Shown here: one piece after another, positions 1-64,000 of the stretch
Layout of the letters: each line of letters starts with the position of its first letter
Position numbering within the stretch: the first letter of the stretch is position 1
NCBI GenBank assembly: GCA_016703265.1
Contig: JADJCK010000004.1
Coordinates: 205,520 to 269,519, forward strand
Length of the DNA stretch: 64,000 nucleotides
Origin: a bacterium
GTDB lineage: Bacteria > Krumholzibacteriota > Krumholzibacteriia > LZORAL124-64-63
Direction of reading: 5' to 3'
Notes under the pieces: model-generated
The model's input: the letters and a program-made list of their open reading frames with translations, nothing else
What the model was told of the DNA's origin: nothing
The model's database searches: none
Made by a program: the position numbers and the translations under genes

Positions 1-90
1 CGAGCTTCGCGTGCGGTGGCAATCCACGGAGCTGGCCCCGGCAGACAGCGTTTCCGAGTATTTCCGGTTCGACTAGGAACAACACTCGCG

Positions 91-426
91 ATGCGCGCAC
101 GACAGGAAAACATGCGACGTCTGCAGCCCTCGCACTTCACTTCCGCTCTGCCCCTGACTATAGGACGGAGCGAAGCCAACGATATCGTCATCGCTGATGA
201 TTCGATCAGCCGGGTCCATCTTATCGTATCCCGGCTCCGTAGCGGCCGAGTTCTGATCACCGATTGCCAGACGACCAATGGAACGCGCGTGATGGAAGCC
301 GGAAGCGAACGGTCGGTCCACCAGGCGGTGGTTGAAACCGCCACGCTGTTGCAGTGCGGACAGATCCGCTTCCGACTGACAGAGATTCTCTCCCGCTCCC
401 AATCGAAGACAGCCGGGGAGGCCTGA
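91..426 (+). CDS. FHA domain-containing protein (may extend upstream of window)
   Basis: ORF 16..426; first in-frame ATG at 91. FHA signature IGRSEANDIVIADDSISRVHLIVSR...VLITDCQTTNGTRV. Confidence 0.6.
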   Translation: MRARQENMRRLQPSHFTSALPLTIGRSEANDIVIADDSISRVHLIVSRLRSGRVLITDCQTTNGTRVMEAGSERSVHQAVVETATLLQCGQIRFRLTEILSRSQSKTAGEA

Positions 427-466
427 TCGCTTGTCTGTCCTGGCGAAAGGCAGTGGCGGAGAAGCC

Positions 467-1186
467 ATGGCCCTGCTGGTCGGCTGTCTGCTGGCCCTTG
501 CTGTGATGTTCGCCTGGGCCACTTGTCGACTTACGCGCACGCAGCCAAGAGTGCGGTTCATTGATTGCTGCCTTCCGGTCTACGGCAGCATCCTGCTTTG
601 TCGCACTGCTGGGATGGCATCCTGGTGGGGCTGGTTTGCTGTCTTGCCACCGTTGGCGTTCGTCTACGGGTACCGTGTCTGTGGGCGACTGGCCCGCGCC
701 CGCGGCTACAACTACCACTTTTTCGGTTGTCTTGGCGTACTGGGCATCGGGCTCATTGTCCTCGCGATACTCGAGCCCGGTGGAATCGGACATTTGCGCC
801 CGGCCCCCGCCGCCGCCACGGTGCGGTTCGCGGGAAGCCGCCAGGAGCTCGTGGACGCGCCAGGTCTGATCTGCCTTGGTGGGGAATACGAAGGAGGGAT
901 CGTCCCCCTCGACTCACCCGTGGTCGTCGGTAGAGATCCCCGCGCCTGCAATCTCGTGCTACGCTCGGACGCGCTGTCCAGAACCCACCTTCGAGTGGAG
1001 GTTGATGCGCACGGGCAGGTCTTGGTGACGGATCTCGGCTCGCTTTGCGGAAGCCGCCTGCGGCGATCCCGATCCGAAAGTGACATCAGGCTGGAGGCCT
1101 TTCAGAGTCATGTCCTACAGGTGGGAGACTTCGTTTCGTTGGCTGACGGGGCCCAGGTCTTTCGGCTGGTGAACTGTAGTGAGTGA
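467..1186 (+). CDS. membrane protein with C-terminal FHA domain
   Basis: ORF 431..1186; ATG at 467. Four N-terminal hydrophobic segments, then FHA motif (VVVGRDPRACNLVLRSDALSRTHLRVEVDAHGQVLVTDLGSLCGSRL). Confidence 0.65.
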   Translation: MALLVGCLLALAVMFAWATCRLTRTQPRVRFIDCCLPVYGSILLCRTAGMASWWGWFAVLPPLAFVYGYRVCGRLARARGYNYHFFGCLGVLGIGLIVLAILEPGGIGHLRPAPAAATVRFAGSRQELVDAPGLICLGGEYEGGIVPLDSPVVVGRDPRACNLVLRSDALSRTHLRVEVDAHGQVLVTDLGSLCGSRLRRSRSESDIRLEAFQSHVLQVGDFVSLADGAQVFRLVNCSE

Positions 1187-1234
1187 TCATACGGATTCTG
1201 GCGACCGACCGATGGGCGATAGGAGTGTCTGCAC

Positions 1235-1844
1235 ATGATGACCAAATGTCCCAACGGGCATTTCTACGATCCAGCCCGGGAACGCGCGTGCCCCGGCTGT
1301 GCCGCCGTCACTCGCGGCGAGGTCGACACACGCCCCCCTCAATCGCCAGGTGCCGCAGACGCGCGCTTTGCGCGACCCGCAGTCCGGCCTCGTCCCCGAT
1401 TCGGTACCTGAAGCGCGCCACACCGACGCCCAGCACACACCTGCCGGCGCCACCGATCATGCGCGCGAGACCATCGCCTGGTCCCCTGATCGTACGGCAC
1501 ACGGGACTGATCCTGTTGTCGGCTGGCTTGTGTGCGTTGACGGTCCTGAACGCGGACGCGACTTTCGCCTTCACGCGGAGCGCAACTTCAGTGGTCGCGC
1601 AGCGAAAATGGACGTGTGCCTGGCCGCCGATGAGGCGATCTCGCGCAATGCACACCTCATCGTCACTTTTGACCCGCGAACCGCCGCCTTCGCGGTAGTT
1701 CCTGGCGAAGTGCGGGGTATGGTCTACATCAATGGTTCGCCGCTGGCGACCGTTGTCGCCCTTGCAGACCGTGACATCATCGAGTTGGGCAATACGAAGT
1801 TGCTCTTCGTGGCCTTATGCACGGGCGGCTTCACATGGGCGTGA
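1235..1844 (+). CDS. zinc-ribbon + FHA domain protein, frameshifted as assembled
   Basis: ATG at 1235 opens a 58-aa frame (MMTKCPNGHFYDPARERACPGCA..., zinc-ribbon-like) that stops at 1409-1411. The FHA domain (VVGWLVCVDGPERGRDFRLHAE...NAHLIVTF...GMVYINGSPL) lies in a different frame (ORF 1299..1844, GTG start inside the first frame). Same zinc-ribbon + FHA architecture as the ABC protein at 12063..14804. Confidence 0.5.
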
Positions 1845-1932
1845 AAGTCGCGATCTATCGTTCATTTCCTGTATGGCAGGCCGCCCGGATGGCCGCACTC
1901 CGGACCAGTCGTCTACGGAGGTCTTTCCTCAC

Positions 1933-3585
1933 ATGAACCGATTTGATCATCTCGATGAGCTGTGTTCCTGGTGCATGCGCCCGCGCACGGGACCCAGCGG
2001 CATGTGCGCATTCTGTCCGCCAACGCCGCCAACCCAAGACCAGCACCACATGAAAATGCCGACCGGTGTACTCATCGCCGACCAGTATGTAGTCGGCCGT
2101 GTTCTTGGCAAAGGCGGCTTCGGCATTACCTATCTTGGCGCCGACATCAACCTCGGCAACCGCGTCGCCATCAAGGAGTACTTCCCCACGGACCTTGCCG
2201 TCCGGGCCGAAGACCGATTGACGGTGCAGGTGATGTCGCCGACGTGTCGGGATACATACGACTATGGCTTGGAGCAGTTTGCCAGCGAGGCCCGGCGCTT
2301 GGCGAAGTACCAGCGTGTACGCGAGATCGTCACGGTGATCAACTATGTTCGAGAAAACAACACCGGCTATCTGGTAATGGAGTACCTCGACGGACGCACT
2401 CTTGGCGAGTACCTGGCCACTACGGGAGGTGCATTGACCCCGCCTGTGGCCCTGCGGCTGCTCGCGGGAGTTCTCAACGGATTGGAGGCCATGCACGCGG
2501 AGCAGATGCTCCATCGCGACATAAGCCCGGACAACATCTTCATGACCGACGCTGGGGATGTCAAACTCATCGACCTCGGCGCGGCGCGACTTGCTGTGGG
2601 GGGACGGACCCAGAATCTGTCGGTCATCCTCAAGCACGGCTATGCACCGCCTGAGCAATACCACCAGAACGGCCATCAGGGACCATGGACGGACATCTAT
2701 GCGTTCGGCATCACGCTGTATCGGTGCATCACCGGCCAGAACGCACCAGATGCCCTTGATCGGCGTGAATCGGACCGCCTCGACTGGTCGCTCCTGAGTC
2801 GTAGCGGCACCGACCGCGGATTGGTGCGGGCGCTGCAGAAAGCCACCTCGATCGACCCGAAGCAGCGGTACCAGTCGATACGCGAACTCCGGTCCGCACT
2901 CTATCGCAACCCGACGCCAACCGAAGAGCCTGTGCCGGGCCCCACGGTCCTTGCGGAACCGGCTCGAAGGACCACGAAGTTCCCGTGGATCGCAGTAGCG
3001 GCCTGCTGTGTCTTGGCCATTGCCTTGGCTGTGGTTTCGGTAACCGCATATTCTGCGCGTCGGGACCAGCAAACGAAGGAGAAGGAGAGCGCAGACAGGA
3101 TCGCGGCCTTGACCGCGGCCAACGCGGATCTGCGTTGGGTCGCCGAATGCGGAGTCAAGGACACTCACTACTACCGGGAGAACCTCCTGGGCAAGACCTG
3201 GTGGGACTTGGGTGCCCCGCTCCAGTTAGCCAAGTTCCTGGTTAGTCCCACCGCCCCCGTGGAAGACACCCACACCGGCACAAGCCTCAGTGACTCGCTC
3301 CGTGTTCGCGTCGGTGGTCGCAGATCTCCGGGCTTTGGGCATTTGTCCGGCGCCTGGGATCTGCTGTTTCTCCGGCTCGCCCAGCACTCGAACGACCGCG
3401 GCGCGGCCCTGGACAGCTTCGTAGTACCGGTCGAGTTCGGGAACGTGACGAACGAGTTCGACCGGACCTTCGGGCCATACCCTGCCAAGCCCGGACGCTG
3501 GAGTGTGACTCTGCGCTTCACGCCCGCGCACGGCGGTCCCTTGATGTATGTCGACCAGGCGGCCGCAGCAGTGGAGCGGCGTTGA
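1933..3585 (+). CDS. Hanks-type Ser/Thr protein kinase with N-terminal zinc ribbon, one TM helix and C-terminal extracytoplasmic domain
   Basis: ORF 1732..3585; in-frame ATG at 1933 (MNRFDHLDELCSWCMRPRTGPSGMCAFC = Cx2Cx10Cx2C). Kinase motifs GKGGFGITY, AIK, HRDISPDNIF, DLGAA, APE. TM helix FPWIAVAACCVLAIALAVVSV. Confidence 0.85.
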   Translation: MNRFDHLDELCSWCMRPRTGPSGMCAFCPPTPPTQDQHHMKMPTGVLIADQYVVGRVLGKGGFGITYLGADINLGNRVAIKEYFPTDLAVRAEDRLTVQVMSPTCRDTYDYGLEQFASEARRLAKYQRVREIVTVINYVRENNTGYLVMEYLDGRTLGEYLATTGGALTPPVALRLLAGVLNGLEAMHAEQMLHRDISPDNIFMTDAGDVKLIDLGAARLAVGGRTQNLSVILKHGYAPPEQYHQNGHQGPWTDIYAFGITLYRCITGQNAPDALDRRESDRLDWSLLSRSGTDRGLVRALQKATSIDPKQRYQSIRELRSALYRNPTPTEEPVPGPTVLAEPARRTTKFPWIAVAACCVLAIALAVVSVTAYSARRDQQTKEKESADRIAALTAANADLRWVAECGVKDTHYYRENLLGKTWWDLGAPLQLAKFLVSPTAPVEDTHTGTSLSDSLRVRVGGRRSPGFGHLSGAWDLLFLRLAQHSNDRGAALDSFVVPVEFGNVTNEFDRTFGPYPAKPGRWSVTLRFTPAHGGPLMYVDQAAAAVERR

Positions 3586-5974
3586 CGTGACCCCCCGCTC
3601 GAAGCGCCAGGTGGAACAACCGCCTCCACTGCGCCAATGGGACCTCGTCCCCGGCAGCACAGAGCGAATTGGTCCCTTGCGCATCTGTTCTTCGCAGCAC
3701 ATCGGAGGCCGCGAAAGCCAGCAGGATCGGCTCGCCGCGACGGCGCGGATCGGCGATTCTGATGAGCTGGTCACCGTTGTCGCCGGCGTTGCCGACGGAA
3801 TGGGTGGCACGCCTGGTGGCGATCGCGCTGCAGAACAGGCCCTCGCCGCGGCGATGTCCGATGCCATGGAGCTCCCGGAGGAGGCAGCTCCCCCTGCGAC
3901 GCTTCTCAACGCGATCGCTTCGGCACAGCATGCAGTCAAAGCTCTTGGAGAGAGTGAATCCAGTCTTTCCGGAGCCGGGACCACGCTGGCACTGGTCATG
4001 GTTACTGACGGTGACCTGTACTGGGCATCTGTGGGTGACACCTCTGTCTATGTTCTGCGCAATGGCGAACTACTGCGCGCGACGGAGCCGCACCGGGCCG
4101 CGTGGCTGGCGTCGCTCAGTCCGACTGTCGTTGGCCGGGAAAGTCTGCCCGGAAATATCCTCCACAGCTATCTGGGGTCCGACGAGCCTCTTGTTATTGA
4201 CCGCAACCTGTGGCCGTTTCGACTCGCCCATGGAGATCGAGTCCTGTTGGCTACAGACGGTGTCAGCGACACCCTTGCGCGCGCTGACATCGCCAGGTTG
4301 CTGGGCGACTCCGGAGGCGACCCGGCCGACCGGATCGTAGCGGCGGCAGCGGCTCGTGGCGGCGACAGTCAGGACAACGCGACCGCGCTGTGTCTCGATA
4401 ATATGCCACTTACGCGCGGTATATCCCCCCGCAGGCGCATTTTCTGGAGCATTGTCGCCGGGACGGCCGTATTGCTGCTATTCGCACTTGCCATGGCGCT
4501 CTTCCTGCGGTTGACCCACCGCCCGTCTCTCGACCTCGGATCCGCGGTGCCGCGGAATCCAAATGTCGTTTGGGCCTCGGTTTGCCTACTGCGGCGCAAC
4601 TTACCGACTCGCCACCACCGTCGCTTCCTTGCCGCCATTCTGGCACTCGTCTTCTGTTTCGGCCTGCCGGCATCGGCTACCGCGAACGCCGTTGACGAGC
4701 GGACCTTCGCCTCTACCTATCGCATCGTCACCCGCGTTCGGAACGGCAAGGATATCAGGACAGTGACCGGATCCGGATTTGCCATCAACAGCGATGGTTA
4801 TATCGTCACCAACTGGCACGTTGTACCAGGCCAGGATGTTCTGGACATACGAGTGTACTCTCGCGGGGACGAAGCACGTATGCGGGCTGCGCTCGCCGAA
4901 TACCGCCGTACCTCCGACTTCGATGGCGAGTTTGCAAGGACGAAGGACGTCACGAAGCTGCGAGACGACGTAATCGGACCGGCCCTGCTGGCCATTACGG
5001 AAGAGGCTGCAGACGCCAGATTGGTCTGGTTCGATCGAAGTCTGGATCTGGCCCTGTTGCAGTGCTCTGGTGCGAACGATCACGCATACCTCAAACTGGC
5101 GTCACTGAAGGACGTCCGGCCCAATGACGACGTGGTTGTTGTCGGCTATCCGTCCGGCGCCGAACTGGGCAGTCCGGAGGCCATGATCACGGCCAAGGCA
5201 GATGGCGGACATGCACGCGCCACTGAAGACAGCTTGGTGCGTGACGGCTACGCGTACCAAGCCCTGCATTTCGATGCACAGCTCAGCGACGGCAGCAGCG
5301 GCAGCCCCATTCTCAATGGTTGCGGAGCAGTGGTCGCAGTCGCCTCCTATATCATCATCGCCGCACCCGGCGCCGCGTCCAGTTACGGAGTTTCGGCGGA
5401 TCACGTCATCGAAGCTTGCCGAAAGGCCGGCGTACCCTGCGAAGTTGCCGGGCCATGTGACGATCGTGCTGCGCGGTCAAGGGCAACGTGGCTGATAGTG
5501 GCCGGAGTTGTGGCTTCTCTCGCCTTGTCATTAGCCACTCTGCGCCGTCAGCGGCGCGATGGTCGCACGAACGCCGTGGCGGTTCGCGACAGCTACACGA
5601 GCCTCACGAAACGGATTGTGAAACCACATTCCGGCCTAGCGCTGGTCGGCTGCGATCAAGACGGCACCCGCTTGTTTGCGGCCGCGCTTGAGCACCCCCG
5701 AATCGACATCGGGAGCGATACCATCGTCGCCAATCTCGTGGTACAAAGTCACGCGCGCGACATCGATGGTTTGCATTGCGTGATCCACTGGGCGGAGGGC
5801 GACACGACCATTGAGGTCGAGGATTGGTGGAGCCGTACCGGGACCTTCGACCCCAAGGGTAATCGGCTCGAACCGGGTGCACGATGCCGCGTCGGCCGCG
5901 GCGAGTCGTTCAGGATCGCGCGCGTCAGCATTGCATTGGTGTCGGCAGCCGAGGGTGCGGCGGATCGGAACTGA
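3548..5974 (+). CDS. PP2C-type phosphatase / TM / trypsin-like serine protease / TM / FHA-like domain fusion protein
   Basis: 808-aa ORF. N-terminal PPM motifs (GGRESQQDR, VADGMGG, ATDGVSD). TM helices. S1 protease triad context (TNWHVV, DLALLQ, GSSGSPIL). Second TM. C-terminal FHA-like fold (IDIGSDTIVANLVVQSHARDIDGLHCVIHWAEGDTTIEV). Start could instead be GTG at 3587 just after the kinase stop. Confidence 0.8.
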   Translation: MSTRRPQQWSGVDVTPRSKRQVEQPPPLRQWDLVPGSTERIGPLRICSSQHIGGRESQQDRLAATARIGDSDELVTVVAGVADGMGGTPGGDRAAEQALAAAMSDAMELPEEAAPPATLLNAIASAQHAVKALGESESSLSGAGTTLALVMVTDGDLYWASVGDTSVYVLRNGELLRATEPHRAAWLASLSPTVVGRESLPGNILHSYLGSDEPLVIDRNLWPFRLAHGDRVLLATDGVSDTLARADIARLLGDSGGDPADRIVAAAAARGGDSQDNATALCLDNMPLTRGISPRRRIFWSIVAGTAVLLLFALAMALFLRLTHRPSLDLGSAVPRNPNVVWASVCLLRRNLPTRHHRRFLAAILALVFCFGLPASATANAVDERTFASTYRIVTRVRNGKDIRTVTGSGFAINSDGYIVTNWHVVPGQDVLDIRVYSRGDEARMRAALAEYRRTSDFDGEFARTKDVTKLRDDVIGPALLAITEEAADARLVWFDRSLDLALLQCSGANDHAYLKLASLKDVRPNDDVVVVGYPSGAELGSPEAMITAKADGGHARATEDSLVRDGYAYQALHFDAQLSDGSSGSPILNGCGAVVAVASYIIIAAPGAASSYGVSADHVIEACRKAGVPCEVAGPCDDRAARSRATWLIVAGVVASLALSLATLRRQRRDGRTNAVAVRDSYTSLTKRIVKPHSGLALVGCDQDGTRLFAAALEHPRIDIGSDTIVANLVVQSHARDIDGLHCVIHWAEGDTTIEVEDWWSRTGTFDPKGNRLEPGARCRVGRGESFRIARVSIALVSAAEGAADRN

Positions 5975-6021
5975 GCCCTTCCCCCAATGCAGCGGCTCGC
6001 GCGGCGAAACGGAGACGACTC

Positions 6022-6770
6022 TCTTGGAGCTCACCTGTCACTTTGCCAGCGGCCAAACCGCGGGTGACCGCCCGACGATGGAGGATCGCTGCGCTTCAGC
6101 GGGCGACGAATACGGTCAGATCTGGGTGGTTGCCGACGGCCTGGGCGGCCATTCCGGAGGCGCCAGGGCTGCGGAGTTCGTGTGCGGTCGGATCATCAGT
6201 CTCTGGCGAGCGGCAGACGCCGGCGGGCGTGGCGATCTGCCGACACTCGTATCTGCAACCGCGTCGGAGCTGGCGGGCGCAAACGCTTCGCTTCACCGAA
6301 CCGAACGCGGATACAGCACCTGCGTGGTGGCGACATGGGAGGCCGCCAGCGGCCTGATCAGAGTATGCGGAGTCGGCGATACGCGCTGTTACCACGTCAC
6401 AGACGGCGCGATTGAGCTCTGCACGCGCGACGATACAGTCGCTTTCCGCTTTGCCCACGAGATCGGCACGGAACCGGGCGTGCGCGCGCACCCGGACAGG
6501 AACTCGCTGCTGCGCGCGATGGGCTCAGAGATGACCGGAGAGCCGCCGAAGATGCAGATTCTGCAACTTGATGATCGCCGCCAGGGTCTCTTGATCTGCA
6601 CTGATGGCATCTGGGAACATGTGCTGGACGGTGAGATCGCGCTGGATCTTCTCAAGTCGCCCGAAGCTTCCGATTGGGTCGCTTTTCTCCTGCGTCGGGC
6701 CGCAAATGCGGGCGCCAACGACCGTGACAACGCCACGGCCGTTGGCATCATTTGGGCTCCGTTGACCTAG
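6022..6770 (+). CDS. PP2C-family Ser/Thr phosphatase
   Basis: ORF 5811..6770. PPM motifs GDRPTMEDR, VVADGLGGHSGG, CTDGIWE. Start set at TTG 6022, after the upstream stop at 5974; ATG at 6079 would cut into the first motif. Confidence 0.75.
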
Positions 6771-6821
6771 AGGGTCTTCGCTGGCGTAGCCCTGATCCGG
6801 GCTCGCCACGAGCTGTCCGCA

Positions 6822-7253
6822 CTAACTGCCCTGTTTGCCGTCACCCTCGAACTCCAGGGTGAAATCGGCGGCACCCGTGGCGATCGTGATCCCCTCCAGC
6901 AGCACGATTTCGCCACCTCGCGCCTCAACGGTTTGCCATTGGGAGTCCTCAGCACCGACAGGCTTGCGAGCCTGGTCGAGCCAGTTGAACCGGTACCGAA
7001 GCGTCAGCAACTGGGACGACGCATTCCTCACCCGCACCGATGCTCGCATGCGGCCCGCCTCGCGACTCCAGTCGCTCTTGACCACCACGATATCCTGGGT
7101 TGCGAGCGTGGCATCAGCAGTCAACTTGTAGGATTCATAGCGGAACTGCTGTCGAGGGGCGCTCGCACAAGCTGTGAGAACGCTCAGCGCGAGCCCTGTC
7201 ACGACCATGATCGCCGAACGGTAAAACCGGTTCGCTGTTTCAGAATTTCGCAT
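6822..7253 (-). CDS. lipoprotein, possibly YcfL/DUF1425-like
   Basis: Signal peptide with lipobox LSVLTAC. 143 aa, beta-rich. Confidence 0.55.
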   Translation of the reverse strand: MRNSETANRFYRSAIMVVTGLALSVLTACASAPRQQFRYESYKLTADATLATQDIVVVKSDWSREAGRMRASVRVRNASSQLLTLRYRFNWLDQARKPVGAEDSQWQTVEARGGEIVLLEGITIATGAADFTLEFEGDGKQGS

Positions 7254-7262
7254 GTCCTCTTC

Positions 7263-8555
7263 CTATCTGTAGTCAGACACTAGCTTGTCAACCAGGCTCT
7301 TCGTCAGATCAGCATAGCGGCCAGGCCGCGCATCCATGCCGGCGCCCAAACTCAGTTTCATCGGATCGCGGGATCGCTGAATCGCTTTCGAGACAGGCTC
7401 GACGTCGGTATAAAGGACCGCCCCATTCGCATCGACCACCTCAAAACTGCCCTGAACGCTCAGGATGAGTTCGCCTTTGGGGCCTTCCCGCTCCGGAAGC
7501 ATCACCAACCGCAGGTTCACCAGCGCATCGGCAACAACATCAGCGCTTTGATCAGCCCAGCCGTCGATCGCAAAATTGCCTCGCTCCAGCGTCGCCCGGT
7601 GTTCCTGGTGCCTGCGGAGGCCGCTCTCGGCCGGCAGCACGGCCCACGACCTGCGTGAAACCAGCGCCCGCTCGAGGACCTGCCCGGCAGTTTCCACGGG
7701 CAGATTCGCCATTCCTTGATTAGTTCGGTCCTCGACCGTCACCTCACCGATCTGGAGCACGCGTCCCGACAGGAGCGGATCGCGCGCTGAGCTGGCCACG
7801 AAAAGGACATCGCCGACCTTCACCGGCTGGTTTGCCGAAGTCACCTTCACGAAATTGCCTTCGGCACCGACCGAGATCACCCGCGCACCCCCGATCCGCT
7901 CCTGGAAGCGGCCGAGTGTACGGCCGTCCAATCCACGGACTTCGTCGCCGGCGCGCCTGATCTCGAACACCACGCCCGGTCCAACGGCGCCATGATCGAG
8001 TGCAAACTCGGCAGTGGTTCCGTCCAGGGCGCGGATCGAGCCGCTTGCCTGAGCGGGCTCGAATGCAGTCGCAAGGCTGCACGCGGCAGCATGGAGCGCG
8101 TCGCGGGTGGTGCTGGCGAAACGTCCCGCACGCCCGGCGGTCCAGTACCGCGGGTTGGGAACATCGCTGAACGTGTAGTCCTTTCTATACGGATAGGACC
8201 TGCAGAACTGCACCAATCCCGTCCGACAATCGACGATCTCCAACTCGGGCTCCAAGGTGAAGAAGCAGTGGGACTCGCCCTCCGGACCCTTCACCTCTTC
8301 GAGCGTGGCCCGCGCGATACGTACGTTCACAAACAGGTCGGGACGTTCCCGGTTTCCCAGCATCACGTCCGTTGCAACATCGCTGGTGGAGGCTGTCTCA
8401 GCTTGCTGGCGAACCAGGTTGCCGGCCGGAGGCAAGACAGCCAGGTCGGTGTTGCGCAGTAGATAGCTATGAATCCACTCCTGGACGTGTTCGGCGGTGA
8501 CCGTGAACTTGGGATTGCCCAGGAGCGCTTTGGGCAGTTCCGGTCGCGTGACCAT
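7263..8555 (-). CDS. hypothetical protein, operon with flanking lipoprotein genes
   Basis: ORF 7263..8891; start set at ATG 8555 (MVTRPELPKALL...) with GGAAG Shine-Dalgarno upstream. The longer ORF N-terminus overlaps the upstream gene and looks non-coding. Repeated VxVGDxLxV beta-motifs. Confidence 0.45.
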   Translation of the reverse strand: MVTRPELPKALLGNPKFTVTAEHVQEWIHSYLLRNTDLAVLPPAGNLVRQQAETASTSDVATDVMLGNRERPDLFVNVRIARATLEEVKGPEGESHCFFTLEPELEIVDCRTGLVQFCRSYPYRKDYTFSDVPNPRYWTAGRAGRFASTTRDALHAAACSLATAFEPAQASGSIRALDGTTAEFALDHGAVGPGVVFEIRRAGDEVRGLDGRTLGRFQERIGGARVISVGAEGNFVKVTSANQPVKVGDVLFVASSARDPLLSGRVLQIGEVTVEDRTNQGMANLPVETAGQVLERALVSRRSWAVLPAESGLRRHQEHRATLERGNFAIDGWADQSADVVADALVNLRLVMLPEREGPKGELILSVQGSFEVVDANGAVLYTDVEPVSKAIQRSRDPMKLSLGAGMDARPGRYADLTKSLVDKLVSDYR

Positions 8556-9402
8556 CAACGTTGCGCTTCCGGCGCGGACGGTGCGCTTTCTCAAGCTGAA
8601 CCGCGACACCTGTGTACCCCTGGAGGGAGGGATCGCCGCGCGTCGTTCTCGCCAAGCAGAAGCCACTCTGTGCCGAACTGACACACAGCACGCAGTCCTC
8701 ATTGCGGAACATCTGACCCGCGGCGACACCATCGCGAGTGCCGCGGTCAAGAACCACTGAGTCACCGTGCCGCCCCAGGACATTGGCCTGCACACAACCG
8801 GGTGCGTAGTTCGCGGCGATGGTGGCCAACGGACCACCCAGAGTCGTGTCCACTTGCGCTGCGATAGCCGCATCGATGAGCCCGGAAACATCGAAGTCGG
8901 TGCTTTTCGCCTGCACCGGTAGCGTTGTCTCCGCGGTTAGCGACTCGGCGAAACAGACTTCTCCGGTAACGAGATCAAGGAACTCCACCGCACTGCTGGT
9001 CGTCAGAACGTAAGACTTGTTGAGCCGTCCGAGCGTCCACAGGTCGCAGCTCATCCGGGAGAGGTTGCCTCTGATCCAGATCCTGTCGAACGGCGCATCC
9101 ATGCGCACGTTGGTCGGAGATACGCCGGTCGGGACCACCACCGCACTGCCGAGATTCGCCTGCGCGCGTGACGCCATGCGGTCGAAGCAGAACCGCTCCA
9201 GATTACCGCTGTGGCCCACTGCCGACGGGTCGAATGCGTACATGCTGTCGGGACACACCAACTGGAACGGTACGACGACGTCGTACTGGAACGAGTCGCG
9301 ACAGCTCTCGTCCTGAGCCGCAGCATTGGACGCCGCTAGAAGCCACGGCATCAGCACCACAATGGCGAACACACGCAACGCGGCAATATCCATGATGGGC
9401 AT
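8467..9402 (-). CDS. secreted hypothetical protein
   Basis: ORF 8467..9627; signal peptide begins at ATG 9402 (MPIMDIAALRVFAIVVLMPWLLAASNAAAQ). The C-terminal 88 nt overlap the next gene, so a frameshift or earlier stop is possible. Confidence 0.5.
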   Translation of the reverse strand: MPIMDIAALRVFAIVVLMPWLLAASNAAAQDESCRDSFQYDVVVPFQLVCPDSMYAFDPSAVGHSGNLERFCFDRMASRAQANLGSAVVVPTGVSPTNVRMDAPFDRIWIRGNLSRMSCDLWTLGRLNKSYVLTTSSAVEFLDLVTGEVCFAESLTAETTLPVQAKSTDFDVSGLIDAAIAAQVDTTLGGPLATIAANYAPGCVQANVLGRHGDSVVLDRGTRDGVAAGQMFRNEDCVLCVSSAQSGFCLARTTRGDPSLQGYTGVAVQLEKAHRPRRKRNVDGHATGTAQSAPGQSQVHGHRRTRPGVDS

Positions 9403-9460
9403 GACGCCTCTCCTGTTGCGCGACATCCGCGCTCTCGACAAAGATACAGATTTTCGCATG

Positions 9461-10204
9461 TTACGCTCCGAACACCGGCTCAGAGGCATCTTCGACGATC
9501 TTGGGCACCGGCGCTTCCTGGGAGCGCAGGAACTTCCTGGCCTGGTCGAGGAAGCCATACATCTCCTTCGCTTGCCCAGGTATCTGACGAACCATGTCGG
9601 GTACGTCATGCGCGAGGAGGTTGGCAAACGGCCCTATGTACTTGGCTTCCAATACCGCCTGCACGGGGTTGCTCTTGACGCGCTCCAAAGCGACGGGTCC
9701 CGTGCTGGCGACCTTCTGAACCGTCTTTACGGCGGCCACATCAGCAACGACGGCCTGGACCAGTGACTCAAGTGAAGCACCCAAGGACTTCAGTGATTCG
9801 GCGCTGGCCTTTTCCTTCATGTTCTGGGCCTCGACGATTGCTTCGTCGCCATTGATCTTGATTCTCTCTTCGACCTTGCGGACCTGGACGTCCTTCTCCT
9901 TCGTGTCGGGTATCGCCACCGCGGCATCCAGTTCGGCCTGAAGGTCGGCGGCATCCTTCTTTCGTCCGACTGCGGCCACGAGCGAGATCCGGGATTGCGA
10001 CAGGGCGACGGAACCGGCTGTCAGCACGGCGTGGGAGGCGGTGACGTCGTCGATGAGGGGCTTGAGTTCGGACGACCTTCCGCTGTTGGGAAGCACTTTG
10101 TTTGGGTCGATTTTCGTTATCTTTTCCATGGTGGCGCACCCGCCAATCGCGCCCAGTACCGAAATCACTACGCCGAACATGACCATCCTGTTCACGATCT
10201 TCAT
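9461..10204 (-). CDS. alpha-helical lipoprotein, hypothetical
   Basis: ATG at 10204 (MKIVNRMVMFGVVISVLGAIGGC, lipobox). Start overlaps the stop of the upstream gene. Confidence 0.6.
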   Translation of the reverse strand: MKIVNRMVMFGVVISVLGAIGGCATMEKITKIDPNKVLPNSGRSSELKPLIDDVTASHAVLTAGSVALSQSRISLVAAVGRKKDAADLQAELDAAVAIPDTKEKDVQVRKVEERIKINGDEAIVEAQNMKEKASAESLKSLGASLESLVQAVVADVAAVKTVQKVASTGPVALERVKSNPVQAVLEAKYIGPFANLLAHDVPDMVRQIPGQAKEMYGFLDQARKFLRSQEAPVPKIVEDASEPVFGA

Positions 10205-11820
10205 TTCATACCTTCCTGACGGCTTGCGAACACATATTTGATGTTGTTGAATAGGCTGGAGTCTTCTTCGAGAGGCGGAAGACCGGGCTCGTCGCCCAAG
10301 GTTTCTTGGAACTTCCGCTTGAACATCGTGATGCGCCCCTTGTAGGTCAGGTAGACCGTCAAGTGTGCGCTGGCGCGATCCCACTTGCGCTCATCAACGT
10401 CCGATACTGCCGGGGTCTGGTCCAATTGAGCGACCAGAGCGTTCTTGGCCGTCGGACTGGGAACGTCCTCAATCTCCAGAACCAGATGCACGCCATTTTC
10501 GTCGCGTTCGCGAAAATACGTGTGCAGCTGTTCAGCAAGGCGCAACCCGGCCACGGCCCCCAGGCGGGTGGCAGCCCGAAAAGCCGAGCCCTGTGCGGTA
10601 CGATCCGTGCCCGACTCCTGCACGGCGGTCGAGGACAGAATCTCGCCGGAGAAGCAATCGACGATCTTGATCGCCAGCTGGGCTGTCGACCAGTGCATGC
10701 CGTCGTCGGTGACCCCTTCGTAGAGAATGGATGTCGAGCCGACCATTACGGCATCGGCGCCGTACCGCTCACCGGCTACGAGAGCGAACGCGCGCGCATT
10801 CAGATCATTGTCGACCTGGCCAGCCAGGTTCCCTTCGCCGCCGATAAGATACTCGCGGACGGCAATCGTCTCTTCGCTCGAAAGCAGTCGGATGTCGCGT
10901 TCGAGCAGCTTCTCCGAGATTGCGGCGGCACTAGCCGGATCCTGGTTGCGGAACTTCACCGATTCCGGAGGAAAGTATTCGACGCACTTCATGGAGAACG
11001 CTGCCGCATTCATGGAATGTTCGAAATGACTTTCCGTCTGCGCCTCTGCGCTGGCGCCCGGCTTCGACGCCGGCTTGAATTTCCGCAAGCGCTCCATCTC
11101 CGGAATCTCTTTGAGGGCCGGCGCCTGGCGCGGGAACGTTACCTGCGTCCAGCCGGCCGGCAAGGTCCGTGGCGCCTGCGAACCGGCTTGGCCGTCGCGA
11201 CCATTCCGACTGGGCGTCGCGGAACCACCTTCGGCCGGCGTGTTTTTCACATTCAGGTTACCTTTGGAGCTTCCCTCGGTGTGTTCGCTCTGAATCTCTC
11301 CATTCACGACAACGATGCGCTTGACGGGCGGTGTCGCGTCAGGAGCTATATCCGCCTGGAAGTACTCATCGACCAGGACCATGATCGATCGCCGCGATAC
11401 GCGGCCATCCTCGAGACCAGTGCCCTTAATTACTTCTCGGATCTTGTCCATGTTCACTTCACAGGTGATTGTGATGCGGTAGATCTTGTTCTGGTCGTTC
11501 TGGTCGCCCACGATGCGCACATCTTCGACATATCCGGCGGCGGCGCGCAGAATCCTCGTCTCGATGACGTCACGCTGGGACTCAAAGGTCGTCTCACTGA
11601 CATAGCTGCGAACTGCCAGCTCAAGGGCATCGCGGACGGCCGCCGTGCGTGCCGCCTCGAAGGCGCTGTCAATGCTTTCGCGCTTCTTGTTCTGGATCGG
11701 GGCCTCCCCGTACCCCGTGCAGGGCTTGAACTCCGCCCATGCAGCGGCCGGCAAGCCCAGCAGCAGAGCGACCAGCGCGATGCGGACGGTCCAGGTTTGA
11801 CGGTACTTCGGAATGCTCAT
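10201..11820 (-). CDS. secreted hypothetical protein (539 aa)
   Basis: Signal peptide MSIPKYRQTWTVRIALVALLLGLPAAAWA. First gene of the minus-strand operon 6822..11820. Confidence 0.6.
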   Translation of the reverse strand: MSIPKYRQTWTVRIALVALLLGLPAAAWAEFKPCTGYGEAPIQNKKRESIDSAFEAARTAAVRDALELAVRSYVSETTFESQRDVIETRILRAAAGYVEDVRIVGDQNDQNKIYRITITCEVNMDKIREVIKGTGLEDGRVSRRSIMVLVDEYFQADIAPDATPPVKRIVVVNGEIQSEHTEGSSKGNLNVKNTPAEGGSATPSRNGRDGQAGSQAPRTLPAGWTQVTFPRQAPALKEIPEMERLRKFKPASKPGASAEAQTESHFEHSMNAAAFSMKCVEYFPPESVKFRNQDPASAAAISEKLLERDIRLLSSEETIAVREYLIGGEGNLAGQVDNDLNARAFALVAGERYGADAVMVGSTSILYEGVTDDGMHWSTAQLAIKIVDCFSGEILSSTAVQESGTDRTAQGSAFRAATRLGAVAGLRLAEQLHTYFRERDENGVHLVLEIEDVPSPTAKNALVAQLDQTPAVSDVDERKWDRASAHLTVYLTYKGRITMFKRKFQETLGDEPGLPPLEEDSSLFNNIKYVFASRQEGMK

Positions 11821-12062
11821 AGCGAATCACCTTCCCGCGGCAGCGCGGCATGGGTTCGTGGACTGCAGCTCCTCGATCGGGCTGCGGCTTTCAACTGGTA
11901 CAGATGTCGCGCGCAGGCCTGACGTGTGACGGGATACCGGGCGCGAATCATGAGGGGATCAGGTTATCAGATCGAGCCTGCTCGGGGAATCCCTACGGAT
12001 GCGTTCGTGCGCATTGGTGATCGCGTGAGCCCACTTCGTTGACCTGTTATACATCTGCGTGT

Positions 12063-14804
12063 TTATGTTGTCTTTTGGTGCGCCTTACTCCGGCGTCCGT
12101 CCACGCCAACTACCGCGCGAAGCCTGGCATAGGCCAGGATGAGGAAGGTCAACGTGAAAGCAATGAGGACCAGTTCATTCCGCATTAGCGACTCCCCGGC
12201 CAGCGCAAAATCGGGCGGCGACAGAGAGGGCGGGATGGGGCTGCCGTCTACTGGCGCAGGCGTTGCGGGTGCTCGGGAAAGGGCGAAACCGTTGGCGATG
12301 TCCAATCGCTTCAGCAGCGCAAGCATTGACCACTTGAGGGGCGTCAAGAGCGCCAAGACATGTTCCAGCGGCTGTGACCTGACTTCACCGTAGGGCTTGA
12401 GATACCCGGACAACATGAGCTGCGGCACGACGAGCAGAGGAACGAACGAAATGGCGGCAACCTCTGTGGCTACTGCTGCCGAGACGAGCAAGCCCAGTGC
12501 CGCGCCGCACACGGACGTTGTGAACAGCAGACACAGGCCAGCGGGAAGAGTCTCCAAACCAAGCCCGATCCACGGCCAGGTAATGACCACCAGTACCGCT
12601 GTTTGCAACGTCACCAACAGGAGTTGCGGCAGCAACGAAGAGATGAGGTATGCGAGCGTCGAAAGACCCGTCATTCGTTCGCGCATGAAGACAGCGCGCT
12701 CGGCGACGAGTTCGCGGGCGGCATTGCTGCAGCCGAGCCACATGGACACGGCAGACAGCAGGAACATCGCCGGCACCTTGTCTTTCACCAGATCAGACGC
12801 GTCGCCTGGACCGAGACCTGCAAAGATGATCCCGATCAGGAGCGCAATAAACGGCGCCTGTCCCAACTGGAGCCATAGCGCAGCGCGATCTCGACGTCGC
12901 CTGATCAGGCTACGTGCCACCAGACCTGGGATCTGGATCCAGCCGGGTGCGCGCGGCGCCCGACGCGGCTGCGGACAGCTCTGCCGGTAGTGATCAAGAT
13001 CACTCTGCCTTTGTTTGACGAAGGTCTGGAACGTGTCACTCTGGAGATAGGCTTGTCGCCATTCCTCCGGGTCCTGACGCAGTTCTTCTTTTCCGGGCTC
13101 AAGACAGTCCAGCAGGTAGTCGGCCGGATTGACGCCCGGGCGCAGAGGCAGGTGTCCATGCGAGGAGAGATGCTCGACCGCCGCCGTTCCGGAATTCCCG
13201 AAATAGGCCAGCTTCCCGTTCTTGGCGAGCAGAATCAACTTGTCCATCAGTTCGAACACTTCACGGCGGGGCTGGTGAATCGTCACGACGATCGTCTTCC
13301 CCGAGTCGGCGAGGTCCCGTAGGATCTGCATCACCTCAAGCGCTGCCGTGGCGTCAAGACCGGAGGTGGGCTCGTCGAGGAATATCAGGGGCGGCTCGGT
13401 GACGAGTTCGAGTGCGATATTGACGCGCTTGCGTTGACCACCGGAGATTCCTCGTATCCGCTCGCCACCGATCAACGAGTCGCGCACGTGCGCCAATCCC
13501 ATGCGCGTGAGGAGGCGGTCCACGTGGGCGCGCATCTCACCGTCGGGAAGTTGAAGTCTCTGTCGCGCGGTAAAGTAGATCGTCTCGAATACCGTCAAAT
13601 CGCGGTGCATGATGTCTTCCTGGGGAACGTAGCCCATGCGGTCACGAACCGCATCCAGGTTCTCCTCAAGATCGTATCCATTGATCAGAACCTGTCCGCT
13701 CGACGGCGATCGCTGTCCGGTGAGCAGTTCCAACAGCGTGGTCTTTCCGGACCCCGAAGGTCCCATGAGTGCGACCAGCTCACCGGGATAGATACTCAAT
13801 GAAACGGCGTCGAGAATACGTTTGCGCTCGCGGCCGGTATCGATTTCGCGACATACATTGATGGCATCCAGGCGTACGGCGCTGTGATGGGGACGGATCG
13901 CGTCACCGGCCCGACCAGAGAGCCGTATCCGCACAGGACCGAGCGCCAATTCGTCAGCGGCCCCGATGACGGCCTGGCGGATCGGGTCCCCATTGACAAA
14001 GGTCCCGTTGCTGCTGCCTAGATCGTGAACCTCCCAGGCGCCACCCCGAGCGACGATGCGCGCGTGGTGCCAGGACACCAGGGGATCGTCAACGACGACA
14101 TCGCATTCCGGGGCCCGACCAAGGAGCACTTCGCCGTCGGTGGGTACGGTGGCAGTGAACGCGGTCGAATCCACCCCGGCCTTGGGCATTGCCAATTGCT
14201 GGGTCCAGGCGGCAATCGTCGCCGGTGGAATTCGATACGACCCCAGCGTCAGGTTGCTGCCGGTCGGAATCTCCAGCGGGGATGTCGCCGGCACCCCATT
14301 GACCTGGGTTCCGTTCTTGCTGCCGAGGTCAAGGACCAGCAACCGGCCGTCCTCGGTCCAGATCTCGGCATGTCGCGCGCTGACATCCGGATAGGGAACA
14401 ATCAGGTCCGCCGGGGGTTCGCGGCCGATCGTTAGCCGTGCACCCGAAGGTGCGGTGAGTAGCTTCGCGACGATATTTCGAATCTCGAACGGCCGGATGC
14501 CGATCTGGATGACTTCGTTGAGTCCGACGGTAGTCTCGGTAATGCGCCGGCCGGCCACGAAGGTCCCATTCGTGCTGTCCAGATCCTTGACGATATAGCG
14601 GCCGGGCGCCCTATCGCGCCGGATTTCGAGATGCTGCCTTGAGATATGGCGGTCTTCGAGAACAACATCGCAACCTTCACCACTACCGACCAGGAGCGCG
14701 GCCACGGGCGCCTCGATTTGGCCTGCGCCGGAAACGTCGCTGCCGCACCGTGCGCAGCGACCGGCATTGGCTGGAACGCGCGCATTGCAAGTGGGGCAAT
14801 GCAT
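12063..14804 (-). CDS. zinc-ribbon + three FHA domains fused to an ABCG/White-type ABC transporter (ATPase + ABC-2 permease), Rv1747-like
   Basis: N-terminus MHCPTCNARVPANAGRCARCG. Three FHA motifs (...SRQHLEI...DLDSTNGTFV; ...ARHAEI...LGSKNGTQV; ...WHHARI...LGSSNGTFV). Walker A GPSGSGKT, signature ISGGQRKR, Walker B IFLDEPTSGLD. C-terminal six-helix ABC-2 membrane domain. Confidence 0.85.
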   Translation of the reverse strand: MHCPTCNARVPANAGRCARCGSDVSGAGQIEAPVAALLVGSGEGCDVVLEDRHISRQHLEIRRDRAPGRYIVKDLDSTNGTFVAGRRITETTVGLNEVIQIGIRPFEIRNIVAKLLTAPSGARLTIGREPPADLIVPYPDVSARHAEIWTEDGRLLVLDLGSKNGTQVNGVPATSPLEIPTGSNLTLGSYRIPPATIAAWTQQLAMPKAGVDSTAFTATVPTDGEVLLGRAPECDVVVDDPLVSWHHARIVARGGAWEVHDLGSSNGTFVNGDPIRQAVIGAADELALGPVRIRLSGRAGDAIRPHHSAVRLDAINVCREIDTGRERKRILDAVSLSIYPGELVALMGPSGSGKTTLLELLTGQRSPSSGQVLINGYDLEENLDAVRDRMGYVPQEDIMHRDLTVFETIYFTARQRLQLPDGEMRAHVDRLLTRMGLAHVRDSLIGGERIRGISGGQRKRVNIALELVTEPPLIFLDEPTSGLDATAALEVMQILRDLADSGKTIVVTIHQPRREVFELMDKLILLAKNGKLAYFGNSGTAAVEHLSSHGHLPLRPGVNPADYLLDCLEPGKEELRQDPEEWRQAYLQSDTFQTFVKQRQSDLDHYRQSCPQPRRAPRAPGWIQIPGLVARSLIRRRRDRAALWLQLGQAPFIALLIGIIFAGLGPGDASDLVKDKVPAMFLLSAVSMWLGCSNAARELVAERAVFMRERMTGLSTLAYLISSLLPQLLLVTLQTAVLVVITWPWIGLGLETLPAGLCLLFTTSVCGAALGLLVSAAVATEVAAISFVPLLVVPQLMLSGYLKPYGEVRSQPLEHVLALLTPLKWSMLALLKRLDIANGFALSRAPATPAPVDGSPIPPSLSPPDFALAGESLMRNELVLIAFTLTFLILAYARLRAVVGVDGRRSKAHQKTT

Positions 14805-15044
14805 GGGCTCACCCTTTCTCGTCTCGGTTCAGGTGCCGCTACCGGGCAAGAGCGGCGCGGATCGTAGTGTCCGTAATACGGGCTATAGCCGTTTGCTTGG
14901 CGAGTAGGATTCCATATTGACCGTGTCCCGTCAACGCGAATGGGCGCCGCGAACGGCCAGCACTGTCTGGGGCTCTGCCGGGGCACACATTCATTGATAC
15001 TGTCGTGATCGTCATCCCCTGCAGGATCGCGACAGTTGGTGCGA

Positions 15045-15440
15045 TCATGCGCTCGGGGAAACGATTCCAGGAACAACAACGCCGGACTGAGATTCCTGAT
15101 ACGGGAAGGGCTGGTCTCCCCGGACCTGCGCCACGCCGGCATAGTCGGCCCGATTCCGCTTCCCCGCCCGGATCGGCAGCAGCATAAGGCCGATGGTTCC
15201 GGCTATCGCGCCATACCGGAAGTACCGCCAGAACCGGGCACGGGAGAAAGTAGCGCTGCGTTCCAGCGCGCCACGAAGCTCCAGCGCGACGGGATCGTCC
15301 GCATCGCGAAGGCTCAGAACACCGGGCTCCATGGCGATGAGAATGTGCAGGTCCCTTGTATGCGCCCGCGACGCCGCCGACGCGCTGCAGAGACAGAACA
15401 TGCTCGTGGCGATGAAGAGAAGGGATATCATCCGTACCAT
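15045..15440 (-). CDS. small secreted/membrane hypothetical protein
   Basis: ATG at 15440 (MVRMISLLFIATSMFCLCSASAASRA signal peptide). Lies within the longer ORF 15045..15767. Confidence 0.4.
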   Translation of the reverse strand: MVRMISLLFIATSMFCLCSASAASRAHTRDLHILIAMEPGVLSLRDADDPVALELRGALERSATFSRARFWRYFRYGAIAGTIGLMLLPIRAGKRNRADYAGVAQVRGDQPFPYQESQSGVVVPGIVSPSA

Positions 15441-15538
15441 AGTGGCGTCCTCGTCATGGTTCTTGCCGCCAGGGACCTGGTGGCCCCGCAAGGGCCGTCG
15501 AGAGGCCCCTGCGGAGCGGGTTGAGGCAATGACATTTG

Positions 15539-16102
15539 CTAGCTGCCGAGCGCGAACTTCACACCGGCGCGCACGCAGGTCTGCGTCCAGTCCCAGACGG
15601 TGCGGTAACGCAGTTCGGCGAAGTACGAGGTGCGGGCCTCGCTGTTGATATTGACGCCGCCGAGCAGATCGATACCGATGCGGGAATCGGACACGGAATC
15701 GCTTTCGCCACCACCCGAGATCTCGGAACTGAGGAAGTGCATGCCCAGTCCGGCGCCAACGTACCAACGGGCCGGCGCGCCAACCTCACCGAGTTCGTAC
15801 TTCGCCGTGCCGCCGATGGCCACATCGCTGAGCGACCACTTCAAGCTCTCTTCGTAGTAGTAGTCGTATCCCGCGTCCCAACTCTTGGACCACAGATCGA
15901 TATTGGCCTCGAGGCGGATGTTCTCGCTGATGTAGCCGAGGTCCACCATGCCTCCGAAGCCGATCGTGCTGCCGGCCTGGATATCGACCAGCGCGACATT
16001 GGCGCCCAATCCGCGGAAGCCAATGTTCGTTTCCGCCTGGGCTTCCCCGGACAGGATCGCCAACGAGATCGCGACCGCACCGGCAATAATGTACCGCTTC
16101 AT
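15539..16102 (-). CDS. small outer-membrane beta-barrel protein (OmpW/OmpA-like fold)
   Basis: ATG at 16102 with GGAGG Shine-Dalgarno. Signal peptide MKRYIIAGAVAISLAILSGEAQA, alternating amphipathic beta strands, C-terminal aromatic residue. Confidence 0.6.
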   Translation of the reverse strand: MKRYIIAGAVAISLAILSGEAQAETNIGFRGLGANVALVDIQAGSTIGFGGMVDLGYISENIRLEANIDLWSKSWDAGYDYYYEESLKWSLSDVAIGGTAKYELGEVGAPARWYVGAGLGMHFLSSEISGGGESDSVSDSRIGIDLLGGVNINSEARTSYFAELRYRTVWDWTQTCVRAGVKFALGS

Positions 16103-16727
16103 GACATTCCTCCGTCTTGAATCGTGGTTTAGGAATCTCGCAGAACCCGCGGCTGGCCGCTTTCTGTGCCCTGCACGTATGTGGAGTCGGGCGGCTGCCA
16201 ATCGTGTGACATGGAACTTGCGGCAGTACTGCGCGCCATCTGGCAGTGTCAACTGGCGGTATGAGCTGGTGGTGCGATCTGGCCGCGCTGGCTCGCGCCG
16301 TCCGCGATTCACTGCACCGAAAGGGAACATGGGACCACGCGCTGTGCGGGCAGCGATGAAGATCCATGAATGTGACCCGACGCGCACCGGGTTCATTGCT
16401 TGTTGAAACTTCAGATCATTGTCGCCAAGGTCAGCGCAATTTGGCCGAATAGAAGTGCCTGAGGGCCCACGGCGACTACGTCACCGGACCATTCAGTACT
16501 GCCGGAGATCGGCGTCGACTTCGCACAAGATCGGGCAGAGCGGCTCCGGATAGGCGCGGGCGGCCGGTCGCGGACGAACCGGATTATGTTGTGAGATCGA
16601 GTTGTACCTCTTGATGGCGAGTGGCTTGATCTTACGTGCGCTTATTTGTGCTATTAGGCACCGCCCTTCCAACTGCAATCCCAATGAAATCGAAGGCGAC
16701 CCGGCGATCGGGGCGTAAGCTCCCCCG

Positions 16728-17555
16728 TCAAGTGGACAGTTCGAAGTTAGAGTTTTCGGCTTCCCATCTCTCCCTGAAGACCGACGGCGGTACCTTGCCA
16801 AGGCTGTCGTGCGGTCGCTCCTCGTTGTAGTCGAGCATCCAGTTCCAAGCCAGCTCCCGCACCTGGTCAAGGTCGTCGAACAGGTATGCGCTGAGCAGTT
16901 CGTCACGGAACGTCTTGTTGAACCTTTCGATGTATGCGTTCTGGTTCGGCTTTCCGGGCTGGATGTACAGGATCTCAACGCCGTTCTGCTCGCACCAGTT
17001 CACAAACGGCTGACTCAGCAGCTCTGGCCCGTTGTCGCACCGGATGGCATCCGGCACGCCGCGCCAGCTCTTGATTACGTCCAGGGTCCGCACGACTCTT
17101 TCGCCGGGCAGCGACGTGTCGATCTCGATCCCCAAGCACTCGCGCACGCCTTCGTCCAGCACATTCATCGTTCGGAAGCAGCGCCCGCAGTACAACGTGT
17201 CGTGCATGAAGTCGAGTGCCCAGATTCGGTTCGGTTCTGCTGGAACAACTAAGGGCTGACGCGGCCGGTCGCCCAGCCGCTTCTTCGTCCGCCGTCGGTG
17301 ATTCATGCCCAGCTCGCAGTACACGCGGTAGATCCGCTTGTGATTCCAGGGCCGACCATCCAGCCGCAGGCGGTCTCGGTACTTCCAGAAGCCGCGACGC
17401 GGGTGCCTCTCTGCCAGGTCCTGCAACGCATCAATGACCTCGGCGTCGCGCACCAATCGATCCTGCGGCGCCTTGTACCAGGCCGAACGCGACAGCCCGA
17501 TCGCGGCGCAGGCACGGCTCACGGAAAATTTCTGCTCGGCCACCGGATACCTCAC
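16728..17555 (-). CDS. IS3-family transposase OrfB (DDE/rve integrase core)
   Basis: 275-aa ORF with the DDE motif context (ALDFMHD...CDNGPE...NAYIERFNKTFRDE). Normally expressed as an OrfAB fusion by -1 frameshifting. Confidence 0.85.
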   Translation of the reverse strand: MRYPVAEQKFSVSRACAAIGLSRSAWYKAPQDRLVRDAEVIDALQDLAERHPRRGFWKYRDRLRLDGRPWNHKRIYRVYCELGMNHRRRTKKRLGDRPRQPLVVPAEPNRIWALDFMHDTLYCGRCFRTMNVLDEGVRECLGIEIDTSLPGERVVRTLDVIKSWRGVPDAIRCDNGPELLSQPFVNWCEQNGVEILYIQPGKPNQNAYIERFNKTFRDELLSAYLFDDLDQVRELAWNWMLDYNEERPHDSLGKVPPSVFRERWEAENSNFELST

Positions 17556-17578
17556 GGCTTCTCTCTGCTCTGGTGGCC

Positions 17579-17844
17579 TCAGAGTTTTTTTGAGATCAAG
17601 TTTTTCAGGCCATCGTTCTCCAGGCTCAAATCGGCGTACATCCGCTTGAGCTTGGCGTTCTCGGCCTCGAGCTCCTTGACTCGCCTCAGCTCAGAAGCAT
17701 CCATGCCCCCGTACTTGGATTTCCAGCGATGGAAGGTCGCGGGGCTAATCCCTGCTTCCGGCAGATGTCCTGGACCTTTAGCCCAGCATCGGCCTCACCC
17801 AAAATCCCGATGATCTGGGTCTCCGTGAAATCGGACTTCTTCAT
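17579..17844 (-). CDS. IS3-family transposase OrfA (HTH), carrying a non-programmed 1-bp frameshift
   Basis: MKKSDFTETQIIGILGEADAGLKVQDICRKQG then a frame break at the CCC run near 17750. The other frame continues ISPATFHRWKSKYGGMDASELRRVKELEAENAKLKRMYADLSLENDGLKNLISKKL and ends at the A7 slippery site. Confidence 0.6.
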
Positions 17845-18288
17845 CAGAACCTCCTGGTCGATTATGCCAGAAAGCTCTACTTCTCAACTGTCTGAATTTT
17901 GGGGGAGCTTACGGGGGCTCTTGCCATGTCTGCAACGATGGTGCTCGGCTCATTTCGGGCGGTTCGTCCACTGCGTATGGTGGTATTGGCCACGAGGTGC
18001 GCTGATGCCAGCTTGCAGAATATCACCTGCAGGTGTGCATATGCGAGACGGCGGTACCCCAGCGCGCGATTGTCGTCATGCACATTTCACCCGGACGCGC
18101 ACCGGGCGTTCGCTGTCTCGCGTGCATCCCGCTGACCGATGTGTATAATCCCGAGCGCTCTGCCGCTGCCCTTTGTGTACCGTAATTGGTGACTTCGTTC
18201 CGGGCATGGGGATTGGCGACAGTGACGAGATCGCCTGCGCGGAGCCAACCTGACGCACGCGCCGCAAACGGGAATCGAGCTGAACGAC

Positions 18289-21162
18289 GTGAACTCCGAA
18301 GACCAGCATTCAAGTGATGATATTCGTGCGGAGTCGACTGCTACCCCGGCCCGTTCCACCAACTATTTTGCGCAGGCCACGCGAGATCTTGGCGTCTCGC
18401 GCAAGGCAACGTTCGATCACGAGCTTCCGGCATCACTATTGTCTGTTCTACATGACTTCACGATCGAGGAGTCCCTTGGGCGGGGCGGTGTCGGCACGGT
18501 ATATGCCGCCTTTCAGGTATCGATGCAACGGCGCGTGGCGATCAAAGTTTTGCATCACAACAGCTTGTCCCACCACTCCCTGCCCGCGCGATTCACACGC
18601 GAGGCCTGGATCGGAGGTCGGCTACATCACCCTTCCATAGTGAAAGTGTTTTCACAGGAAGACTGCGGCGAGTTCCAATGCATCGTCATGGAGATGATCG
18701 ATGGGGGCAACCTTGCCCAATGCGTGGCGACAGCGCGAAACCGCTTTGCGCCTGATGATTTGCCGCCCGCGACGGAGTATCGCGACTACCTGCAGGAGAT
18801 CTTGGTCTACTTCATACAGATCGCCGACGCACTCGACCATATCCACCGACGGGGGATCGTGCACCGGGATATCAAGCCCCACAACATTCTGGTGGATCGT
18901 GCGGCTAGACAGGCGTATCTGACTGACTTTGGAATCGCAATCGAATACGGATCCGATCAACTGACGCGCACCGGCGACTTCCTGGGAACCGTGCAATACA
19001 TGTCGCCAGAGCATCTTGATTCTGGCGGGCGCGCGCTGGATCATCGGGCAGACATCTGGTCGTTCGGCGTGACCCTATATGAGGCCGCCACCTTCACGAC
19101 GCCGTTCGCGGGCGGTGCAACATCGACCATGCGCAGCATCCTGGCCGATAGAAGCCTACCGTCCGCGCGGGCACGCCAGCGACACGTGCCGAGGGACCTC
19201 GAGACAATCCTTACTCGTTGTTTGCAGCCGGAACCTGGCCGACGATATGCGACTGCTGCCGACGTGCGCGACGATCTCCAGCGACTTGTCGATGGCCAAC
19301 CGATCTGTGCGCGGCGACCGAGTCGTTTGGAGCGCGTTGGCCGATATCTAGCTCGCAACCGCAGGCGTTTCATGATGGGCGGAGCCGCGTTCTTGATCGC
19401 AACCGCGGTCGTTGTCAGCGCAATTGATGCTGTTGGCGTTCGGATTCGTGATCATAAGACGAATAGGATCCTGCAACAGGTCATCACGCGGAACTTGCCA
19501 GCCCGCGCCCTCAGCACCAATTGGGACCACCTGGAGGAGCACCTGATGGAGCGCGTGCGCGCGCGCCCACGTGATCCGCTTTCGATACTGGCAAGGCGTG
19601 CTGCAAATGGCGTTGCAGTGCGCGTTGCCGAGTTCGGGCCAGTCCACCACGCGAACGCTGTAATCAGCGGACAGGCCCGCCTTAACCCAGGTATTCAATT
19701 CGACAACATCATTGACCTAGAGGCCTCGTGGGACCGTGGTCCATGGGACCCCGTGGCCGTACTCTATACAAACATGTGGGAATCGACGCGGCTCAACTTG
19801 CCCCTGGCCTCATGGGTGGATCCCAGCCGGATCAAGGAAGGGCCTCACATAATGCGGTTTCGCGCGCACGTACGCTATCTAGACGTGGCCGGGATCGCTA
19901 CCGCTGCGAGAGAGCGCCGGGACTATCGATCATTCGACCCCGAGCATCCGGCTACCGCCTGGCCCGTCGGCGACAGTTTTGATGAGTGGTTAGCCGCCGC
20001 GCGCGAAACGCCGTGTCTATTTGAGGAAGACACCGACCTGGGCGAATTTCCGATAGTGCTCTTAGGTTCGATTCCCGATTCCATACCATCGCCTCTTGAG
20101 ATTACGGAAACTGATGAAGCTCGGGCAACGTGGTTCGCGATCGATGAGCTTGTTGTTACCGGAGTTGCCGTGCCGGCCGGGCCGCCCGCGATGTCGATCG
20201 ACTACGTGTCGGGAAACGGTATCCCTCGGACCGCGGCCTGCCCTCCCGATATCGATGCCGAACCTGGGGGCGAATCGCAGGTGCTGATATGCACAATCGA
20301 GCTGAATGGGCGATTCGAGATCCGGTCCGATCGGGCGCTGGCGTTCGAGGACATCTTGCTGCGTTCGCGTGACGGGGACCTACGTGTGGGCGTTGGATCC
20401 GAACGCTTTGCGGTTGGCTGTGTAGTGGAAGGAGAACTGGCCGGCGCCCAGCATGAAAACGCAGGAGGCTTTCGTTATCTTGATTCGATTGGCGACGGGA
20501 TTCAGAGTGGTTTGCCCGACCAGTCGACACGTGAAGCAACCTTGGGTGACGTCTATACGCGACTGGTGCTGAGGGGACGAACAGCGGTTTCTGCGGCCGC
20601 CTGGGATCGCGCCCGAAACGGCGCCAAGCCAACCTTCGCTGTTCTTCCGAGTCGAGCAGTCGCATCACACCATGTGGATGGGGTATATGGTCCGGCTGGG
20701 GCTATGATGAGCTATGTGGCTGACCAGATCGAATGTGTACCGCGAAAACAGCGGTTCGAGCTTCTTCGTGGCAAGTGGAACGACGATATCGTGGCGTTGA
20801 CGGGTGAGGCCAAATGGTCGCCAGCGGCGTCTTCCGCCGCAGAGTCGTTAACCGTTAGGTACCGAATACTCGACGCCGACTGGGATCGCGCGGACGAGAG
20901 ACTGGAGCTCCACTGGGCTGTCGACAATTGGCGTCGGCCCCAGATCGAACTCGGCCACGGTTGGCGGTGGTCTCCACCCGATTCTGTTGCCGTGATCAGC
21001 CCCATGACCAAGGCGGAGCGCGGTTGGTGGCAAGTCACTGTTCCTCGGCCTCTAGACGCAACCGAACTGGACTTCGTCGTGCGTCTGTTTGATCGTCGCC
21101 GGAACCGAGTTGTACAATGGGACAACAACAACGGCAAGGACTGGCGGGTCGACCTCGACTAG
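18289..21162 (+). CDS. receptor-type Hanks Ser/Thr protein kinase with large C-terminal extracytoplasmic domain
   Basis: Kinase motifs GRGGVGTVY, AIK, HRDIKPHNILV, DFG, SPE. TM helix MMGGAAFLIATAVVVSAI. About 580 aa of unassigned C-terminal domain. Confidence 0.8.
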   Translation: MNSEDQHSSDDIRAESTATPARSTNYFAQATRDLGVSRKATFDHELPASLLSVLHDFTIEESLGRGGVGTVYAAFQVSMQRRVAIKVLHHNSLSHHSLPARFTREAWIGGRLHHPSIVKVFSQEDCGEFQCIVMEMIDGGNLAQCVATARNRFAPDDLPPATEYRDYLQEILVYFIQIADALDHIHRRGIVHRDIKPHNILVDRAARQAYLTDFGIAIEYGSDQLTRTGDFLGTVQYMSPEHLDSGGRALDHRADIWSFGVTLYEAATFTTPFAGGATSTMRSILADRSLPSARARQRHVPRDLETILTRCLQPEPGRRYATAADVRDDLQRLVDGQPICARRPSRLERVGRYLARNRRRFMMGGAAFLIATAVVVSAIDAVGVRIRDHKTNRILQQVITRNLPARALSTNWDHLEEHLMERVRARPRDPLSILARRAANGVAVRVAEFGPVHHANAVISGQARLNPGIQFDNIIDLEASWDRGPWDPVAVLYTNMWESTRLNLPLASWVDPSRIKEGPHIMRFRAHVRYLDVAGIATAARERRDYRSFDPEHPATAWPVGDSFDEWLAAARETPCLFEEDTDLGEFPIVLLGSIPDSIPSPLEITETDEARATWFAIDELVVTGVAVPAGPPAMSIDYVSGNGIPRTAACPPDIDAEPGGESQVLICTIELNGRFEIRSDRALAFEDILLRSRDGDLRVGVGSERFAVGCVVEGELAGAQHENAGGFRYLDSIGDGIQSGLPDQSTREATLGDVYTRLVLRGRTAVSAAAWDRARNGAKPTFAVLPSRAVASHHVDGVYGPAGAMMSYVADQIECVPRKQRFELLRGKWNDDIVALTGEAKWSPAASSAAESLTVRYRILDADWDRADERLELHWAVDNWRRPQIELGHGWRWSPPDSVAVISPMTKAERGWWQVTVPRPLDATELDFVVRLFDRRRNRVVQWDNNNGKDWRVDLD

Positions 21163-21248
21163 GCGGAGTTTTCTATATGGGGCGCTCCGGGTTGGCCATC
21201 CAATGTTCAACGGTTGCAGCACTCTGCTGAACATCGCGGCTCTCAAGA

Positions 21249-21446
21249 CTATCGGACCAGCAAATGGTCCAGGTACTCCCACATGAGTGTCGCGACATCC
21301 GACGGTGCCTGACGAGTCAACCCGGCCTTGAACTCTTCGTGTTCTTTCCGGTACATGCGCAGGTGCGATTGGTTTTCGGCGGTGGCAGCCTCTACGTTCG
21401 CAATCCGGTCGGCCAGCTTGAGGATCACGGCCAATTCGTCTTCCCT
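21249..21446 (-). pseudogene. HD-domain protein, C-terminal part (continues 24050..24378 once the IS and one TSD copy are removed)
   Basis: Joining the flanks gives the in-frame reading ...YAKTREDELAVILKLADRIANVEAATAENQ... (KLADRLxN motif of RelA/SpoT HD domains). Confidence 0.7.
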
Positions 21447-21562
21447 TGCGTATTCCAGTGATTTCGGCCACCCGTTCGATCGATTCCGGCCGCGCAGTCC
21501 AGTCCATTCCGGCCACCTGTTCCGACGTATTCGGCCACCGCCGGGCGTAGCGACGGGGATCT

Positions 21563-22220
21563 CATTCGCCCGCCTCCGCAGTCGCGGTCAACGTTTCTCC
21601 TTTCTTTTGCGGGGACTCGCCCGTCAACTCGATCTTGTGCGCGTTGTGGATCCCGGTCCAGGATCGCGTCAGCCAGCGTTGGGTCATCCAGGTACTGGTG
21701 CGGTGCTGACCGGCAGTTGGCTCGTGATCAGGGTCGACCGCGTCTGGTAACGGTCATCGGGCTCGAGCAGGTCCCGCCGGTTCTCTGGCGTCAGTGGCGC
21801 CAGTCCCCAGTCATCGAGCACCAGCAGGTCGGCGCGTGCGAGCTTGGCCAACCGCTTCCGGTAGCTGCCGTCGGCCTTGGCGATCTCCAGATCGTGGCAC
21901 AGCCGCGGCAGGCGCTGGTACGTGACCCGCTGCCCGTGACGGCATGCCTGCTGCGCCAGCGCGCAGCCGAGGTACGTCTTGCCGACGCCGGTCGGTCCGG
22001 TGATCACCACGTTCAGATTCTCCCTGATCCATTGGCACGACGCCAGGGCTCAACACCAGCGTCTTGCTCAGCCCGCGACGACTGCGGTAGTCGATGTCCT
22101 CCGTGCACGCCGGCAGGCGGCGCGCCTGCGTCAGGCGGGTCTTCAGTCGGCGGTTCTCGCGGGCGGCCTCTTCCCGATCGACCAGCAGCCCCAGCCGATC
22201 CTCCGAAGCTCAGGCTGGAT
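21563..22220 (-). pseudogene. istB: istB (IS21 helper ATPase), frameshifted
   Basis: Fragments MVITGPTGVGKTYLG (Walker A), LLVLDDWG, and DPTLADAILDR...IHNAHKIELTGES in a shifted frame (extra G near 21690). Confidence 0.65.
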
Positions 22221-23796
22221 GCGTCCGGGGTCTGCAGCTGGTCGACCAAGGCGTCGGCCATCCCGCCCAGTGCAGGTCGCGCAGCTTCTCCACCGTCGGA
22301 TGGATCAACATGGGCGACCTCCGCGGCGGGAACGGCAGCACGGGCGCGAGTAGTCGGCGCCCGGATGTTCTCGTGCTCGATCGACGGTGTCGGCGGCACT
22401 GGCGACGGCAGCGGCTGCTGGTCCAGGCCGCTCTTGAGGATCGACCCCGCTCTTGCAGCTGCACGCGCCGGTCGCCAGTGCGCGCTCGCAGGCCGCTTCC
22501 AGACGAGCATTTCCGTACTGCTCGCGTCGTATCACGCCCAGGCACGAACGGTAGCCTTGCTGGGGATGGGGCCGGCTCGCGATGATCCGCGTCGCCACCG
22601 CCGCCACCGCGCCACCAGCCTCGCCAGCCCAGCGCACCACTCGCTCCGGCGTCCACTCGGCGTGCTGCCGATGGTGCTCTGGCTGTTCGGGCAGCGTAGC
22701 GGCCCTGCAAGTGGCTGCGCGTGGCTCGCCACCGACGGCCGCGATGCAGCACCTCTACCGTCGACGCCGTCACCCGCGCCTCGCAGCGAAGGCCCACCAG
22801 TTGATGCGGCACCGAGTAGTAGTGCTTGTCCACCGCACGTGGTAGTCGATGCACCTTCACGCGCGGCCATTCGGCGTACTCGTACGGCGAACACGGCAAT
22901 GGCCTGAGCGCCGGCCGATCCAGTTCTTCCCACAGACTGCGCCGACTCGGCCGGTTTCTGGAACCGCTTGTTGTCCAGCGCTTCCAGCAGTTCCGTGATC
23001 GCACGGTTCAGCTCGGCCAACGAGAAGAACGTCCGGTGCCTCAGCTGGCAGGATCCAGCGCTGGCCACTGACCCCGGCCTCGACCTTCGCCTTGTCCTTC
23101 GGGCGGCATACCCGCGCCGGCAGCCGCCACCTCGTAGTGACTGGCCATCTCGGTACGTCGGGTTCAGGTCGGCTCGTGAGGGTGCGGGCTCGTCACCCGG
23201 CTTGAGATTGTCCGGCACCAGCACCTGCGGCACGCCGCCCAGGTAATGCAACGCCCGCACATGGGACGCAATCCAGTCCGGCAGCTTCTGCGTCCACGTC
23301 GCTTCCGCAGTACGTGTAGTTGCTCGCACCAAGCACGGCGACGAACAGGGCCTGCCGGATCTCGCCGGTCAACCGGTCCACCACCGGCACCTGGGCCCGC
23401 GTAGTCGACGAACAGTTTCTCGCCCGCGCGGTGCGTCTGCCGCATACCAGGGTCCTGACGACGGCCACTGGCCGTACAACTCGCAGAACCGGCTGTACTG
23501 GTGACCTTCCGGATGCGCCTCCTTGTGTTTCCTGCCGGCAGGGAACAGCGTCACGCCCTTGTGCCGCTTCAGCTCCAGATGCAACTGTGCCCGTTCGGCT
23601 GCGGCCGCTGATCGGCCGGCAGCGACGACGGCGGCGGGAACAGCAGCGACTCCAGCGCCGCGTCATCCAGATCCTCGGCCAACGGCCATGTCAGACCCGC
23701 CGCCTCCGCCAGCCGCAGATATTCCGCCACCGTGCTACGCGCGATGCCGCAGCTGTGGGCGATGGCCCGGCTGCTCAGGCCGCAGCCTCTTTTCAA
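22210..23796 (-). pseudogene. istA: istA (IS21 transposase), multiply frameshifted
   Basis: Fragments in three frames: HTH (SRAIAHSCGIARSTVAEYLR), the DDE region (GEKLFVDYAG) and HVRALHYLGGVPQVLVPDNLK. Confidence 0.65.
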
Positions 23797-24049
23797 ACGC
23801 AGGACTTCTTTGATCTTTCGCTGGACAACCGCTCTCTGGGCACCTCGGCTCCCTCTACTCGGCGTGTCGCGGTTAGAAGCGCGGTACCCGCTGGGGTGTC
23901 CTGCGTCGCGGTCGGCGTCTACCCTGCCAGGGGGGCCGAATTGCGTCGGAATCGGTGGCCGGTTTCGGTCGGAATGGGTGGCCGAATTGAATCGGAATGG
24001 GTGGCCGATTTGCGTCGGAATCAGTGGCCGATTTCAGTTGGAATACGCA

Positions 24050-24378
24050 TCCCTCGTCTTGGCATAGGTGGCCCGCTTCCTCGCCGCCCGGTTCGCTCCC
24101 GGTTCATCCGTGACGCGCCACACCAGATCTGCGACAGCTTCGCCGAACCGGGAGGCCAGTTCGCTGCGCGTGATCACAGTGTCTTCGAGGCTGTCATGAA
24201 GCCAGGCGGCCACGACAACGGGCGCCGACCATGGTTGCCCAGGAATCACGCCGAACCGCTCCAGGGTATCAACCACGGCCTGCAGATGATCCGTATATGG
24301 ACGCTCACCGTATTGTTGCCCGCTGTGCAGTTCGAAAGCCAACAGTTTGGCTGCGACGAGTCCCTGATCTCCGACCAT
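24050..24378 (-). pseudogene. HD-domain (p)ppGpp-hydrolase-like protein, N-terminal part, interrupted by IS21
   Basis: MVGDQGLVAAKLLAFELHSGQQYGERPYTDHLQAVV...AAWLHDSLEDT (SpoT-type HD motif). The reading frame runs into the IS terminus. Confidence 0.7.
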
Positions 24379-24422
24379 GTGACGCCGTTCCCTATCGCCG
24401 AGGCCCCGGCCTCGCGGGCTGT

Positions 24423-27400
24423 CTAGGAAGCCCCCAGGCTGATCGTCGTCCTGGCGGACCGATCATCCGTTTCGGTGCCATCCCAGATGTGGTGGCCCTC
24501 CCATTCCGCTCCCGCACGCTTGCGGCTCTGGATGGTAACCTGGTTCCGCGGCACATCGATAGTCAGAAGCTGATACGATTGAGGGATGCCTGGCGGCAGA
24601 GCCCGGCTGCGGGCACTGAAACTGCCCGTCGCCAGGAAGTAGACCCGCTGCCGGGTCAACAGATCCATGGCCCCGGCACGATCGCGGTGGATGTGGCCGT
24701 GCAGCCCAAGGCGTGTCCCCAGGGCGCGCAGGTGCCCAGCGAACTGCTCCTCGTCGCGAAAGTCCGCGAGGGGATGATGCCAGACTCCGATTGTCAGCAG
24801 GTCGCCGCTGGAATCGTCCAGCAGCCGCCCCTTCGATCCCACCAATACGTCATCGTGCACCCTTACGTCGTCGGCATGGCAGCGGTCAATGTGCCATGAG
24901 GAATTGTATGCGATGAAGCGCAGACCGATCTGGGGATAGGCGTGCAGGCGAACCTGATCTTTATAGGCCAGCGGATAGGGCTCGCCGTAGACCAGCCGAT
25001 GCAATCGGTGCGAGTACGGCCGAAAGCGATTCGGATAGAAGCCCGCGTCTTTCTTGGTCGGTTCGCAGCCGACCTGCTGCGGGCAATGCCCCAGGTCTGC
25101 CAGGGCCTTGAGGTCGTCCGGCGTGACGTGGCAACAGGTAGCCGCCTCCCAGTCGACGTCGTGGTTCCCGGGTACGACAACCCAGCGCTCGCGCGGCACG
25201 CCCATCCGCTCTTCTAGCATGCGCAGGAACGCATAGACGGAGGCGTACTCGTCCATCGCCGCGGTATCCGCAAGGTCTCCGGTGACGACAACCGAATCCA
25301 AACGCTCGATCTTCAGCCGGTGCTTCAGATCGAACACGAGATCGACCACAAGCTTCCGGATGTTTTCACCGCCGCGGAAGTGCAGATCGCTCAGGTGAAG
25401 GACATGTGCCGGTGCGCGACCGGGTGCAGAACGCTGCGGGATTTCGCACGCTGGGGCTGTTTCGTGCCGGTAATCGACGTCGTGCAGGGCCGCCGCCATT
25501 TCCGGAAGCTCCCAGATCTGGATCTCGCGGCTGCCGTTTGTCGGAACCGCCAGCCCGCCACCGGCGGGATTGAACGACAGACAGCCGCCCGGTTCGTGGT
25601 AGTGCGTGGCATCCATCGCGAGCGAGCCGTCCGCGAGCAGCGAGCCGTCGCGCCACCCCCACAACCGGCAGTGACCGCTGCGGTCAAGCGTCAGCAGGCG
25701 GGAACCGTCCGGCGACAGGCAGAGGCGTACCACGGCGCCTTCCGGCTGAGTCCAGCGGCCACGGTACCGCCGCTCCCTGACGTCCCAGATGCCAATGCGC
25801 CCGTCGTCGCCGCCGGAGATGACAAAGCGGCCCTCTGGCGTCCAGACGACGTCATTGACCGCTTCCAGGTGTCCGGCCGTGATATCGACGAGATCGTTGT
25901 CGACCACGGACCAGATCCTGACGGTTCCGTCGGCTGCGGCCGATGCCAGTTCGTGCCCCGAAGCAGACCACGCCAATGCCCGGACCGGCGCATGATGACG
26001 TCCAAGCGGCGACGAGCGGAGCCGGCAAGCGCCGGGTGTCCGCGTCCACAAGGTAACGGACCCATCGGCGGATCCGCTCGCGAAGGCATCTTCATTGGGC
26101 GCCGCAGCCAGCGCTCCGACACGGCCGTGGCCGGTCTCCAATACGGCCCGGCGCGCCCAGTCCGGCCCATCGAACCTGATGACGCGGCCACGATCGACGG
26201 CCACGATCAGCCCCAGACCATCGGCAGTGCCCGTGACTGCCGTGACATGTCCGTCGATCCGGGCGGTGGCCAGGCAGCGGCGCGCCGTCAAGCTCCATTT
26301 CTCGACTTCTCCGTCCGCGTTGATCAGCGCCAGATGTCGGCCGTCTGGAGTCCAGACAGTGTGGCTGAACCTGCCGCTCCGGCAACCGAGACGCATCACG
26401 CCTTCCGGGTCCACGCGCAGAACCCGAGCCAGTTCGTTCATGGCGTCACCGTTCGCGTCGTCACGGTCGCTGCGCGGATCTCGCGCGGTTCCGGTCTCGC
26501 TGGTCCTGATCATCCATGAGGTAAGCGGTGCAGGCTCGTCCATGCTCGCCGTCCGAACCGGGTCTCCTGCTCCGGCCCGGTCGTGACCACACAAGGCCTG
26601 GAGCTGTGCATGGCGCCGGGCAATTGTGTCGAGAGAAGCACTGTTCATCACATCGGCCAGGGTTGGGGCCACCTTCTCGACGGCGCGTCGCGCGAGTGCA
26701 ACCAGGGCCACTTCGTTACGATCAAGAATCTGCAGCAGCACCGGGTCCAGACGATGGTCAGCTGGACCCTGCGCGATGCCATCGGCGAAGCCGGCGCGGC
26801 GCGCCAGCGCGTCAGCGATCTGGACGACCCCTGCCAAGTCCCAGCGATTCCAACCCTGTACATGGTGCTCAAACGGATCGTGGTGCCCCGCGATGGCACT
26901 GACGGTCTCGGCGGCCAGGTGCGACAACTCGAGCACCTGCGCGGCAACGATGGCGTGGTCTGCTGCGCTCCCGTCCGCCTGGCGCAGGTGACGACGTTCT
27001 CCGTCCTGCGTTGTCAGACCCTCGCCCTGGCAGGTGATCGCCACATGGCGGTAGATGTCTCCGCCGTGCCGGATCAGCAACAACTTGCCGAAATCGTGCA
27101 GGAGCCCCGCCAGGCGAGCCTGTTCGGCGAAAGCTCGATTGCGATGTTCGCCCAGATCATGCGCCAGCTCAGCGACGATCAGGCTGTGGGCGAGCAGATG
27201 GTCCGCGAGCGCGCCCGCCCTGCCGGCCAGATGGCACAGGCCCTGACGCAGCGCACAGTAGTTGACGACGTCGCGCCCCAGACGTGTCACGGCCGTCGGC
27301 AGATCGCTGATCGTGCGCCCGGAGGTTCCGTAGAAGGCGCTGTTGGCGCGGCGCATGATCACGGTGGTCAGATCGGGATCGTTGGCCACGGCTCTGGCCA

Positions 27401-27593
27401 GGCGCCGGTTGTCACTGCACTCGGCTTGGCGCAGCTCCTCAAGCACTACCGCCAACGCCCCGGGCAATGACGCCCGGGCCAGGTTGGGAAGGTCGGGCAC
27501 ATCCACGATGTGGAACAGGTCGGGCTCGCCGGCCGCGCTGGCGGGCTCGTGCTCGATCGTGAGTGCTTCGGCGGTAGTGAATACCAGGCCCAT
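24423..27593 (-). CDS. HDOD domain / WD40 beta-propeller / calcineurin-like metallophosphoesterase fusion protein (1056 aa)
   Basis: N-terminal HDOD (NSAFYG...AVTRLG...AGLLHDFGKLLL). At least four WD repeats (GSADGSVTLWT, AAADGTVRIWSV, GGDDGRIGIWDV). C-terminal metallophosphoesterase motifs (LHLSDLHF, VVTGDLAD, VPGNHD, GHIH). Confidence 0.8.
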   Translation of the reverse strand: MGLVFTTAEALTIEHEPASAAGEPDLFHIVDVPDLPNLARASLPGALAVVLEELRQAECSDNRRLARAVANDPDLTTVIMRRANSAFYGTSGRTISDLPTAVTRLGRDVVNYCALRQGLCHLAGRAGALADHLLAHSLIVAELAHDLGEHRNRAFAEQARLAGLLHDFGKLLLIRHGGDIYRHVAITCQGEGLTTQDGERRHLRQADGSAADHAIVAAQVLELSHLAAETVSAIAGHHDPFEHHVQGWNRWDLAGVVQIADALARRAGFADGIAQGPADHRLDPVLLQILDRNEVALVALARRAVEKVAPTLADVMNSASLDTIARRHAQLQALCGHDRAGAGDPVRTASMDEPAPLTSWMIRTSETGTARDPRSDRDDANGDAMNELARVLRVDPEGVMRLGCRSGRFSHTVWTPDGRHLALINADGEVEKWSLTARRCLATARIDGHVTAVTGTADGLGLIVAVDRGRVIRFDGPDWARRAVLETGHGRVGALAAAPNEDAFASGSADGSVTLWTRTPGACRLRSSPLGRHHAPVRALAWSASGHELASAAADGTVRIWSVVDNDLVDITAGHLEAVNDVVWTPEGRFVISGGDDGRIGIWDVRERRYRGRWTQPEGAVVRLCLSPDGSRLLTLDRSGHCRLWGWRDGSLLADGSLAMDATHYHEPGGCLSFNPAGGGLAVPTNGSREIQIWELPEMAAALHDVDYRHETAPACEIPQRSAPGRAPAHVLHLSDLHFRGGENIRKLVVDLVFDLKHRLKIERLDSVVVTGDLADTAAMDEYASVYAFLRMLEERMGVPRERWVVVPGNHDVDWEAATCCHVTPDDLKALADLGHCPQQVGCEPTKKDAGFYPNRFRPYSHRLHRLVYGEPYPLAYKDQVRLHAYPQIGLRFIAYNSSWHIDRCHADDVRVHDDVLVGSKGRLLDDSSGDLLTIGVWHHPLADFRDEEQFAGHLRALGTRLGLHGHIHRDRAGAMDLLTRQRVYFLATGSFSARSRALPPGIPQSYQLLTIDVPRNQVTIQSRKRAGAEWEGHHIWDGTETDDRSARTTISLGAS

Positions 27594-27806
27594 GTCGTGC
27601 CTCCGTGCGGCGGCGCTGCGCTTATCCCGGATGACCTCCCTCGGGTGCCCTTCAATTGCTGATATCGTTCGTCAATCGCCGATACGGCTTGAGATCGCTA
27701 TTGGACCAGGCTTGCACGTTTGTCTTGTTTTTTGCGGCGCCGTGTTGCGATGCTCCGCTTTGGGCGGTCAAACTCCCTGGTCGGGGCGGAACTCGTTCGT
27801 GAGTGC

Positions 27807-28574
27807 TTAACAATCCTCCCGGATAAATCGCTCGAGGAATGCCTCGTAGGCCCCCTTCATCGGCAGCCCCAGATCGACGCATAGACCGCGTCCCGAAGCT
27901 CGGGCCCCCGTACCATCTGCGTCGGAGACCGTTGACGATTGATTGCCTTCCCAGTAGACACCAATGCCGCGGCGCTGCCAGGCCGGCAGGTCATTGAAAT
28001 TGATGCCGGCCCGCTCATACAACAGGTCGTTCTTGGCGGCAGTCGACATCCCCGCGAGCTGAGTCGCAGACTCGGCCGGGGTCCGGCCCTCCCGTCGCAA
28101 CTGCCAATAGCAGTGTCCGTTCAGTGCATTGCGGTGGGCGTCATCGGCGCGCCAGCGGAAGTAGCTCAGGACGCGCGCCCGGTCGGGCAACTGGGCGATC
28201 CGGGCGTCGAACGCCGCGGGTATCCCCAATCGGTGGGTAAACCACGCGCTGGCTTCGCCGGCCAGGATCGATTCGTACTTACGAAGCTTGCGGCCAAAGG
28301 CGTCTTCGTCGCGGTCCAAAAGCAACGAGATCTCATCGCTCTGCGTGTATGCATAGACGACGCGAAATCCGCACGACATCAGGTGCTTGGTCGTCTCGAC
28401 CATGTGGTCGCGAAATGATTCGTCATACGGTGCGGTGAAACAACACACTTCGCGTGTCAGGCGGGTGAAGTTGCGGCCATCGATCCGCACTACAATGTGC
28501 AGGCCTGGCAGGACACAATGGTCGTGCGCGGTTTCGAAGATCCGCATCGCGGTATCAAGATCCGTGAACCTCAT
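27807..28574 (-). CDS. tRNA(His) guanylyltransferase Thg1-like protein (3'-5' polymerase)
   Basis: ATG at 28574. HIVVRIDGRNFTRL and AYTQSDEISLLL match Thg1 catalytic motifs. Confidence 0.8.
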   Translation of the reverse strand: MRFTDLDTAMRIFETAHDHCVLPGLHIVVRIDGRNFTRLTREVCCFTAPYDESFRDHMVETTKHLMSCGFRVVYAYTQSDEISLLLDRDEDAFGRKLRKYESILAGEASAWFTHRLGIPAAFDARIAQLPDRARVLSYFRWRADDAHRNALNGHCYWQLRREGRTPAESATQLAGMSTAAKNDLLYERAGINFNDLPAWQRRGIGVYWEGNQSSTVSDADGTGARASGRGLCVDLGLPMKGAYEAFLERFIREDC

Positions 28575-29013
28575 CGCGCCACTCCTCGACTGCGAAGCCA
28601 CCCCTCGGCACCTGTGAGACATACCATAGTTGCGTGAAACCCTCGGCAAGGCTTGGCAGCCTCAGCCGCCCAGCCGTGCCCCGGACGGCCGCGTCCGGCA
28701 CGCGTTCAGGGCCGGAACGGAGCCGGTTGCGCTCCAGACAATCGGTGACCACGCTTCGGAAATAGTACCCCACAACCTCGTAACCCGCGGCCAGAGCCGG
28801 CACGATAAAGCGCGCGCGTTCCGCGATGCTCGCATTCGTGTTGTCGACGACAAAAGGCCGACGCTCGAGGATACATGCCTCCAACAGCGTCGCTTCGCGA
28901 CGTCTCGTGCGCAGCGAGTCGAGATTCAAGCGCACGTGGGTGTCGGCGAAGCGCTGCTGGCAGAACGTCGACTTTCCGGCAGCGGGAAGGCCGATGAGAA
29001 TAACTGCATGCAT
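28555..29013 (-). CDS. P-loop kinase (polynucleotide-kinase-like) partnered with the Thg1-like gene
   Basis: Walker A GLPAAGKST at the N-terminus. 152 aa. 20-nt overlap with the downstream Thg1-like start. Confidence 0.6.
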   Translation of the reverse strand: MHAVILIGLPAAGKSTFCQQRFADTHVRLNLDSLRTRRREATLLEACILERRPFVVDNTNASIAERARFIVPALAAGYEVVGYYFRSVVTDCLERNRLRSGPERVPDAAVRGTAGRLRLPSLAEGFTQLWYVSQVPRGGFAVEEWRDEVHGS

Positions 29014-29325
29014 GTGTCTTCATCACCCGGTCGGATCCTGAACGGCACGGTGGCCCCTGAATCCTGGTGGCGAGCGACGGCCTCATCAGAGTCCGCTGCG
29101 CGATGTACGTCCCGTCCACATGTTGTCAAACATGCGGATGGAATTCAACTGCGAACAACCGAACGATCGACGGAAACACCGCGGGACTGCGGAATCCGGT
29201 TTCCCGGGAACCGCGCCGTCCTCTACAATGGGGGCCGATCGGAACCTGACGGCGGTTCGACGTCGACTTCGTCCCGGCGCCGCGGGCTTTGCGAGCCGGG
29301 TCGTCCTCAAACGGGAGTACGTGAA

Positions 29326-30336
29326 GTGAGCCTGAGCTGCACCGTCCTGGGCGCCCCCGGCAAGGACAACGCCCTGCTGGTGACCGTCGACACCGGCCAA
29401 TCTGTCCACAGGCTGCTATTCGACTGCGGGGACGGGTGTTTGACCGGTCTGCCGATAGCCGACATTCTCGCGATTGACCACTTGTTCCTGTCGCATCTGC
29501 ACATGGACCACATTGCCGGCTTCGACACGTTTTTCCGATGCACCTTCGATCGCTCCAGTCGGCCCAATCGGGCGTGGGGCCCGCCTGGAACCGCGCGCAT
29601 TCTCCAACACCGGTTCCAGGGCTTCCTGTGGAACCTGCACGAGCAGATGCAGGGCACCTGGCGTGTCACCGACATCGGCCCCGAATGCCTGCACACGGCA
29701 CGCTTCGAACTGGGTGAGGCGTTCGCCGCGCTTCACGACGACTGCATGGAGGAGCGGTCCGCGGTCGTTCTGGACCATCCTCAGTTCACCGTCGAAGCCA
29801 TTGCCATGGAGCACCGCACCACCACTTTGGCTTACATCGTGCGCGAGAAGCCACGCCGCAACATCGACGTCACGCGTCTTGGCGCGCTCGGCTTGCAGCC
29901 TGGCCCATGGCTGAAGCAACTGAAGGAAGCGATCGATCCGGATTCGACCATTGTTGTCGAAGGAGTTGCGCATACCGCCGGCACACTTGCCGAGTCACTT
30001 GTCAGCGAAACTCCAGGCGATTCCGTTGCCTATCTGACGGACTTTCTTCTCGACGACCAGGCGATGGATGCTCTCGTGCCGCGGCTGCGCGAATGCAACA
30101 CCGTCGTCTGTGAGGCGCAGTACAGGCACGCGGATCTGGACCTTGCGCATCGCCATTTCCATATGACCACCGTCTTGTCCGCAACGTTGGCACAACGAGC
30201 AGCCGTCCGGGAGTTGGTACTCTTTCATCTGTCGGAGCGATATTCGCGAAGCGAATGGCTGGATATGTTGAACGAGGCGCGGGCCGTGTTTCCCAGGACG
30301 CGGTTCGCGGATTCCTGGCGCCTGGATGCCGACTAG
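29326..30336 (+). CDS. metallo-beta-lactamase-fold hydrolase, RNase Z/RNase BN-like
   Basis: GTG at 29326 with GGGAG Shine-Dalgarno. HxHxDH motif LFLSHLHMDHIAGF. Divergent from the kinase/Thg1-like pair. Confidence 0.7.
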   Translation: MSLSCTVLGAPGKDNALLVTVDTGQSVHRLLFDCGDGCLTGLPIADILAIDHLFLSHLHMDHIAGFDTFFRCTFDRSSRPNRAWGPPGTARILQHRFQGFLWNLHEQMQGTWRVTDIGPECLHTARFELGEAFAALHDDCMEERSAVVLDHPQFTVEAIAMEHRTTTLAYIVREKPRRNIDVTRLGALGLQPGPWLKQLKEAIDPDSTIVVEGVAHTAGTLAESLVSETPGDSVAYLTDFLLDDQAMDALVPRLRECNTVVCEAQYRHADLDLAHRHFHMTTVLSATLAQRAAVRELVLFHLSERYSRSEWLDMLNEARAVFPRTRFADSWRLDAD

Positions 30337-30390
30337 GGTGGCTACTGTCAGGCAGCGCGCCCGCGTGGCCGGAAGTTCAGCCCCTGGCGG

Positions 30391-30978
30391 CTAATCGGGC
30401 GCTTTCCCGGCAGCTTTGCCACTCGACTCCCTGAGCGCGCGCCACTCGTCCGCCAGCACGTCGAGATACACCATGTCGCACCATTCGCCTCGCATGAACG
30501 CTGCCTGGCGCAGCACACTTCCGCGGCGATAACCCTGCTTCTCGAGAGCGCGAAGCGAGGCGTGGTTGTCGGCCAGCACCTCAGCCCACAAACTATGTAG
30601 TCCGAGCTCGCCGAATGCGTAATCCATCATCAGGTTCTTGGCTGCCGTGCCGAATCCCCGGCTGCGGTACTCCGGCGGGCCGATCACGATGCCCGTCATC
30701 GCACGGCGACGAATCCAGTCAATGGCATGCAGGCCTGCCGTCCCGATCAGGATTTGATTGTCGCCATCCGGAATAGTGATGCCCAGAACCACATCTCGAC
30801 GATCGGCGCCCGCCGTCGAATGCGACTGCAGCCATGCCGTCTCGTCGCCAGCCGTGATGGGGAATCTGACGGAGAGAAAGCGCCTCAGCTCAGGACTGTT
30901 CAGCCAAACAACCAATTGTTCGGCGTCGCTGGGCTCGAGTGTGCGCAGATTCACGGCTTCGCCGCTTAGAAACACCAC
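30391..30978 (-). CDS. GNAT family N-acetyltransferase (RimJ/RimL-like)
   Basis: 195-aa ORF with acetyl-CoA-binding region (HASLRALEKQGYRR). Confidence 0.65.
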   Translation of the reverse strand: MVFLSGEAVNLRTLEPSDAEQLVVWLNSPELRRFLSVRFPITAGDETAWLQSHSTAGADRRDVVLGITIPDGDNQILIGTAGLHAIDWIRRRAMTGIVIGPPEYRSRGFGTAAKNLMMDYAFGELGLHSLWAEVLADNHASLRALEKQGYRRGSVLRQAAFMRGEWCDMVYLDVLADEWRALRESSGKAAGKAPD

Positions 30979-31125
30979 CGCGTGTCCCCCTCCGTGTTCT
31001 CGGCCATGTTGGCCCCGAAGGCGCGCTCAGCTCTTGCGCCGTCGCGCGGTCTCCGGCGGTACGGATTGTACGGCTTGAACTCCGTCGCGGTCAACCTCTC
31101 CGGAACAGACGCGACCGTGCGAACC

Positions 31126-31617
31126 CTATCCCAGCAAGCGTTCGTAGACTTCAAGATCTCGCGCCGAGAAGCAGCAGAACTGCACCTCTTCGATGCCCTG
31201 TGGTGCCGAGCGGACCGTCGCGATGGCCGTTGCAGCCGCCTCTTCTATCGGATAGCCGAAGATGCCCGTGCTGATGCTGGGGAACGCAAGCGTCCTGATC
31301 CCATTCGCGACGGCGACCTCCATCGAGCGGCGGTAGCATGACGCCAACAGATCCGGCTCACCATGGGTACCGCCGCGCCACACCGGTCCGACGGTATGAA
31401 TGATGAAGCTCGCGGGAATCCTGTAGCCACGTGTGATCTTCGCATCTCCCGTTCGGCAGCCGCCCAGCAGCCTGCACTCGTGCACCAGTTCTGGACCTGC
31501 CGCACGGTGAATGGCACCATCGACGCCACCACCACCCAGCAGCGACGAGTTTGCAGCGTTGACGATCGCCTCTACAGGTACCTTCGTGATGTCGGCCTTA
31601 ACGGCCCGGATGATCAT
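31126..31617 (-). CDS. macrodomain protein (MacroD/YmdB-like ADP-ribose-binding hydrolase)
   Basis: [25 protein letters not shown] and [12 protein letters not shown] motifs. ATG at 31617 ([12 protein letters not shown]). Confidence 0.8.
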
Positions 31618-31683
31618 GGCGTCTCCAGTTCGGGCTCTCAAGCGTGCCGCGCGACACAGATCCGCAGTCTCCAGCCAAGCCCA

Positions 31684-32325
31684 TCAATCGACGGCCAACT
31701 GCAATCGGCCGGCGATCGCCGGATCACGGGGGCGGTACACACGTTCGCGTGGGGCCTGAAGCCCGGCCACCCCGGCGACCGCAAGTCGGGCTCGTTGGTC
31801 GGCCACGAATCCCGACACATCCATGACCTCGATCAATTCGTTGCACCCGTATGACTTCAGAACGCGTCCGCGCAGGCCCAACTGGACAGCTCTTCGTGGC
31901 AAGCGGGCGCCGAATGGGTGATGATCTGGGTCCCATCGCAGCCTTACCTCTGACGTCTTCAGCGCGCGGGACCATTCGCCTTCCGTGGCGAACTCGCCAC
32001 AATCCCACAACGAGGGCACCGCCTGGGCCAACAACGAGTCAAAAAACACCTGTCGTATGCGCAATGCCAGGACGGTTTCCTGCCCGACTTTGGTGCCCCA
32101 TCCGGAGCGATACATCATCCACAGGAAATTCGGCTTCACCCAGCTCATTCGTGAATAGCTGAAGCCGGGTCCGAATGTCCCGTGTTCGGCGGCATATTGA
32201 CCAGTCGGCGATCGGAATGCCTGATAGACGATGATTGTGTCGTCGTCGTACTGGGCGAGTATGTGGCGCCCTTCCGCGGGCCACAGCTTCACCTGCTCCA
32301 GATAGGATTCGGTTTCCAGATTCAT
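31684..32325 (-). CDS. DUF4291-like protein
   Basis: ATG at 32325 (MNLETESYLEQVKLWP). Conserved block TIIVYQAF...YSRMSWVKPNFLWMMYRSGWGTKVGQE...LRWDPD. Confidence 0.55.
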   Translation of the reverse strand: MNLETESYLEQVKLWPAEGRHILAQYDDDTIIVYQAFRSPTGQYAAEHGTFGPGFSYSRMSWVKPNFLWMMYRSGWGTKVGQETVLALRIRQVFFDSLLAQAVPSLWDCGEFATEGEWSRALKTSEVRLRWDPDHHPFGARLPRRAVQLGLRGRVLKSYGCNELIEVMDVSGFVADQRARLAVAGVAGLQAPRERVYRPRDPAIAGRLQLAVD

Positions 32326-32359
32326 TCGTCTCACCTTGGGCCCTCGCGCAGACTCTCGA

Positions 32360-32902
32360 CTACGGCAGCTTGTTGGGCGATTCAGCGGGCGCCGGTGGCG
32401 CCTCCAGAGGCATAAGACCCAGATCCGCCTCGACAACTTCCGCATACTCCACGAGCGTTGCGATCACTTCACAATAGGCATCGAGAGCGCCGGTGGCCAT
32501 GCTCTGCGCTCGCCGCAGCAGGTCGTCTTCGGCTGCCGCCAAGCGTGCGTCGGCGTCCCGCAGACTTTTCAGCATGACTCCGGTAACGCCATGTTCTGCC
32601 GTGAGTACCGCGACGATGGTCGCCAACTTGCCGAACTGATCGACGATTGCTGAGGCGTGGAGATTCACGCGCTCCGATGTGACATCCGTCCACGTGGCGC
32701 CCCTGGCCGACACCAGATCGGTCATGGCTTCCACGCGTTCGCTGATTTCCCGGCTCGGCGCCAATATGCGCTTGAGGCTCTGTGCGTCCGCTGCCAGGGC
32801 GGCCATGGCCGCGGAGGTGTCACTCCGCAGTGCCGATTGCAGCTGGCAGGACTCGAGCGCGGTCCCGAACAGGACACATGTTGTCAGCCGGGCTGACATG
32901 GC
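32360..32902 (-). CDS. hypothetical helical protein
   Basis: ORF 32360..33070; start uncertain (MSARL at 32902 avoids overlap with the upstream gene). Confidence 0.4.
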   Translation of the reverse strand, partial: AMSARLTTCVLFGTALESCQLQSALRSDTSAAMAALAADAQSLKRILAPSREISERVEAMTDLVSARGATWTDVTSERVNLHASAIVDQFGKLATIVAVLTAEHGVTGVMLKSLRDADARLAAAEDDLLRRAQSMATGALDAYCEVIATLVEYAEVVEADLGLMPLEAPPAPAESPNKLP

Positions 32903-32943
32903 GTCGACAGGCGCTGCTTCACCGCGGCGGATCGCCTCCTGGA

Positions 32944-34440
32944 TCAGATCGCGCGCGGCGACCAGGTCGGCTCGTGCCGCCTGCTCGGAGACTGGATCCC
33001 GTTCCGCAGGTACCTGAATTTCAAGGCCGACCAGGGAACAACCCGTCGGCATGTACCTCGCCAGGCACACCGGCGTGCGGCCGAACGCTCCTTGCGGTTC
33101 AGGTACTCGCTCAAGGGCTCGATCGTTTCCGGGCTGGGCGCGGCGCCCAGCCCGGACGCGTAGAACACCTGACTGGCCGCGACATGCACCGCATTCGGCC
33201 TGCTCAGCAAGGTACTGGCGGCGGCATTGCCGGCGATGACGCCCTCACCGCCAAGTTGTTCCGCTGCGGCGATGCGATCGGCTTCACACTGATGTGTCGC
33301 GCGAGGCTCCGTCCGTGTCGCCAGAACTTCGCTCCAGCGCTCGGCGAAGGTCGCCTGGTCAAGACGCGACGCCTCGACGGCAATCAACTCGCCAACGGAG
33401 TCTGGAAGGACTCCGCGGCGCAGGAAGTGCGACAATTCAGCCTCGACAACGGATCTTCCCGAAGCCAATTCGTGCAGCCGCCGCGCGGTTGCCGCGAACT
33501 CGTTGCTGCCGGCCACCAGGGTCTCGTAGCGATCCGCATCGAACTCCATCTGGCGCAACTGGAACGAACTGATGAGCACGCCGACTTCCATAAGCAGGCG
33601 CAGGATCGCACGCGAGATCCACACCATGCCACGAGCAGCCCAGCAAACCACAACCAACGTCACATGTTGCGAGCCGACCCCGTTGTCGAGCCACTCGTCC
33701 AGGCGATCCCGCTGGTACACGACCCGCGAGAACCACCAGTTGACAGAGCGAATCACGTACGAGACACGCATCGCGCCGCCTTGTGCGAAATGGCCCAACT
33801 CATGCGCCATGACGCCGGTGAGTTGCCGCAGGGACATGCCGGCCAGGAGCGGCGTTCCGATCGTCAGCACAAGGTCGTTACCAATGAAGCTGAACATGCC
33901 GCGGCGGAATGCGGCCGAGGCATTGACGTCGCAGTTCACTCGTATCTCGCGCGGTCTCGGCGCTTGTAGCGTGTCGGCGAGACGGTTCACGTGGGCATGC
34001 AGTTCCGGTTCTGCAATGGGGTCGAGCACCACATGATCGGCCCGGTAAGCGGCACGGCTGAAGAGCGGCTTGATCAGAAAGAGCCAGGTAATGCTCCCGA
34101 CGATGAGCGGGCCAAGGTAAAATGTGAGTTGGAGACGGCCCATGCCGTGGTCGAAGATCGCCAATCCACGAACGGCGTGCGTGGCGATCAGCCACGCCAG
34201 TGCAGCCAGCAGGCCCACGTACAGCATGGGCAGTAGAATCATGCCCGCCGCCACGATTGTCGTGCCCAGGTTGTAGCGCGCCGGGCGGCGAGGCCGATTG
34301 ATGGCGTTGGTCGTCCAGACCGTCGCTACCGCGATGGGTTCCTCTGCAACGGGGCTTTGCACAGTGAATTCCTTGGTTGAAGAACCAGACGCACGCGCGA
34401 GTGGCAGGACACACCGCCCGCGTACGATCTCGAAGATCAT
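32944..34440 (-). CDS. M48/M56-type membrane zinc metalloprotease
   Basis: TM helices, then HELGH with a downstream EFDADRYE third-ligand motif. ORF extends to 34581; ATG at 34440 (MLTKTD) is preferred. Confidence 0.65.
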   Translation of the reverse strand: MIFEIVRGRCVLPLARASGSSTKEFTVQSPVAEEPIAVATVWTTNAINRPRRPARYNLGTTIVAAGMILLPMLYVGLLAALAWLIATHAVRGLAIFDHGMGRLQLTFYLGPLIVGSITWLFLIKPLFSRAAYRADHVVLDPIAEPELHAHVNRLADTLQAPRPREIRVNCDVNASAAFRRGMFSFIGNDLVLTIGTPLLAGMSLRQLTGVMAHELGHFAQGGAMRVSYVIRSVNWWFSRVVYQRDRLDEWLDNGVGSQHVTLVVVCWAARGMVWISRAILRLLMEVGVLISSFQLRQMEFDADRYETLVAGSNEFAATARRLHELASGRSVVEAELSHFLRRGVLPDSVGELIAVEASRLDQATFAERWSEVLATRTEPRATHQCEADRIAAAEQLGGEGVIAGNAAASTLLSRPNAVHVAASQVFYASGLGAAPSPETIEPLSEYLNRKERSAARRCAWRGTCRRVVPWSALKFRYLRNGIQSPSRRHEPTWSPRAI

Positions 34441-34603
34441 CATGTCGGTCTTCGTCAGCATCTGTGACAAAAAGCGCGAACCGCAGCCAGGACCGGCAAC
34501 GTTGACCTCCCTTTCCGCACAACAACGGACCCGCAGTCGCGATAACGACGCTATCGCCGAAGGAGACCGCGCAGAATTCATGAGGCTGTGCGCGGTTTGT
34601 CCT

Positions 34604-34638
34604 TGACAACGGTCGGAGAGACTTGTAACATCCCCGCC
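34604..34638 (+). promoter_or_regulatory. candidate sigma70 promoter TTGACA-N17-TAACAT
   Basis: TTGACA at 34604-34609, 17-nt spacer, then TAACAT. Oriented toward the leader ORF and the tRNA-Arg genes. Confidence 0.4.
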
Positions 34639-34673
34639 GTTACAAAAACGCGCAACGCTTCAGGGAAGGAGGA

Positions 34674-34763
34674 ATGGACATGTTCGGGCAAGCCAGACTG
34701 CGAAGTTCGCATATGTCGATTCCCTCACTGGGCTTTGCCGCGGTGTCGGCGGGAGTTGGATGA
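34674..34763 (+). CDS. 29-codon leader-like small ORF with AAGGAGG Shine-Dalgarno
   Basis: agggaaggaggaATGgac; encodes MDMFGQARLRSSHMSIPSLGFAAVSAGVG; contains the rare Arg codons AGA and CGA. Confidence 0.35.
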   Translation: MDMFGQARLRSSHMSIPSLGFAAVSAGVG

Positions 34764-34801
34764 TCTCATCCGGCCACGCCAACAGCATTCCGCCCGCGAA
34801 G

Positions 34802-34830
34802 CCCTTGGGAAACCGAGGGTTTTTTGTTTT
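34802..34830 (+). terminator. intrinsic terminator-like hairpin CCCTTG-GGAAAC-CGAGGG followed by TTTTTTGTTTT
   Basis: 6-bp stem (one G.U), 6-nt loop, 11-nt T-rich tract ending 1 nt before the tRNA. Confidence 0.5.
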
Positions 34831-34831
34831 C

Positions 34832-34908
34832 GGGCCCGTAGCTCAGTTGGATAGAGCGCCTGGTTCCGAACCAGGAGGCCGGGGGTTCGAGCCCCTCTGG
34901 GCCCACCA
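34832..34908 (+). tRNA. tRNA-Arg (anticodon CCG), CCA encoded
   Basis: Cloverleaf read by eye: acceptor GGGCCCG/TGGGCCC, D arm GCTC-AGTTGGATA-GAGC, anticodon arm CCTGG-TTCCGAA-CCAGG, T arm GGGGG-TTCGAGC-CCCTC, discriminator A plus CCA. Confidence 0.85.
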
Positions 34909-34912
34909 GATC

Positions 34913-34992
34913 GCGAGCCTGTATGCTCAACTGGATAGAGCGCCTGATTACGAATCAGGAGGTTGGGGGTTCGAGCCCCTCCAGGCTCGCCA
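34913..34992 (+). tRNA. tRNA-Arg (anticodon ACG), CCA encoded; one-nucleotide irregularity at the acceptor/D-arm junction
   Basis: Anticodon arm CCTGA-TTACGAA-TCAGG, D arm GCTC-AACTGGATA-GAGC, T arm GGGGG-TTCGAGC-CCCTC, acceptor 3' strand CAGGCTC-G-CCA. The 5' side (GCGAGCCTGTAT) has one extra nucleotide relative to a canonical 7+2 layout. Confidence 0.7.
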
Positions 34993-35034
34993 AGAGCATC
35001 GCCGCAAGTTCAAGCAACCAAGGAAGCAAGGCTG

Positions 35035-36201
35035 TTGAAGCAATCAAACGAATCCGACCGCGATGAGGCAGCAAGGGCCCCCGTCGCGACCTGGCTGAGC
35101 GAGCGGATGCCTGAGCCCGTATCGCGGGCCATCGCAAGACTGTCGACCTGCGACGATGTGGTGAAGATCGCCGTGATGCCGGATGTGCACCTGGCTGCGG
35201 ACGTCTGCAACGGAGTCGTCGTGGCGACGCGGGAGCGACTCTATCCGCAAGCTGTCGGTGGGGATATCGGCTGCGGCATGACCGCACTGCGGCTTGACGG
35301 CAGCGCAGGTCTCTTGCGCTCCCGGCATCAGGCGCAGCAGATACTGAAGGGGCTTGAGACGGCCGTGCCGATCGAACGTCATTCGCGGGCCACCGTCGCC
35401 GATGAACTGCCCGGCGATCTGCGCGACCAGCCCCTGAGCGATCCTGCAATGGCGCTGCAGGCCGCGCGCACGGGCCTGTTCCAGCTGGGTACGCTGGGGC
35501 GTGGCAACCATTTCCTGGAGATCCAGGCCGACGACCAGGACCAGCTCTGGCTGATGGTCCACAGTGGCTCGCGGGGTCTTGGTCAGGCGATTGCGATGCG
35601 GCATCTGGCGCGCGCGGAGGATTCCGGTCGCGGCCTGCGCTCGCTGGACGCGGGCAGCGACGACGGCAAGGCCTACCTGAACGACATGGACTGGGCGGTC
35701 CGCTACGCCAGCCGGAGCCGACTGGCCATGGCTCGCGCGGCGGCTCACCTGCTCGAAGCGGTACTCGGCGCTCCGGCGGTCGAGAACTCGCTTGTCGACA
35801 CCCCGCACAACCTGGTTCGCCAGGAGAACGTGGCCGGGCAGCAGCTCTGGATCCACCGCAAGGGCGCCATGGGCGCCCGGGAGGGAGAGCCCGGGGTGAT
35901 TCCCGGGGCCATGGGCGCCATCAGCTACCATGTCACCGGACGCGGCAGCGAGGAAGCGCTGAACTCGTGCTCGCACGGGGCGGGTCGCGCCATGAGCCGA
36001 ACGGAGGCGCGGCGGCGGATCACGCGACGCGATTTCGAGCGCCAGGTGGGAGACCTGTGGTACGACGAACGCCGCGCCAACGATCTCCGTGAGGAATCTC
36101 CGGGCGCCTACAAGGACCTCCGCCTCGTAATGAAGGCACAGGCCGATCTCGTGCGTATCGACCGCCGCTTGCGGGGCGTGCTGACCTACAAGGGGATCTG
36201 A
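35035..36201 (+). CDS. rtcB: RNA ligase RtcB (3'-phosphate/5'-hydroxyl RNA ligase)
   Basis: APVATW...IAVMPDVHLAADV, GGDIGCGM, GRGNHFLEIQ, HRKGA motifs. TTG at 35035 gives the N-terminal spacing expected before the MPDVH block; ATG at 35107 is the alternative start. Confidence 0.85.
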   Translation: MKQSNESDRDEAARAPVATWLSERMPEPVSRAIARLSTCDDVVKIAVMPDVHLAADVCNGVVVATRERLYPQAVGGDIGCGMTALRLDGSAGLLRSRHQAQQILKGLETAVPIERHSRATVADELPGDLRDQPLSDPAMALQAARTGLFQLGTLGRGNHFLEIQADDQDQLWLMVHSGSRGLGQAIAMRHLARAEDSGRGLRSLDAGSDDGKAYLNDMDWAVRYASRSRLAMARAAAHLLEAVLGAPAVENSLVDTPHNLVRQENVAGQQLWIHRKGAMGAREGEPGVIPGAMGAISYHVTGRGSEEALNSCSHGAGRAMSRTEARRRITRRDFERQVGDLWYDERRANDLREESPGAYKDLRLVMKAQADLVRIDRRLRGVLTYKGI

Positions 36202-36412
36202 CGCCCCAAACGCTGTCGGTCACACTGCGAAAGCCGCGCCACTGCGGAAATCGCGGATTGACCAGCGAAAGGGCTCCGTGGGATCATGGCATCGTTTGAT
36301 GCGGTTCCGGGCTGGGGGCGGGATGCGATCTTGTGAGCTAGCTTCGACTTGATCTGACAGATCGTGCTCCAAAGAACAAACGATCTTTCAGGTCCAGTTG
36401 CCGCTGTCTCAA

Positions 36413-37183
36413 CTAGCGCCCCTCTTGGCTTCGCACCCAGGCCTCGTCCTCCTCGGTGGCGTGCTGCCATAGAGAGGTCAGCCCCCACCACTTGATCCCG
36501 CCCCCGCGCGAGTCCGAACCGGCACACACACCAGGAATGCCGTCAGCGCCGCAGTACGTCACTTCGACATTCCACGCCTTCGTTGCATCTGCGATACGTA
36601 GGGCCTCGTCCAGATCCTGGATGTGCTCCGAGACCGTGATGTACGGCTTGCTTCTTCCTTCCTGTCGGCTCACCGTGAAGCTTCCTCCGATCCGTTCCAC
36701 CATCAGCTTGTCCAGGTTCTTGCCGCGTTGCTCGCCTGCGCCTTCATCCGTTCCCTTGCAATCCCCGCAGACGCGATCAAGAGAGGTCCGCGTGACCCGA
36801 CGACGGCAGTACCCGCACCGCTGGGGGTCGCTGCTCCAGTATCCCGTTTGGGGAAATTCCTCTCGTGACGCGCGCCACTCGACCATGCTCGGATGGTCCT
36901 CGGGGAGCCACGAGCCTTCACCATCTGTTGGTGACTCAGGGCAATTTCCGTGCAGGTAGCCCAAGATCCAGTATTCGGACTCACGTGAGCAGGACATGAT
37001 CTCTGCCTTCGAGATCCGGGTGAACCCCTCCTTCGAAGGGCAGTACACCTCAATGCGTCCCGGATGTGTGTAGGGATTCCCCACCAGGTAGTGCCGAGCC
37101 GTCCCGCAAGTATCATTGATTTCCACCCACAGGCAGTCGTCAATCTCATACTCCGCATCCGATGCCGATAAGCGAACCTTCAC
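36413..37183 (-). CDS. zinc-ribbon protein of unknown function, paralog A, last gene of the rtcB2-prfH operon
   Basis: 256 aa. HYLVGNPYTHPGRIEVYCP...YWILGYLHG...CGYCRRR...CGDC. Clear paralog of 54880..55632 (HYLVGNAFTFPGRILVWCP...YWIAGFLHG...CEMCRKR...CATC). Confidence 0.6.
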   Translation of the reverse strand: MKVRLSASDAEYEIDDCLWVEINDTCGTARHYLVGNPYTHPGRIEVYCPSKEGFTRISKAEIMSCSRESEYWILGYLHGNCPESPTDGEGSWLPEDHPSMVEWRASREEFPQTGYWSSDPQRCGYCRRRVTRTSLDRVCGDCKGTDEGAGEQRGKNLDKLMVERIGGSFTVSRQEGRSKPYITVSEHIQDLDEALRIADATKAWNVEVTYCGADGIPGVCAGSDSRGGGIKWWGLTSLWQHATEEDEAWVRSQEGR

Positions 37184-37244
37184 GTCTGATCTCCCTTCCG
37201 GACCCCGCGCACTCGGAAACAGGTGGTAACGCCCAGGACTGGAT

Positions 37245-37712
37245 TCACATGACGCTCATTCGAATCGCGTGACACAACTTCACGATCTGCGCATCCTCAA
37301 GATCAATATCAAGCTGGCGCAGGCGACGACGTCCCAACCGTCGATCCAGCATTGCGAACGCACGGATCAGGTCGTCTTCTGAATGAAGTGCCTCGTCGAT
37401 GTTGCAAGTCAGATATTCCTCGACGGCACGGATGAACTCTTCTTCGTCGTAGACATCCTGCTCGGCCACTTCATCATGCGTGTATCTGGCATTCAGCTTC
37501 TTGTAGTACCCGGCGCCGAATACCTTCTCGCCGTCAAGGGTGATCCAGGCCTCGCCGACGTCGTCGTGCGCGCCGCGATATGAAGTCACGTAGATGTCGA
37601 CCCGCTTGCTGAGCTCTGGGCACAGCATGCTCTTGAAGCTCTTTCTCTTGCCGGACCAATTCATCGCTTGCACAATCTCCTTGTTCACTCGTCGCGAGGC
37701 GGGCTCGTTCAC
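37245..37712 (-). CDS. hypothetical protein (155 aa), within the rtcB2-prfH operon
   Basis: ORF with compact intergenic spacing (62-74 nt) to its neighbours. No motif recognised. Confidence 0.5.
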   Translation of the reverse strand: MNEPASRRVNKEIVQAMNWSGKRKSFKSMLCPELSKRVDIYVTSYRGAHDDVGEAWITLDGEKVFGAGYYKKLNARYTHDEVAEQDVYDEEEFIRAVEEYLTCNIDEALHSEDDLIRAFAMLDRRLGRRRLRQLDIDLEDAQIVKLCHAIRMSVM

Positions 37713-37785
37713 TTTCGCGATACTGTCGCATCGGAATTGCGGGCGAGGCGTACTCGCTGCAGCCCAACAAAGAAGTCACAAAGCC

Positions 37786-38085
37786 TCAATTTCGACGCCG
37801 AACGTGACCCTCAATCGCTCTGATGCCAGCAAGCATCCGCTCCCTGGCCGCCGCATTGGCCGAATGGACGGCGATCTTCGGCGGTGAGAATTCGCGCAAA
37901 GCCACTTCCTCCTCGATCCAGAGGATCACGTCGTATCCCGTTCCCCTCGCATCGTCTCCCAGGTCATGATCCAGACTCAGCTCCTGTACGGCGCCGGTCT
38001 TGAGAAGTTCGATGGCTTCTGACGGCCAGTACACGCGAATCCAGCCTTCCGGCGCTGCGCGCTCGTCATCCAGAAAGACCTTCAT
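37786..38085 (-). CDS. stand-alone cyclic-phosphate RNA repair-associated receiver-like (CPR) domain protein
   Basis: 99 aa. MKVFLDDERAAPEGW...ELSLDHDLG...GTGYDVILWIEE...IAVHSANAAARERM; Rossmann-like receiver pattern of the kind described next to RtcB. Confidence 0.55.
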   Translation of the reverse strand: MKVFLDDERAAPEGWIRVYWPSEAIELLKTGAVQELSLDHDLGDDARGTGYDVILWIEEEVALREFSPPKIAVHSANAAARERMLAGIRAIEGHVRRRN

Positions 38086-38139
38086 GCCGCACCGCTCCTT
38101 CTGGGCGTCGAGGCCCCTGGGCGCTGCCGCGCGCCGGGC

Positions 38140-38787
38140 CTATTGCCCTGCACGCCGCCCGCCCCGCGCGCGGAAATCTGCGCCCTCGTACACCCGAATC
38201 GGATTCCCTCTCTCCAACTGATCGTGCCCCTCCCAGCGCTGCTGCCTGGCAGCATCCAACTGGCGCTCACCGCTGCGGTGCACCAGAATCGCCAACCGTT
38301 CCAGCGCGCGCTTGCGATTGGCGATCTGGGATCGTTCATCGCGAGCGATGGCCACCAGCCCTGTCGGGACATGGACAGCGCGGACGGCCGACTCCGTGGT
38401 GTTCACGTGCTGTCCGCCGGGACCCGAGGCGCGCATCACTTCAATCCGTACATCCCGCTCGGAGAACACCGGTGTCGCGGGTACGGGGACGCGCCGCACG
38501 CCGACAAACCAGTTCTTTCGCTTGTTTTCGGGCCGGAAGCGCGAGGTGCCGATCCACTGGACGGTGCCCTCAAGGGTCGCAGCAAAGGCGGCGCAGTCAT
38601 CGCCGGACAGGTGAATCAGAGCCGAGAGGAGCGTGCCGGGTTCCGGCCCGGGCTCGGTTTCGATCAGTTCGGCGTTGAGTTCGGCCCCACGCGCCTCCAT
38701 GAGGAGCACTTCGACCAGCTGTGCGGCCACCCAGGCGCACTCCACCGGCCCGCGGCCGGATGTGATCTGAATCAGCTCTGTGCTCAT
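38140..38787 (-). CDS. prfH: peptide chain release factor H (PrfH), GGQ-containing RF paralog
   Basis: SGPGGQHVNTTESAVRAVH motif. 215 aa, lacking the RF N-terminal domain. Start overlaps the rtcB2 stop. Confidence 0.85.
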   Translation of the reverse strand: MSTELIQITSGRGPVECAWVAAQLVEVLLMEARGAELNAELIETEPGPEPGTLLSALIHLSGDDCAAFAATLEGTVQWIGTSRFRPENKRKNWFVGVRRVPVPATPVFSERDVRIEVMRASGPGGQHVNTTESAVRAVHVPTGLVAIARDERSQIANRKRALERLAILVHRSGERQLDAARQQRWEGHDQLERGNPIRVYEGADFRARGGRRAGQ

Positions 38788-39941
38788 CTTTCCCTGACCT
38801 TGTACGTCAACACGGGGGTGAACGAGGCGATGACCCGGATCAGGCCGAACGTCTGCATGTTCTCGATGATCGTCTCGATGTCCTTATAGGCCTGGGGGGC
38901 TTCTTCGTACAGCAGGCTCTTGTCTTCGCAGATGACGTAGCTCCCCACGCCGGTCCGGCGCAGCGAGTCGGCGCTGTAGCGCTCCCGCAAGCGGCCCTCG
39001 CATTCCGAGCGGCTCCATTTGCGGCCGGCTCCGTGGGCCACGGACCAGAGATTCGGCTCCTGTTCGCCGCTCGGCATCACCAGATAGCTGGCTGCTCCGC
39101 GTGATCCTGGGATGACAACGGCGCCGGCATCAGAGGGGGCTGCGCCTTTGCGGTGCAGACAACAGGGCCCATCGTCGGTCGCCACCTGAGTGACGGAATT
39201 GTGCACCAGATCCACCACGCGGCGGTATCCGCTCCCCAACTGTTCGAGAAAGCGCAGCGCGATCAGTTCCCGGTTGGCGCCCGCCCAGCCAATGGCATTC
39301 TGGTGACGTTCCAGGTAGATCGCGGCTTCCTCGCCGCCGGCGGCCAGACTGCCATCGCGGAACCGGGTTGTATGGGCCCGCAGCAACGCTTCGCCGAGTC
39401 CGCGGGAGCCTGAATGCACCAACAGCGCAAGTGCGTCCTTCTTCAAGCCCAGCGACTGGAATGTCTCGGGGTCCGGGATATCCTTCGCGCGCAGGAGTTC
39501 CGCAAAGTGGTTGCCGCCACCGATCGTGCCCACAGATCTGGCATGGCCCTCTTCCCGGGCCCCACGCTCTTCGAGCCAAGCAACCGCATCGCCATCCCAC
39601 GGCTCTTCCAGATGGCAGAGCTTCTTGGACCATCTTTCCGGCTTGGCTCTGGCCACCTCAAGATCGGTCGCGAACAGCCCCATACCGCAACCCACGTCCG
39701 AACCGACCAGATGGGGATAGAACTCCAGCCTCGAAAGCATGGCGGCGCCAACCGGCGAGCCCTTTCCCGGGTGCAGGTCCGGGAAGCCCGCAACCCTGAC
39801 CATGCCGGACAAAGCGGCCACCCGCTCCAGCTGGCGAAGCGCTTCGCCCTCGATTCGGGCGTCAGAGGTGGCGAAGAGTGAGATCGGCTTGTCGTTCACG
39901 GGATGCGTTCCTTCTGTATTTCGATCGGCTTGGCTCGGCAC
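38784..39941 (-). CDS. rtcB: RtcB2, PrfH-associated RtcB-family RNA ligase
   Basis: FPDLHPGKGSPVG, GSDVGCGM, GGGNHFAELL, HRKGA motifs. Immediately upstream of prfH. Confidence 0.85.
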   Translation of the reverse strand: MPSQADRNTEGTHPVNDKPISLFATSDARIEGEALRQLERVAALSGMVRVAGFPDLHPGKGSPVGAAMLSRLEFYPHLVGSDVGCGMGLFATDLEVARAKPERWSKKLCHLEEPWDGDAVAWLEERGAREEGHARSVGTIGGGNHFAELLRAKDIPDPETFQSLGLKKDALALLVHSGSRGLGEALLRAHTTRFRDGSLAAGGEEAAIYLERHQNAIGWAGANRELIALRFLEQLGSGYRRVVDLVHNSVTQVATDDGPCCLHRKGAAPSDAGAVVIPGSRGAASYLVMPSGEQEPNLWSVAHGAGRKWSRSECEGRLRERYSADSLRRTGVGSYVICEDKSLLYEEAPQAYKDIETIIENMQTFGLIRVIASFTPVLTYKVRER

Positions 39942-40110
39942 CAGGGATGTCCTCGGGGTGAACTTCCGTTTTCGTCATGTCGCAGGCATGCGGACCATTG
40001 TGACAGACGGCGTCACTTTGAATCGAACAGGGTATGCGGTTCCGAAGGCAGTGATTCGATCTCCTCGACTCGCCGGTGGTCTGTTGTCGCGATCGGCGGG
40101 CTCCAGGGCT

Positions 40111-40470
40111 CTACTCATAGATCTTGCCACAATAGAGCATGACTGCGAACTGCTTCCAGGGATTGTCAGGCGACAGCTCGCCGAAATCGGTGTCTTCAGC
40201 CCATCTGGCGGCCGCGCTCAGGAACGTGTCGATCTTCGTGTTTTCCCACCCACCCGCGTCCGGCCCATACCGTGAACTCGGCTCGGCGCGCTCGGCCGTG
40301 ATCGCGCGCTTGCGATCCTCAATCAGTGCCTGGACGAATACGAGTAGGGTCTGGGAATCACAGACATCATCAAGCACCTCGTGCAGCTCTTTGCGCGGCG
40401 GCTCCACGGGTTGCGGTACGGATCTCGACACTCTCTTGGCGCGTTTTTGCGAGGACATGGATTCACTCAC
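40111..40470 (-). CDS. hypothetical protein (119 aa)
   Basis: ORF only; acidic C-terminus. Confidence 0.4.
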   Translation of the reverse strand: MSESMSSQKRAKRVSRSVPQPVEPPRKELHEVLDDVCDSQTLLVFVQALIEDRKRAITAERAEPSSRYGPDAGGWENTKIDTFLSAAARWAEDTDFGELSPDNPWKQFAVMLYCGKIYE

Positions 40471-42355
40471 TCTTCTGATGTTCTGCCGTCACAACTGTCT
40501 CGTCGAGGACTGCCGTCTCCCAGCGACCGTAGAGCGTCCTCCACATCCCGGGCACCACCCAACCGAGCGCGTAGCGAAGCCTCGGCTCCGGATTGAGATG
40601 CCGCGGAATGAGAATCTCGTTCCCGCCCTCGGCCGTGAAGAGCCTGCCCGCGCCGTCGCCCGGCAACCGGCACACCACGGGACCAGGCGCCTCGCCGTCG
40701 AATACAGGACGGATGACGATGTGGCTTCCGCGCACGCCAACGACCGCCGACAGTTGAGGTATGCGCTCGAAGAGATCCCGCTCACGATGCGCGAAGTCTC
40801 TCGTTGCCTCCGCCTGTCGGCCCAGAACGCGCTCCAGGTCGATGCCCGCCCCCTGAGCGGTGTCGTACCACCACGCCGCGCCCGTGAGGTCGTGCCGAGC
40901 GCCGGGCCGCGCCATGCTCCCAAGAAGCCGTGCCGGCGCGTCCTTGCCGTAGGCATCAACGAGGGCCCGGAAGAACGATTCCCCCAGGGCATAGACCACC
41001 GCATCGTCGCGCTCTTCACACAATCGCTCGTCGTCGGACAGCAGATCGAATGCGACCGGATCCTTGACCTCAATGGCCGCCGCATAGCGTCGCAACTCCT
41101 CAAGACCGGCCGGATAGAGTTGGTGTTCCACAAACGTCGCCAGTCCTTCGTGCGCAAACCTGGTTGACGCCCAATGCTTCGCCATGGCACCTTTGCTCAG
41201 TTTTTCCACATACACGTGCGCCGTCTCGTGGGCGAGGACCGCCCGCACTGCGCTGTCCCCCAAAGCACGCTCGAGCGGAATCCTGATCTTCGTCCAGTGC
41301 GCATCCCCAAGAACGCCGTCCCGACTCTCGCCCCCCAGATCCGCCACGATTCTTATGTCAAGTGGCGGACACTGCAGGGCCAACGCCACAGCTTCGCAAA
41401 TGCTGTCCGCCGCAGCTATCAGGCCTCTTGCGTCCGTCTTCTGGGACGTGCGATAGACGAACTCGTAGTAGCGCGTTTCCTGCCTCTGGAATGCCGCCTC
41501 ACCGCCTGGATGGCGTTCATCCTGTGTGTCATTGTCACTGCCGCCGTCGCCCAGCGCAACCATTCCCACGATCCAGATCACTGGCAGCGACCACGTCCCG
41601 ATGCGCGCAGCGCCAGCAGCCAGCGCTCGCCGGCGCGGGGAACGAAGTCCACCGCCACCAGGCCATGCATTGAGTTGGCTGAATCCGACTGTGACTAACG
41701 CAACAGCCGTCACGGCGAGGCCAGCGTACAGAAGACTCTGTCGCCAAGCGACGGGTGCCGGTGGATCCGCAAGTGCGGCGCCAAGGTATCGGCTTGGGTC
41801 CACGTAGGCGATCACCTTCCAGTCGGCTTCGCGCAGCCACATGAAGCCCCAGATCACCGCTGCCGACACCAGGGCGTACCATTTTCCGGCGAGCGAGATC
41901 ATCAGGGCGACGCTATAGATGGCGATCGCGACAATCAGCAACTGCGCCAGCACCCCCATTTGCGTTCCAGCGTGAAGCGGGGCATCCAGCGAGGTCTTCG
42001 TCCACGCCTGCTGCACCAGATCGTAACCACGCTGGGGCAAGATCATGAGTACGATGGCGCCGGCGCCGGCGCACCACTTGGCCAGGAGCACCCGGGTGCG
42101 CCCGACCGGAAGCGTGTCCAGGAACTTCAGTGTGCCGTCGCGGGCCTCAGCTCCGGTCTGGCCGGCAGCTATCAGGAATGCTACCAAGACGATCCACAGC
42201 ACCCATTCATCCACGAACTCTGATTGAGGGCTCGCATCGGGCATATCCAGGAACTCCGTGCCCATGACAAAGACGAAGTCCACGAGCCAGATCGCCGCCG
42301 CGAGCATGAGCGCCGGCGCGACGGCACGGAGTTCCTTGCGAATCAATTGTCGCAT
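40463..42355 (-). CDS. ABC-2 family permease fused to a C-terminal HExxH (M1 aminopeptidase-like) domain
   Basis: ATG at 42355 overlapping the upstream stop. Six TM helices, then AHETAHVY...HEGLATFVEHQ. Confidence 0.6.
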   Translation of the reverse strand: MRQLIRKELRAVAPALMLAAAIWLVDFVFVMGTEFLDMPDASPQSEFVDEWVLWIVLVAFLIAAGQTGAEARDGTLKFLDTLPVGRTRVLLAKWCAGAGAIVLMILPQRGYDLVQQAWTKTSLDAPLHAGTQMGVLAQLLIVAIAIYSVALMISLAGKWYALVSAAVIWGFMWLREADWKVIAYVDPSRYLGAALADPPAPVAWRQSLLYAGLAVTAVALVTVGFSQLNAWPGGGGLRSPRRRALAAGAARIGTWSLPVIWIVGMVALGDGGSDNDTQDERHPGGEAAFQRQETRYYEFVYRTSQKTDARGLIAAADSICEAVALALQCPPLDIRIVADLGGESRDGVLGDAHWTKIRIPLERALGDSAVRAVLAHETAHVYVEKLSKGAMAKHWASTRFAHEGLATFVEHQLYPAGLEELRRYAAAIEVKDPVAFDLLSDDERLCEERDDAVVYALGESFFRALVDAYGKDAPARLLGSMARPGARHDLTGAAWWYDTAQGAGIDLERVLGRQAEATRDFAHRERDLFERIPQLSAVVGVRGSHIVIRPVFDGEAPGPVVCRLPGDGAGRLFTAEGGNEILIPRHLNPEPRLRYALGWVVPGMWRTLYGRWETAVLDETVVTAEHQKSE

Positions 42356-43935
42356 CACGAATCGGACCTCCGTGCCGTGTCTGCGCTTGCAGAGCGCCAT
42401 TCGGCCCATTCGGCCACGAAGTCCTCCAAAGTGGCCCCGGTGGCGCGCCGCCAGCGGAGCGAAACCGGGTGTGCCGCGTCCCGGATTGACGCCACGGCAT
42501 TGCGGCGCACTTCACGGCCGAGAACGTCGCCGAGGAATGTCCTCAAGGCTACGGAACCATAGCGTTGTGCAGCGAACCTGAGTCCGCCTGCTGCCATGGA
42601 GCCCGCTTCATCAGCGCCTACCCGTTCACGCAATGTCAGCCAGGCATCCAGGTCGTGACGATCAACGACTTCCATATCTGCCCTGCCGCAATCCCCGGCG
42701 TCGGCGATGGCGGAATCGACGCCGGCAACCGTTCCAGGCCACCAGGACACGAACCCGTCCAGTACCCACGACGTCTGCTCGCGCTCCAGCCGCCCGAGGC
42801 TCCGGGCCAGGAGTGCTTCCCGAATCACGCGCGCTCGGAGCTCCTCGCCCTCGCCGGCCAGCAGACGCAGATCCAACCTCAGCATCACGCCCTGTTCGTG
42901 AACTATGTCGCCAGGACTGATCTCATGTGGAAGCATGTTTCGACGGTGCACGAGATGTACCGGCGGCAGGTCCTCACAGTCCAGATAAGTGGCCAATCGG
43001 TCGAGATCCCCGCTTATCCATTGCGCCACCCGTTCCATTGCGGCCTGCTCCTCCGGTAGCAGATCACCGACAGCAGACGCCACGACGACGCGCGTACGCA
43101 GGCTGACGATCTCTACGGCGCCGGGGAACTGGAGGGGGCGATTGTGCTTTCGATTCTCGTCGTACGTGAAGCGTATGATTGCAATCGCGAGCAGCAGACT
43201 GATGATCACCGTACGCTCCCTGGAGGACATTCGCTGCGCCAGCGCCGGGCCCAGGTGCCCCCCGAAACCCGCTCCCAGCGCGAACGCCACAGAGATCCAG
43301 ACCAGGCTGGCAAAAGCAGCCACAAGCAGAGCGACCACTGGAAAGTCGTAGCGCTCGTAAGCGAAATCGGAACCCACGAGAGCCCAAGGCATCGCGTGTT
43401 CAAAGCCGCGGGCGGGCAGGGTTGGCATGAACACCAGGACGGCAATCGTCACCACGACAACTGCGAGCCGGTAGCGCCCGGTGAAGGCCCAGGCGAATGT
43501 GAAGCTGTACACGAGACCGGCATGAGCGAAGGACCGGGCTGCGATGATCGCAATCTGCCGCGCCGTCACGGCATCTGTTGTTCTGCCGGCCCAGACGGCC
43601 AGGCCCAAACCGACCGCCAGTCCCAAACCGACCGCCGCTATTCCCAGTATGAACTTGATGGCAACCATACGGCTGCGTGAGATCGGAATGCCGTCAATGA
43701 AGACATGAACCGGATGATGGTACTCCGAGGCAACCAGAGCCTGGGCCAGCACGAGACAGCTGATGGGCAGCAGACTGAAATGGAGCAGCCGCAGAGCTTC
43801 CAGCGGCGTGTCGTTGGACTTCCCGATCACCGGCAGCGCGGCTATCAGCAGTACGCTCCCCGCAATCACGAGTACAGTGGCGAGGAGCAGGCCGCGGTGC
43901 TGGCGCCATTCCTTGACGAGAATTCCGTACGTCAT
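42355..43935 (-). CDS. ABC-2 family permease with C-terminal soluble domain
   Basis: Hydrophobic N-terminal half. Start overlaps the ATPase stop. Confidence 0.6.
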   Translation of the reverse strand: MTYGILVKEWRQHRGLLLATVLVIAGSVLLIAALPVIGKSNDTPLEALRLLHFSLLPISCLVLAQALVASEYHHPVHVFIDGIPISRSRMVAIKFILGIAAVGLGLAVGLGLAVWAGRTTDAVTARQIAIIAARSFAHAGLVYSFTFAWAFTGRYRLAVVVVTIAVLVFMPTLPARGFEHAMPWALVGSDFAYERYDFPVVALLVAAFASLVWISVAFALGAGFGGHLGPALAQRMSSRERTVIISLLLAIAIIRFTYDENRKHNRPLQFPGAVEIVSLRTRVVVASAVGDLLPEEQAAMERVAQWISGDLDRLATYLDCEDLPPVHLVHRRNMLPHEISPGDIVHEQGVMLRLDLRLLAGEGEELRARVIREALLARSLGRLEREQTSWVLDGFVSWWPGTVAGVDSAIADAGDCGRADMEVVDRHDLDAWLTLRERVGADEAGSMAAGGLRFAAQRYGSVALRTFLGDVLGREVRRNAVASIRDAAHPVSLRWRRATGATLEDFVAEWAEWRSASADTARRSDS

Positions 43936-44862
43936 GACGAGGCTGCCGGCGCGCGTACGAACGCCACAAAGATGTCCTCAAGCGACAGCGGTACGCGGGT
44001 CGATCCTGGAGGCAACGTGTCGTCCGACCACGCACCAGAGCGCGAGTGCAGTGTGACTCGCCGCATCTCGTCAATGGTGGCGTCGTTCCAGATAGCGAGA
44101 TCGTTGTTCTGCGGCAGGTCGGCGCCAACCGGCACGAGGTATTGCCGCACACGATCGCGAAGCTCAGCCATCGCGCCCTCGAAGCGCATACGTCCCTGAT
44201 GGATGATGCCGACGCGATCCGCACAGCGCTCCACCTCGTCGATCAGATGGGACGAGAACAGGGTTGTGCATCCGCGTTGGCGGGCTTGCTGCGTCACGAG
44301 CTCCATGAACTCACGGCGAGCGAGCGGATCCAGCCCGGCCGTGGGTTCGTCCAGGACCAGCAGATCGGGGTGGGGCGCCACCGCGAGGGCCAGAGCCAGT
44401 TTGGCCGTCATGCCCCCCGACAGCTCGCTGCACCGCCGTCGCTCCGGGATATCGAAGATCCTGAGCAGGCGGGCGAACTCCGCTCCGTCCCAAGTGGGGT
44501 AGCAGGCGCCGACGAAACGGCCCAGATCGGCACATGTCATCCACGGATAGAAGTGTTGTTCCTGAGAGACGTAGCCAATACGTCGCTTTTCCTGGATGGA
44601 AACCCGCCGTATAGGCCTGCCGAGCAGCTTGAATGTGCCGGCGTCAGCCGAGAGGATTCCCATCAAGAGACGAATTGTAGTAGTCTTGCCGGCGCCGTTG
44701 ACGCCGAGAAAGCCGTAGATCTCGCCACAGCGCACCGTAAGATCGACTCCGTCGACCGCGGCAAACTTGCCGAAGCTGCGCCTCAGTCCGCGTACTTCCA
44801 GGAATGCCGCTGCGCCATCCGAAGTCGCCACCAGTGGGCTCGGTTCGTTGGGCAAGTGCACG
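43932..44862 (-). CDS. ABC transporter ATP-binding protein
   Basis: GVNGAGKTT (Walker A), LSGGMTAKLALA (signature), LLVLDEPTAGLD (Walker B). GTG at 44862 with GGAGTGAG Shine-Dalgarno; ORF extends to 45017. Confidence 0.8.
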
Positions 44863-45445
44863 TCACTCACTCCTCGGGTTCGCGGACCATCCCGGATCGA
44901 TCCGAATCGATCGGCGCCTGTCGTCATCTGCCTTGGTGGCCCGGGTTTCTGAAAATCCACGGCGCGGGTTTCGCGGGTACGGTCGGCCGTAGGCGCTCCC
45001 TGGGCGCGAACCAGCATCGGCGATCTTGTGAGTTATCGTCAACTGCCGATCGACGTTGCCCTGTTGCCGACGGACGCGTGGACTGCGGGCTCCTGATCCG
45101 GCTGCGCGCGGCAACCAATTCGTGAATCTGATTCAACGGCCTGACTCTCAGCAGCTTCAGCGTGAAACGCGAACAGATCCGGCAGCATTTTCTTGTAGCA
45201 TGAGCGGGCAAGAAGGCAGGGAGAACGCGGCGAGACACATCTGCCCGTGTTTGAGACCGTCCGCCGACCCCGTCCAGGGCGCTTCGGTGCCCGGGTTTCT
45301 TGCCGCTATCGGGGCACCGCAAAGCGGCCGCCCCGCGGCTTCAGCGACTCGCTCTGTCACACGAACTGCCAACTGGCGACTATCACATCACGGCCCACGC
45401 CGACGCAGTAGCCAATTGTCGAGCCAATCCCAGGCGAGGTTAATC

Positions 45446-46216
45446 ATGAATCGATCACCTTTGGTTTCGGCCGCCTACCGGACGGCCTTCGTCGCGCTCG
45501 CGCTTCTTGGCATCCTCGGTGTCCAGCGAGCGCAGGCCGGTAGCGCCTCTGTGCGCGAGCTCTATGCCCTTCAGAAGTTCGATGACGTGATCGTTGCGTG
45601 TCGCGGGAAAACCGATCACGAGAGCACGATCATGCGCGCCCTGGCCCTGTCGGAGAAGGCCGCCCTCTACAGGCAGTCGGTCGACAAGAAAGACCTGGAC
45701 GCCGCAACTAAGAGCCTGAAGGACGAGCTGGCGGCCGCCGATCTGGAGCTGCTGGCCGATCTGGCGGCGATCTCCACCAACCCCAACGGATCCGCACTGG
45801 CGACCAAGCTGATGCAGGGCGTCCTACAGCGCGTGTCGACGCTCGAGGACATGAATCTTGTCGTAGAAGCGCTGAAAGCCAATCCGGGCCCACTGGGTAC
45901 GGAGGCCGCCCTCAAGTCCGTGGCACGCCATCTCGACTACGTGCGCGCCTATGTTAACGACGGGGGCACCATGCCTGAACCGGAGCGCCTGTTCTTCGCC
46001 CGTGAAGATCTGATAGCTCTGCTTGTGGGCCAGCTTGAGACCAAGGGTTGCGCGTCCGTCGCCCAGAAGTGCTTGGTGTTGATCGAGGAACCCGCGTTGA
46101 TGCCCTGCGAGAGCCGCGGCGGCGAGGCCGCGCTGGAGACGGCGCGCAAGATCCGCGCCGCCATAGCGACTCGGGAGAAGAAGCTGCCGGGAAGCGCCTG
46201 GCATGGGAAGCACTGA
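45446..46216 (+). CDS. secreted hypothetical protein
   Basis: ATG at 45446 with AGGCGAGG Shine-Dalgarno. Signal peptide MNRSPLVSAAYRTAFVALALLGILGVQRAQA. Confidence 0.55.
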   Translation: MNRSPLVSAAYRTAFVALALLGILGVQRAQAGSASVRELYALQKFDDVIVACRGKTDHESTIMRALALSEKAALYRQSVDKKDLDAATKSLKDELAAADLELLADLAAISTNPNGSALATKLMQGVLQRVSTLEDMNLVVEALKANPGPLGTEAALKSVARHLDYVRAYVNDGGTMPEPERLFFAREDLIALLVGQLETKGCASVAQKCLVLIEEPALMPCESRGGEAALETARKIRAAIATREKKLPGSAWHGKH

Positions 46217-46560
46217 CACCCGCCAGCGACGGAGGTCACGATCCCCTTGGCATAGTGATCGAAGGCGCGAAGTTCCTTGACGGCGTGCTGGAGTAGGCCG
46301 CCGGGCAAGAGGTCATACACAACACATGGCCATTGCTCTAAATGACACGTGGTCACCCCGCGTCGTCGGCCACACTCCAGCCGACGCCTTTGACTGTGAT
46401 GTCCTCGGCGAACTATCACGAACGCCGCGCAAACTGGACTGTCACACGCCCGTAGTCGCAGCGACAAACATCGCTGTTGGCGCTGAGGCCGCACACCGGC
46501 CACGCAGCCAGATCGAGCAGATCATCGCGGGGCAACGAGATCAAACAGGGAGCACGAGAC

Positions 46561-46830
46561 ATGAGACAGGATGCAATGCGCAGGCTGAAGTTCGGAATGA
46601 TTTGGCTGGTCGGGGGGATCATTGTGACCGTCGGTTCCTTTGCGGTTGCCGAGGACGGCGGCAGCTACGTCGTGGCTTGGGGAGCCATCGCCTGGGGAGT
46701 GATCCAGGTGCTGCGCGGGCTGGTGGGTATCGCCAGGTCATCGCGCGAGCACGCCGACCCGTCTGTGGGTGGCATCGTGGGATCAGCGGTTTCCGCCGGC
46801 TTCGAGCGCGCCAAGAGGGGCGACGACTGA
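46561..46830 (+). CDS. small two-helix membrane protein
   Basis: ATG at 46561 after GGGAG. IWLVGGIIVTVGSFAVA and WGAIAWGVIQVL hydrophobic helices. Confidence 0.4.
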   Translation: MRQDAMRRLKFGMIWLVGGIIVTVGSFAVAEDGGSYVVAWGAIAWGVIQVLRGLVGIARSSREHADPSVGGIVGSAVSAGFERAKRGDD

Positions 46831-47070
46831 TTCCGAGCGTGAATCCTCCCCTGATCGCGCTGAACGCCGCGGGGATTGAGCCACAAGATGAGTGCCCCGC
46901 CGTGATTCACCGTGTCCATCGCCAACCCCTCGCGATAGCCCTCTGACACCCCCTGAATGTATCCCCCACCTGGGCGCCGTATCCGCCCTGCGCGGCTCGT
47001 CTAATGCACCACGGGCACCTGCTCAAGTTCGAATGAAGGAGTTCGCGGCTGAAGGAGGCCGCGGCCCGGG

Positions 47071-47099
47071 TTGCAAACCGCGGCACGCGTGCCTAGAAT
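47071..47099 (+). promoter_or_regulatory. near-consensus sigma70 promoter TTGCAA-N17-TAGAAT
   Basis: TTGCAA at 47071-47076, 17-nt spacer, TAGAAT at 47094-47099. About 150-nt GC-rich leader before the ORF at 47259. Confidence 0.45.
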
Positions 47100-47258
47100 G
47101 CGACCGTCCAGTCGGGGCCGGGTGGAGGAAGTTGACCTGGCCACAGGTAGGGGACGTTGGGGTGGCCGCCGGGGGCGGCGGTCATCGGGCCAGAATCGGT
47201 GTCAGAAAGCGACTATTAGCTGGAGCGGTTCTTCGTCTCAATCAGGTGACGACCGACA

Positions 47259-47558
47259 ATGACCTTTGACTCCCTGTATTCCAGATTCGCCTGGCAACCT
47301 ATTCGCGATTGCCCCGGCCGGTTCGTCTTGCGCGGGGTCACGGCGACCGTTGGGCTTGTGGATCTGCTTGACGAGACGATGGTCGCTCGGCGTTTTGATT
47401 CGGTGCATGCGAAGGATGCCGTCTGGGTCGCTCGGTTCGACGATGGCGGGGTGATTTCGTATCAGCGAGGCGATGGGACCTGGCTGCACACGCTCTGCAC
47501 GCCGGCGGGACTTGAGCGCAAGCTAAGGCAGCTAGAAATCCCCTACAGCGACTCTTGA
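47259..47558 (+). CDS. hypothetical protein (99 aa)
   Basis: ATG with AGGTGA Shine-Dalgarno. Confidence 0.5.
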   Translation: MTFDSLYSRFAWQPIRDCPGRFVLRGVTATVGLVDLLDETMVARRFDSVHAKDAVWVARFDDGGVISYQRGDGTWLHTLCTPAGLERKLRQLEIPYSDS

Positions 47559-47634
47559 TCTTGCCGGCGCGCGGCGCCATGAAAAATGGTGGCGGCAATG
47601 CGGCTCCAAGGCATGCTTACAGAAATGCGCCCCC

Positions 47635-48165
47635 TCAACCTGGTTTCGCCTCCAAGAGCTGTCCGACCTTCTCTATCAGCACGGCAACGTCATTTCTGGC
47701 ATGTTCAATGAATTCCAGATCGGAAGCACGCGCATCCCCAACAAATAGATCTATTGCGTAACCAACTCCGGGAGTGATTGCGTAGAGAACCTCGCCCTCG
47801 TCAGGGTGGGCGGGATCAGGAATGTGAATAGCCCACGGGTTAGTGCTTGCTGACTTGTATCTCTCAGTGATCTCCATCAACTCGGACTTGGTCATGGAAA
47901 TTTCTTTGAACTGAGAAAGAAGCCTAGGTATATCACTGCGCGCCGCCACGATGAAGTGCAAGTCCTCGCCGGGTCCCCCGGGGATTTCAATATAGTCACC
48001 AGTCGTGGGTTTTCCCGGCTTGTGTCCAACGACAATGGTGCTGGTATGACTGTCGGACGGGCCTTCGGGTTTGGCCCACCAGGGCAACTTCGTCGCAGCA
48101 CCGCAGCGACAGGCGATCTCCAGAAGAACTGGATCGTTCATTGCGCATCTCTTGTCAGATTGCAT
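47635..48165 (-). CDS. hypothetical protein (176 aa)
   Basis: ORF with coding-like composition, abutting the IS3 remnant. Confidence 0.45.
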   Translation of the reverse strand: MQSDKRCAMNDPVLLEIACRCGAATKLPWWAKPEGPSDSHTSTIVVGHKPGKPTTGDYIEIPGGPGEDLHFIVAARSDIPRLLSQFKEISMTKSELMEITERYKSASTNPWAIHIPDPAHPDEGEVLYAITPGVGYAIDLFVGDARASDLEFIEHARNDVAVLIEKVGQLLEAKPG

Positions 48166-48185
48166 TGTGCCTCCAATTGTCCCAG

Positions 48186-48325
48186 ATCTTCATCACGGCA
48201 TCGGCCTCACCCAGAATCCCAATGATCTGAGTCTCTGTGATCTCGGACGTCCTCATCGGAACCTCCTGGCTGCAGTACGCCAAGAAGCTCCGCTTCTCAA
48301 CTGTCTGGATTCGGGGGCAGCTTAC
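48186..48325 (-). mobile_element. solo remnant of the IS3-family element (terminal ~140 bp: IR plus first ~25 codons of orfA)
   Basis: Roughly 85% identical by eye to 17775..17913, including ...CTTCTCAACTGTCTGGATTCGGGGGCAGCTTACG and MRTSEITETQIIGILGEADA. Diverges after 48190. Confidence 0.6.
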
Positions 48326-48596
48326 GCTGGCACTCACAACCTATTGTCGACGCGACGGCAAGTGGGTGACACAGATCTCGCAGCCCAACACCTTGCTTCA
48401 GTGGCGGGTGCGGTTGGCGCAGGCACTGCTTTGCGCAGCCCGTTGCAACCGTGACCATCAGCCGCAAACAGAAGTTTCGGCGCCGGTCCCCGACCGGAAA
48501 AGCCAACCCGCCCCGCTCCCACCCGCGCGGCCACGTGCAATCTCAACTGTTTGGCGGTGCTGGACACCGCCTAGTCACGTTTCTGGCTGCTGAGAA

Positions 48597-48929
48597 TCAC
48601 CTCGCGGGCGCAATGGTGTAGATGGCCACGAAGTCAGGATCGACCAGAACTTCGCCAGTAGTTCGAAGATGATACTCCCCCGGCGTGGCCACATGAATGG
48701 CTGATGTATCGGGTGGCAGATTGAACTGCTCGCCCTCTCTCATTCCCTCCAGGCCCAGCAGGATTCCTTCGCGACTGTGCGCTCGCAGAACTCGGCCATA
48801 AAACTGCCCCTGCTTCTTGATCTCCCCGTTCTCTTCGAGAAACGTAAGGCCGACGAGTACTACCGAGCCAGTGAGAGACTGGGCGAATTCCTCGTTCCAT
48901 GGTGTTTCGTCCGGTCGTGAATCAGTCAT
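48597..48929 (-). CDS. hypothetical protein (110 aa)
   Basis: ORF only. Confidence 0.45.
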   Translation of the reverse strand: MTDSRPDETPWNEEFAQSLTGSVVLVGLTFLEENGEIKKQGQFYGRVLRAHSREGILLGLEGMREGEQFNLPPDTSAIHVATPGEYHLRTTGEVLVDPDFVAIYTIAPAR

Positions 48930-48954
48930 TCACTTCTCCTCAAAAGTTGTGTCC

Positions 48955-49050
48955 AGACGGCGTGGAGCAGCTGCCCAGCGCCGGCTTCAGCAGCGAAGAC
49001 GACTGGCGTTGGCCGTGTGCATACACGGACCGTGACCGGCGGCTTCGTCT
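48955..49050 (+). repeat. intergenic repeat copy A (GCTTCAGCAGCGAAGACGACTGGCG ... TCTGCTGCAAG)
   Basis: Shares a 25/26-bp core and a downstream TCTGCTGCA(A/G)G box with 50100..50190. Confidence 0.5.
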
Positions 49051-49293
49051 GCTGCAAGATCCGGCCAGGTGCCATCCACCGTCGCGATTCATGGCCCTCG
49101 CGACCTGCCATCGCCAGGACGCCTCTTCCTTCCGGGCAAGCCGTACTCGTGAAGCATACTCGCTGGCAGCACCGTTCCAAGATTCGGCAGCGCAGAAGAG
49201 AGCGCCGCGCATCCGCGTTCTCGATGTGTATGCGCACGACGCTATTGGCTGCTGCAAATCTGCTCAGAGATCGCGCTTTCGGAGTATCCAGCC

Positions 49294-50058
49294 TCATCTC
49301 GGAAGAGCCCCTTCAAGCTCCACCCGAAGCGGCCACCGACCCTGCAGCTTACCCGCCTCCAAGTAGTCGTGGTGGAAGTAGCTGATGACCCATGCCGCTG
49401 AGCCGGGAAGTAGCGGTAGCAGCACACAGTCCGAGTTGGGGTTGCAAAGAAGAATGTCGGCCCAGCGGTCACGAAGCGTCGCGCTTTCGATCAACGCCGC
49501 CATCGATTCGTACTCCCAGAGAGCGACTGCATACTCATCCGCAGAACCGGTCAGCAACGTCTCGACGGCGACCTTCGCTATCGGCGCTTCCGTCGCCTCC
49601 GGCCACCGCCCCGAGTACACCAGCTCGAACCGGCCCGTGTCGAGTTGGGGTGCCCAGGGAGCCCACGCCACTTGCGCCTCATGTGCCCAATCCGTGACAA
49701 GCGCTCGCGCCTCCGCATCCAAGATCCACGCACTCTCCGTCACATGCGCGAGTCCGAGATTTTCGAGAGCACTCCGATCGCTGGTAAGGTGCCGGCCCAA
49801 CATGCGGAAGAGTGCGGGAGCGCCGCGGCATTCGCAATGCGCGATGCAGTACTCTCCAAAAGGGGAGCGCCTGATCGCAGGCGGAAGGCCTTGCGTCCAA
49901 AGGCGCAGTTCGTCAACCGTGCGCAACTCGGCCAGACGCGCGCCGAACCCCGCTGGTTGCCAGCGACGATCATCAGAGCCAATTGCCCGGACCAAATGGT
50001 CCCATCGACGCACGACCGCGTCTCTCAAGTCCTTGTCAAACATGTCACCATTACTCAT
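49294..50058 (-). CDS. hypothetical protein
   Basis: ORF 49294..50094; ATG at 50058 (MSNGDMFDKDL). Confidence 0.45.
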   Translation of the reverse strand: MSNGDMFDKDLRDAVVRRWDHLVRAIGSDDRRWQPAGFGARLAELRTVDELRLWTQGLPPAIRRSPFGEYCIAHCECRGAPALFRMLGRHLTSDRSALENLGLAHVTESAWILDAEARALVTDWAHEAQVAWAPWAPQLDTGRFELVYSGRWPEATEAPIAKVAVETLLTGSADEYAVALWEYESMAALIESATLRDRWADILLCNPNSDCVLLPLLPGSAAWVISYFHHDYLEAGKLQGRWPLRVELEGALPR

Positions 50059-50099
50059 GCCCGCCACTCCTTCATACAGCACGGCCGCATGCACCTAAC

Positions 50100-50190
50100 A
50101 CCAGCTTCAGCAGCGAAGACGGCTGGCGCGGACCGTGCATCAGCACGAGCCATTACAGATGGCCTCATCTGCTGCAGGCTTTGGTTGACA
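50100..50190 (+). repeat. intergenic repeat copy B
   Basis: GCTTCAGCAGCGAAGACGGCTGGCG ... TCTGCTGCAGG. Confidence 0.5.
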
Positions 50191-50223
50191 CTTGACACCG
50201 CATCAACGGCATAACGGTTTCCA

Positions 50224-50739
50224 CTAGCCGTCACTTGAGCCCAATTCTCTGTAGATGCCACCAGGGCCTCCGTGATTCCTGCTCTTGCGACGCGTCATCA
50301 CCATCTCCAGCGCGCCAAAACGCACCGCGATTTCCCTGTACGGCCCACCCGCCTCATCGCGACCGACCCAGAAGATCATCCTATGCTCAAACAGCCCAGC
50401 GGCGATGGCGTCCACTTCATCACGGAGCAGTTCGGCGCAGTGACTGCCCGTGTCGTCTTGAAGAGTCGCCACCGAGCGCCAAGCCCCGGCGTCGGTGTTC
50501 TCCAGATCCACCGCGGCATACTTGAGGTCAAGATCGAAGTACCCACGGTCAAGATCGCCACACCGAAGCACAAGATGCAGACTGCACGCAATTCGATCCA
50601 GCGTAACGGCACGAATTAGACCATCGTGAAGACTGACTTCAGACGCCAGAGCATATAGAGCCGGCGGAAGCACAGGCTTGAGCTGGCGGACATGATCGCC
50701 ATATGCAGAAGCCACTGCCCGGCGCTCGCCATCAGGCAT
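50224..50739 (-). CDS. hypothetical protein
   Basis: ORF 50224..50949; start ambiguous (MPDGERR at 50739 avoids overlap with the NADAR gene). Confidence 0.4.
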   Translation of the reverse strand: MPDGERRAVASAYGDHVRQLKPVLPPALYALASEVSLHDGLIRAVTLDRIACSLHLVLRCGDLDRGYFDLDLKYAAVDLENTDAGAWRSVATLQDDTGSHCAELLRDEVDAIAAGLFEHRMIFWVGRDEAGGPYREIAVRFGALEMVMTRRKSRNHGGPGGIYRELGSSDG

Positions 50740-50797
50740 ATCACCGGACAACCACCTGTCCGTAAAGTATCTCACAGCCGCACCCCCGATCCATCTC

Positions 50798-51673
50798 TTA
50801 AGTAGCCGCGTCGCCCGCCCGCCGCAGCGTGCGGATGTCCAGTACCGCGACGACGCACGGATCGGCGCAGTCGCGGACGAAGCGATCCCGGGCGACCAGC
50901 CCCAGCAACACGTCGGGGTATGGTCGCGCCTCAACCGACAGGAAGACATGCAGCATACTTCGCGAGCAACCGAAGCGGACGACGGCGCCGAGCGGGCCGT
51001 TCAGCCGCTCTACGGAGATCTGCCCGGCCGGAGCATCCTGGGGTCCGAGTGACCGGGATGCAACGGACCGCGCGTGCTCGGCCAAGTTCAGCTCGGGATG
51101 GTCACTTTCACAGGCGACGCAGGTGCCGTGCTCGAGTAGTGCCAGACCGACCGCTGCCCGGTCGACGACCGCAGGAAGCGCGGCCAACACCGCCTGCCGG
51201 CGCAGAGTGCGGCGTACGGGCTCCAGAACGAGGCCGAGCTTGTTTCCCCCCTCACCATCGCCTCCGTCGGCCCAATAGTCGTCGTTCCGCGTGTGCTCTA
51301 CGAGGCGTGCATCGCAGGTCGCCAACAGGATCTCCCGTATGTCGTCGTGCTGCTCGAATTTCGCCAGCACGCATCTTTCCATGACGGCATCTTTCACGGC
51401 CGCCCAGTCCGCACGCAGATTGCCATCCCTGCCGCGCCCTATGCGCGCCGCCCTGCCGGGCGTGGTCGCGCTGCGAATCAGGTCCTCCTTCGGAGTACCC
51501 GCGTACTTCTGTGCCTGGAAGTAGTGCTCTGTCGTGGGCCAGACCTTGCCGTCCAGAGTGATCGGATGCGCCGAGAAGTTCGAGAAGCAGCCGTAGGCGT
51601 CTTCTGCCCGATAGAAGAGGATGCGCGGCTCGTCATCATCGTCAAGAGTGTCGTGATCGGACTTACCGCACAT
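50798..51673 (-). CDS. NADAR (YbiA-like, DUF1768) domain protein with ~150-aa C-terminal extension
   Basis: ATG at 51673. RILFYRAEDAYGCFSNFS...TTEHYFQAQKY...NDDYWADGGDGEGGNKLG. Confidence 0.75.
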   Translation of the reverse strand: MCGKSDHDTLDDDDEPRILFYRAEDAYGCFSNFSAHPITLDGKVWPTTEHYFQAQKYAGTPKEDLIRSATTPGRAARIGRGRDGNLRADWAAVKDAVMERCVLAKFEQHDDIREILLATCDARLVEHTRNDDYWADGGDGEGGNKLGLVLEPVRRTLRRQAVLAALPAVVDRAAVGLALLEHGTCVACESDHPELNLAEHARSVASRSLGPQDAPAGQISVERLNGPLGAVVRFGCSRSMLHVFLSVEARPYPDVLLGLVARDRFVRDCADPCVVAVLDIRTLRRAGDAAT

Positions 51674-51792
51674 GACATCGTCCCCCTGGCAGTCGAACGG
51701 CACGTTTCGGGTTCGAAAACTGCGTACACGCACTGCGCCCATCGCCGGTCAGGCCTCTCGGCGGGACCTTCAACTGCCCCTGCCATGGCGAT

Positions 51793-52846
51793 TCAGTATT
51801 CGCGAAGATCTTCCAGGCTGACCTCGATGCCGCCTTCGCCAGGCTCAGCTGCCAGCGCCTTGTCGTAGAATGGGGCCTCTCGTCCGCGCCGGTCCGATCG
51901 GCTCCGCTCGCGGCGGCCCACCTGCCTGTAGATCTCGGCCATCGCGATCGTTGCGAAGAGCCGATAGTGATAGGCGAATTCGCTGTGCGGCAGTTCGATA
52001 TGGACGAGCGTGGCACCAGCGAACCGCTCTGTCGCCAGATCAGCGGCGCACATGCGGGCCTCGTCCGGAATGACGATCAGCTGTTCCGGGCCATTGGACA
52101 GTCGGGCCTGCCCAAGTGGTGTTCCCATTCCCCTGGTGTTTACGACGACGACCTCCCGGAACGACAAGCGCGACCCCGGTTCACCGGCACCAGCCTGGTG
52201 GTATTTCGACTGGCGCGCGGCGGCACGCCCCTCCGCGCGCTTCCAGCGCTCAGATCCGAACCACACGCCGCCGGGATCATCGATCAGGCATCGGCGCCAG
52301 CCGAACGCGCACGCGGAGCGGATCGCGCTGCCCAACTCCACATGATCGTCGCCTCCGACCAGCAAAAGCTCGGGGCGACGGCCGTCCGGACTTCCGCCGG
52401 CGCGCATCCGGCCGACCCCACCCCGTGTCAGATAGTAGAGGCCGACCCCCGAAGCGGCGGCGACATTGAGGCAGTTGATCGCTTTGGAGTCCATCGGGAT
52501 CTCCACGGCTGCAGACATGGAGGCCGTCACTTCGCGGGACAGCCCGCGGCGCTCGTTCCCAACGATGAGCGCGGCCGCCGTCGACCGCGGCAGCCGGTAC
52601 CCGTAGATGGCTTGGGCGCCGGCGCTGTTGTCGAAACCAATCAGGAGGGGGAACGCCTCCGTGAGCGCGGCGATGGTGACGTCCGGCACTGCAAGGCCGT
52701 CTTCGTCGCCTCTCGCTTCCGTCAGCCCTTGCGTATCGCGGAAGAGGCATGTGCAGCCGAACATCTCGGCGGCGTGCATCATCGTCTGCGCGTTGTGGTG
52801 GTTCTCGATGCCGTCACCAACGAGCGCAATTCCAGCTGTCTTCATC
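51793..52846 (-). CDS. SpoU/TrmH-family RNA 2'-O-methyltransferase with a second degenerate SPOUT-like half
   Basis: ATG at 52846. ALIVGNERRGLS...VEIPMDSKAINCLNVAAASGVGLYYL. Confidence 0.7.
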
Positions 52847-52945
52847 GGTGGACGTCCTTCTGTGCGACTACTCCGCGCAGCTGATGTCTCCGTCGATGTC
52901 CGCGGAAAGGGCCGTCGGCGCCCCACCGTGCTTGCTGCGCGTTGC

Positions 52946-53671
52946 TCAGTCCGTCTCTTGATCGCGTTTGCGCCCGAAGGCGCCCGTCGCTGCCGCCTGC
53001 CCCGTCCAGTTGATCCGACATTGTCGCGCGAACGCATCGGCAAAGGCCTCATGGTCGCTGGTCCTGGCTGCCGCGCTTCGCATTCGGCGACGGGAGTGTT
53101 GGATCAGGTGGTGACCGATCTCATGGACCAGCACGTCGAAGAGCATAAAATCACGAAGTGCCGCCCGGCTGGGCCAATCAACGACGGTGACGGTGCCGGC
53201 GTTGACGACCTCGACACTCGCACCCGCCCGCTCCAGCTGCGCCACCGCCCCGGCGTCGACAATCCCGTCGATCCGCCACGGAGGAGGAGGCTGGGCGAAG
53301 AGAGTGATGCACCCGGGATTCTCGTACCGCCCCAGTTTCAGCTGCCGGGATCCGTCATTCGCCGAACCCAAGGTGATGCAGCGCAGGCCATAGTAGCACT
53401 CCGGCCCGAGGCGCAGCAGGGCTTGTCTGATCTCCCGCCTGTTCAGGACGTGCTCACGACCAGGCCGGGGACGAGTCTCGACAATCCGCGGAAGTATCGC
53501 CCGACGAATCCGACGCGGCTCGCTGGGCTGCGGCACAACGCCTCTCAACTTGAGCTGCCTGGCCACCCGCCGTCGCTGCCGCGCATCGCCCGCGCTGCGC
53601 GGCGCCCGCGGATCGGCCGTGCGATCGGTCGCGATCAGGATCCGTGGTCTCGTGTGCTTGCTCCGGGACAT
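52946..53671 (-). CDS. ImmA/IrrE-like (DUF955) HExxHxxxH zinc peptidase domain protein with Arg-rich N-terminus
   Basis: ATG at 53671. DVLVHEIGHHLIQH followed by EAFADAFARQ. Confidence 0.45.
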   Translation of the reverse strand: MSRSKHTRPRILIATDRTADPRAPRSAGDARQRRRVARQLKLRGVVPQPSEPRRIRRAILPRIVETRPRPGREHVLNRREIRQALLRLGPECYYGLRCITLGSANDGSRQLKLGRYENPGCITLFAQPPPPWRIDGIVDAGAVAQLERAGASVEVVNAGTVTVVDWPSRAALRDFMLFDVLVHEIGHHLIQHSRRRMRSAAARTSDHEAFADAFARQCRINWTGQAAATGAFGRKRDQETD

Positions 53672-53983
53672 GAATTGCGCCCCCGTACCTGCATTGCAGC
53701 ATCGGCGTGCCTCGCATGATGACCGATCTGGGCCGCGCGTGCCCGGGACGACACATATTGTCAGGGATCGTTTGGGTGCGGTCAAGCGGCGCGTGTTCTT
53801 GCGTGATGCGCGCCGGACGCAATTGAGGTGGCGGAGGTAGTGCGACGGCAACGGGGCGTCACGGGACGGATTCAGAAGCCGGATCAAGGCAAGGCGCTGT
53901 TCGATTGACCTCTGGTTCGGAGTTGCGGATACTGAAGAGGGCCACGCGATATCGCGTAGCTCTTGAAGGGGGGTAATGGCGCC

Positions 53984-54828
53984 ATGGAATTTCCTCGCCC
54001 CACGCCGTTGCGACTCATAGCGGAGAAGACATGGGCGATTATCCAGGCGGGCGGCTATACCGCCGATGATGGCATGCGCATCGAAATCGCACAGGAGATC
54101 GCAGCTGCGGTCGCCGGCACACAGCTCTTTGATCTAGGGCGTCTCGAAAGCCTGCTCAATCGTGCTGGCGGCAACGGGCCGCGTGCCGCGATCGAGGTGA
54201 CGGGCGAACTCACGCAGGAGGCGGCCAGACGAATGATCCTGGACGAGCGCTGCAAGGACGTGCTTCTGCTGAACTTCGCGTCCGCAAAGCGGGTCGGGGG
54301 CGGGCTTCTGACTGGCGCGAAGGCCCAGGAAGAGGATCTCCTGCGGGCATCAGCGCTGTACCCCTGCCTGCTGAAGGTTCCTGAATACTACAGCCGCAAT
54401 CGGGAATGCGGACACCTGACCTATACTGACCACATGATCGCGTCGCCACGCGTGCCATTTTTCGGGTCAGCGCGCACGCGCTGCTCCATCGACCGTTTTT
54501 TGCGACCGTCATTTCGGCTGCGGCCCCGAACGCGATGGCACTCACCCTCCCGTGGCCGGCCAGTCTCGAGGACCGCGACTACCAAGCCATCCTGCGCCGC
54601 CGCGTGGGCATGGTGCTCGCGCTCGCCGAGCATCTCGGCAGTCGTCAACTTGTTCTGGGCGCCTGGGGTTGCGGGGTGTTCCGCAACGACCCCGAATGGG
54701 TCGCGGGTTCATTCGGCCACTGGCTCGAGCACACGCGTTTTGCGGGCTCCTTTGATCGTGTGGTGTTCGCCATCCGGGACCGGAACACGGCCAACCGCAT
54801 GGTCTTCGAAAAGCGCTTCGCCACCTGA
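53984..54828 (+). CDS. bacterial-type poly(ADP-ribose) glycohydrolase (PARG, DUF2263), frameshifted as assembled
   Basis: GGG-X8-QEE signature (VGGGLLTGAKAQEEDL) in ORF 53963..; macrodomain loop LVLGAWGCGVFRNDP in ORF 54535..54828 in another frame. Frames join at the T5 run 54458-54462: one extra T restores ...SPRVPFFRVSAHALLHRPFFATVISAAAPNA. Confidence 0.7.
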
Positions 54829-54879
54829 ATTCTAGCCGAGCGGAACAAGCCGTGCCCGGCGCGGTGTCCGCGTGCCCGC

Positions 54880-55632
54880 CTATTCGGGGCTTCTGGCGTC
54901 ATTGGTCGAAAGCACGGCAGTCTCATCCTGCCGGGATGCACCGCGCCAGATCGCGCCGTAGCCATAGGACCCTGGCGATCTGCTGTCCCAATAGTAGGAG
55001 CCATTGGTCTCCACACAGATGGCCCAGCCGCTCTGCGCGCGCGCTAAGCGCATCGCGTCGGGGAGCCGCTCCATGCCGGCCTCGATCGGCATCCATGGCT
55101 TCGATTTGCCCGCCTGCACATTCACGGTGAACACAAGGCCTCGCCGACGGGCCATTTCGGCATCAAGTTCGAGACCGCGCTCGGCGTCGAAGCCGGCCGT
55201 TCCTGCGCATGTTGCACACCTGTCCTCGAGTGTCGTGGGGAGGAGGCGCTTTCTGCACATCTCACATCTACGATTCTCGTTCCAGTGGCCGGTGAGGGGG
55301 AACTCATCCCTGGCCATCCCCCATTCGACCATCTCCGGTGCATCGAAGTCGAACCAGTCGCCTTCCGCGTCAAGGGGCGGTGCAGGAGTCGCCCCATGCA
55401 GGAAGCCGGCTATCCAGTACGCGGCCTCGTGGGATTGATCGACGATTTCGCTCTTGCTGATTCGCGTCGTCTTTTGCTGAGCGGGGCACCAGACGAGGAT
55501 TCGACCGGGGAACGTGAAGGCGTTTCCAACCAGATAGTGACGTCGTTCACCGCAGCCGGCGTCGAGATCCACCCAAAGCGTCTCGTCCAGGCGGAATGCC
55601 AAAGATCCATCGTTGTTTCTGACGTCAATCAT
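54880..55632 (-). CDS. zinc-ribbon protein of unknown function, paralog B
   Basis: 250 aa; colinear similarity to 36413..37183 over the whole length. Confidence 0.6.
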   Translation of the reverse strand: MIDVRNNDGSLAFRLDETLWVDLDAGCGERRHYLVGNAFTFPGRILVWCPAQQKTTRISKSEIVDQSHEAAYWIAGFLHGATPAPPLDAEGDWFDFDAPEMVEWGMARDEFPLTGHWNENRRCEMCRKRLLPTTLEDRCATCAGTAGFDAERGLELDAEMARRRGLVFTVNVQAGKSKPWMPIEAGMERLPDAMRLARAQSGWAICVETNGSYYWDSRSPGSYGYGAIWRGASRQDETAVLSTNDARSPE

Positions 55633-55703
55633 CTCCGACTCCGGGCTCGCGCCAATGGCGCATACAGGCCAGGTGGTGAGGGCTCCGTCTGCAGACTGCG
55701 CAA

Positions 55704-56308
55704 CTAGCGGTGACCTCCGTCAAACCGTCCTCGCCAACCGCGCTTCTCGATGGAGAGGACGTTCGACACGCTCTTCAAGGACTGCAGATAGACCCCCATG
55801 AGCTGCAGCTCATTGTCTTCTGGATCGCCTTCGTAGTCGGACGCCAGGACGAGATTGCCATAACTTCTTGTCCATTTTGCCGCTGTATTGTCGACGACAA
55901 TGATCCTCTCAAGATCGTAACCGAGCTTCTTGACCTTCTTGATGTTCTTGGTATGACGATAAGCGAAGTCATGATGATCAAACTGCAGTGTGCAGCGTTC
56001 GCGCGCCCAGACGAAATCAAGTTCCGCGCGCGCGCCGAACAGGTGGTCGACAACGCCGGCAGCATAGGCCTCCGTCGCTGAGGTCCAAACCGCCAACCGG
56101 AATGCCGCGGCACACGAAGCAATGAACTCTCGCACGAAGGGTCGCTCGTAGCCGTGATACCCACCGACGCGGCAGTCGGCCGGCGTTTCCAGAGGCGGTA
56201 TCGTTCCGAATATCAAGGTCTCGTCGAGATCCAGGATCAACAGCTTCCTGTCCACGCGTCCTCGCTTACATGTGCCGACTAGAGTTGCAGGCTTGCACGA
56301 CCACTTCA
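55704..56308 (-). CDS. NIF/FCP1-like HAD-family phosphatase
   Basis: ATG at 56308. LLILDLDETLI (DxDxT), RPFVREFIASCAAAFRLAVWTSATEAYAAGVVDHL. Confidence 0.7.
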
Positions 56309-56485
56309 TTGTTGGCCGCTCGTCTCGAGCCCGGCCAGTCACGCCAATTGCCAGGATTCCACTTGCCCGTTGGTGCCTTTGACGTCCCAATCGAGAACTG
56401 CACTCATGTATGGCATCGCCTCGGCAAACCAGGACTTGGCCGCAATTCGGGTTGCCGATGAGCCGCAGACATCCTGGCGATTCGT

Positions 56486-57148
56486 CTATCCGGACCCACC
56501 ATCATCAGGCGCGCGCTTGTAGTACTCGCGGACATTGCGATCGCGGTAGAAGTACCACACCAGAATGGCGATACTGATCACGCCCTGTACGACCCGGCCC
56601 CAGCGAGCGGTATCGCGGGACATGATGGCGGCTTCCCCGGTCGAATCGGCGATAAGCCCCAGATTGTTGATGCCGATCGATCCGTAGTGGATGACCGCGA
56701 GCACAACGAGTGCGTGTCGCGCGAACGAATGGCCGCGCCACGCCCCGGCCGCTGCTGCCGCGATGGCGACACTGAACGACAGTTGGTACGCCCAATTTGC
56801 TGGCGTCAGAAGACCAGCAGGGTCCTCCACATTGTCTACGCCGGCCATGATCGACAACGCAATGATGGGAAAGGCCGCCACGACAACCACCAGGTAGATC
56901 GTGAGCACAGTGACGGCTCGAGGCCGTCCCGCGCGGCGTGATTCCCGCCTTCCTGGCCGCCTGTGGATAGTGGAGCTTGGGCATGGACAGCCGCACCGGC
57001 TCTTCATCGACGACGACGAGATCCTCTTCGTGGGGTGCGTTCGTTTGGCTGGAAGCCGAAGTTGTCGTGGTCACCAACTCACGTGACGGTCCCGCACATC
57101 CCATTGCGATGAGCGAAAGGAAAACGTAGGCCAGCAAGGGCTTCATCA
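56486..57148 (-). CDS. membrane protein (4 TM), possibly preceded by a lipoprotein-signal segment in another frame
   Basis: Frame a (56486..56911) gives four convincing TM helices. Frame b from ATG 57148 gives MMKPLLAYVFLSLIAMGCAG (lipobox) plus a TonB-like ...PKLHYPQAARKAG, then degenerates. The frames abut near 56925. Confidence 0.35.
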
Positions 57149-57315
57149 TTCCACTCACTCCAAAGGGTACCTCGGCAGCCCTCAAGTACACCCGTGTAAG
57201 AAGTACATCCGTATAAGCGCGGAACGGACGCAGAGACGGCAATCTCTCTCCGGGAGACGGCCATCACCTCGCCGGCGAGGGCTGGCCGCCCTGAGCGCGC
57301 CGCGCCCGGCGATCG

Positions 57316-58683
57316 TCACGATTCCAGTCTCTCATCGAGATAGGCACGCACGGTCTCCGCGGAATCGAACAGCCCGTACAATTGGTCCTCATAGCACTGC
57401 CGTAGAAACTCCCCCATGTGTTGCCCTGGCGCCATACCGCGGGCGACCAGGTCGCGCCCCCGGATCAGCGGCTCCGGCCGACTGGCCGTGATGCCTTCAG
57501 CGTCAGCCTTGGCTAGCAGCCACTTGCCGGCCTCGAACTCACCGACCTCGATCGGCGGGCGGCCGCGCTGATCCGCTTCCGCCACGCGCACCAGGCGGTC
57601 GATGCGTCCGACCCGGCTCGCCAGCCTCCTGATGGCGGCGGCCGACGCCGAAGCCTGGAAAAGCTCGACCGGACGCAGGTGCTCCGCGACCAGCGGACAG
57701 ACCTGGTCCACGAGATCCTGGTGTCGCGACATGCCGGCCAGGAAGCTCCGTGTCGGCTCAAGGCCGGCTTCGCTGTGACCCAGAGAGCGGATGCCCTCTC
57801 CGGTCGTCGCCGTCGTCAGCGGCTTTCCCAGATCATGGCAAAGCACGGCAAACCCGACGACGAGGTCTTCCCAATCGTCGCCAGTGCGCGCCGCGGCGAA
57901 TGCGTCCAGGCAATGGCAGGTATGCGTCCAGACATCGCCTTCCGGATGCCAGTATGGATCCTGCTCACAGCCGATCAGTGCCTCCACTTCGGGAAAGAAC
58001 CGCACCCATCCGCTTTCACGCAGGAAGCGCAGCCCGCGCGACGGCTCCTCGCCCTTGAGGATGAGCTTGGACCATTCCTCGAACACTCTTTCGGGGGCGA
58101 GCCCCTCCATGTCCAGGCCGCGACACAACGCAACGGTCTCCGGCGCCGCGTCCAGGCGGAAGCGCGCGCAGAACTGCATGCCGCGCAGCACCCGCAGCGG
58201 ATCCTCGGCGAACTGTTCCGATGTGTGGCGCAGTATCCGTCGCTGCAGGTCCTCGGCGCCTCCGAACGGATCGACGATCTCCCCGGTCAGCGGATCGAAC
58301 GACATGGCGTTGATGGTGAAGTCGCGGCGCCGGGCGGCGACATCCGGCGGCAGCCCGGGATCGGACTCGACGAGAAAGCCGCGGTGCCCGAGCCCCCGCT
58401 TCGATTCGCGCCGGGGAATCGAAACGTCGATCGGCCAGCTCTTGAGCTTGAGGATGCCGAACGCCTTCCCCGTGAGATCGACCGCGTGATGGCGCTCCAG
58501 CAGCGCCTGCACGTCCGCCGCGGGGATCCCGTACACCTCGAGGTCCAGATCGCGCGATTCCAGGCCCAGCAGGCGATCGCGCACCCAGCCGCCGACAAGC
58601 AGCGACCTGCCGCCATGCTGACGGAAGAGACGACAGAGATCTTCCGTGGCCTGCAATTCCGGGGTTGTCGGCTGCCAGTCCAT
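57316..58683 (-). CDS. cca: CCA-adding enzyme (tRNA nucleotidyltransferase with C-terminal HD domain)
   Basis: LVGGWVRDRLLG, RRDFTINAM, HD region LCHDLGKPLTT. Confidence 0.85.
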   Translation of the reverse strand: MDWQPTTPELQATEDLCRLFRQHGGRSLLVGGWVRDRLLGLESRDLDLEVYGIPAADVQALLERHHAVDLTGKAFGILKLKSWPIDVSIPRRESKRGLGHRGFLVESDPGLPPDVAARRRDFTINAMSFDPLTGEIVDPFGGAEDLQRRILRHTSEQFAEDPLRVLRGMQFCARFRLDAAPETVALCRGLDMEGLAPERVFEEWSKLILKGEEPSRGLRFLRESGWVRFFPEVEALIGCEQDPYWHPEGDVWTHTCHCLDAFAAARTGDDWEDLVVGFAVLCHDLGKPLTTATTGEGIRSLGHSEAGLEPTRSFLAGMSRHQDLVDQVCPLVAEHLRPVELFQASASAAAIRRLASRVGRIDRLVRVAEADQRGRPPIEVGEFEAGKWLLAKADAEGITASRPEPLIRGRDLVARGMAPGQHMGEFLRQCYEDQLYGLFDSAETVRAYLDERLES

Positions 58684-58719
58684 GGGCTGGGCCTCGCTTC
58701 AGTTGACCCGCCACCAGGA

Positions 58720-59470
58720 TCAGGCAGGATTGTCGATGTCGATGAATTCATGCTGGAGGTCGAACTGCGCGGCCACATGCTCGCCCAGCGCCGCCGCGCC
58801 CAAGCGCTCCGTGGCGTGATGACCGCACGCCAGGAAAGCAACACCCGTCTCGCGGGCCAGGTGCGCCTGCGGTTCCGAGATCTCACCCGTCAGATAGGCG
58901 TCGGCACCGGCGCCGATCGCCAGTTCGAACTGGCCCTGCGCACCACCGCTGCACCAGGCCACCCTGCGGAGTGGGCGCCCGTCACCCGGCACGAGCACCG
59001 GAGCGCGCCCCAAACGTTCTGTAACCAAGGCCGCCAGATCGGCGGCGGACGACATCGGTCCCACCGGCCCCACAAAGAGAAGTCCCTGTTCGCCGAGAAC
59101 CTGCTCGACTTCGAAGTCCAGACGCCGCCCCCATTGCGCATTATTGCCCAAGGTGCGATGGGCGTCCAACGGGAGATGATAGGCGAACAGGCTGAGCCCG
59201 GCGCGTATCAGGGCCGCCACGCGCCGGTATCGCCAGCCGACCAAGCGGACGTCCTGCCCCTGCCAGAAGATTCCGTGATGCACCAGCAGCGCATCAGCGC
59301 CTGCCGCCGCCCCGGCCTCGATGAGTGCCAGGCTGGCGGTCACGCCCGAGACGACCTTGCGGATCTCCGGGCGGCCCTCGACCTGCAAGCCATTGGGGCA
59401 ATAGTCGGCGAAGTTGCCAACTTCAAGCAAATCGAGAAGATAGCGCTCAAGGGCGTTGCGGTCTGTCACG
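58720..59470 (-). CDS. Nif3/YbgI-family dinuclear metal-centre protein
   Basis: GTG at 59470 with AGAAGGG Shine-Dalgarno. DYCPNGLQVEG...LLVHHG...AYHLPLDAH. Confidence 0.75.
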
Positions 59471-59729
59471 TCGAAGACCCTTCTGTGTGGTTCCGCTCCG
59501 GCACGCGGATGGTGGCCGAGCTGTGGCTGGCGGCAATGTAGATGCCAATCATGGCGAAGCCCAGATTGAACTTCAGGCTCTCGGTCGTCGCAGCCTTTGG
59601 ATGGACTTGTCGTCCGCACTTGGATGCTGTGACGGCGCATCAGACTTGGGGCCTCATAATATGAGCCGGCTTGGACTCGCGCGCGGGGACGGCGCATCTC
59701 GCTTGAACAGAAAGGAGCGCCACACCCAG

Positions 59730-60998
59730 TCACTGGGACGCGGGATTCCCCAGCATCCTCTTCGCCTGTGCCGGGCGCCGCAGCGCCTCGTAGGCCGAAG
59801 CTGCAATCCGCCTCTCGTCATCATCCCAGTCCCGCGGCCGTCCGTAGGGGCCCGCCCGTAGAGTCCGCAACGCGAGCGATGGCTCACCGACAGCCACAAG
59901 CTCCTCTGCGATCTTGCTGCGCCACCACCAGCCCCACGCGCGCTGGGCGTGCCGACGGCACATGAGGCGGTCCATGATCCTCCGACTCGTCGCTACGTTA
60001 CCGTTCGACCTCAAGAGCTTGGAAGCGAGGAGATTGAATCTGGTGTCCAGGTCATCACAGAGGAGGAGCTCCTCGGCGAACGCATAGACAATCTCCGGCC
60101 GCCGGTCTTCGGGCATTGCCTCCACAACGGAAGGAATCAGCGTTGGGCTCAGTTCATGGGGATCCAGCCGGCGTTCAATTTCTGCGCGCAGCTGGCCGGC
60201 CGGGATCTTGGCGACTGAGCTCATGAACTCTGAATCGGCTTTCAGGAAATCAAGCAGTCCACCGATGTCGACGGGTCCGTCGTCATACCATCCACGCATC
60301 ACCAGATCAGCGACGCGCCCGCCGGCCGCCACACCGGCGCCCATACGCGCCGCGAGTTCGGTGACATAGGTGCTTATCATGATCTCGAACTCGGCCCGGT
60401 TCCCATGTGTGTAACGATGATAGGTCAGGATCTCCCCGCGCTCCGTCAGAGCCAGCAAGCACCGCCCGACGACCGATCCCCGGCCGTCGCGCGCATAGAC
60501 CACGGCCTTGTTGGCACCGGCCGCATTCAGGACGGCGATGTGGAAGTTCATACCGTCGGGGGACAGGTATGTTCCGAACGGCGCGCCCATCATCATGACG
60601 CGCGCAGGATCATGCTCGATCTCCAGTTGCACCCGGGATCCATCACTGAACTCGGCGGCGCGGCGCGAGTCCCCTTCCAACCAGGGAGCCAGGTCGAGGC
60701 CCATCTTGCGCATGCGCTCCGCGAAAGCGTGATTGTCCGCATGGTCGTACATGCGCGTTTCGCCGCGAGCAGACGCCGCGAGCATCTGGTGCGCCAGCGA
60801 CCTGTAGCTCTCGGGGAGGCGCGCAGCCGCGCTGAACAGGATGCCGAAATCGCGCTCTCGAAGCGCTGCCGAGCCCAGCTCGACACCGAGAAATCGATCT
60901 GCAGCCGCGTGGATCTCAGCGTCCAATCCTGACGCGATCAGGGCCGCTTCGGCTTCACATACGCGTCGTTCGAGCCTGTGACGGGCTTTCTCGATCAT
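59730..60998 (-). CDS. hypothetical protein (~423 aa)
   Basis: ORF 59730..61202 (TTG start); ATG at 60998 is preferred. Confidence 0.45.
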   Translation of the reverse strand: MIEKARHRLERRVCEAEAALIASGLDAEIHAAADRFLGVELGSAALRERDFGILFSAAARLPESYRSLAHQMLAASARGETRMYDHADNHAFAERMRKMGLDLAPWLEGDSRRAAEFSDGSRVQLEIEHDPARVMMMGAPFGTYLSPDGMNFHIAVLNAAGANKAVVYARDGRGSVVGRCLLALTERGEILTYHRYTHGNRAEFEIMISTYVTELAARMGAGVAAGGRVADLVMRGWYDDGPVDIGGLLDFLKADSEFMSSVAKIPAGQLRAEIERRLDPHELSPTLIPSVVEAMPEDRRPEIVYAFAEELLLCDDLDTRFNLLASKLLRSNGNVATSRRIMDRLMCRRHAQRAWGWWWRSKIAEELVAVGEPSLALRTLRAGPYGRPRDWDDDERRIAASAYEALRRPAQAKRMLGNPASQ

Positions 60999-61198
60999 CT
61001 TCTGCCTCGGACCTGCCGCGGGGCGCGCGCGGCGCTCCTCAAGATTCGCTACTCGTCGGAGAAGCCGATCGCGTCGCGAATCAGTGGCCTCGACTGCCAG
61101 CTGCCCAGATGAACGGGCACAGATGTGGAGCCGCATTTCTGCGGATCTGCGGATGTGCATGGAGGCCCCGGGGCTATCGCAACGGCCGGCCAGCTGGG

Positions 61199-61696
61199 TC
61201 AATCGTCCAGATCCGGGAGCTCTTCGTCAGACATTACCAGCTTGAGGACGAACTGCAGTTCCGGCATCTGCTTACCATCGATCTCCGTGGCCAGCATGCC
61301 GCGCAGATGCGCCCGCCGCGCCCGCAGTGCCTCAAGAATGCCGTTCGTCGCCAGTTCCGCAGGCAGCTCGGCCCGGGGATCAATGGTCACACTGAGAACC
61401 GCCGCACCCCGGACGGAACGCACTGAGGCCACTTGGAAATGCCCAGGTCCGGTTGCGGCCGGGGCCACGGCCAGGAATGCATCCACGACCCGTTGTGCGG
61501 CCTTCCCAACACGGCCCGCGTGAGGGTTGGGCTTGTCACCGATCCGGGATGAGCGGTCGAGGCCGCGGCGGCCGTCGGGGCCGTCGTCCGCACTCAGTTC
61601 ATCGGTAAGCGTTGCGAGAATCCCAGGCAAACGGGTACTGGTTTTCCGCAGCCGACTTTCGAACTCGTCCTCGCCGGAGATGTCCCGATTGTCCAT
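61199..61696 (-). CDS. hypothetical protein (165 aa) with acidic C-terminus
   Basis: ORF only. Confidence 0.45.
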   Translation of the reverse strand: MDNRDISGEDEFESRLRKTSTRLPGILATLTDELSADDGPDGRRGLDRSSRIGDKPNPHAGRVGKAAQRVVDAFLAVAPAATGPGHFQVASVRSVRGAAVLSVTIDPRAELPAELATNGILEALRARRAHLRGMLATEIDGKQMPELQFVLKLVMSDEELPDLDD

Positions 61697-61820
61697 GTGT
61701 CAATTGTTCCGATCTGCGGAAATGGGTGCCAATGAACGGGTCATGCCGTTCAGGTCGTACGCGAGTTGCCAACGGCGCGAATTATCGCCGTTCGGGCTTG
61801 CGATGTTGCTCAATGCCGTT

Positions 61821-62375
61821 TCATCTAGAAGCCGGCGTTCCATCGTCTACCGAGGGTATCAGAAGTTCCGCAACCTGCTGCCAATTCTGCACGAACGTTG
61901 CCCACGGCGGACACTGCTTCGCGCCCCCAGGATCCCCAAACAGGTACAGATGCGGAACCACATCCCTGAGGATCTGCATGATGTGGATGCGATCGTCGAC
62001 GAAATGCGTGATTCCGAGATCACGGCAGATCTGAGCCTTGTCCTCGCGGCGCGGGCAGAATCGGACCTGATTCGCGCTCATGCGGGTGCGGGCGAAGAAG
62101 GCCTCAGCTTCAAGCCAACTGAGGGTCTTCGCCTGCATGCCCGGGCCGGCCTTCGAGACGATCCAGACATTGCCGGCGTAAGCCGCGACCACGTCGTGCA
62201 GCGCCTCGTAAACGCCGTCTCTGGCGATCAGCGGCCTGCTGGAATGCGCTACACCTGTTCGCGCGTGCGAACTATCCACGCAGCTCGTGGCGATGACCCC
62301 ACCGAAGTCGATGCCCACACATCCGTTCACGGACGCTCCGATCCGCGGGCTCCCGCACCGCGCCAGTAGTGTCAA
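61821..62375 (-). CDS. hypothetical protein with N-terminal GIDFGGV phosphate-loop-like motif
   Basis: Preferred over the overlapping +strand ORF 61527..62369 (Arg/Ser-rich low-complexity translation). Confidence 0.45.
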   Translation of the reverse strand: MTLLARCGSPRIGASVNGCVGIDFGGVIATSCVDSSHARTGVAHSSRPLIARDGVYEALHDVVAAYAGNVWIVSKAGPGMQAKTLSWLEAEAFFARTRMSANQVRFCPRREDKAQICRDLGITHFVDDRIHIMQILRDVVPHLYLFGDPGGAKQCPPWATFVQNWQQVAELLIPSVDDGTPASR

Positions 62376-62401
62376 CGCACACGCCGCCGCTCATGTCACG
62401 C

Positions 62402-62998
62402 CTAAATGTCCTGATAGGCCGCTTTGTCCGGCTTCTTCAGGGCGCGTCCCGTTACGCGGACCCTCCGCCCGACTACTCCCACGCTGTCTACGGTATTCAG
62501 CACGAAGCAGTCATCTGCACCAACGCCGTGAGCGCCGCACCAGATATCGAGTATTTCCCTCCCAAACACTTCGAAGACGAGCGCGAGCCTGTCCGGATCT
62601 GTGACGACCGCCTGAGTATCCGGCCAATCCGCGCCGCAAAGAGCAACTCCAAGCCTGTCGTCAGGATCATGGTCCTCTTGCGCCAGCAGCCGCCATTCCG
62701 GGAGATTGCGCTCCAAAAAGTCGCGGACATAGGTCGCCGGCAGTTCCAGGGAGTATTCTTCGTCCACGGCGCCGGGGGTGCGCCAGTGTTGACCGAAGTT
62801 CATCGTGCGAACTGTCAGCGCATCGACCGCAACCGCGTCGCCGGATGCCGTGCAACGGCATGATGGCGTGTCTGTATACATCACTCGCAGATCTTCACCG
62901 CTGAAGGCAAAGCCGAAGCACATCGGGTCCCCCTCGCGCTTCCAAAGCAAATCGCCATGCTTGCTGCGTTCCCAATTGTCAATTCGGCCGTCGGGCAT
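62402..62998 (-). CDS. hypothetical protein (198 aa)
   Basis: ORF only. Confidence 0.45.
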   Translation of the reverse strand: MPDGRIDNWERSKHGDLLWKREGDPMCFGFAFSGEDLRVMYTDTPSCRCTASGDAVAVDALTVRTMNFGQHWRTPGAVDEEYSLELPATYVRDFLERNLPEWRLLAQEDHDPDDRLGVALCGADWPDTQAVVTDPDRLALVFEVFGREILDIWCGAHGVGADDCFVLNTVDSVGVVGRRVRVTGRALKKPDKAAYQDI

Positions 62999-63000
62999 GA

Positions 63001-63549
63001 TTAACTTCCCAGCTCATCGATATACCCCACCCCCACCCCCTCCGTAAGCCAAACCCCATTCGCCGAAACAAGGAACACTACCCCTGCACGCGACATCTCC
63101 CCCGCCCGCACCCGCAGCACAACCGGCACGCCGTGCCGCGCTCCTACGCTCCGGGCGGTCTCCTCGTCTGCCGACAGATGGACGTGGTGCCGGGCACCGC
63201 GGTGCAGCCCCTCGCGCCGGATCACTTCGAGGAAGCGCGCGGCCGTGCCATGGTAGAGCACTTCCGGCGGCACGCACGGTTCATAGCCAAGATCGATCGG
63301 CACCGAATGGCCCTGGCTGGCGCGGATCCGTCGTCCGTCCTCGCTGATGGCGTAACGCCGTTTCTCATCCTGCGCCACGACCAGATCCAGATCGGCGCGA
63401 CCGAACATCCGCCCGTGAGCCGCACACGCAGCCAGCAGCGCGTCGATATCGACCCAACCGTTGGCGTCCAGCGCCAGGTCGACGGCATCGGGGCGATGCC
63501 GCAGGACGTAGCTCAGAAACCGACTGATGCGGATGTGCTTCTTTTCCAT
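63001..63549 (-). CDS. kptA: RNA 2'-phosphotransferase KptA/Tpt1
   Basis: [13 protein letters not shown]...GWVDIDALL...QGHS...LYHGT...HVHLS motifs. 182 aa. Confidence 0.85.
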
Positions 63550-63603
63550 GCTCTCTTCACCGCTCTGACGACCGCCTGATCGCCTGGGTAGCCCACGCCC
63601 ACG

Positions 63604-64000
63604 CTACATCCTGAACACCTTCCCCCGCGCCACGAACGGCAACTGCCCACGCCGCGGCATCAGGAAGGCGTGCTCCCGGCGGATCTTCACCACGTCGCAC
63701 CCGCCGTCGGTGATGATCAGCAGCGGCCCCTTCTCCGGGAAGTCCTCCGCCGCCTCGAGCAGGTCGATCGCCGGCTGCAGTACTGTACCACCGCGTCCGC
63801 GCACCCGCACGCGGCCGGCGATATCCTCGGGGGCCAGGTACCCCTGGTCATACGGATGCGCGTCGCAGAAGACGACCCGGGCCAGCGGCACCTCGCGCGA
63901 CACGCAATAGCTTGCGATCGCGCCCAGCGCATGTGCGAGCAGCGGCCGCTCCATCGAGCCCGAGGTATCGAGAACCACACCGAAGGTCCGCGCCTCCGCC
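63604..64000 (-). CDS. VWA domain protein, C-terminal part (N-terminus beyond window end)
   Basis: MIDAS motif VLDTSGSM. ORF open to the window edge. Confidence 0.55.
   Translation of the reverse strand, partial: AEARTFGVVLDTSGSMERPLLAHALGAIASYCVSREVPLARVVFCDAHPYDQGYLAPEDIAGRVRVRGRGGTVLQPAIDLLEAAEDFPEKGPLLIITDGGCDVVKIRREHAFLMPRRGQLPFVARGKVFRM

Follow-up and report, generated by a model that had tools for sequence, protein, structure and literature searches.

What could be the function of a bacterial protein that joins an HDOD domain, a WD40 beta-propeller and a calcineurin-like metallophosphoesterase (MPE) in a single chain of 1056 aa? The gene encoding it lies in the window analysed here, by which we mean the whole stretch of 64,000 nucleotides. 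In the initial annotation, the protein was paired with a neighbouring SpoT-type HD hydrolase, and the two were proposed to form an undescribed complex for the turnover of nucleotide second messengers. In NCBI, the protein (MBK6734080.1) only carries the label 'HDOD domain-containing protein', and no description was found in the literature that we searched. As a whole, the proposed interpretation is partly supported by our analysis.

The open reading frame is intact, has exactly the extent first annotated for it and starts with ATG (Table 1). The fusion also occurs in other genomes: an exhaustive phmmer search of 1.84 billion representative proteins returned only three others with the same domain order (P0174, P0176 and P0180; 29-34% identity), which are intact reading frames in independent assemblies. 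Because three independent assemblies encode the same order of domains, the reading frame is a genuine fusion rather than the product of a frameshift. The exhaustive search was needed because word-indexed searches missed the architecture. With the whole protein as query, such a search was dominated by WD40 proteins and returned the architecture in the query alone; the domains were thus searched separately. These separate word searches missed the parent protein, and long fusions may therefore be under-sampled there. A genome scan found no HDOD-type homologue, missing the source genome too, and returned only WD40-GTPase-MPE and MPE proteins.

Table 1. Features of the HDOD-WD40-MPE gene and its downstream neighbour (positions within the window; aa, residues of the 1056-aa protein).
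Feature	Position	Strand	Description
HDOD-WD40-MPE open reading frame	24423..27593	-	1056 aa plus stop, ATG start, complete; from the ORF listing
Shine-Dalgarno-like GGAGG	27600..27604	-	6 nt upstream of the ATG of the 1056-aa frame; read from the sequence
HDOD/HD-superfamily domain	26589..27491	-	aa 35-335, all-alpha; Pfam, PDB sequence matches, AlphaFold model
Linker	26400..26588	-	aa 336-398, low-confidence, probably disordered; AlphaFold model, alignment
WD40 beta-propeller	25494..26399	-	aa 399-700, seven-bladed, 28 strands; Pfam, AlphaFold model
Calcineurin-like MPE with C-terminal beta cap	24426..25409	-	aa 729-1056; Pfam, alignment, model
HD_4 (SpoT-type HD) gene, 5' fragment	24050..24378	-	44 nt downstream of the 1056-aa frame; not a conserved partner
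IS21-family insertion	21447..24049		2603 bp; 11-bp perfect terminal inverted repeats, 5-bp target-site duplication (TSD) TCCCT; splits the HD_4 gene
HD_4 gene, 3' fragment	21249..21446	-	neighbour

The HDOD, WD40 and metallophosphoesterase assignments all scored above the cut-offs when domain boundaries were checked with Pfam. In the N-terminal 410 aa, HDOD (PF08668; residues 48-240, profile positions 8-196 of 196, 91.8 bits against a cut-off of 22.9, E about 3e-25 to 5e-26) and HD (PF01966; residues 134-265, 37.7 bits against 22, E 3e-9) are the sole Pfam matches at E<=1. A phmmer search of the PDB with this region matched 3M1T (5e-8), 3HC1 (3e-6) and 3LJX/3P3Q, and residues 35-341 are all-helical in the AlphaFold model. 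The N-terminal domain is modelled only within the full-length model, where the alignment is shallow at the N-terminus and pTM is 0.50; the relative arrangement of the domains is thus not interpretable. The putative di-metal ligands are five histidines and one aspartate (H136, H166, D167, H213, H237 and H238). All six are invariant in the four-member family, and 25 generic HDODs keep them with few or no exceptions; the canonical H...HD, which is invariant, corresponds to H136...H166-D167, not to H145-D146. The same five-His-plus-Asp ligand set binds two Fe ions in 3HC1 (PMC12075610). The HHDP motif that had been noted is present (H237 H238 D239 P240), but it lies within the HDOD/HD domain, where it forms the conserved HH motif, and does not belong to the linker. 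At the linker site, the three homologues carry an extra wHTH-like insert of ~60 aa, which is missing from the 1056-aa protein.

The HDODs of the four-member family are 35-43% identical to each other and ~25-30% identical to generic HDODs. Like the stand-alone and signalling representatives 3HC1, 3M1T, MmoQ (3LJX), SadB, GsmR and DVU0330, the domain is clearly an HDOD. Known HDODs, however, are stand-alone proteins of ~280 aa or are fused to REC, EAL, GGDEF or YbaK, and a fusion to a propeller and an MPE is unreported. When metagenomes were scanned with an alignment of the HDOD only, at least 65 generic HDOD loci were found, and among those listed, none had a WD40 or MPE match in the locus.

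The propeller, for which at least four WD repeats had been counted, has seven blades. PF00400 reaches 87.5 bits (threshold 27), and WD40 and many other propeller families match over about residues 409-701. In the AlphaFold model, the 28 beta-strands form seven groups of four (residues 399-694), mostly at pLDDT 80-95.

In the C-terminal 357 aa, only Metallophos families match at E<=1, save for one insignificant match (E 0.14). Metallophos itself (PF00149) covers residues 730-970 with 41.2 bits (cut-off 21.5). The full motif set first reported is present and invariant in the family; we distinguish five motifs (D736xH738, G772D773, G809N810H811D812, H939H940 and G966H967xH969, the last reading GHIH at 966-969). 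With the HDOD residues H136, H166-D167, H213 and H237-H238, the protein thus has a phosphohydrolase-type metal site at each end. A cysteine triad (C820/C837/C843) is specific to the family. The model of the MPE domain (pLDDT 85, pTM 0.86) gave 83 PDB matches in Foldseek at E<=1e-3, every one of them an MPE fold. The best fold match is the model of Bacillus subtilis YydB (TM 0.67, E 6e-19), followed among solved structures by the class-III cNMP phosphodiesterase Rv0805 (E 2e-12, 19% identity), GpdQ and Lmo2642; a sequence search of the PDB found none at E<0.01. The domain shares its two-metal active-site motifs with Rv0805, CpdA, GpdQ, Lmo2642 and YydB at an identity of only 14-19%, and it differs from them by the loop with the cysteine triad and by the C-terminal beta cap.

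We then compared the neighbourhood with those of the homologues. The HD gene downstream is interrupted by an insertion sequence, as had been noted. The element, whose istA/istB frames are broken, belongs to the IS21 family and is flanked by the TCCCT duplication; joining the two gene fragments (21249-21446 and 24050-24378, minus one TSD copy) restores a 173-aa frame that matches positions 5-141 of 156 of the HD_4 profile. A functional pairing with this gene is not supported: HD_4 lies beside none of P0174, P0176 and P0180, and the 1056-aa protein thus does not appear to be a partner of the SpoT-type gene. Nor is there a Thg1 or kinase neighbour at the homologue loci (L076/L077, L078 and L081). 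These loci have no neighbour in common with each other or with the window, and their flanks are without meaningful tblastx similarity. Between the 1056-aa frame and HD_4, a hairpin scored no better than shuffled sequence (z 0.5), and promoter and terminator scans of 24000-29400 found nothing.

The MPE domain is affiliated with effectors of biological conflict systems. Its closest relatives (28-37% identity over >83% of the domain) have EAD8, GAAD, TIR, HEAT, NUDIX or pentapeptide modules as fusion partners, and the best of these relatives are EAD8-MPE proteins (E 2e-52, 36% identity, 93% coverage). One of these, P0118, is encoded directly upstream of an EAD8-nSTAND1-FGE-sulfatase gene, and the MPE-GAAD protein P0163 adjoins a DO-GTPase2 gene. 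Kaur et al. (2020 and 2021) reported such arrangements and named the calcineurin-type phosphoesterase a common effector. In the exhaustive search, the domain also aligned over its full length with giant proteins of the WD40-small-GTPase-MPE and MPE-P-loop-propeller types. Furthermore, it matches the NCBIfam profiles DS9_1 (2e-15) and DS8 (4e-14) and, in PADLOC, the 'Effector/Endonuclease' PDLC00736 (2e-12) and PDC-S60 (6e-11), at domain level. Its five motifs are invariant in the four-member family and in 48 relatives, and in STAND proteins associated with defence, WD40 propellers have an established role as sensors.

On this basis, our preferred explanation, to which we give about an even chance, is that the protein is a stand-alone, NTPase-less sensor-effector of the conflict-system type in a single polypeptide, with a role in immunity against invaders or in programmed growth arrest. 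Only four clusters among the 1.84 billion representatives make up the family, whose distribution is patchy; it lacks conserved neighbours, and mobile elements are nearby (here IS21 and IS3, at homologue loci a group II intron maturase and Transposase_mut). Such arguments from context and distribution point the same way but are weak with only four sequences. Several observations speak against a conflict module. PADLOC gave only generic kinase and ABC matches on 16 neighbouring reading frames; no recognised defence system lies beside the gene in the window, and there is thus no defence-island signal. Pfam scans of the protein detected no EAD/GAAD or other system-defining adaptor or NTPase. HDOD is unreported in conflict systems, and the term is absent from both eLife papers. 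Lastly, the structural neighbours of the MPE include ordinary cNMP phosphodiesterases and glycerophosphodiesterases.

DS-8, a single gene combining MPE and NACHT, protects Escherichia coli from phage and requires the MPE catalytic residues (10.1101/2025.01.08.631726). Like DS-8 and the PADLOC candidate PDC-S60, the 1056-aa protein is a single polypeptide with a homologous MPE. Residues 733-1024 match positions 1-279 of 994 of the DS-8 profile (NF053861), and with 51.2 bits where 790 are required, the homology does not go beyond the domain level. In DS-8, the MPE is N-terminal and accompanied by NACHT, whereas here it is C-terminal and joined to a WD40 propeller and an HDOD, both absent from DS-8. 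We found no NTPase family with Pfam, NCBIfam and PADLOC, in the whole protein or in its N- and C-terminal parts. DS-9 (NF053862) consists of an MPE gene and a HAD phosphatase gene; its profile scored 56.6 bits, below the cut-off of 420, and the gene here is flanked by the Thg1-like and HD_4 genes, not by a HAD phosphatase gene. In CBASS, to which the domain-level match to PDLC00736 refers, a CD-NTase cyclase and a nucleotide-sensing domain such as SAVED would be expected, and neither a cyclase nor SAVED was found in the scanned neighbours.

The EAD/GAAD-coupled MPE effectors (Kaur, Burroughs, Iyer, Aravind, eLife 2020/2021) provide the nearest relatives of the MPE sequence, at up to 37% identity and 197 bits. 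With them, the 1056-aa protein shares the theme of an MPE combined with superstructure-forming repeats (WD40, HEAT or pentapeptide) and a patchy distribution associated with mobile elements. The coupled effectors, however, are recruited by their EAD8 or GAAD adaptor to a separate STAND, MoxR-vWA or DO-GTPase component. Core genes of these kinds lie beside P0118 and P0163, but not in the neighbourhood of the gene in the window or at L076, L078 and L081. In a third group (L001, L002, P0278, P0222, P0217 and P0234), one polypeptide contains both a WD40 propeller and an MPE of the same clade. These WD40-small GTPase (Roc-like)-MPE and MPE-P-loop-propeller proteins carry a GTPase or an AAA+/STAND-like switch between propeller and MPE and are without HDOD.

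We infer a role in defence with a trigger, a substrate and a direction of regulation along the following lines. The seven-bladed propeller would be the surface for recognition or assembly, and its trigger may be a protein or another macromolecule of invader or stress origin. The MPE would provide the catalytic output as a two-metal phosphodiesterase, acting on a nucleotide (a cyclic or linear signalling nucleotide, or one derived from NAD or ATP) or on a nucleic-acid phosphodiester. That it cleaves nucleotide phosphodiesters is a reasonable biochemical guess, because the model is closest to Rv0805, GpdQ and Lmo2642 and because effectors of this clade are predicted to act on nucleotides, both by Kaur et al. 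and by the authors of the DS-8 study. The HDOD has an intact five-His-plus-Asp pocket and might serve as a regulatory or ligand-sensing cap, possibly with weak phosphohydrolase activity of its own. It would then fill the position that is taken by STAND or GTPase modules or by EAD adaptors in the relatives.

The nucleotide part of the second-messenger proposal is thus retained as a guess, but its framing as a housekeeping turnover complex is unsupported, because the nearest relatives of the MPE are NTPase-based conflict or immune effector modules. In a weaker form of the proposal, the MPE, and perhaps the HDOD, could degrade cAMP/cGMP, c-di-NMP or an alarmone in the cytoplasm as part of normal physiology, with the propeller as a scaffold for partners. 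We consider this unlikely. It would fit that Rv0805 (2e-12), GpdQ and Lmo2642 are the top solved structures after the YydB model, that relatives of the MPE are labelled 'CpdA' by JGI, and that HDODs typically occur together with EAL, GGDEF and receiver domains. The HDOD metal ligands are intact, and weak phosphodiesterase activity on bis-pNPP has been reported for an HDOD with intact HD residues, but c-di-GMP hydrolysis has been shown for no HDOD. By sequence, however, the MPE falls among effector modules fused to EAD8, GAAD, TIR, GTPase or STAND and away from CpdA and Rv0805. Moreover, a conserved signalling partner such as a cyclase, a receiver or a PAS/GAF protein is lacking beside every member of the family, the pairing with a SpoT-type HD gene is confined to the present genome, and such extreme rarity would be unusual for a housekeeping regulator.

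A role in the healing of RNA ends is suggested by the upstream genes, and we regard it as very unlikely. The gene would be co-transcribed with a PNK-like kinase and a Thg1-like 3'-5' polymerase, the MPE and/or the HDOD would remove 2',3'-cyclic or 3'-phosphates, and the propeller would hold damaged RNA or the ribosome. In bacterial Pnkp, a calcineurin-type phosphatase domain removes such 2',3'-cyclic or 3'-phosphates, but the 1056-aa protein does not match the bacterial Pnkp model (TIGR04075). The overlapping kinase/Thg1-like pair lies 213 nt upstream on the same strand, an SAH-like HD gene lies 44 nt downstream, and RNase Z-like, Macro, two RtcB and PrfH-like genes follow within the next 12 kb; PNK-Thg1-Macro-RNA ligase is a published conserved neighbourhood. 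However, none of the three homologues has RNA-repair neighbours, the link to kinase and Thg1 occurs only in the present genome, and the 2010 survey of Thg1 neighbourhoods includes no MPE, HDOD or WD40 partners. A search for terminator-like hairpins between the genes found none, but the 213-nt gap after the Thg1-like gene has the GGAGG of the 1056-aa frame at its end, and the gap together with this Shine-Dalgarno motif is compatible with a separate transcription unit.

A chance or decaying fusion without coherent function, stitched together near mobile elements, is extremely improbable: mobile elements are close by and the wHTH-like insert of the homologues has been lost, but the idea is largely refuted by conservation, as the same order is kept in four proteins at 29-34% identity with invariant catalytic and metal residues and intact frames in independent assemblies, and the models are confident (pLDDT 85 for the MPE, about 85-95 for propeller and HDOD core).

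Within the sensor-effector reading, the HDOD might be the switch itself. A small nucleotide or a redox signal would be bound or hydrolysed in its di-iron pocket, and this would gate the WD40-scaffolded phosphodiesterase effector in place of the ATP/GTP switch found in STAND- and GTPase-type immune sensors. We think this quite unlikely; if true, it would establish a new class of bacterial sensor-effectors that work independently of NTPases, and HDOD would gain a first mechanistic role beyond c-di-GMP and two-component signalling.

MPE effectors combined with repeat sensors are an emerging and poorly understood arm of bacterial immunity, in which DS-8 was validated only in 2025. The four-member family has kept the propeller and the effector, dropped the NTPase and added an HDOD with an intact metal site. 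Even if the protein is an ordinary phosphodiesterase, the idea of a SpoT-HD/MPE complex is corrected. If it is active, it would provide a compact system of ~1050 aa in which NTPase-free gating of an effector and the ligands of the HDOD pocket could be studied, and it would add to the contexts in which HDOD is known, so far c-di-GMP and chemotaxis signalling.

The 1056-aa protein truly belongs to three superfamilies: HDOD, WD40 and metallophosphoesterase. Its reading frame has the limits and the length given in the initial annotation, and a GGAGG lies 6 nt 5' of the ATG, at the end of a 213-nt gap. The three domain assignments of that annotation were borne out by Pfam with scores far beyond chance level (see table). 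In NCBI, the protein (MBK6734080.1, on a 548-kb contig) carries only the automatic name 'MAG: HDOD domain-containing protein [bacterium]'. A full-length AlphaFold model was based on a 29-row alignment (mean pLDDT 78, pTM 0.50); with this low pTM, it does not show how the domains lie relative to one another. The presence of WD repeats was confirmed, and instead of 'at least four' the model predicts seven blades. The 'HHDP linker' described earlier is no linker: these residues are H237-H238-D239-P240, a conserved HH motif within the HDOD/HD domain.

Features of the window, the 1056-aa protein and the loci of its homologues (nt, window or locus coordinates; aa, residues of the 1056-aa protein)
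Feature	Position	Strand	Details
Triple-FHA ABC-2 transporter fusion	12063-14804	-	
IS3-family transposase	16728-17555	-	
Ser/Thr kinase	18289-21162	+	957 aa, long unannotated C-terminal region
HD_4 gene, restored	21249-21446 + 24050-24378	-	173-aa ORF; HD_4 profile positions 5-141/156
IS21-family element	21447-24049		Splits HD_4 gene; 11-bp perfect terminal inverted repeats (TGCGTATTCCA); 5-bp target site duplication TCCCT
HDOD-WD40-MPE ORF	24423..27593	-	ATG start, 1056 codons, zero internal stops
Thg1-like 3'-5' polymerase	27807-28649	-	
PNK-like P-loop kinase	28555-29013	-	Overlaps Thg1-like gene
RNase Z-like gene	about 29330-30336	+	NF002558 5.9e-95
GNAT	30391-30978	-	
Macro	31126-31641	-	
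DUF4291	31684-32445	-	
M48-like peptidase	32944-34581	-	
RtcB	34963-36201	+	
PrfH-like, RF-1-domain gene	38140-38787	-	
Second RtcB	38784-39941	-	Followed by PrfH-like gene
N-terminal hairpin			Short; full-length model
HDOD	aa 48-240		Pfam, E 5e-26, 92 bits (cut-off 22.9)
HD (general model)	aa 134-265		Pfam
WD40 and propeller models	about aa 409-701		Pfam
Metallophos	aa 730-970		Pfam, 41 bits (cut-off 21.5)
All-helical HDOD region	aa 35-341		Full-length model
Low-confidence stretch	aa 336-396		Full-length model
Seven-bladed propeller	aa 399-694		Full-length model; 28 beta-strands, 7 groups of 4
Alpha/beta MPE domain with beta cap	aa 729-1052		Full-length model
Cys triad C820, C837, C843	25065-25136 (aa 820-843)		Low-confidence insert of MPE domain
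FGE-sulfatase-domain gene	L076 6236-7405		Stand-alone, 2.6 kb upstream of P0174
wHTH-like insert	L076 about 11000-11350		
wHTH-like insert	L078 about 11050-11480		
WD40-small GTPase-MPE gene	L001 9764-13456		Chitinivibrionales MAG
WD40-small GTPase-MPE gene	L002 6257-9802		Terracidiphilus MAG

The calcineurin-like metallophosphoesterase (MPE) domain carries all five motifs (D736xH738, G772D773, GNHD 809-812, HH 939-940 and GHIH 966-969), which do not vary within the family or among 48 relatives. The motif set is thus as complete as had been proposed, and catalytic competence is predicted for the domain. In sequence, it is nearest to proteins of 330-600 aa that combine it with EAD8, GAAD, TIR, HEAT, NUDIX or pentapeptide modules. 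When looking up their gene contexts, we found an EAD8-nSTAND1-FGE-sulfatase gene directly downstream of the EAD8-MPE gene and a DO-GTPase2 gene adjoining the MPE-GAAD gene; both match arrangements reported by Kaur et al. (eLife 2020 and 2021). The domain also matches the NCBIfam models DS-9 (2e-15; an MPE gene with a HAD phosphatase gene) and DS-8 (4e-14; MPE-NACHT) and the PADLOC models PDLC00736 and PDC-S60, all with scores far under the full-length cut-offs. DS-8 guards E. coli from phage, and this protection is lost when the catalytic residues of the MPE are mutated (preprint 10.1101/2025.01.08.631726).

A sequence search of the PDB detected no chain for the MPE domain. A separate model of the domain, built with 48 homologues, is confident (pLDDT 85, pTM 0.86). 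Its best fold match is the model of B. subtilis YydB (TM 0.67), followed by Rv0805, GpdQ, Lmo2642 and the acid-sphingomyelinase/SMPDL3A group; Mre11/SbcD matches more weakly. These modelled similarities speak for a phosphodiesterase whose substrates would be small phosphodiesters or nucleotides, and a nucleic acid substrate would still be compatible. An exhaustive search and a genome scan recovered two more giant types, MPE-P-loop-propeller and WD40-small GTPase-MPE. The latter proteins, in L001 and L002, have about 1200 aa; they join WD40 and a Roc-like small GTPase to an MPE of the same clade and carry a Cys-rich motif in their long middle region. The next gene in L001 is a 1009-aa ORF.

For the HDOD domain, sequence searches matched the solved structures 3M1T (5e-8) and 3HC1 (3e-6). 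Across an alignment with 25 ordinary HDOD proteins, five residues never vary (H166, D167, H213, H237 and H238) and H136 is almost invariant; within the four-member family, all six are fully conserved. In 3HC1, five histidines and one aspartate bind two iron ions (PMC12075610), and the six residues correspond to these ligands. The pair H145-D146 is not conserved, and its presence in this protein is incidental. Little has been published on catalysis by HDOD domains: GsmR, which lacks the His, is inactive; DVU0330, whose residues are intact, acts weakly on bis-pNPP and not on c-di-GMP; and SadB is a proteolysis adaptor that does not need the pocket for this role. We thus regard HDOD as a regulatory module that binds a metal or a ligand and might in addition be a weak hydrolase.

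To find the same fusion elsewhere, we used an exhaustive phmmer search of 1.84 billion representative proteins. Ranked just under the query were three proteins with the same domain order: P0174 (1108 aa, Gemmatimonadales MAG, MBU8869515.1), P0176 (1132 aa) and P0180 (1119 aa, on a 2.1-Mb contig). They come from independent assemblies and share 29-34% identity with the query over the whole length, so that the fusion is real and no product of frameshifted separate genes. Among the best 150 matches only these three contain HDOD, and none of at least 65 generic metagenome HDOD loci had a propeller or MPE match. We thus conclude that the family is genuine, though very rare. In all three homologues, about 60 additional aa lie between HDOD and propeller; this segment is winged-helix-like (wHTH), with a weak MarR_2 match in P0174 (8.5e-5). 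The window's protein has no such insert, which was either lost or never there, and its equivalent region is predicted to be disordered. The Cys triad of the MPE domain is invariant in the four proteins and missing from other MPE relatives; it may form a family-specific small loop stabilised by metal or disulfide.

The gene surroundings are not conserved. Downstream by 44 nt, on the same strand, lies the SpoT-type HD_4 gene, whose interruption by an insertion sequence was recognised in the initial annotation; the IS21-family element is flanked by a target site duplication, and its removal restores the reading frame. The element has multiple sub-terminal repeats near its right end. Several frameshifts interrupt both istA and istB, while the host gene is restored perfectly, which suggests consensus errors in a multi-copy MAG repeat or a recently inserted defective copy. 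The restored protein is similar to SpoT HD proteins of the small alarmone hydrolase (SAH) type. Since there are SAHs that reverse toxin-made (p)ppApp or tRNA 3'-pyrophosphorylation, the protein could be functionally part not of the 1056-aa gene but of the RNA-repair-type cluster upstream of that gene (27807-39941). The association of PNK, Thg1, Macro and ligase is published and conserved; its joining in one stretch with RNase Z, DUF4291 and an RtcB-PrfH pair may merit a separate look.

Neither HD_4 nor the RNA-repair genes recur in the loci of the three homologues (L076/L077, L078 and L081), and these share no neighbours with each other or with the window. L076/L077 has FGE-sulfatase, a group II intron maturase fragment, an AAA_14 ATPase and an SNase-like ORF; L078 has GMP synthase, a transposase and others; L081 has a sortilin-like ORF. 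The FGE-sulfatase gene is found in the Gemmatimonadales locus and not in the other loci; as such domains are sensors in STAND conflict systems, its position may be more than coincidence. PADLOC scans of neighbouring ORFs recognised no defence system flanking the 1056-aa gene. The 957-aa kinase matches the PADLOC PD-T4-6 models strongly, which is probably what any Hanks-type kinase gives. Scans around the 1056-aa gene gave neither a promoter nor a terminator consensus, and a hairpin between it and HD_4 was no better than in shuffled sequence.

The conserved unit among the four members is thus the gene alone. Furthermore, the MPE output domain belongs to a clade that serves as effector in NTPase-based conflict systems, and sensing is a known role of WD40 propellers in proteins of this kind. 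For these reasons, the 1056-aa protein may well be a self-contained sensor-effector without an NTPase switch, in which HDOD (plus wHTH in the relatives) would hold the regulatory position; its trigger, substrate and role in defence are parts that we infer. The fold neighbours of the MPE and the usual company of HDOD would fit an ordinary signalling phosphodiesterase, which is nevertheless unlikely given the sequence affiliation of the MPE elsewhere, the rarity of the family and the lack of signalling partners. Still less likely, the protein would heal RNA ends as an enzyme of the local repair cluster; the sole argument for this is the gene order in this one genome. A chance fusion without function is largely excluded by the conservation.

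As a sensor-effector, the protein would be closest in its working to DS-8, PDC-S60 and the EAD/GAAD-linked phosphoesterase effectors. It differs from these in having no NTPase and no adaptor and in scoring well under cut-off, and by these criteria it is not a member of any of them. The HDOD-WD40-MPE combination was not found in the literature searched, and the conflict-system papers of Kaur et al. make no mention of HDOD. The significance is bounded by four known members, no defence-island signal and purely computational evidence. HDOD in such company would be unexpected to a specialist, and the family could render HDOD function testable.

Follow-up and report, generated by a model that had tools for sequence, protein, structure and literature searches.

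[quoted passage not shown] This linkage has been in print since 2010, when the kinase was predicted to phosphorylate 5′-OH RNA and macro domains were seen in a subset of the Thg1–PNK neighborhoods (Anantharaman, Iyer & Aravind; PMC2904730). Biochemically, 3′–5′ polymerase activity has been demonstrated for the TLPs of B. thuringiensis and M. acetivorans, and the repair of 5′-truncated tRNAs by TLP is published (PMC3061083); our search of the literature found no assay of the TLP-linked kinase clade. More distantly related in their logic are the Pnkp–Hen1 and RtcB/RtcA repair systems and, on the 3′ side, the tRNA 3′ endonucleases of the RNase Z/ELAC1 type and the RlaP (PF10127) 3′-end nucleotidyltransferases of RNA-repair operons (PMC12776372).

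Here we compare these systems with a locus in a 64,000-nucleotide stretch of bacterial DNA, hereafter the window, in which a TLP–kinase pair stands next to a divergently transcribed hydrolase of the MBL fold. A preliminary description had combined all three genes into a single tRNA 5′- and 3′-end repair unit. We favor, at a probability of about three in four, the reading that the locus consists of two independent things, a kinase–TLP cassette and a stand-alone RNase Z of the NF002558 subfamily, whose adjacency is narrow-clade synteny. The features are the following.

27807..28574, minus strand: Thg1-like protein (TLP), 3′–5′ RNA polymerase family, 255 aa; Pfam Thg1 and Thg1C
28555..29013, minus strand: polynucleotide-kinase-like P-loop kinase, 152 aa; Pfam AAA_33
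29014..29325: divergent intergenic region from kinase start to MBL start, 312 bp
29326..30336, plus strand: RNase Z-family MBL hydrolase (NCBIfam NF002558 subfamily), 336 aa; start GTG 29326
31126..31641, minus strand: macro-domain protein (context), Pfam Macro 1.7e-46; in relatives 163 aa, 31129..31617
35035..36201, plus strand: RtcB RNA ligase (context), 388 aa, start TTG 35035; Pfam RtcB 3e-81

The domain E-values of the TLP, kinase and MBL genes lie well outside the range of chance.

First, the kinase–TLP cassette is a widespread arrangement, of which the window is a fresh instance. Both the Thg1 catalytic domain (1.4e-29; 103.1 bits against a cutoff of 29.2) and the Thg1 C-terminal domain (Thg1C, 1.9e-15; 57.5 bits against 26.3) of the TLP pass the Pfam gathering scores, bearing out the original call of a Thg1-like gene. 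The protein is 100% identical to a 255-aa database protein, which places its start at ATG 28574 and not at the upstream TTG 28649. In the PDB it is closest to the M. acetivorans TLP (5axk, 8.6e-25), by homology to which the window TLP may be expected to have 3′–5′ polymerase activity. Residues D32-G33-R34 and S79-D80-E81 are invariant across 20 homologues, the window protein included, and by analogy with the family they would supply the catalytic metal-binding carboxylates.

The partner gene had likewise been recognized correctly as a 152-aa Walker-A kinase overlapping the TLP gene by 20 nt (28555..28574): it matches AAA_33 (1.5e-14), its Walker A sequence is GLPAAGKST, and mammalian PNKP kinase domains head its PDB matches (1e-12). 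In an alignment with the kinase domain of mouse PNKP, D32 falls on the NRD Asp, and the traits of the PNK family are present, namely the Walker A motif, the catalytic Asp after strand 2 and the lid arginines; G8, G13, K14, D32, D57, T59, R66, N96 and R99 are invariant among 60 TLP-linked kinases. The scores fall below the cutoffs of TIGR01663, for PNK-3′Pase (47.6 vs. 502.8 bits), and of TIGR04075, for bacterial Pnkp (18.5 vs. 750), and since both model multidomain proteins with the kinase domain alone in common, the window protein is better termed PNK-like and placed outside those equivalogs.

Set against the bacterial TLP–PNK operon (PMC2904730; PMC3061083), the window agrees in both families, in the kinase-then-TLP order, in the overlapping frames and in the conservation of catalytic residues, and it resembles a subset of such operons in having macro-domain and RNA-ligase genes close by; it departs from them in a slightly longer kinase C-terminus and in its overlap of 20 nt, where 8 nt is usual. 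Such pairing, rightly described from the outset as known, is broad: in 63 of 80 diverse TLP loci, drawn from many phyla, an orthologous kinase gene immediately precedes TLP, mostly with an overlap of 8 nt. Given the overlap of their stop and start codons, kinase and TLP are probably coupled translationally. With Pnkp–Hen1 and RtcB/RtcA the cassette shares the logic of an end-healing kinase, and an RtcB gene lies 6.4 kb off; in contrast to those systems, the window kinase protein carries neither a ligase nor a phosphatase domain, the window has no Hen1, and TLP polymerizes instead of ligating.

Second, the MBL gene encodes a member of the RNase Z family. Its raw open reading frame spans 28630..30336 on the plus strand; a GGGAG preceding GTG 29326, together with 336-aa gene calls in relatives, led us to take this GTG as the actual start, which leaves the 312-bp divergent gap listed above. 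The protein passes the NF002558 ‘ribonuclease Z’ model marginally by score (316.4 bits against a cutoff of 315; 2.1e-94) and does not reach the TIGR02651 equivalog cutoff (135.7 vs. 292.95). Its best PDB sequence matches are the RNase Z of B. subtilis (1y44, 3.8e-18), ELAC1 and the E. coli enzyme 2cbn, and a Foldseek search with its AF2 model (pLDDT 89) is headed by the RNase Z/tRNA complexes 2fk6 and 4gcw, followed by 2cbn, with a best value of 6.9e-19 and a full-length TM of about 0.7 to the complexes. Thus, the proposed resemblance to tRNase Z holds, and the protein groups with RNase Z/BN and not with beta-lactamases or glyoxalase II.

With RNase Z/ELAC1 (1y44, 2fk6; E. coli ZiPD/RNase BN, 2cbn) it shares the MBL fold, the HxHxDH motif (H57-L-H-M-D-H62), the His and Asp ligands further along the chain, the C-terminal motifs HxT and HLSxRY and, putatively, an arm segment with the GP motif. 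All metal ligands are kept, H57, H59, D61, H62, H137, D239, H279 and H301 being invariant in 25 orthologues. The conserved GLxPGPW segment (G189-L-x-P-G193-x-W195) aligns at the sequence level with the ‘PPGPVYQKIKKG’ region of B. subtilis RNase Z and may correspond to the flexible exosite arm through which RNase Z binds tRNA. Points of difference are an identity of about 22% to the solved RNase Z structures and an extra segment around residues 95–135. No NF002558 member is known to have been characterized, and on the likenesses just listed the window protein would be a tRNA 3′ endonuclease dependent on zinc and cutting 3′ of the discriminator base. In L156, an ortholog precedes by 1.2 kb an array of 23 tRNA genes, none of which encodes CCA (0/23), as one would expect if the family worked as canonical tRNase Z. 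The subfamily is common in Verrucomicrobiota and Planctomycetota.

Third, the linkage between the two parts is confined to the window's own clade, and it is here that the claim of a third member in a tRNA 5′/3′-end repair unit fails. No RNase Z-type MBL gene stands beside the TLP–kinase pair in any of 80 diverse TLP loci, 62 of them with at least 2 kb of upstream sequence. A profile of the MBL family, run against the same 80 loci, matched nothing except an RNase Z-like fragment 9.5 kb off in L012; if any MBL-fold gene is admitted, generic MBLs in L045 and L049 join that fragment. For so large a superfamily, we roughly estimate that chance alone would produce about this many hits (3 of 80), and none of the three is an NF002558 member adjoining a TLP–kinase pair.

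The reverse view gives the same picture. Of 80 metagenomic loci with an ortholog of the MBL gene, 79 fall outside the window lineage, and 53 of these can be judged (at least 1 kb upstream). Neither TLP nor kinase occurs at any of the 53, and the only locus of the 80 with both is L088 (91% identity), which belongs to the window lineage. Six further orthologs inspected individually (59–64% identity) also lack TLP and kinase (0/6), and their contexts are unrelated and differ from one another; a conserved neighbor of the MBL family, sought as a hint of function, was not found. The trio is known only from the window and three relatives, L082 (MBL identity 97%), L088 (91%) and L083 (69%). Neighborhood conservation, proposed at the start as a check, therefore ends with this clade, and the lack of linkage outside it leaves the three-gene repair unit with no comparative support. 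The adjacency is best read as synteny inherited within a single narrow clade rather than as a conserved functional unit.

A search of the 312-bp gap for a shared regulatory element returned no sigma-70-like consensus site and no Rfam family match; conservation of the gap is limited to near-identical relatives, and the corresponding gap in L083 measures 178 bp and is not conserved with the window.

Which genes, then, do recur beside TLP? Unbiased clustering of the neighbors in the 80 other TLP loci yields only the kinase (64 loci), RlaP (8) and Hen1 (5, near TLP–kinase). In 8–9 of the 80 loci, spread over four phyla and including that of Aeoliella sp. SH292 (L052), RlaP genes accompany TLP as a pair, with or without the kinase, and the same holds for the relatives L082 and L083. 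RlaP is not in the window, where synteny with L082 ends 23 bp past the TLP stop codon; the RlaP pair is lost from the window. RlaP is the 3′-end restoration function for which the preliminary description had looked to the MBL protein; its fold, that of a Pol-beta NTase, is unrelated to the MBL fold, and it adds nucleotides instead of cleaving (PMC12776372). A different candidate, an HDOD–WD40–metallophosphoesterase gene downstream of TLP considered as a 3′-phosphatase partner, was discarded, since the relative with 97% identity and all 80 TLP loci lack it.

Against the reading as two independent parts stands the idea that the MBL gene could belong to a lineage-specific RNA-repair island. The 12 kb around the trio (27.8–40 kb) are dense in RNA-repair genes, with a macro-domain gene, an ART-like DUF4291 gene, RtcB and RtcB2–PrfH, to which the relatives add two RlaP genes. 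The window RtcB, 98% identical to a 388-aa L082 gene, starts 43 nt downstream of tRNA-Arg(ACG), and elsewhere an RtcB gene within 10 kb of TLP is rare (3 of 80 other loci); in a second lineage (L093, L094, L096), the MBL ortholog itself adjoins RtcB. In its fuller form, the proposal is that the MBL protein was recruited in this lineage to work with the kinase and TLP as well as with the RtcB, macro and ART-like genes close by. It would trim damaged or 2′,3′-cyclic-phosphate tRNA 3′ ends for the CCA-adding enzyme, and the 5′ strand would be rebuilt by kinase and TLP. A precedent comes from eukaryotes, in which tRNase ZS (ELAC1) is reported to take the 2′,3′>p off ANKZF1-cleaved tRNA, after which TRNT1 re-adds CCA (bioRxiv 10.1101/2021.08.05.455008). 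Furthermore, CCA is encoded in 6 of 6 tRNA genes seen in the window lineage, so that purely canonical 3′-trailer removal is not obviously needed for them, and L083 keeps the trio together despite different flanking genes on both sides, which is weak evidence of local selection on the adjacency.

Nevertheless, we consider recruitment improbable. Linkage outside one clade is nil in all three surveys (0/80, 0/53 and 0/6), the genes are divergently transcribed across an intergenic region in which window and L083 show no conservation, and the recurrent 3′-end partner elsewhere is RlaP. The window MBL, moreover, retains every family-invariant residue, with no specialization visible. More doubtful still is the more specific version in which, within the window's Planctomycetota/Verrucomicrobiota-like (PVC) clade, an RNase Z-subfamily enzyme joined an island of TLP, PNK-like kinase, macro/ART-like and RtcB genes (with RlaP in relatives) as a bacterial counterpart of ELAC1-type 3′-end recycling, its neighbors rebuilding both strands of the acceptor stem.

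Two readings that would change the role of one protein are very unlikely. One would make the MBL protein an Apyc1-type cyclic-nucleotide phosphodiesterase, active in signaling or anti-defence and with no role at tRNA ends. It draws on weak precomputed Pfam matches to PF23023 (Anti-Pycsar_Apyc1) and on a match to the NCBIfam model cyc_nuc_deg_phdiest (1.3e-12) that nonetheless reaches only 47.7 bits against a cutoff of 400. The NF002558 match is far stronger, Foldseek places Apyc1 at rank 30 (1.4e-07 vs. the 6.9e-19 of RNase Z), an ortholog adjoins the CCA-less tRNA array, and the 336-aa protein keeps the GP-motif segment aligning with B. subtilis RNase Z, a putative arm that Apyc1 is not known to have. 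The other, that TLP serves tRNA-His maturation through G-1 addition and not repair, appeals to the original function of the Thg1 family and to the ability of TLPs to add a templated G-1 opposite C73 (PMC3061083), yet the close relative L082 encodes G-1 in its tRNA-His gene (5′ GTGGATG... / ...CGTCCAC-CCA), the tested bacterial TLP favors 5′-truncated tRNAs 5–160-fold without tRNA-His specificity (PMC3061083), and the conserved kinase partner points to 5′-OH substrates (PMC2904730).

Finally, if the locus is indeed two independent parts, its working can be pictured as follows. The P-loop kinase would phosphorylate a 5′-OH RNA end, and TLP, using ATP, would activate the 5′-phosphate so made and add Watson–Crick-templated nucleotides in the 3′–5′ direction, reading the 3′ strand of the acceptor stem as template. 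A 5′-truncated tRNA would thereby be rebuilt, an activity known from bacterial and archaeal TLPs and expected by analogy in the window. Separately, the MBL protein would act as a tRNA 3′ endonuclease, and the recurrent 3′-end partner of TLP–kinase, where one exists, is the RlaP pair, kept in relatives and lost here. A real three-gene unit would be the first one predicted in bacteria to restore the tRNA acceptor stem at both ends by means that include a nuclease step. What the data describe is an ordinary TLP–kinase cassette beside a stand-alone RNase Z-family gene, the negative on linkage being drawn from about 140 independent loci, and they make TLP–kinase together with the RlaP pair the better lead for coordinated 5′- and 3′-end repair.

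The locus holds three genes, two on the minus strand and one divergent from them:

27807..28574, minus: Thg1-like protein (TLP), a 3'-5' RNA polymerase, 255 aa (Pfam Thg1 1.4e-29, Thg1C 1.9e-15)
28555..29013, minus: PNK-like P-loop kinase, 152 aa (Pfam AAA_33 1.5e-14)
29326..30336, plus: MBL-fold hydrolase (MBL), 336 aa, start GTG 29326 preceded by GGGAG

The final 20 nt of the kinase gene lie over the TLP start, which is the ATG at 28574; the upstream TTG of the raw TLP frame was rejected, as a 255-aa, 100% identical database protein fixes the ATG. The raw plus-strand frame (28630..30336) far exceeds the MBL gene, which we delimit as listed because homologues and gene calls in relatives measure 333–339 aa and the GTG start yields 336 aa. 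A gap of 312 bp separates kinase and MBL. The preliminary description gave the gene arrangement correctly.

That description also likened MBL to tRNase Z, and judged by its sequence and predicted structure MBL is indeed a member of the RNase Z family. With 316.4 bits it marginally clears the threshold (315) of NF002558, an NCBIfam model for a "ribonuclease Z" subfamily, and lies under the TIGR02651 equivalog threshold (135.7 vs 292.95). Its sequence matches in the PDB are Bacillus subtilis RNase Z (3.8e-18), human ELAC1 and Escherichia coli ZiPD. An AlphaFold model built with 25 orthologues (mean pLDDT 89) retrieves B. subtilis RNase Z/tRNA complexes (6.9e-19) and E. coli 2cbn as top Foldseek matches, with Apyc1 only at rank 30 and true beta-lactamases lower. 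Across the 25 orthologues there is no variation at H57, H59, D61, H62, H137, D239, H279 or H301, and conservation extends to a GLxPGPW segment. The subfamily pass, the PDB and Foldseek matches and the invariant ligands therefore place MBL outside the beta-lactamases and glyoxalase II. Orthologues sharing 45–69% identity, mostly labelled ribonuclease Z, occur commonly among Verrucomicrobiota and Planctomycetota.

The closest solved structure to TLP by PDB sequence search is the Methanosarcina acetivorans TLP (5axk, 8.6e-25), followed by human and yeast Thg1; the DGR and SDE motifs of the window TLP do not vary in 20 homologues (57–66% identity) from many phyla. The only solved relatives of the kinase are mammalian PNKP kinase domains (1e-12), with Asp32 aligned to the "NRD" aspartate, and its NCBIfam matches to PNK-3'Pase and bacterial Pnkp are domain-level, far under the thresholds of those multidomain models. 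Invariant across 60 TLP-linked kinases are G8, G13 and K14 (Walker A), D32, D57, T59, R66, N96 and R99.

TLPs of bacteria and archaea extend 5'-truncated tRNAs by templated nucleotides, preferring them 5–160-fold over full-length ones, and also act on tRNAs other than tRNA-His (PMC3061083); the linked PNK-family kinase is predicted to provide the 5'-phosphate that TLP next activates (PMC2904730). By analogy, the window kinase would convert a 5'-OH end to a 5'-phosphate, which TLP would adenylylate before filling in the 5' strand of the acceptor stem with the 3' strand as template. Addition of G-1 to tRNA-His is an unlikely purpose of TLP, since the tRNA-His gene of L082, a locus of the window's own lineage, encodes G-1. 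MBL itself would cleave tRNA 3' ends as a zinc-dependent endonuclease. For the subfamily, a canonical tRNase Z role has its best contextual support in locus L156 (6001-11292), where a 23-tRNA array encoding CCA in 0/23 genes lies 1.2 kb downstream of an NF002558 ortholog of 45% identity.

The proposal that these three genes form a unit repairing both tRNA ends finds no comparative support. From the TLP side, GTDB contigs, one genome per species, were searched with an alignment of 20 TLPs, which gave 80 loci (Bacteroidota, Bacillota, Cyanobacteria, Chloroflexota, Planctomycetota, Proteobacteria, Myxococcota, Acidobacteriota and others). In 63 of them the gene immediately upstream of TLP is the kinase, and in 49 of these 63 the two share an identical 8-nt overlap. 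No relative of the window MBL occurs in any of the 80 at E<=1e-5; in 62 of them the sequence upstream of TLP spans 2 kb or more, room for an MBL gene. At E<=0.01 an MBL-family profile HMM finds a single fragment, at the edge of locus L012, 9.5 kb from TLP; L045 and L049 carry generic MBL genes unrelated to ours. Finding three MBL-fold genes among 80 such loci, each ~20 kb long, is, as a rough estimate, about chance level for so abundant a superfamily.

From the MBL side, 80 metagenomic ortholog loci include kinase and TLP only in L088 (MBL 91% identical), which clearly belongs to the window's lineage; neither gene occurs in the remaining 79, of which 53 extend 1 kb or more upstream. Both are likewise absent from six orthologues examined singly, in unrelated and mutually different contexts: P0124, P0125 and P0130 (63–64%), a Planctomycetia MAG (61%) and a pair of Chthoniobacter records with a common context (59%). 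No conserved neighbour of any kind was found for the MBL family. TLP-kinase stands divergent from MBL only in three relatives, L082 (MBL 97% identical), L088 and L083 (69%). The adjacency is inherited synteny within one clade, and the TLP-kinase pair is a further instance of the cassette described in 2010 (PMC2904730).

Alternatively, this lineage could have recruited RNase Z to an island for acceptor-stem repair, which we regard as improbable. In L083 the trio is intact though its surroundings on either side are unlike those in the window (a microviridin-type insertion on the right, DUF1810 and the 3'-end nucleotidyltransferase RlaP on the left), and the window is dense in RNA-repair genes from 27.8 to 40 kb:

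31126-32445, minus: adjacent macro-domain and DUF4291 genes, 2 kb from TLP-kinase, conserved in L082
34832-36201: RtcB (start TTG 35035), two tRNA-Arg genes (CCA encoded) 43 nt upstream
38140-39941, minus: second RtcB (385 aa), then an RF-1-domain PrfH-like protein (215 aa), in RtcB2-PrfH order
37245-37712 and 40111-40470: SF0329-family and DUF7660 genes flanking RtcB2-PrfH

RtcB2-PrfH pairs are ribosome-rescue/rRNA-repair modules. DUF4291 is predicted to be ART-like (an atypical ADP-ribosyltransferase), with links to macro and KptA neighbourhoods (PMC12522546), so that it and the macro-domain gene may be a writer/eraser pair. Furthermore, CCA is encoded in 6/6 tRNA genes seen in the lineage; RtcB lies directly upstream of the MBL ortholog in a separate lineage (L093, L094 and L096, 84–99% identical to one another); and ELAC1 offers a eukaryotic precedent for RNase Z-type 3'-end recycling (bioRxiv 10.1101/2021.08.05.455008). 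These points argue weakly for a local link. However, the kinase-MBL intergenic region is unconserved between window and L083, in its 312 bp no shared promoter and no RNA element can be recognised, and MBL has no family-atypical residues among the 25 orthologues.

In that separate lineage, from peat metagenomes (L093:2449-7294), RtcB and the MBL ortholog sit amid five tRNA genes, one with a UUA (ochre-suppressor-type) anticodon, and a second MBL-like ORF follows downstream. Between its tRNA-Arg genes and RtcB, L082 (15508-17186) has an extra 313-bp segment, absent from the window, with tRNA-Ser(GCT) and tRNA-His(GTG, G-1 encoded). An M48-peptidase-like gene, a single 700-aa ORF in L082, is two overlapping frames in the window (32363-34461, minus; break ~33064), an apparent frameshift reflecting a pseudogene or assembly error.

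Nucleotide synteny with L082 runs no further than 27784, a point 23 bp beyond the TLP stop codon, and other genes occupy the sequence beyond:

24423-27593: HDOD-WD40-metallophosphoesterase, 1056 aa
16728-27784, other replacements: short HD_4 ORF, IS21 IstB/IstA remnants (21684 to ~23800), Ser/Thr kinase
16728-17555: rve integrase

The L082 SpoU gene and the gene beside it have homologues in the window at 51796-53671. The window has lost the RlaP (PF10127) pair present in L082 (6085-7848) and L083 (5340-7086).

Unbiased all-against-all ORF clustering of the 80 TLP loci yields only the kinase (64 loci), RlaP (8) and Hen1 (5), the methyltransferase of Pnkp-Hen1 RNA repair, as recurrent neighbours. 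Hen1 lies ~3 kb upstream of TLP-kinase (e.g., L052:5763-7175). Two RlaP genes flank TLP(-kinase) in 8–9 of the 80 loci, spanning four phyla: L002 (Bacillota), L007, L010, L031 and L052 (Planctomycetota; e.g., L052:8126-9540), and L029 and L041 (Anaerolineae); L019 (Geobacteraceae) bears a single copy, with RtcB. RlaP extends damaged RNAs at their 3'-OH by 1–2 nucleotides and is required for restored aminoacylation of repaired tRNA (PMC12776372). RlaP is thus a better candidate than MBL for the 3'-end partner of TLP-kinase, their association being a recurrent "5'-end plus 3'-end" pairing.

What the first reader, a model, noticed from the sequence alone, without database searches (positions are those of the whole stretch)
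34604..34992. Promoter, strong-SD 29-codon ORF with rare Arg codons, and terminator hairpin immediately upstream of two tRNA-Arg genes
Between the M48 gene and the tRNAs lies TTGACA-N17-TAACAT (34604..34638). Next is an AAGGAGG Shine-Dalgarno 5 nt before ATG 34674, opening a 29-codon ORF (MDMFGQARLRSSHMSIPSLGFAAVSAGVG). Then comes a hairpin CCCTTG/CGAGGG plus TTTTTTGTTTT (34802..34830) ending 1 nt before tRNA-Arg(CCG). The ORF uses AGA and CGA, Arg codons that are rare in a genome this GC-rich, directly upstream of Arg isoacceptor genes. The layout resembles an attenuator leader peptide coupling tRNA-Arg transcription to Arg decoding capacity, which would be an unusual control for tRNA genes.
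Basis: seen in the sequence. Interest (0 to 1): 0.55.

Follow-up and report, generated by a model that had tools for sequence, protein, structure and literature searches.

The report
Leader-peptide attenuator gating tRNA–RtcB operon
A conserved promoter, 27-codon mini-gene and terminator sit in front of spare tRNA genes and the RNA-repair ligase RtcB. They look like a ribosome-operated switch that turns these genes on when Arg, Ser and His codons are read too slowly, a use of this classic switch I could not find described.

Summary
The working start codon is ATG 34680, giving 27 codons, not ATG 34674.

The promoter, ORF and terminator unit is conserved in five distinct sequences from three lineages of uncultured bacteria. 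It always sits as the only promoter-bearing leader in front of rtcB.

Between leader and rtcB the lineages carry 0, 2, 4 or 6 tRNA genes, drawn only from Arg-CCG, Arg-ACG, Ser-GCU, Ser-CGA, Ser-UGA and His-GUG. The invariant core of the ORF is Arg-Ser-Ser-His-x-Ser, written in non-preferred codons read by exactly those tRNAs.

The RNA has a four-segment attenuator layout:
- a 5'UTR segment that masks region 2;
- region 2, which can instead pair with the terminator's 5' arm;
- a terminator with compensatory changes between lineages.

Folding with a ribosome placed at codons 8-13 gives the antiterminator. At codon 16 or later it gives the terminator.

AGA is not conserved, the constant cargo is rtcB rather than tRNA-Arg, and Ser and His codons matter as much as Arg.

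All evidence is computational and covariation support is thin. I rate it a new variant of a known kind, with confidence about 0.55.

The parts
34603..34631 (+). Sigma-70-type promoter: -35 TTGACA (34603-08), 17-nt spacer, -10 TAACAT (34626-31). Inferred transcription start about 34638.
   Evidence: scan. The hexamers are conserved (TTGACA/T/G; TAACAT/TAGCAT/TAGTAT), while the spacer is only 5/17 identical to L001.
34649..34663 (+). Region 1 (anti-antiterminator): a 5'UTR segment that pairs with region 2 and closes over hairpin A.
   Evidence: It is in the MFE of nascent and full-length RNA in all five leaders. L001 uses a different 5'UTR sequence (GCGGGCC.CG) and still pairs with region 2.
34666..34672 (+). 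Shine-Dalgarno AAGGAGG, 7 nt before ATG 34680.
   Evidence: The SD-to-AUG stretch is 16-17/17 identical in all lineages.
34680..34763 (+). Leader ORF: 27 codons plus TGA (MFGQARLRSSHMSIPSLGFAAVSAGVG).
   Evidence: Same start, length and stop in five sequences, with no indel. It is the only frame kept open with start and stop in all five. 12 of 21 W-L001 differences are at third codon positions.
34701..34718 (+). Candidate control codons: CGA AGT TCG CAT ATG TCG (Arg8 Ser9 Ser10 His11 x Ser13).
   Evidence: R-S-S-H-x-S is invariant in all lineages, with CGA/CGG and TCG/TCA synonymous swaps. These are non-preferred codons read by the tRNA species of the downstream array.
34668..34725 (+). Hairpin A: the Shine-Dalgarno and start-codon region paired with codons 8-15.
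   Evidence: 19 pairs, 95.8% of cells paired, one compensatory change (codon 2 C>U with Ser10 G>A).
34728..34742 (+). Region 2 (core GGGCTTTGC 34730-34738, codons 17-20). It pairs with region 1 or with region 3.
   Evidence: It is the best upstream partner of the terminator's 5' arm in all five sequences.
34739..34795 (+). Hairpin B, a long stem-loop whose apical stem holds the stop codon (GGATGATCTCATCC). It stacks under the 2:3 helix.
   Evidence: 16 pairs, 95% paired, one pair with four pair types (CG, GC, GU, UG).
34794..34804 (+). Region 3: CGCGAAGCCC, the 5' flank and 5' arm of the terminator. It pairs with region 2 to form the antiterminator.
   Evidence: CGCGA just 5' of the terminator stem is 5/6 conserved, while the preceding 30 nt are 17/30 identical to L001. 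The 13-pair 2:3 helix is 97% paired with one compensatory change.
34798..34830 (+). Intrinsic terminator: stem-loop 34798-34823 and T run 34820-34830 (TTTTTTGTTTT).
   Evidence: 8 pairs, 100% paired in five sequences, with one double compensatory change (U-A to C-G) and three pairs changed on one side only.
34832..34908 (+). tRNA-Arg (anticodon CCG), CCA encoded.
   Evidence: ARAGORN; Rfam tRNA 67 bits; identical in L013 and L024.
34915..34992 (+). tRNA-Arg (anticodon ACG), CCA encoded, with one extra U (34924) between positions 9 and 10.
35035..36201 (+). rtcB (RNA 3'-phosphate/5'-OH ligase), 388 aa. Probable TTG start 35035 behind AAGGAAG 35020-26. No promoter between the leader and this gene.
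   Evidence: Pfam RtcB E = 2.4e-81. 388-aa homologues and the same start are called in L024. Promoter scan.

Best explanation
The 230 bases from 34603 to 34830 are a ribosome-mediated (leader-peptide) transcription attenuator. It gates an RNA-repair operon made of a variable set of spare tRNA genes (Arg, Ser, His) and the ligase rtcB.

Shown by sequence and comparison:
- A conserved sigma-70-type promoter is the only promoter in front of the tRNAs and rtcB.
- It drives a leader with a strong Shine-Dalgarno, a conserved 27-codon ORF and a conserved intrinsic terminator.
- The RNA can adopt two exclusive states: (1:2 plus 3:4 terminator) or (2:3 antiterminator).

Inferred mechanism:
1. Without a ribosome, or once the ribosome has run past codon 16 or so to the stop codon, 5'UTR region 1 re-pairs with region 2. 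The terminator then forms and transcription ends at about 34830.
2. If the ribosome lingers at codons 8-13 (Arg-Ser-Ser-His-x-Ser, written in slowly decoded codons CGA, AGU, UCG, CAU), it sits between regions 1 and 2 and holds hairpin A open.
3. Region 2 is then free to capture the terminator's 5' arm, and RNA polymerase reads through into the tRNA genes and rtcB.

Inferred signal: a shortage of functional (charged, intact) tRNA-Arg, tRNA-Ser or tRNA-His, for example after attack by a tRNA-cleaving toxin. More generally, any translation stress that slows the leader ribosome would do.

Inferred output: replacement tRNAs of the same species plus the ligase that reseals broken RNAs.
For: **Architecture**
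- The M48 gene upstream is divergent. No other promoter-like site lies between 34631 and rtcB, and the T run ends 1 nt before the first tRNA.
- L001 has the same arrangement, with a divergent kptA.

**Conservation**
- The unit occurs in five distinct sequences from three lineages (W/L013/L024; L026; L001), always upstream of rtcB.
- Hexamers, the Shine-Dalgarno-to-AUG stretch, codons 8-15, codons 18-27 and CGCGA plus the terminator are conserved. The promoter spacer, 5'UTR, codons 2-7 and the stretch after the stop codon have diverged.
- The ORF keeps start, length and stop, with no indel.

**Structure**
- Terminator: 100% of cells paired, with a U-A to C-G compensatory change.
- 2:3 helix: 13 pairs, 97% paired, one compensatory change.
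- Hairpin B has one pair with four pair types.
- The unbiased RNAalifold consensus returns the antiterminator state.
- Single-sequence MFEs return the terminator state in 4 of 5 sequences, so the two states are near-isoenergetic.
- Region 2 is the best partner of the terminator's 5' arm in all five sequences. Only 7/500, 12/500 and 38/500 shuffles do as well (W, L026, L001).
- Helix 1:2 forms first during transcription in every lineage, and L001 achieves it with a different 5'UTR sequence.

**Ribosome placement**
- A site at codon 13 or earlier gives the antiterminator with the terminator lost (W, L001). Codon 16 or later gives the full terminator.

**Codon and cargo match**
- The arrays hold only Arg-CCG, Arg-ACG, Ser-GCU, Ser-CGA, Ser-UGA and His-GUG.
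- The invariant ORF core is R-S-S-H-x-S. A run of four or more R/S/H residues containing all three arises in 0.9% of random 26-mers.
- The codons used are minor ones: CGA 13%, AGU 9%, CAU 36%.

**Context**
- The surroundings are rich in RNA-repair genes: a second rtcB with prfH, a Thg1-like gene, an AAA_33 kinase and a Macro domain gene. In L001 they are kptA, a kinase and a CCA-adding enzyme.
- Precedent for the pairing: cyanobacterial tRNA arrays are silent, induced by translational stress, and co-regulated with rtcB (PMC8421152).
Against: - Everything is computational. There are no transcript ends or ribosome data.
- Only three independent lineages are available, and three of the five sequences are near-identical.
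- Covariation is thin, at 1-3 compensatory pairs per structure. The shuffle controls (8-10 of 500) lie in a range that, by the tool's own caveat, related unstructured sequences reach in 5-25% of cases.
- L013 and L024 carry an A>C mismatch in the 2:3 helix, so their duplex energy is not better than shuffles. L024 also has a weakened terminator with three G-U pairs.
- The control codons are single, not repeated as in hisL or pheL.
- L001 keeps R-S-S-H but has no tRNA cargo, and codon content does not track array content between lineages.
- Conservation of codons 8-15 is also explained by their pairing with the ribosome-binding site in hairpin A. The compensatory change there involves the Ser10 wobble base.
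- The C-terminal half of the peptide is conserved with mostly third-position changes. A classical leader peptide does not need this, so the peptide may have a role of its own.
- In the simple model a stall anywhere from codon 6 to 13 gives antitermination. The model therefore does not single out the R-S-S-H codons.
- Whether transcription and translation are coupled in this uncultured lineage is unknown.
Confidence: 0.55

Rival explanations
1. It is a ribosome-mediated attenuator, but a generic translation-stress sensor like the antibiotic-responsive leaders of vmlR, msrD, ermC or bmrCD. Any slowing of the leader ribosome induces rtcB. On this view the Arg-Ser-Ser-His run and its match to the tRNA cargo are incidental, or forced by pairing with the ribosome-binding site. 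This reading is nested within the best explanation and differs only in the signal.
For: - In the folding model, stalls anywhere from codon 6 to 13 give the antiterminator.
- L001 keeps the leader without any tRNA.
- rtcB is induced by translation inhibitors in other bacteria (PMC8421152).
- Codons 8-15 pair with the Shine-Dalgarno and AUG, and one change there is compensatory.
Against: - The run R-S-S-H-x-S matches all three amino-acid classes of the array and no others (p about 0.01).
- The synonymous swaps keep the amino acid while switching between isoacceptors that are both in the array (CGA to CGG, UCG to UCA).
- Minor, wobble-read codons are used at the invariant positions.
Confidence: 0.2
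2. It is a stand-alone small gene, encoding a 27-aa peptide or a small RNA of about 190 nt, with its own promoter and terminator. The tRNAs and rtcB are then expressed only by unregulated leak through that terminator, and the alternative pairings are incidental.
For: - The peptide's C-terminal half (GFAAV.AG.G) is conserved, mostly through third-position changes.
- Promoter, Shine-Dalgarno, ORF and terminator make a complete unit.
- A GC-rich RNA always offers alternative helices.
Against: - The peptide matches no family in Pfam or NCBIfam. It changes Ser23 to Phe in L026.
- This view would leave rtcB, and in relatives six tRNA genes, with no promoter of their own in three lineages.
- CGCGA 5' of the terminator stem is conserved beyond what a terminator needs.
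- Region 2 is the best partner of the terminator arm in all lineages.
- 5'UTR pairing to region 2 is kept in L001 with a different sequence.
Confidence: 0.15
3. It is an RNA-only switch, a riboswitch or a protein- or tRNA-binding leader. It would sense, for example, uncharged tRNA or tRNA fragments with 2',3'-cyclic phosphate ends. The ORF would not be translated, or its translation would be irrelevant.
For: - The leader is strongly structured (z = -3.4) with two near-isoenergetic states.
- Known rtcBA control in enterobacteria senses tRNA fragments (PMC7790460, PMC10159003).
Against: - No Rfam family, T-box included, matches the leader even at E up to 10.
- A perfect AAGGAGG sits 7 nt before an ATG and is invariant.
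- The ORF frame, length and stop are kept with no indel, while the flanks have indels and about 50% identity.
- Substitutions are biased to third codon positions (12 of 21).
Confidence: 0.1

Closest known systems
Classical leader-peptide attenuators of amino-acid operons (trpL, hisL, pheL, leuL, thrL, ilvL; also pheM before pheST)
   Same: - Own promoter, a short ORF with a ribosome-binding site, and control codons placed about 15-30 nt before the 5' strand of an antiterminator.
- A four-segment 1:2 / 2:3 / 3:4 logic and an intrinsic terminator directly before the regulated genes.
- Use of poorly decoded codons, as in leuL (own knowledge).
   Different: - The regulated genes are tRNA genes and an RNA ligase, not biosynthetic enzymes or a synthetase.
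- The control codons are one each for three amino acids rather than a run of one.
- Region 1 lies in the 5'UTR and encloses a hairpin that masks the ribosome-binding site.
- There is no sequence similarity, and the peptide matches no NCBIfam or Pfam leader-peptide model.
Ribosome-mediated attenuators that sense translation inhibition (ermC, bmrB-bmrCD, vmlR, msrD leaders; PMC9226507, PMC10314930)
   Same: A stalled ribosome on a short leader ORF remodels the RNA so that a downstream terminator fails. The output helps cells cope with impaired translation.
   Different: Those leaders respond to drug-bound ribosomes and control resistance factors. Here no drug link is known, and the output is tRNAs plus RtcB.
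RtcR / sigma-54 control of rtcBA in Escherichia coli and Salmonella (PMC7790460, PMC10159003)
   Same: rtcB is kept off and is induced by damage to the translation apparatus.
   Different: That system uses a CARF-domain activator binding tRNA fragments at a sigma-54 promoter. Here the promoter is sigma-70-like, the divergent neighbour is an M48 peptidase (kptA in L001), no rtcA follows, and the proposed sensor is a translating ribosome.
Stress-induced tRNA gene arrays (trn L-arrays) of cyanobacteria, co-regulated with rtcB (PMC8421152)
   Same: Redundant tRNA genes in an operon that is silent by default, linked functionally and often physically to rtcB, and proposed to restore translation after stress.
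   Different: [quoted passage not shown] That motif is absent from the window.
- Here there are 0-6 tRNAs of three amino-acid classes, co-transcribed with rtcB behind a leader ORF and terminator.
T-box riboswitches
   Same: A leader with terminator and antiterminator alternatives that reports the state of a specific tRNA.
   Different: A T-box binds the tRNA directly, needs no translation, has a conserved T-box sequence, and controls synthetase or amino-acid genes. No T-box match was found here.

Membership tests
Leader-peptide (ribosome-mediated) transcription attenuator | Own promoter, with no other promoter between the leader and the regulated genes | tested here: met
   Conserved -35 and -10 hexamers with a diverged spacer. 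The upstream gene is divergent. The scan finds no further promoter-like site before rtcB. This rests on a consensus scan only; transcription starts were not mapped.
Leader-peptide (ribosome-mediated) transcription attenuator | Short translatable ORF with a ribosome-binding site inside the leader | tested here: met
   AAGGAGG lies 7 nt before ATG 34680. The 27 codons have the same start, stop and length in five sequences, and no other frame is conserved. Translation itself was not shown.
Leader-peptide (ribosome-mediated) transcription attenuator | Intrinsic terminator between the ORF and the regulated genes | tested here: met
   The stem is 100% paired in five sequences with a compensatory change, followed by a T run.
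Leader-peptide (ribosome-mediated) transcription attenuator | Mutually exclusive antiterminator that uses the terminator's 5' arm, plus an upstream segment that can mask it (1:2) | tested here: met
   The 2:3 helix has 13 pairs, 97% paired. It is the RNAalifold consensus and the best duplex site in all five sequences. Helix 1:2 forms in nascent RNA of all lineages. It is weakened by a mismatch in L013 and L024.
Leader-peptide (ribosome-mediated) transcription attenuator | Control codons cognate to the regulated function, placed so that a stall frees the antiterminator strand | tested here: inconclusive
   The R-S-S-H-x-S codons match the Arg, Ser and His tRNA cargo, and stalls at codons 8-13 free region 2. 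However, the codons are single, earlier stalls behave the same way in the model, L001 has no tRNA cargo, and the same bases pair with the ribosome-binding site.
Leader-peptide (ribosome-mediated) transcription attenuator | Termination efficiency changes with translation of the leader in vivo or in vitro | not testable with these tools
   This needs Term-seq, reporter fusions or coupled in vitro transcription-translation.
T-box riboswitch | Match to the T-box leader model (specifier loop, T-box sequence) | tested here: not met
   Rfam cmscan of 33500-36500 at E up to 10 gave only the two tRNAs and chance hits. Nothing matched in 34600-34830.
RtcR / sigma-54 regulated rtcBA operon | Divergent rtcR (CARF plus sigma-54 activator), a sigma-54 promoter, and rtcA next to rtcB | tested here: not met
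   The divergent neighbour is an M48 peptidase (kptA in L001). The promoter is sigma-70-like. The gene after rtcB is unknown, or a Metallophos or kinase gene in relatives. The rest of the genome was not searched for rtcR.
Cyanobacterial trn L-array regulon | Direct-repeat motif TGTWNWWNWNNWGTANYNWA over the -10 box and transcription start | tested here: not met
   No match in the whole window, even with one mismatch allowed.
RtcB RNA ligase (the regulated gene) | Pfam RtcB domain above the gathering score | tested here: met
   PF01139, 274.6 bits against a cut-off of 27. Homologues are named RtcB by their sources. Activity was not tested.

The most novel reading that the evidence does not exclude
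The locus is a self-contained tRNA-damage response built on one RNA switch. The leader ORF uses one slowly decoded codon each for Arg, Ser, Ser and His as probes of exactly those tRNA species. When they are depleted or cleaved, for instance by a tRNA-targeting toxin, the stalled ribosome opens the terminator. The cell then makes fresh copies of the same tRNAs together with the RtcB ligase that reseals the broken ones. This would be the first leader-peptide attenuator found to control tRNA genes and an RNA-repair enzyme, and an RtcR-independent answer to how bacteria sense RNA damage.
Probability: 0.35. Interest if true: 0.8.

Novelty: new variant of a known kind. Interest (0 to 1): 0.66.

Why it matters
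Leader-peptide attenuation is textbook for amino-acid operons, but I found no report of it controlling tRNA genes or RNA-repair genes.

How rtcB is switched on is known only for the RtcR/sigma-54 system. Most bacteria with rtcB lack RtcR.

If this switch works as proposed, the ribosome itself is the damage sensor, and the sensor codons, the replacement tRNAs and the repair ligase are wired together in about 2 kb. That gives a directly testable model for sensing tRNA integrity. It could explain why redundant, fast-turning-over tRNA genes sit next to rtcB. It also provides a compact part that reports the availability of chosen tRNAs.

Tried and rejected
**Searches for more leader copies that found nothing**
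- Exact look-up of the 364-aa RtcB version, and of P0003 and P0121: not on record.
- Two metagenome scans. The peptide alignment scan gave 106 pattern hits, none confirmed. The degenerate GFAAVSAGxG-stop pattern gave four hits, all chance matches inside unrelated sequence. That collection therefore adds no leader copies.
- No similarity to the leader in plasmid, phage or viral collections.
- No second copy in the window or in other held loci beyond those listed.
- No leader-like unit upstream of the second rtcB-prfH pair.

**Other negative results**
- The weak Rfam YrlA (Y RNA-like) hit across the two tRNAs (E = 0.62, 20 bits against a gathering score of 69) is rejected as a tRNA-likeness artefact.
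- More distant RtcB homologues (about 41-63% identity; L002-L012, L019) have no tRNAs. None contains a blastn match to the leader. Most of them, L019 included, have an upstream protein gene abutting or overlapping rtcB.
- M48 relatives at 57% identity (L028-L031) have other neighbours.
- The peptide has no Pfam or NCBIfam match.

**Readings considered and rejected**
- Bidirectional terminator for M48: M48 is transcribed away from the hairpin.
- Type I toxin peptide: the peptide is not hydrophobic enough. This is by eye only.

**Not done**
- I did not build a covariance model. Only sequence already held could be searched with it, and blastn had already found all copies there.
Full report
**1. 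What is in the window**

- -35 TTGACA at 34603-08, a 17-nt spacer, and -10 TAACAT at 34626-31.
- AAGGAGG at 34666-72.
- Two in-frame ATGs, at 34674 and 34680, with stop TGA at 34761-63.
- A GC-rich hairpin at 34798-34823 and a T run at 34820-34830.
- tRNA-Arg(CCG) at 34832-34908 and tRNA-Arg(ACG) at 34915-34992.

The Shine-Dalgarno is 1 nt from the first ATG but 7 nt from the second. The first ATG is absent in relative L001. The conserved ORF is therefore 27 codons from 34680.

The M48 peptidase gene upstream is on the other strand. Downstream, 42 nt after the second tRNA, begins rtcB (TTG 35035, 388 aa).

The promoter scan finds no other promoter-like site between the leader and rtcB. The tRNAs and rtcB must therefore be transcribed through the hairpin and T run.

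AGA and CGA are indeed rare here, at 4% and 13% of Arg codons.

**2. The unit is conserved and belongs to rtcB**

Loci encoding RtcB relatives and M48 relatives gave five distinct copies of the leader, from three lineages:
- the window (W);
- L013 (the same leader is also in L014 and L032) and L024, which are 94-98% identical to the window in the flanks;
- L026 (also L027), with a leader 85% identical;
- L001, with a leader about 75% identical and RtcB 80% identical.

Conservation between W and L001 is uneven:

| Segment | Identity to L001 |
|---|---|
| Promoter hexamers | kept |
| Promoter spacer | 5/17 |
| 5'UTR | 19/34 |
| Shine-Dalgarno to AUG | 16/17 |
| ORF | same start, length and stop; no indel |
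| 30 nt after the stop codon | 17/30, with an indel |
| CGCGA and the terminator | kept |

No other reading frame is preserved.

In L001 the leader stands directly before rtcB with no tRNA at all, and its divergent neighbour is kptA. The constant partner of the leader is therefore rtcB, not tRNA-Arg.

**3. The tRNA cargo varies but stays in one set**

| Locus | tRNA genes between leader and rtcB |
|---|---|
| L013 / L014 | Arg-CCG, Arg-ACG, Ser-GCU, Ser-CGA, Ser-UGA, His-GUG |
| L024 | Arg-CCG, Arg-ACG, Ser-GCU, His-GUG |
| Window | Arg-CCG, Arg-ACG |
| L026 | Arg-ACG, Ser-CGA, then the contig ends |
| L017 / L018 | a tRNA-Ser 3' end, then a tRNA-His cut off in its T loop and fused to the rtcB ribosome-binding site |
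| L001 | none |

The window differs from L024 (98% identical flanks) by a clean loss of the Ser and His genes. It differs from L013 by loss of four tRNAs and of a Metallophos gene after rtcB.

Every cell needs tRNA-His and these tRNA-Ser species (established knowledge). The window's organism must therefore carry them elsewhere, which implies that the array copies are redundant. This is an inference, since the full genomes could not be scanned.

**4. The ORF core matches the cargo**

The invariant residues include Arg8-Ser9-Ser10-His11-x-Ser13. The codons are CGA (CGG in L001), AGU, UCG (UCA in L001), CAU and UCG. They are read by Arg-ACG (or Arg-CCG), Ser-GCU, Ser-CGA or Ser-UGA, and His-GUG, which are exactly the array species.

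CGA, AGU and CAU are non-preferred codons (13%, 9% and 36% within their amino acid). By established decoding rules they are read through wobble pairing.

A run of at least four residues drawn from R, S and H, and containing all three, arises in 0.9% of random 26-mers with this window's amino-acid composition. This is suggestive, but it was noticed after the fact.

**5. The RNA has the anatomy of a four-segment attenuator**

- The leader folds better than all 200 shuffles (z = -3.4).
- In untranslated full-length RNA, 5'UTR segment 34649-63 pairs with region 2 (34728-42). The Shine-Dalgarno and AUG pair with codons 8-15 (hairpin A). A long hairpin B holds the stop codon, and the terminator is intact.
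- Region 2 (GGGCUUUGC) is also complementary to GCGAAGCCC (34796-34804), the 5' flank and arm of the terminator.
- On the five-sequence alignment the terminator is 100% paired, with a U-A to C-G double change. The 13-pair 2:3 helix is 97% paired with one compensatory change. Hairpin B has a pair with four pair types. Hairpin A has one compensatory change.
- RNAalifold, given no hint, returns the antiterminator state as the consensus. Single-sequence MFEs return the terminator state in four of five sequences. The two states are therefore close in energy.
- The terminator's 5' arm finds its best upstream partner at region 2 in all five sequences, matched by only 7, 12 and 38 of 500 shuffles (W, L026, L001). 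L013 and L024 are not significant, because they carry a mismatch.
- Stepwise folding shows helix 1:2 forming as soon as region 2 is made, in every lineage. L001 does this with a different 5'UTR sequence.

**6. Ribosome placement**

I folded only the RNA 3' of a ribosome, taken as free from 13 nt after the first base of the A-site codon. With the A site at codon 13 or earlier, the antiterminator forms and the terminator is lost in W and L001 (codons 9-11 in L013). With the A site at codon 16 or later, the full terminator forms.

The R-S-S-H-x-S codons thus occupy the last positions from which a stalled ribosome still leaves region 2 free. The model does not separate them from earlier codons.

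**7. Context and literature**

The surroundings are rich in RNA-repair genes:
- Thg1-like, 27807-28649;
- AAA_33 kinase, 28555-29013;
- Macro domain, 31126-31641;
- a second rtcB with prfH, 38140-39941.

L001 has kptA, a kinase and a CCA-adding-type enzyme around the unit.

In cyanobacteria, redundant tRNA arrays are silent, induced by translational stress, co-regulated with rtcB and often adjacent to it. Control there is through promoter repeats (PMC8421152), and that motif is absent here.

In enterobacteria, rtcBA is controlled by RtcR sensing tRNA fragments (PMC7790460, PMC10159003).

Searches for leader-peptide attenuation of rtcB or of tRNA operons returned nothing relevant. The leader matches no Rfam family, and the peptide matches no Pfam or NCBIfam family.

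**8. Verdict**

The most likely reading is a ribosome-mediated attenuator that keeps a spare-tRNA and rtcB operon off. It would open when the leader ribosome is slowed, most plausibly at the Arg, Ser and His codons.

- Shown: conservation, architecture and the alternative pairings.
- Inferred: transcription start, translation, regulated termination and the signal.

Weak points:
- There are few independent sequences and thin covariation.
- L013 and L024 have a mismatch in the antiterminator.
- The control codons are single.
- L001 has no tRNA cargo.
- Codons 8-15 are also constrained by pairing with the ribosome-binding site.
- The peptide's C-terminal half is conserved for reasons not explained by the model.

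I put the attenuator at about 0.55 and its tRNA-specific version at about 0.35. It is a new variant of a known kind of switch.

Noticed in passing
window 38140-39941 (- strand): A second RtcB gene (38784-39941) lies directly upstream of an RF-1-domain gene (38140-38787). This is the known rtcB2-prfH ribosome-repair pair. No leader-like unit precedes it.
   Followed up: partly
window 27807-32445: A run of genes with links to RNA repair or end-healing lies next to the M48 gene: Thg1-like (27807-28649, -), AAA_33 kinase (28555-29013, -), metallo-beta-lactamase fold (28630-30336, +), GNAT (30391-30978, -), Macro domain (31126-31641, -) and DUF4291 (31684-32445, -). The same set is present in L032.
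   Followed up: partly
window 32360-34581 (- strand): The M48 peptidase gene appears split into two overlapping frames (32944-34581 and 32360-33070), whereas relatives encode 667-700 aa in one frame. This is a frameshift or an assembly error. The true start is probably near 34465 (MLTKTD...), not 34581.
   Followed up: partly
window 34924 (in tRNA-Arg ACG, 34915-34992): This tRNA has an extra U between positions 9 and 10 (78 nt, anticodon at position 36). L024 shares it, but L013 and L026 do not. It may be a sign of relaxed constraint on the array copies.
   Followed up: partly
L013 3004-3079 and L015 85-160; L017 83-145 and L018: The array tRNA-His has a U-C mismatch in the anticodon stem in L013 and L015. 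In L017 and L018 it is truncated in the T loop and fused to the rtcB ribosome-binding site, in two independent samples.
   Followed up: partly
window 36201-36420, compared with L013 4361-5119: A Metallophos (calcineurin-like phosphoesterase) gene follows rtcB in L013, L015 and L017 but is cleanly absent from the window. L024 and L025 have an unrelated 111-aa ORF there.
   Followed up: partly
L003-L009, L012, L019 (about 450 nt upstream of rtcB): In most of the more distant RtcB relatives (about 48-63% identity) a protein gene ends at or overlaps the rtcB start; L019 is the one with a called upstream ORF. In L003-L005, L007, L009 and L012 it ends in a conserved ...RKRAPEL.FVP motif. This is a different, unexplored partner of this short RtcB subfamily.
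   Followed up: no
L001 4071-8277: Around the leader-rtcB unit of L001 lie a divergent KptA/Tpt1 RNA 2'-phosphotransferase, a downstream AAA_33 kinase, and a convergent PolyA_pol/HD (CCA-adding type) enzyme. This is another RNA-repair cluster.
   Followed up: partly
L013 3085-3110; L024 2927-2950: A GC-rich hairpin (GCCCC...GGGGC) without a T run lies between tRNA-His and rtcB. It is lost in the window's deletion. Its function is unknown.
   Followed up: no
window 34853-34976: A weak Rfam hit to YrlA (Y RNA-like) spans the two tRNAs (20 bits against a gathering score of 69). I judged it an artefact of tRNA-likeness, though Y RNAs are rtcB neighbours in Salmonella.
   Followed up: yes
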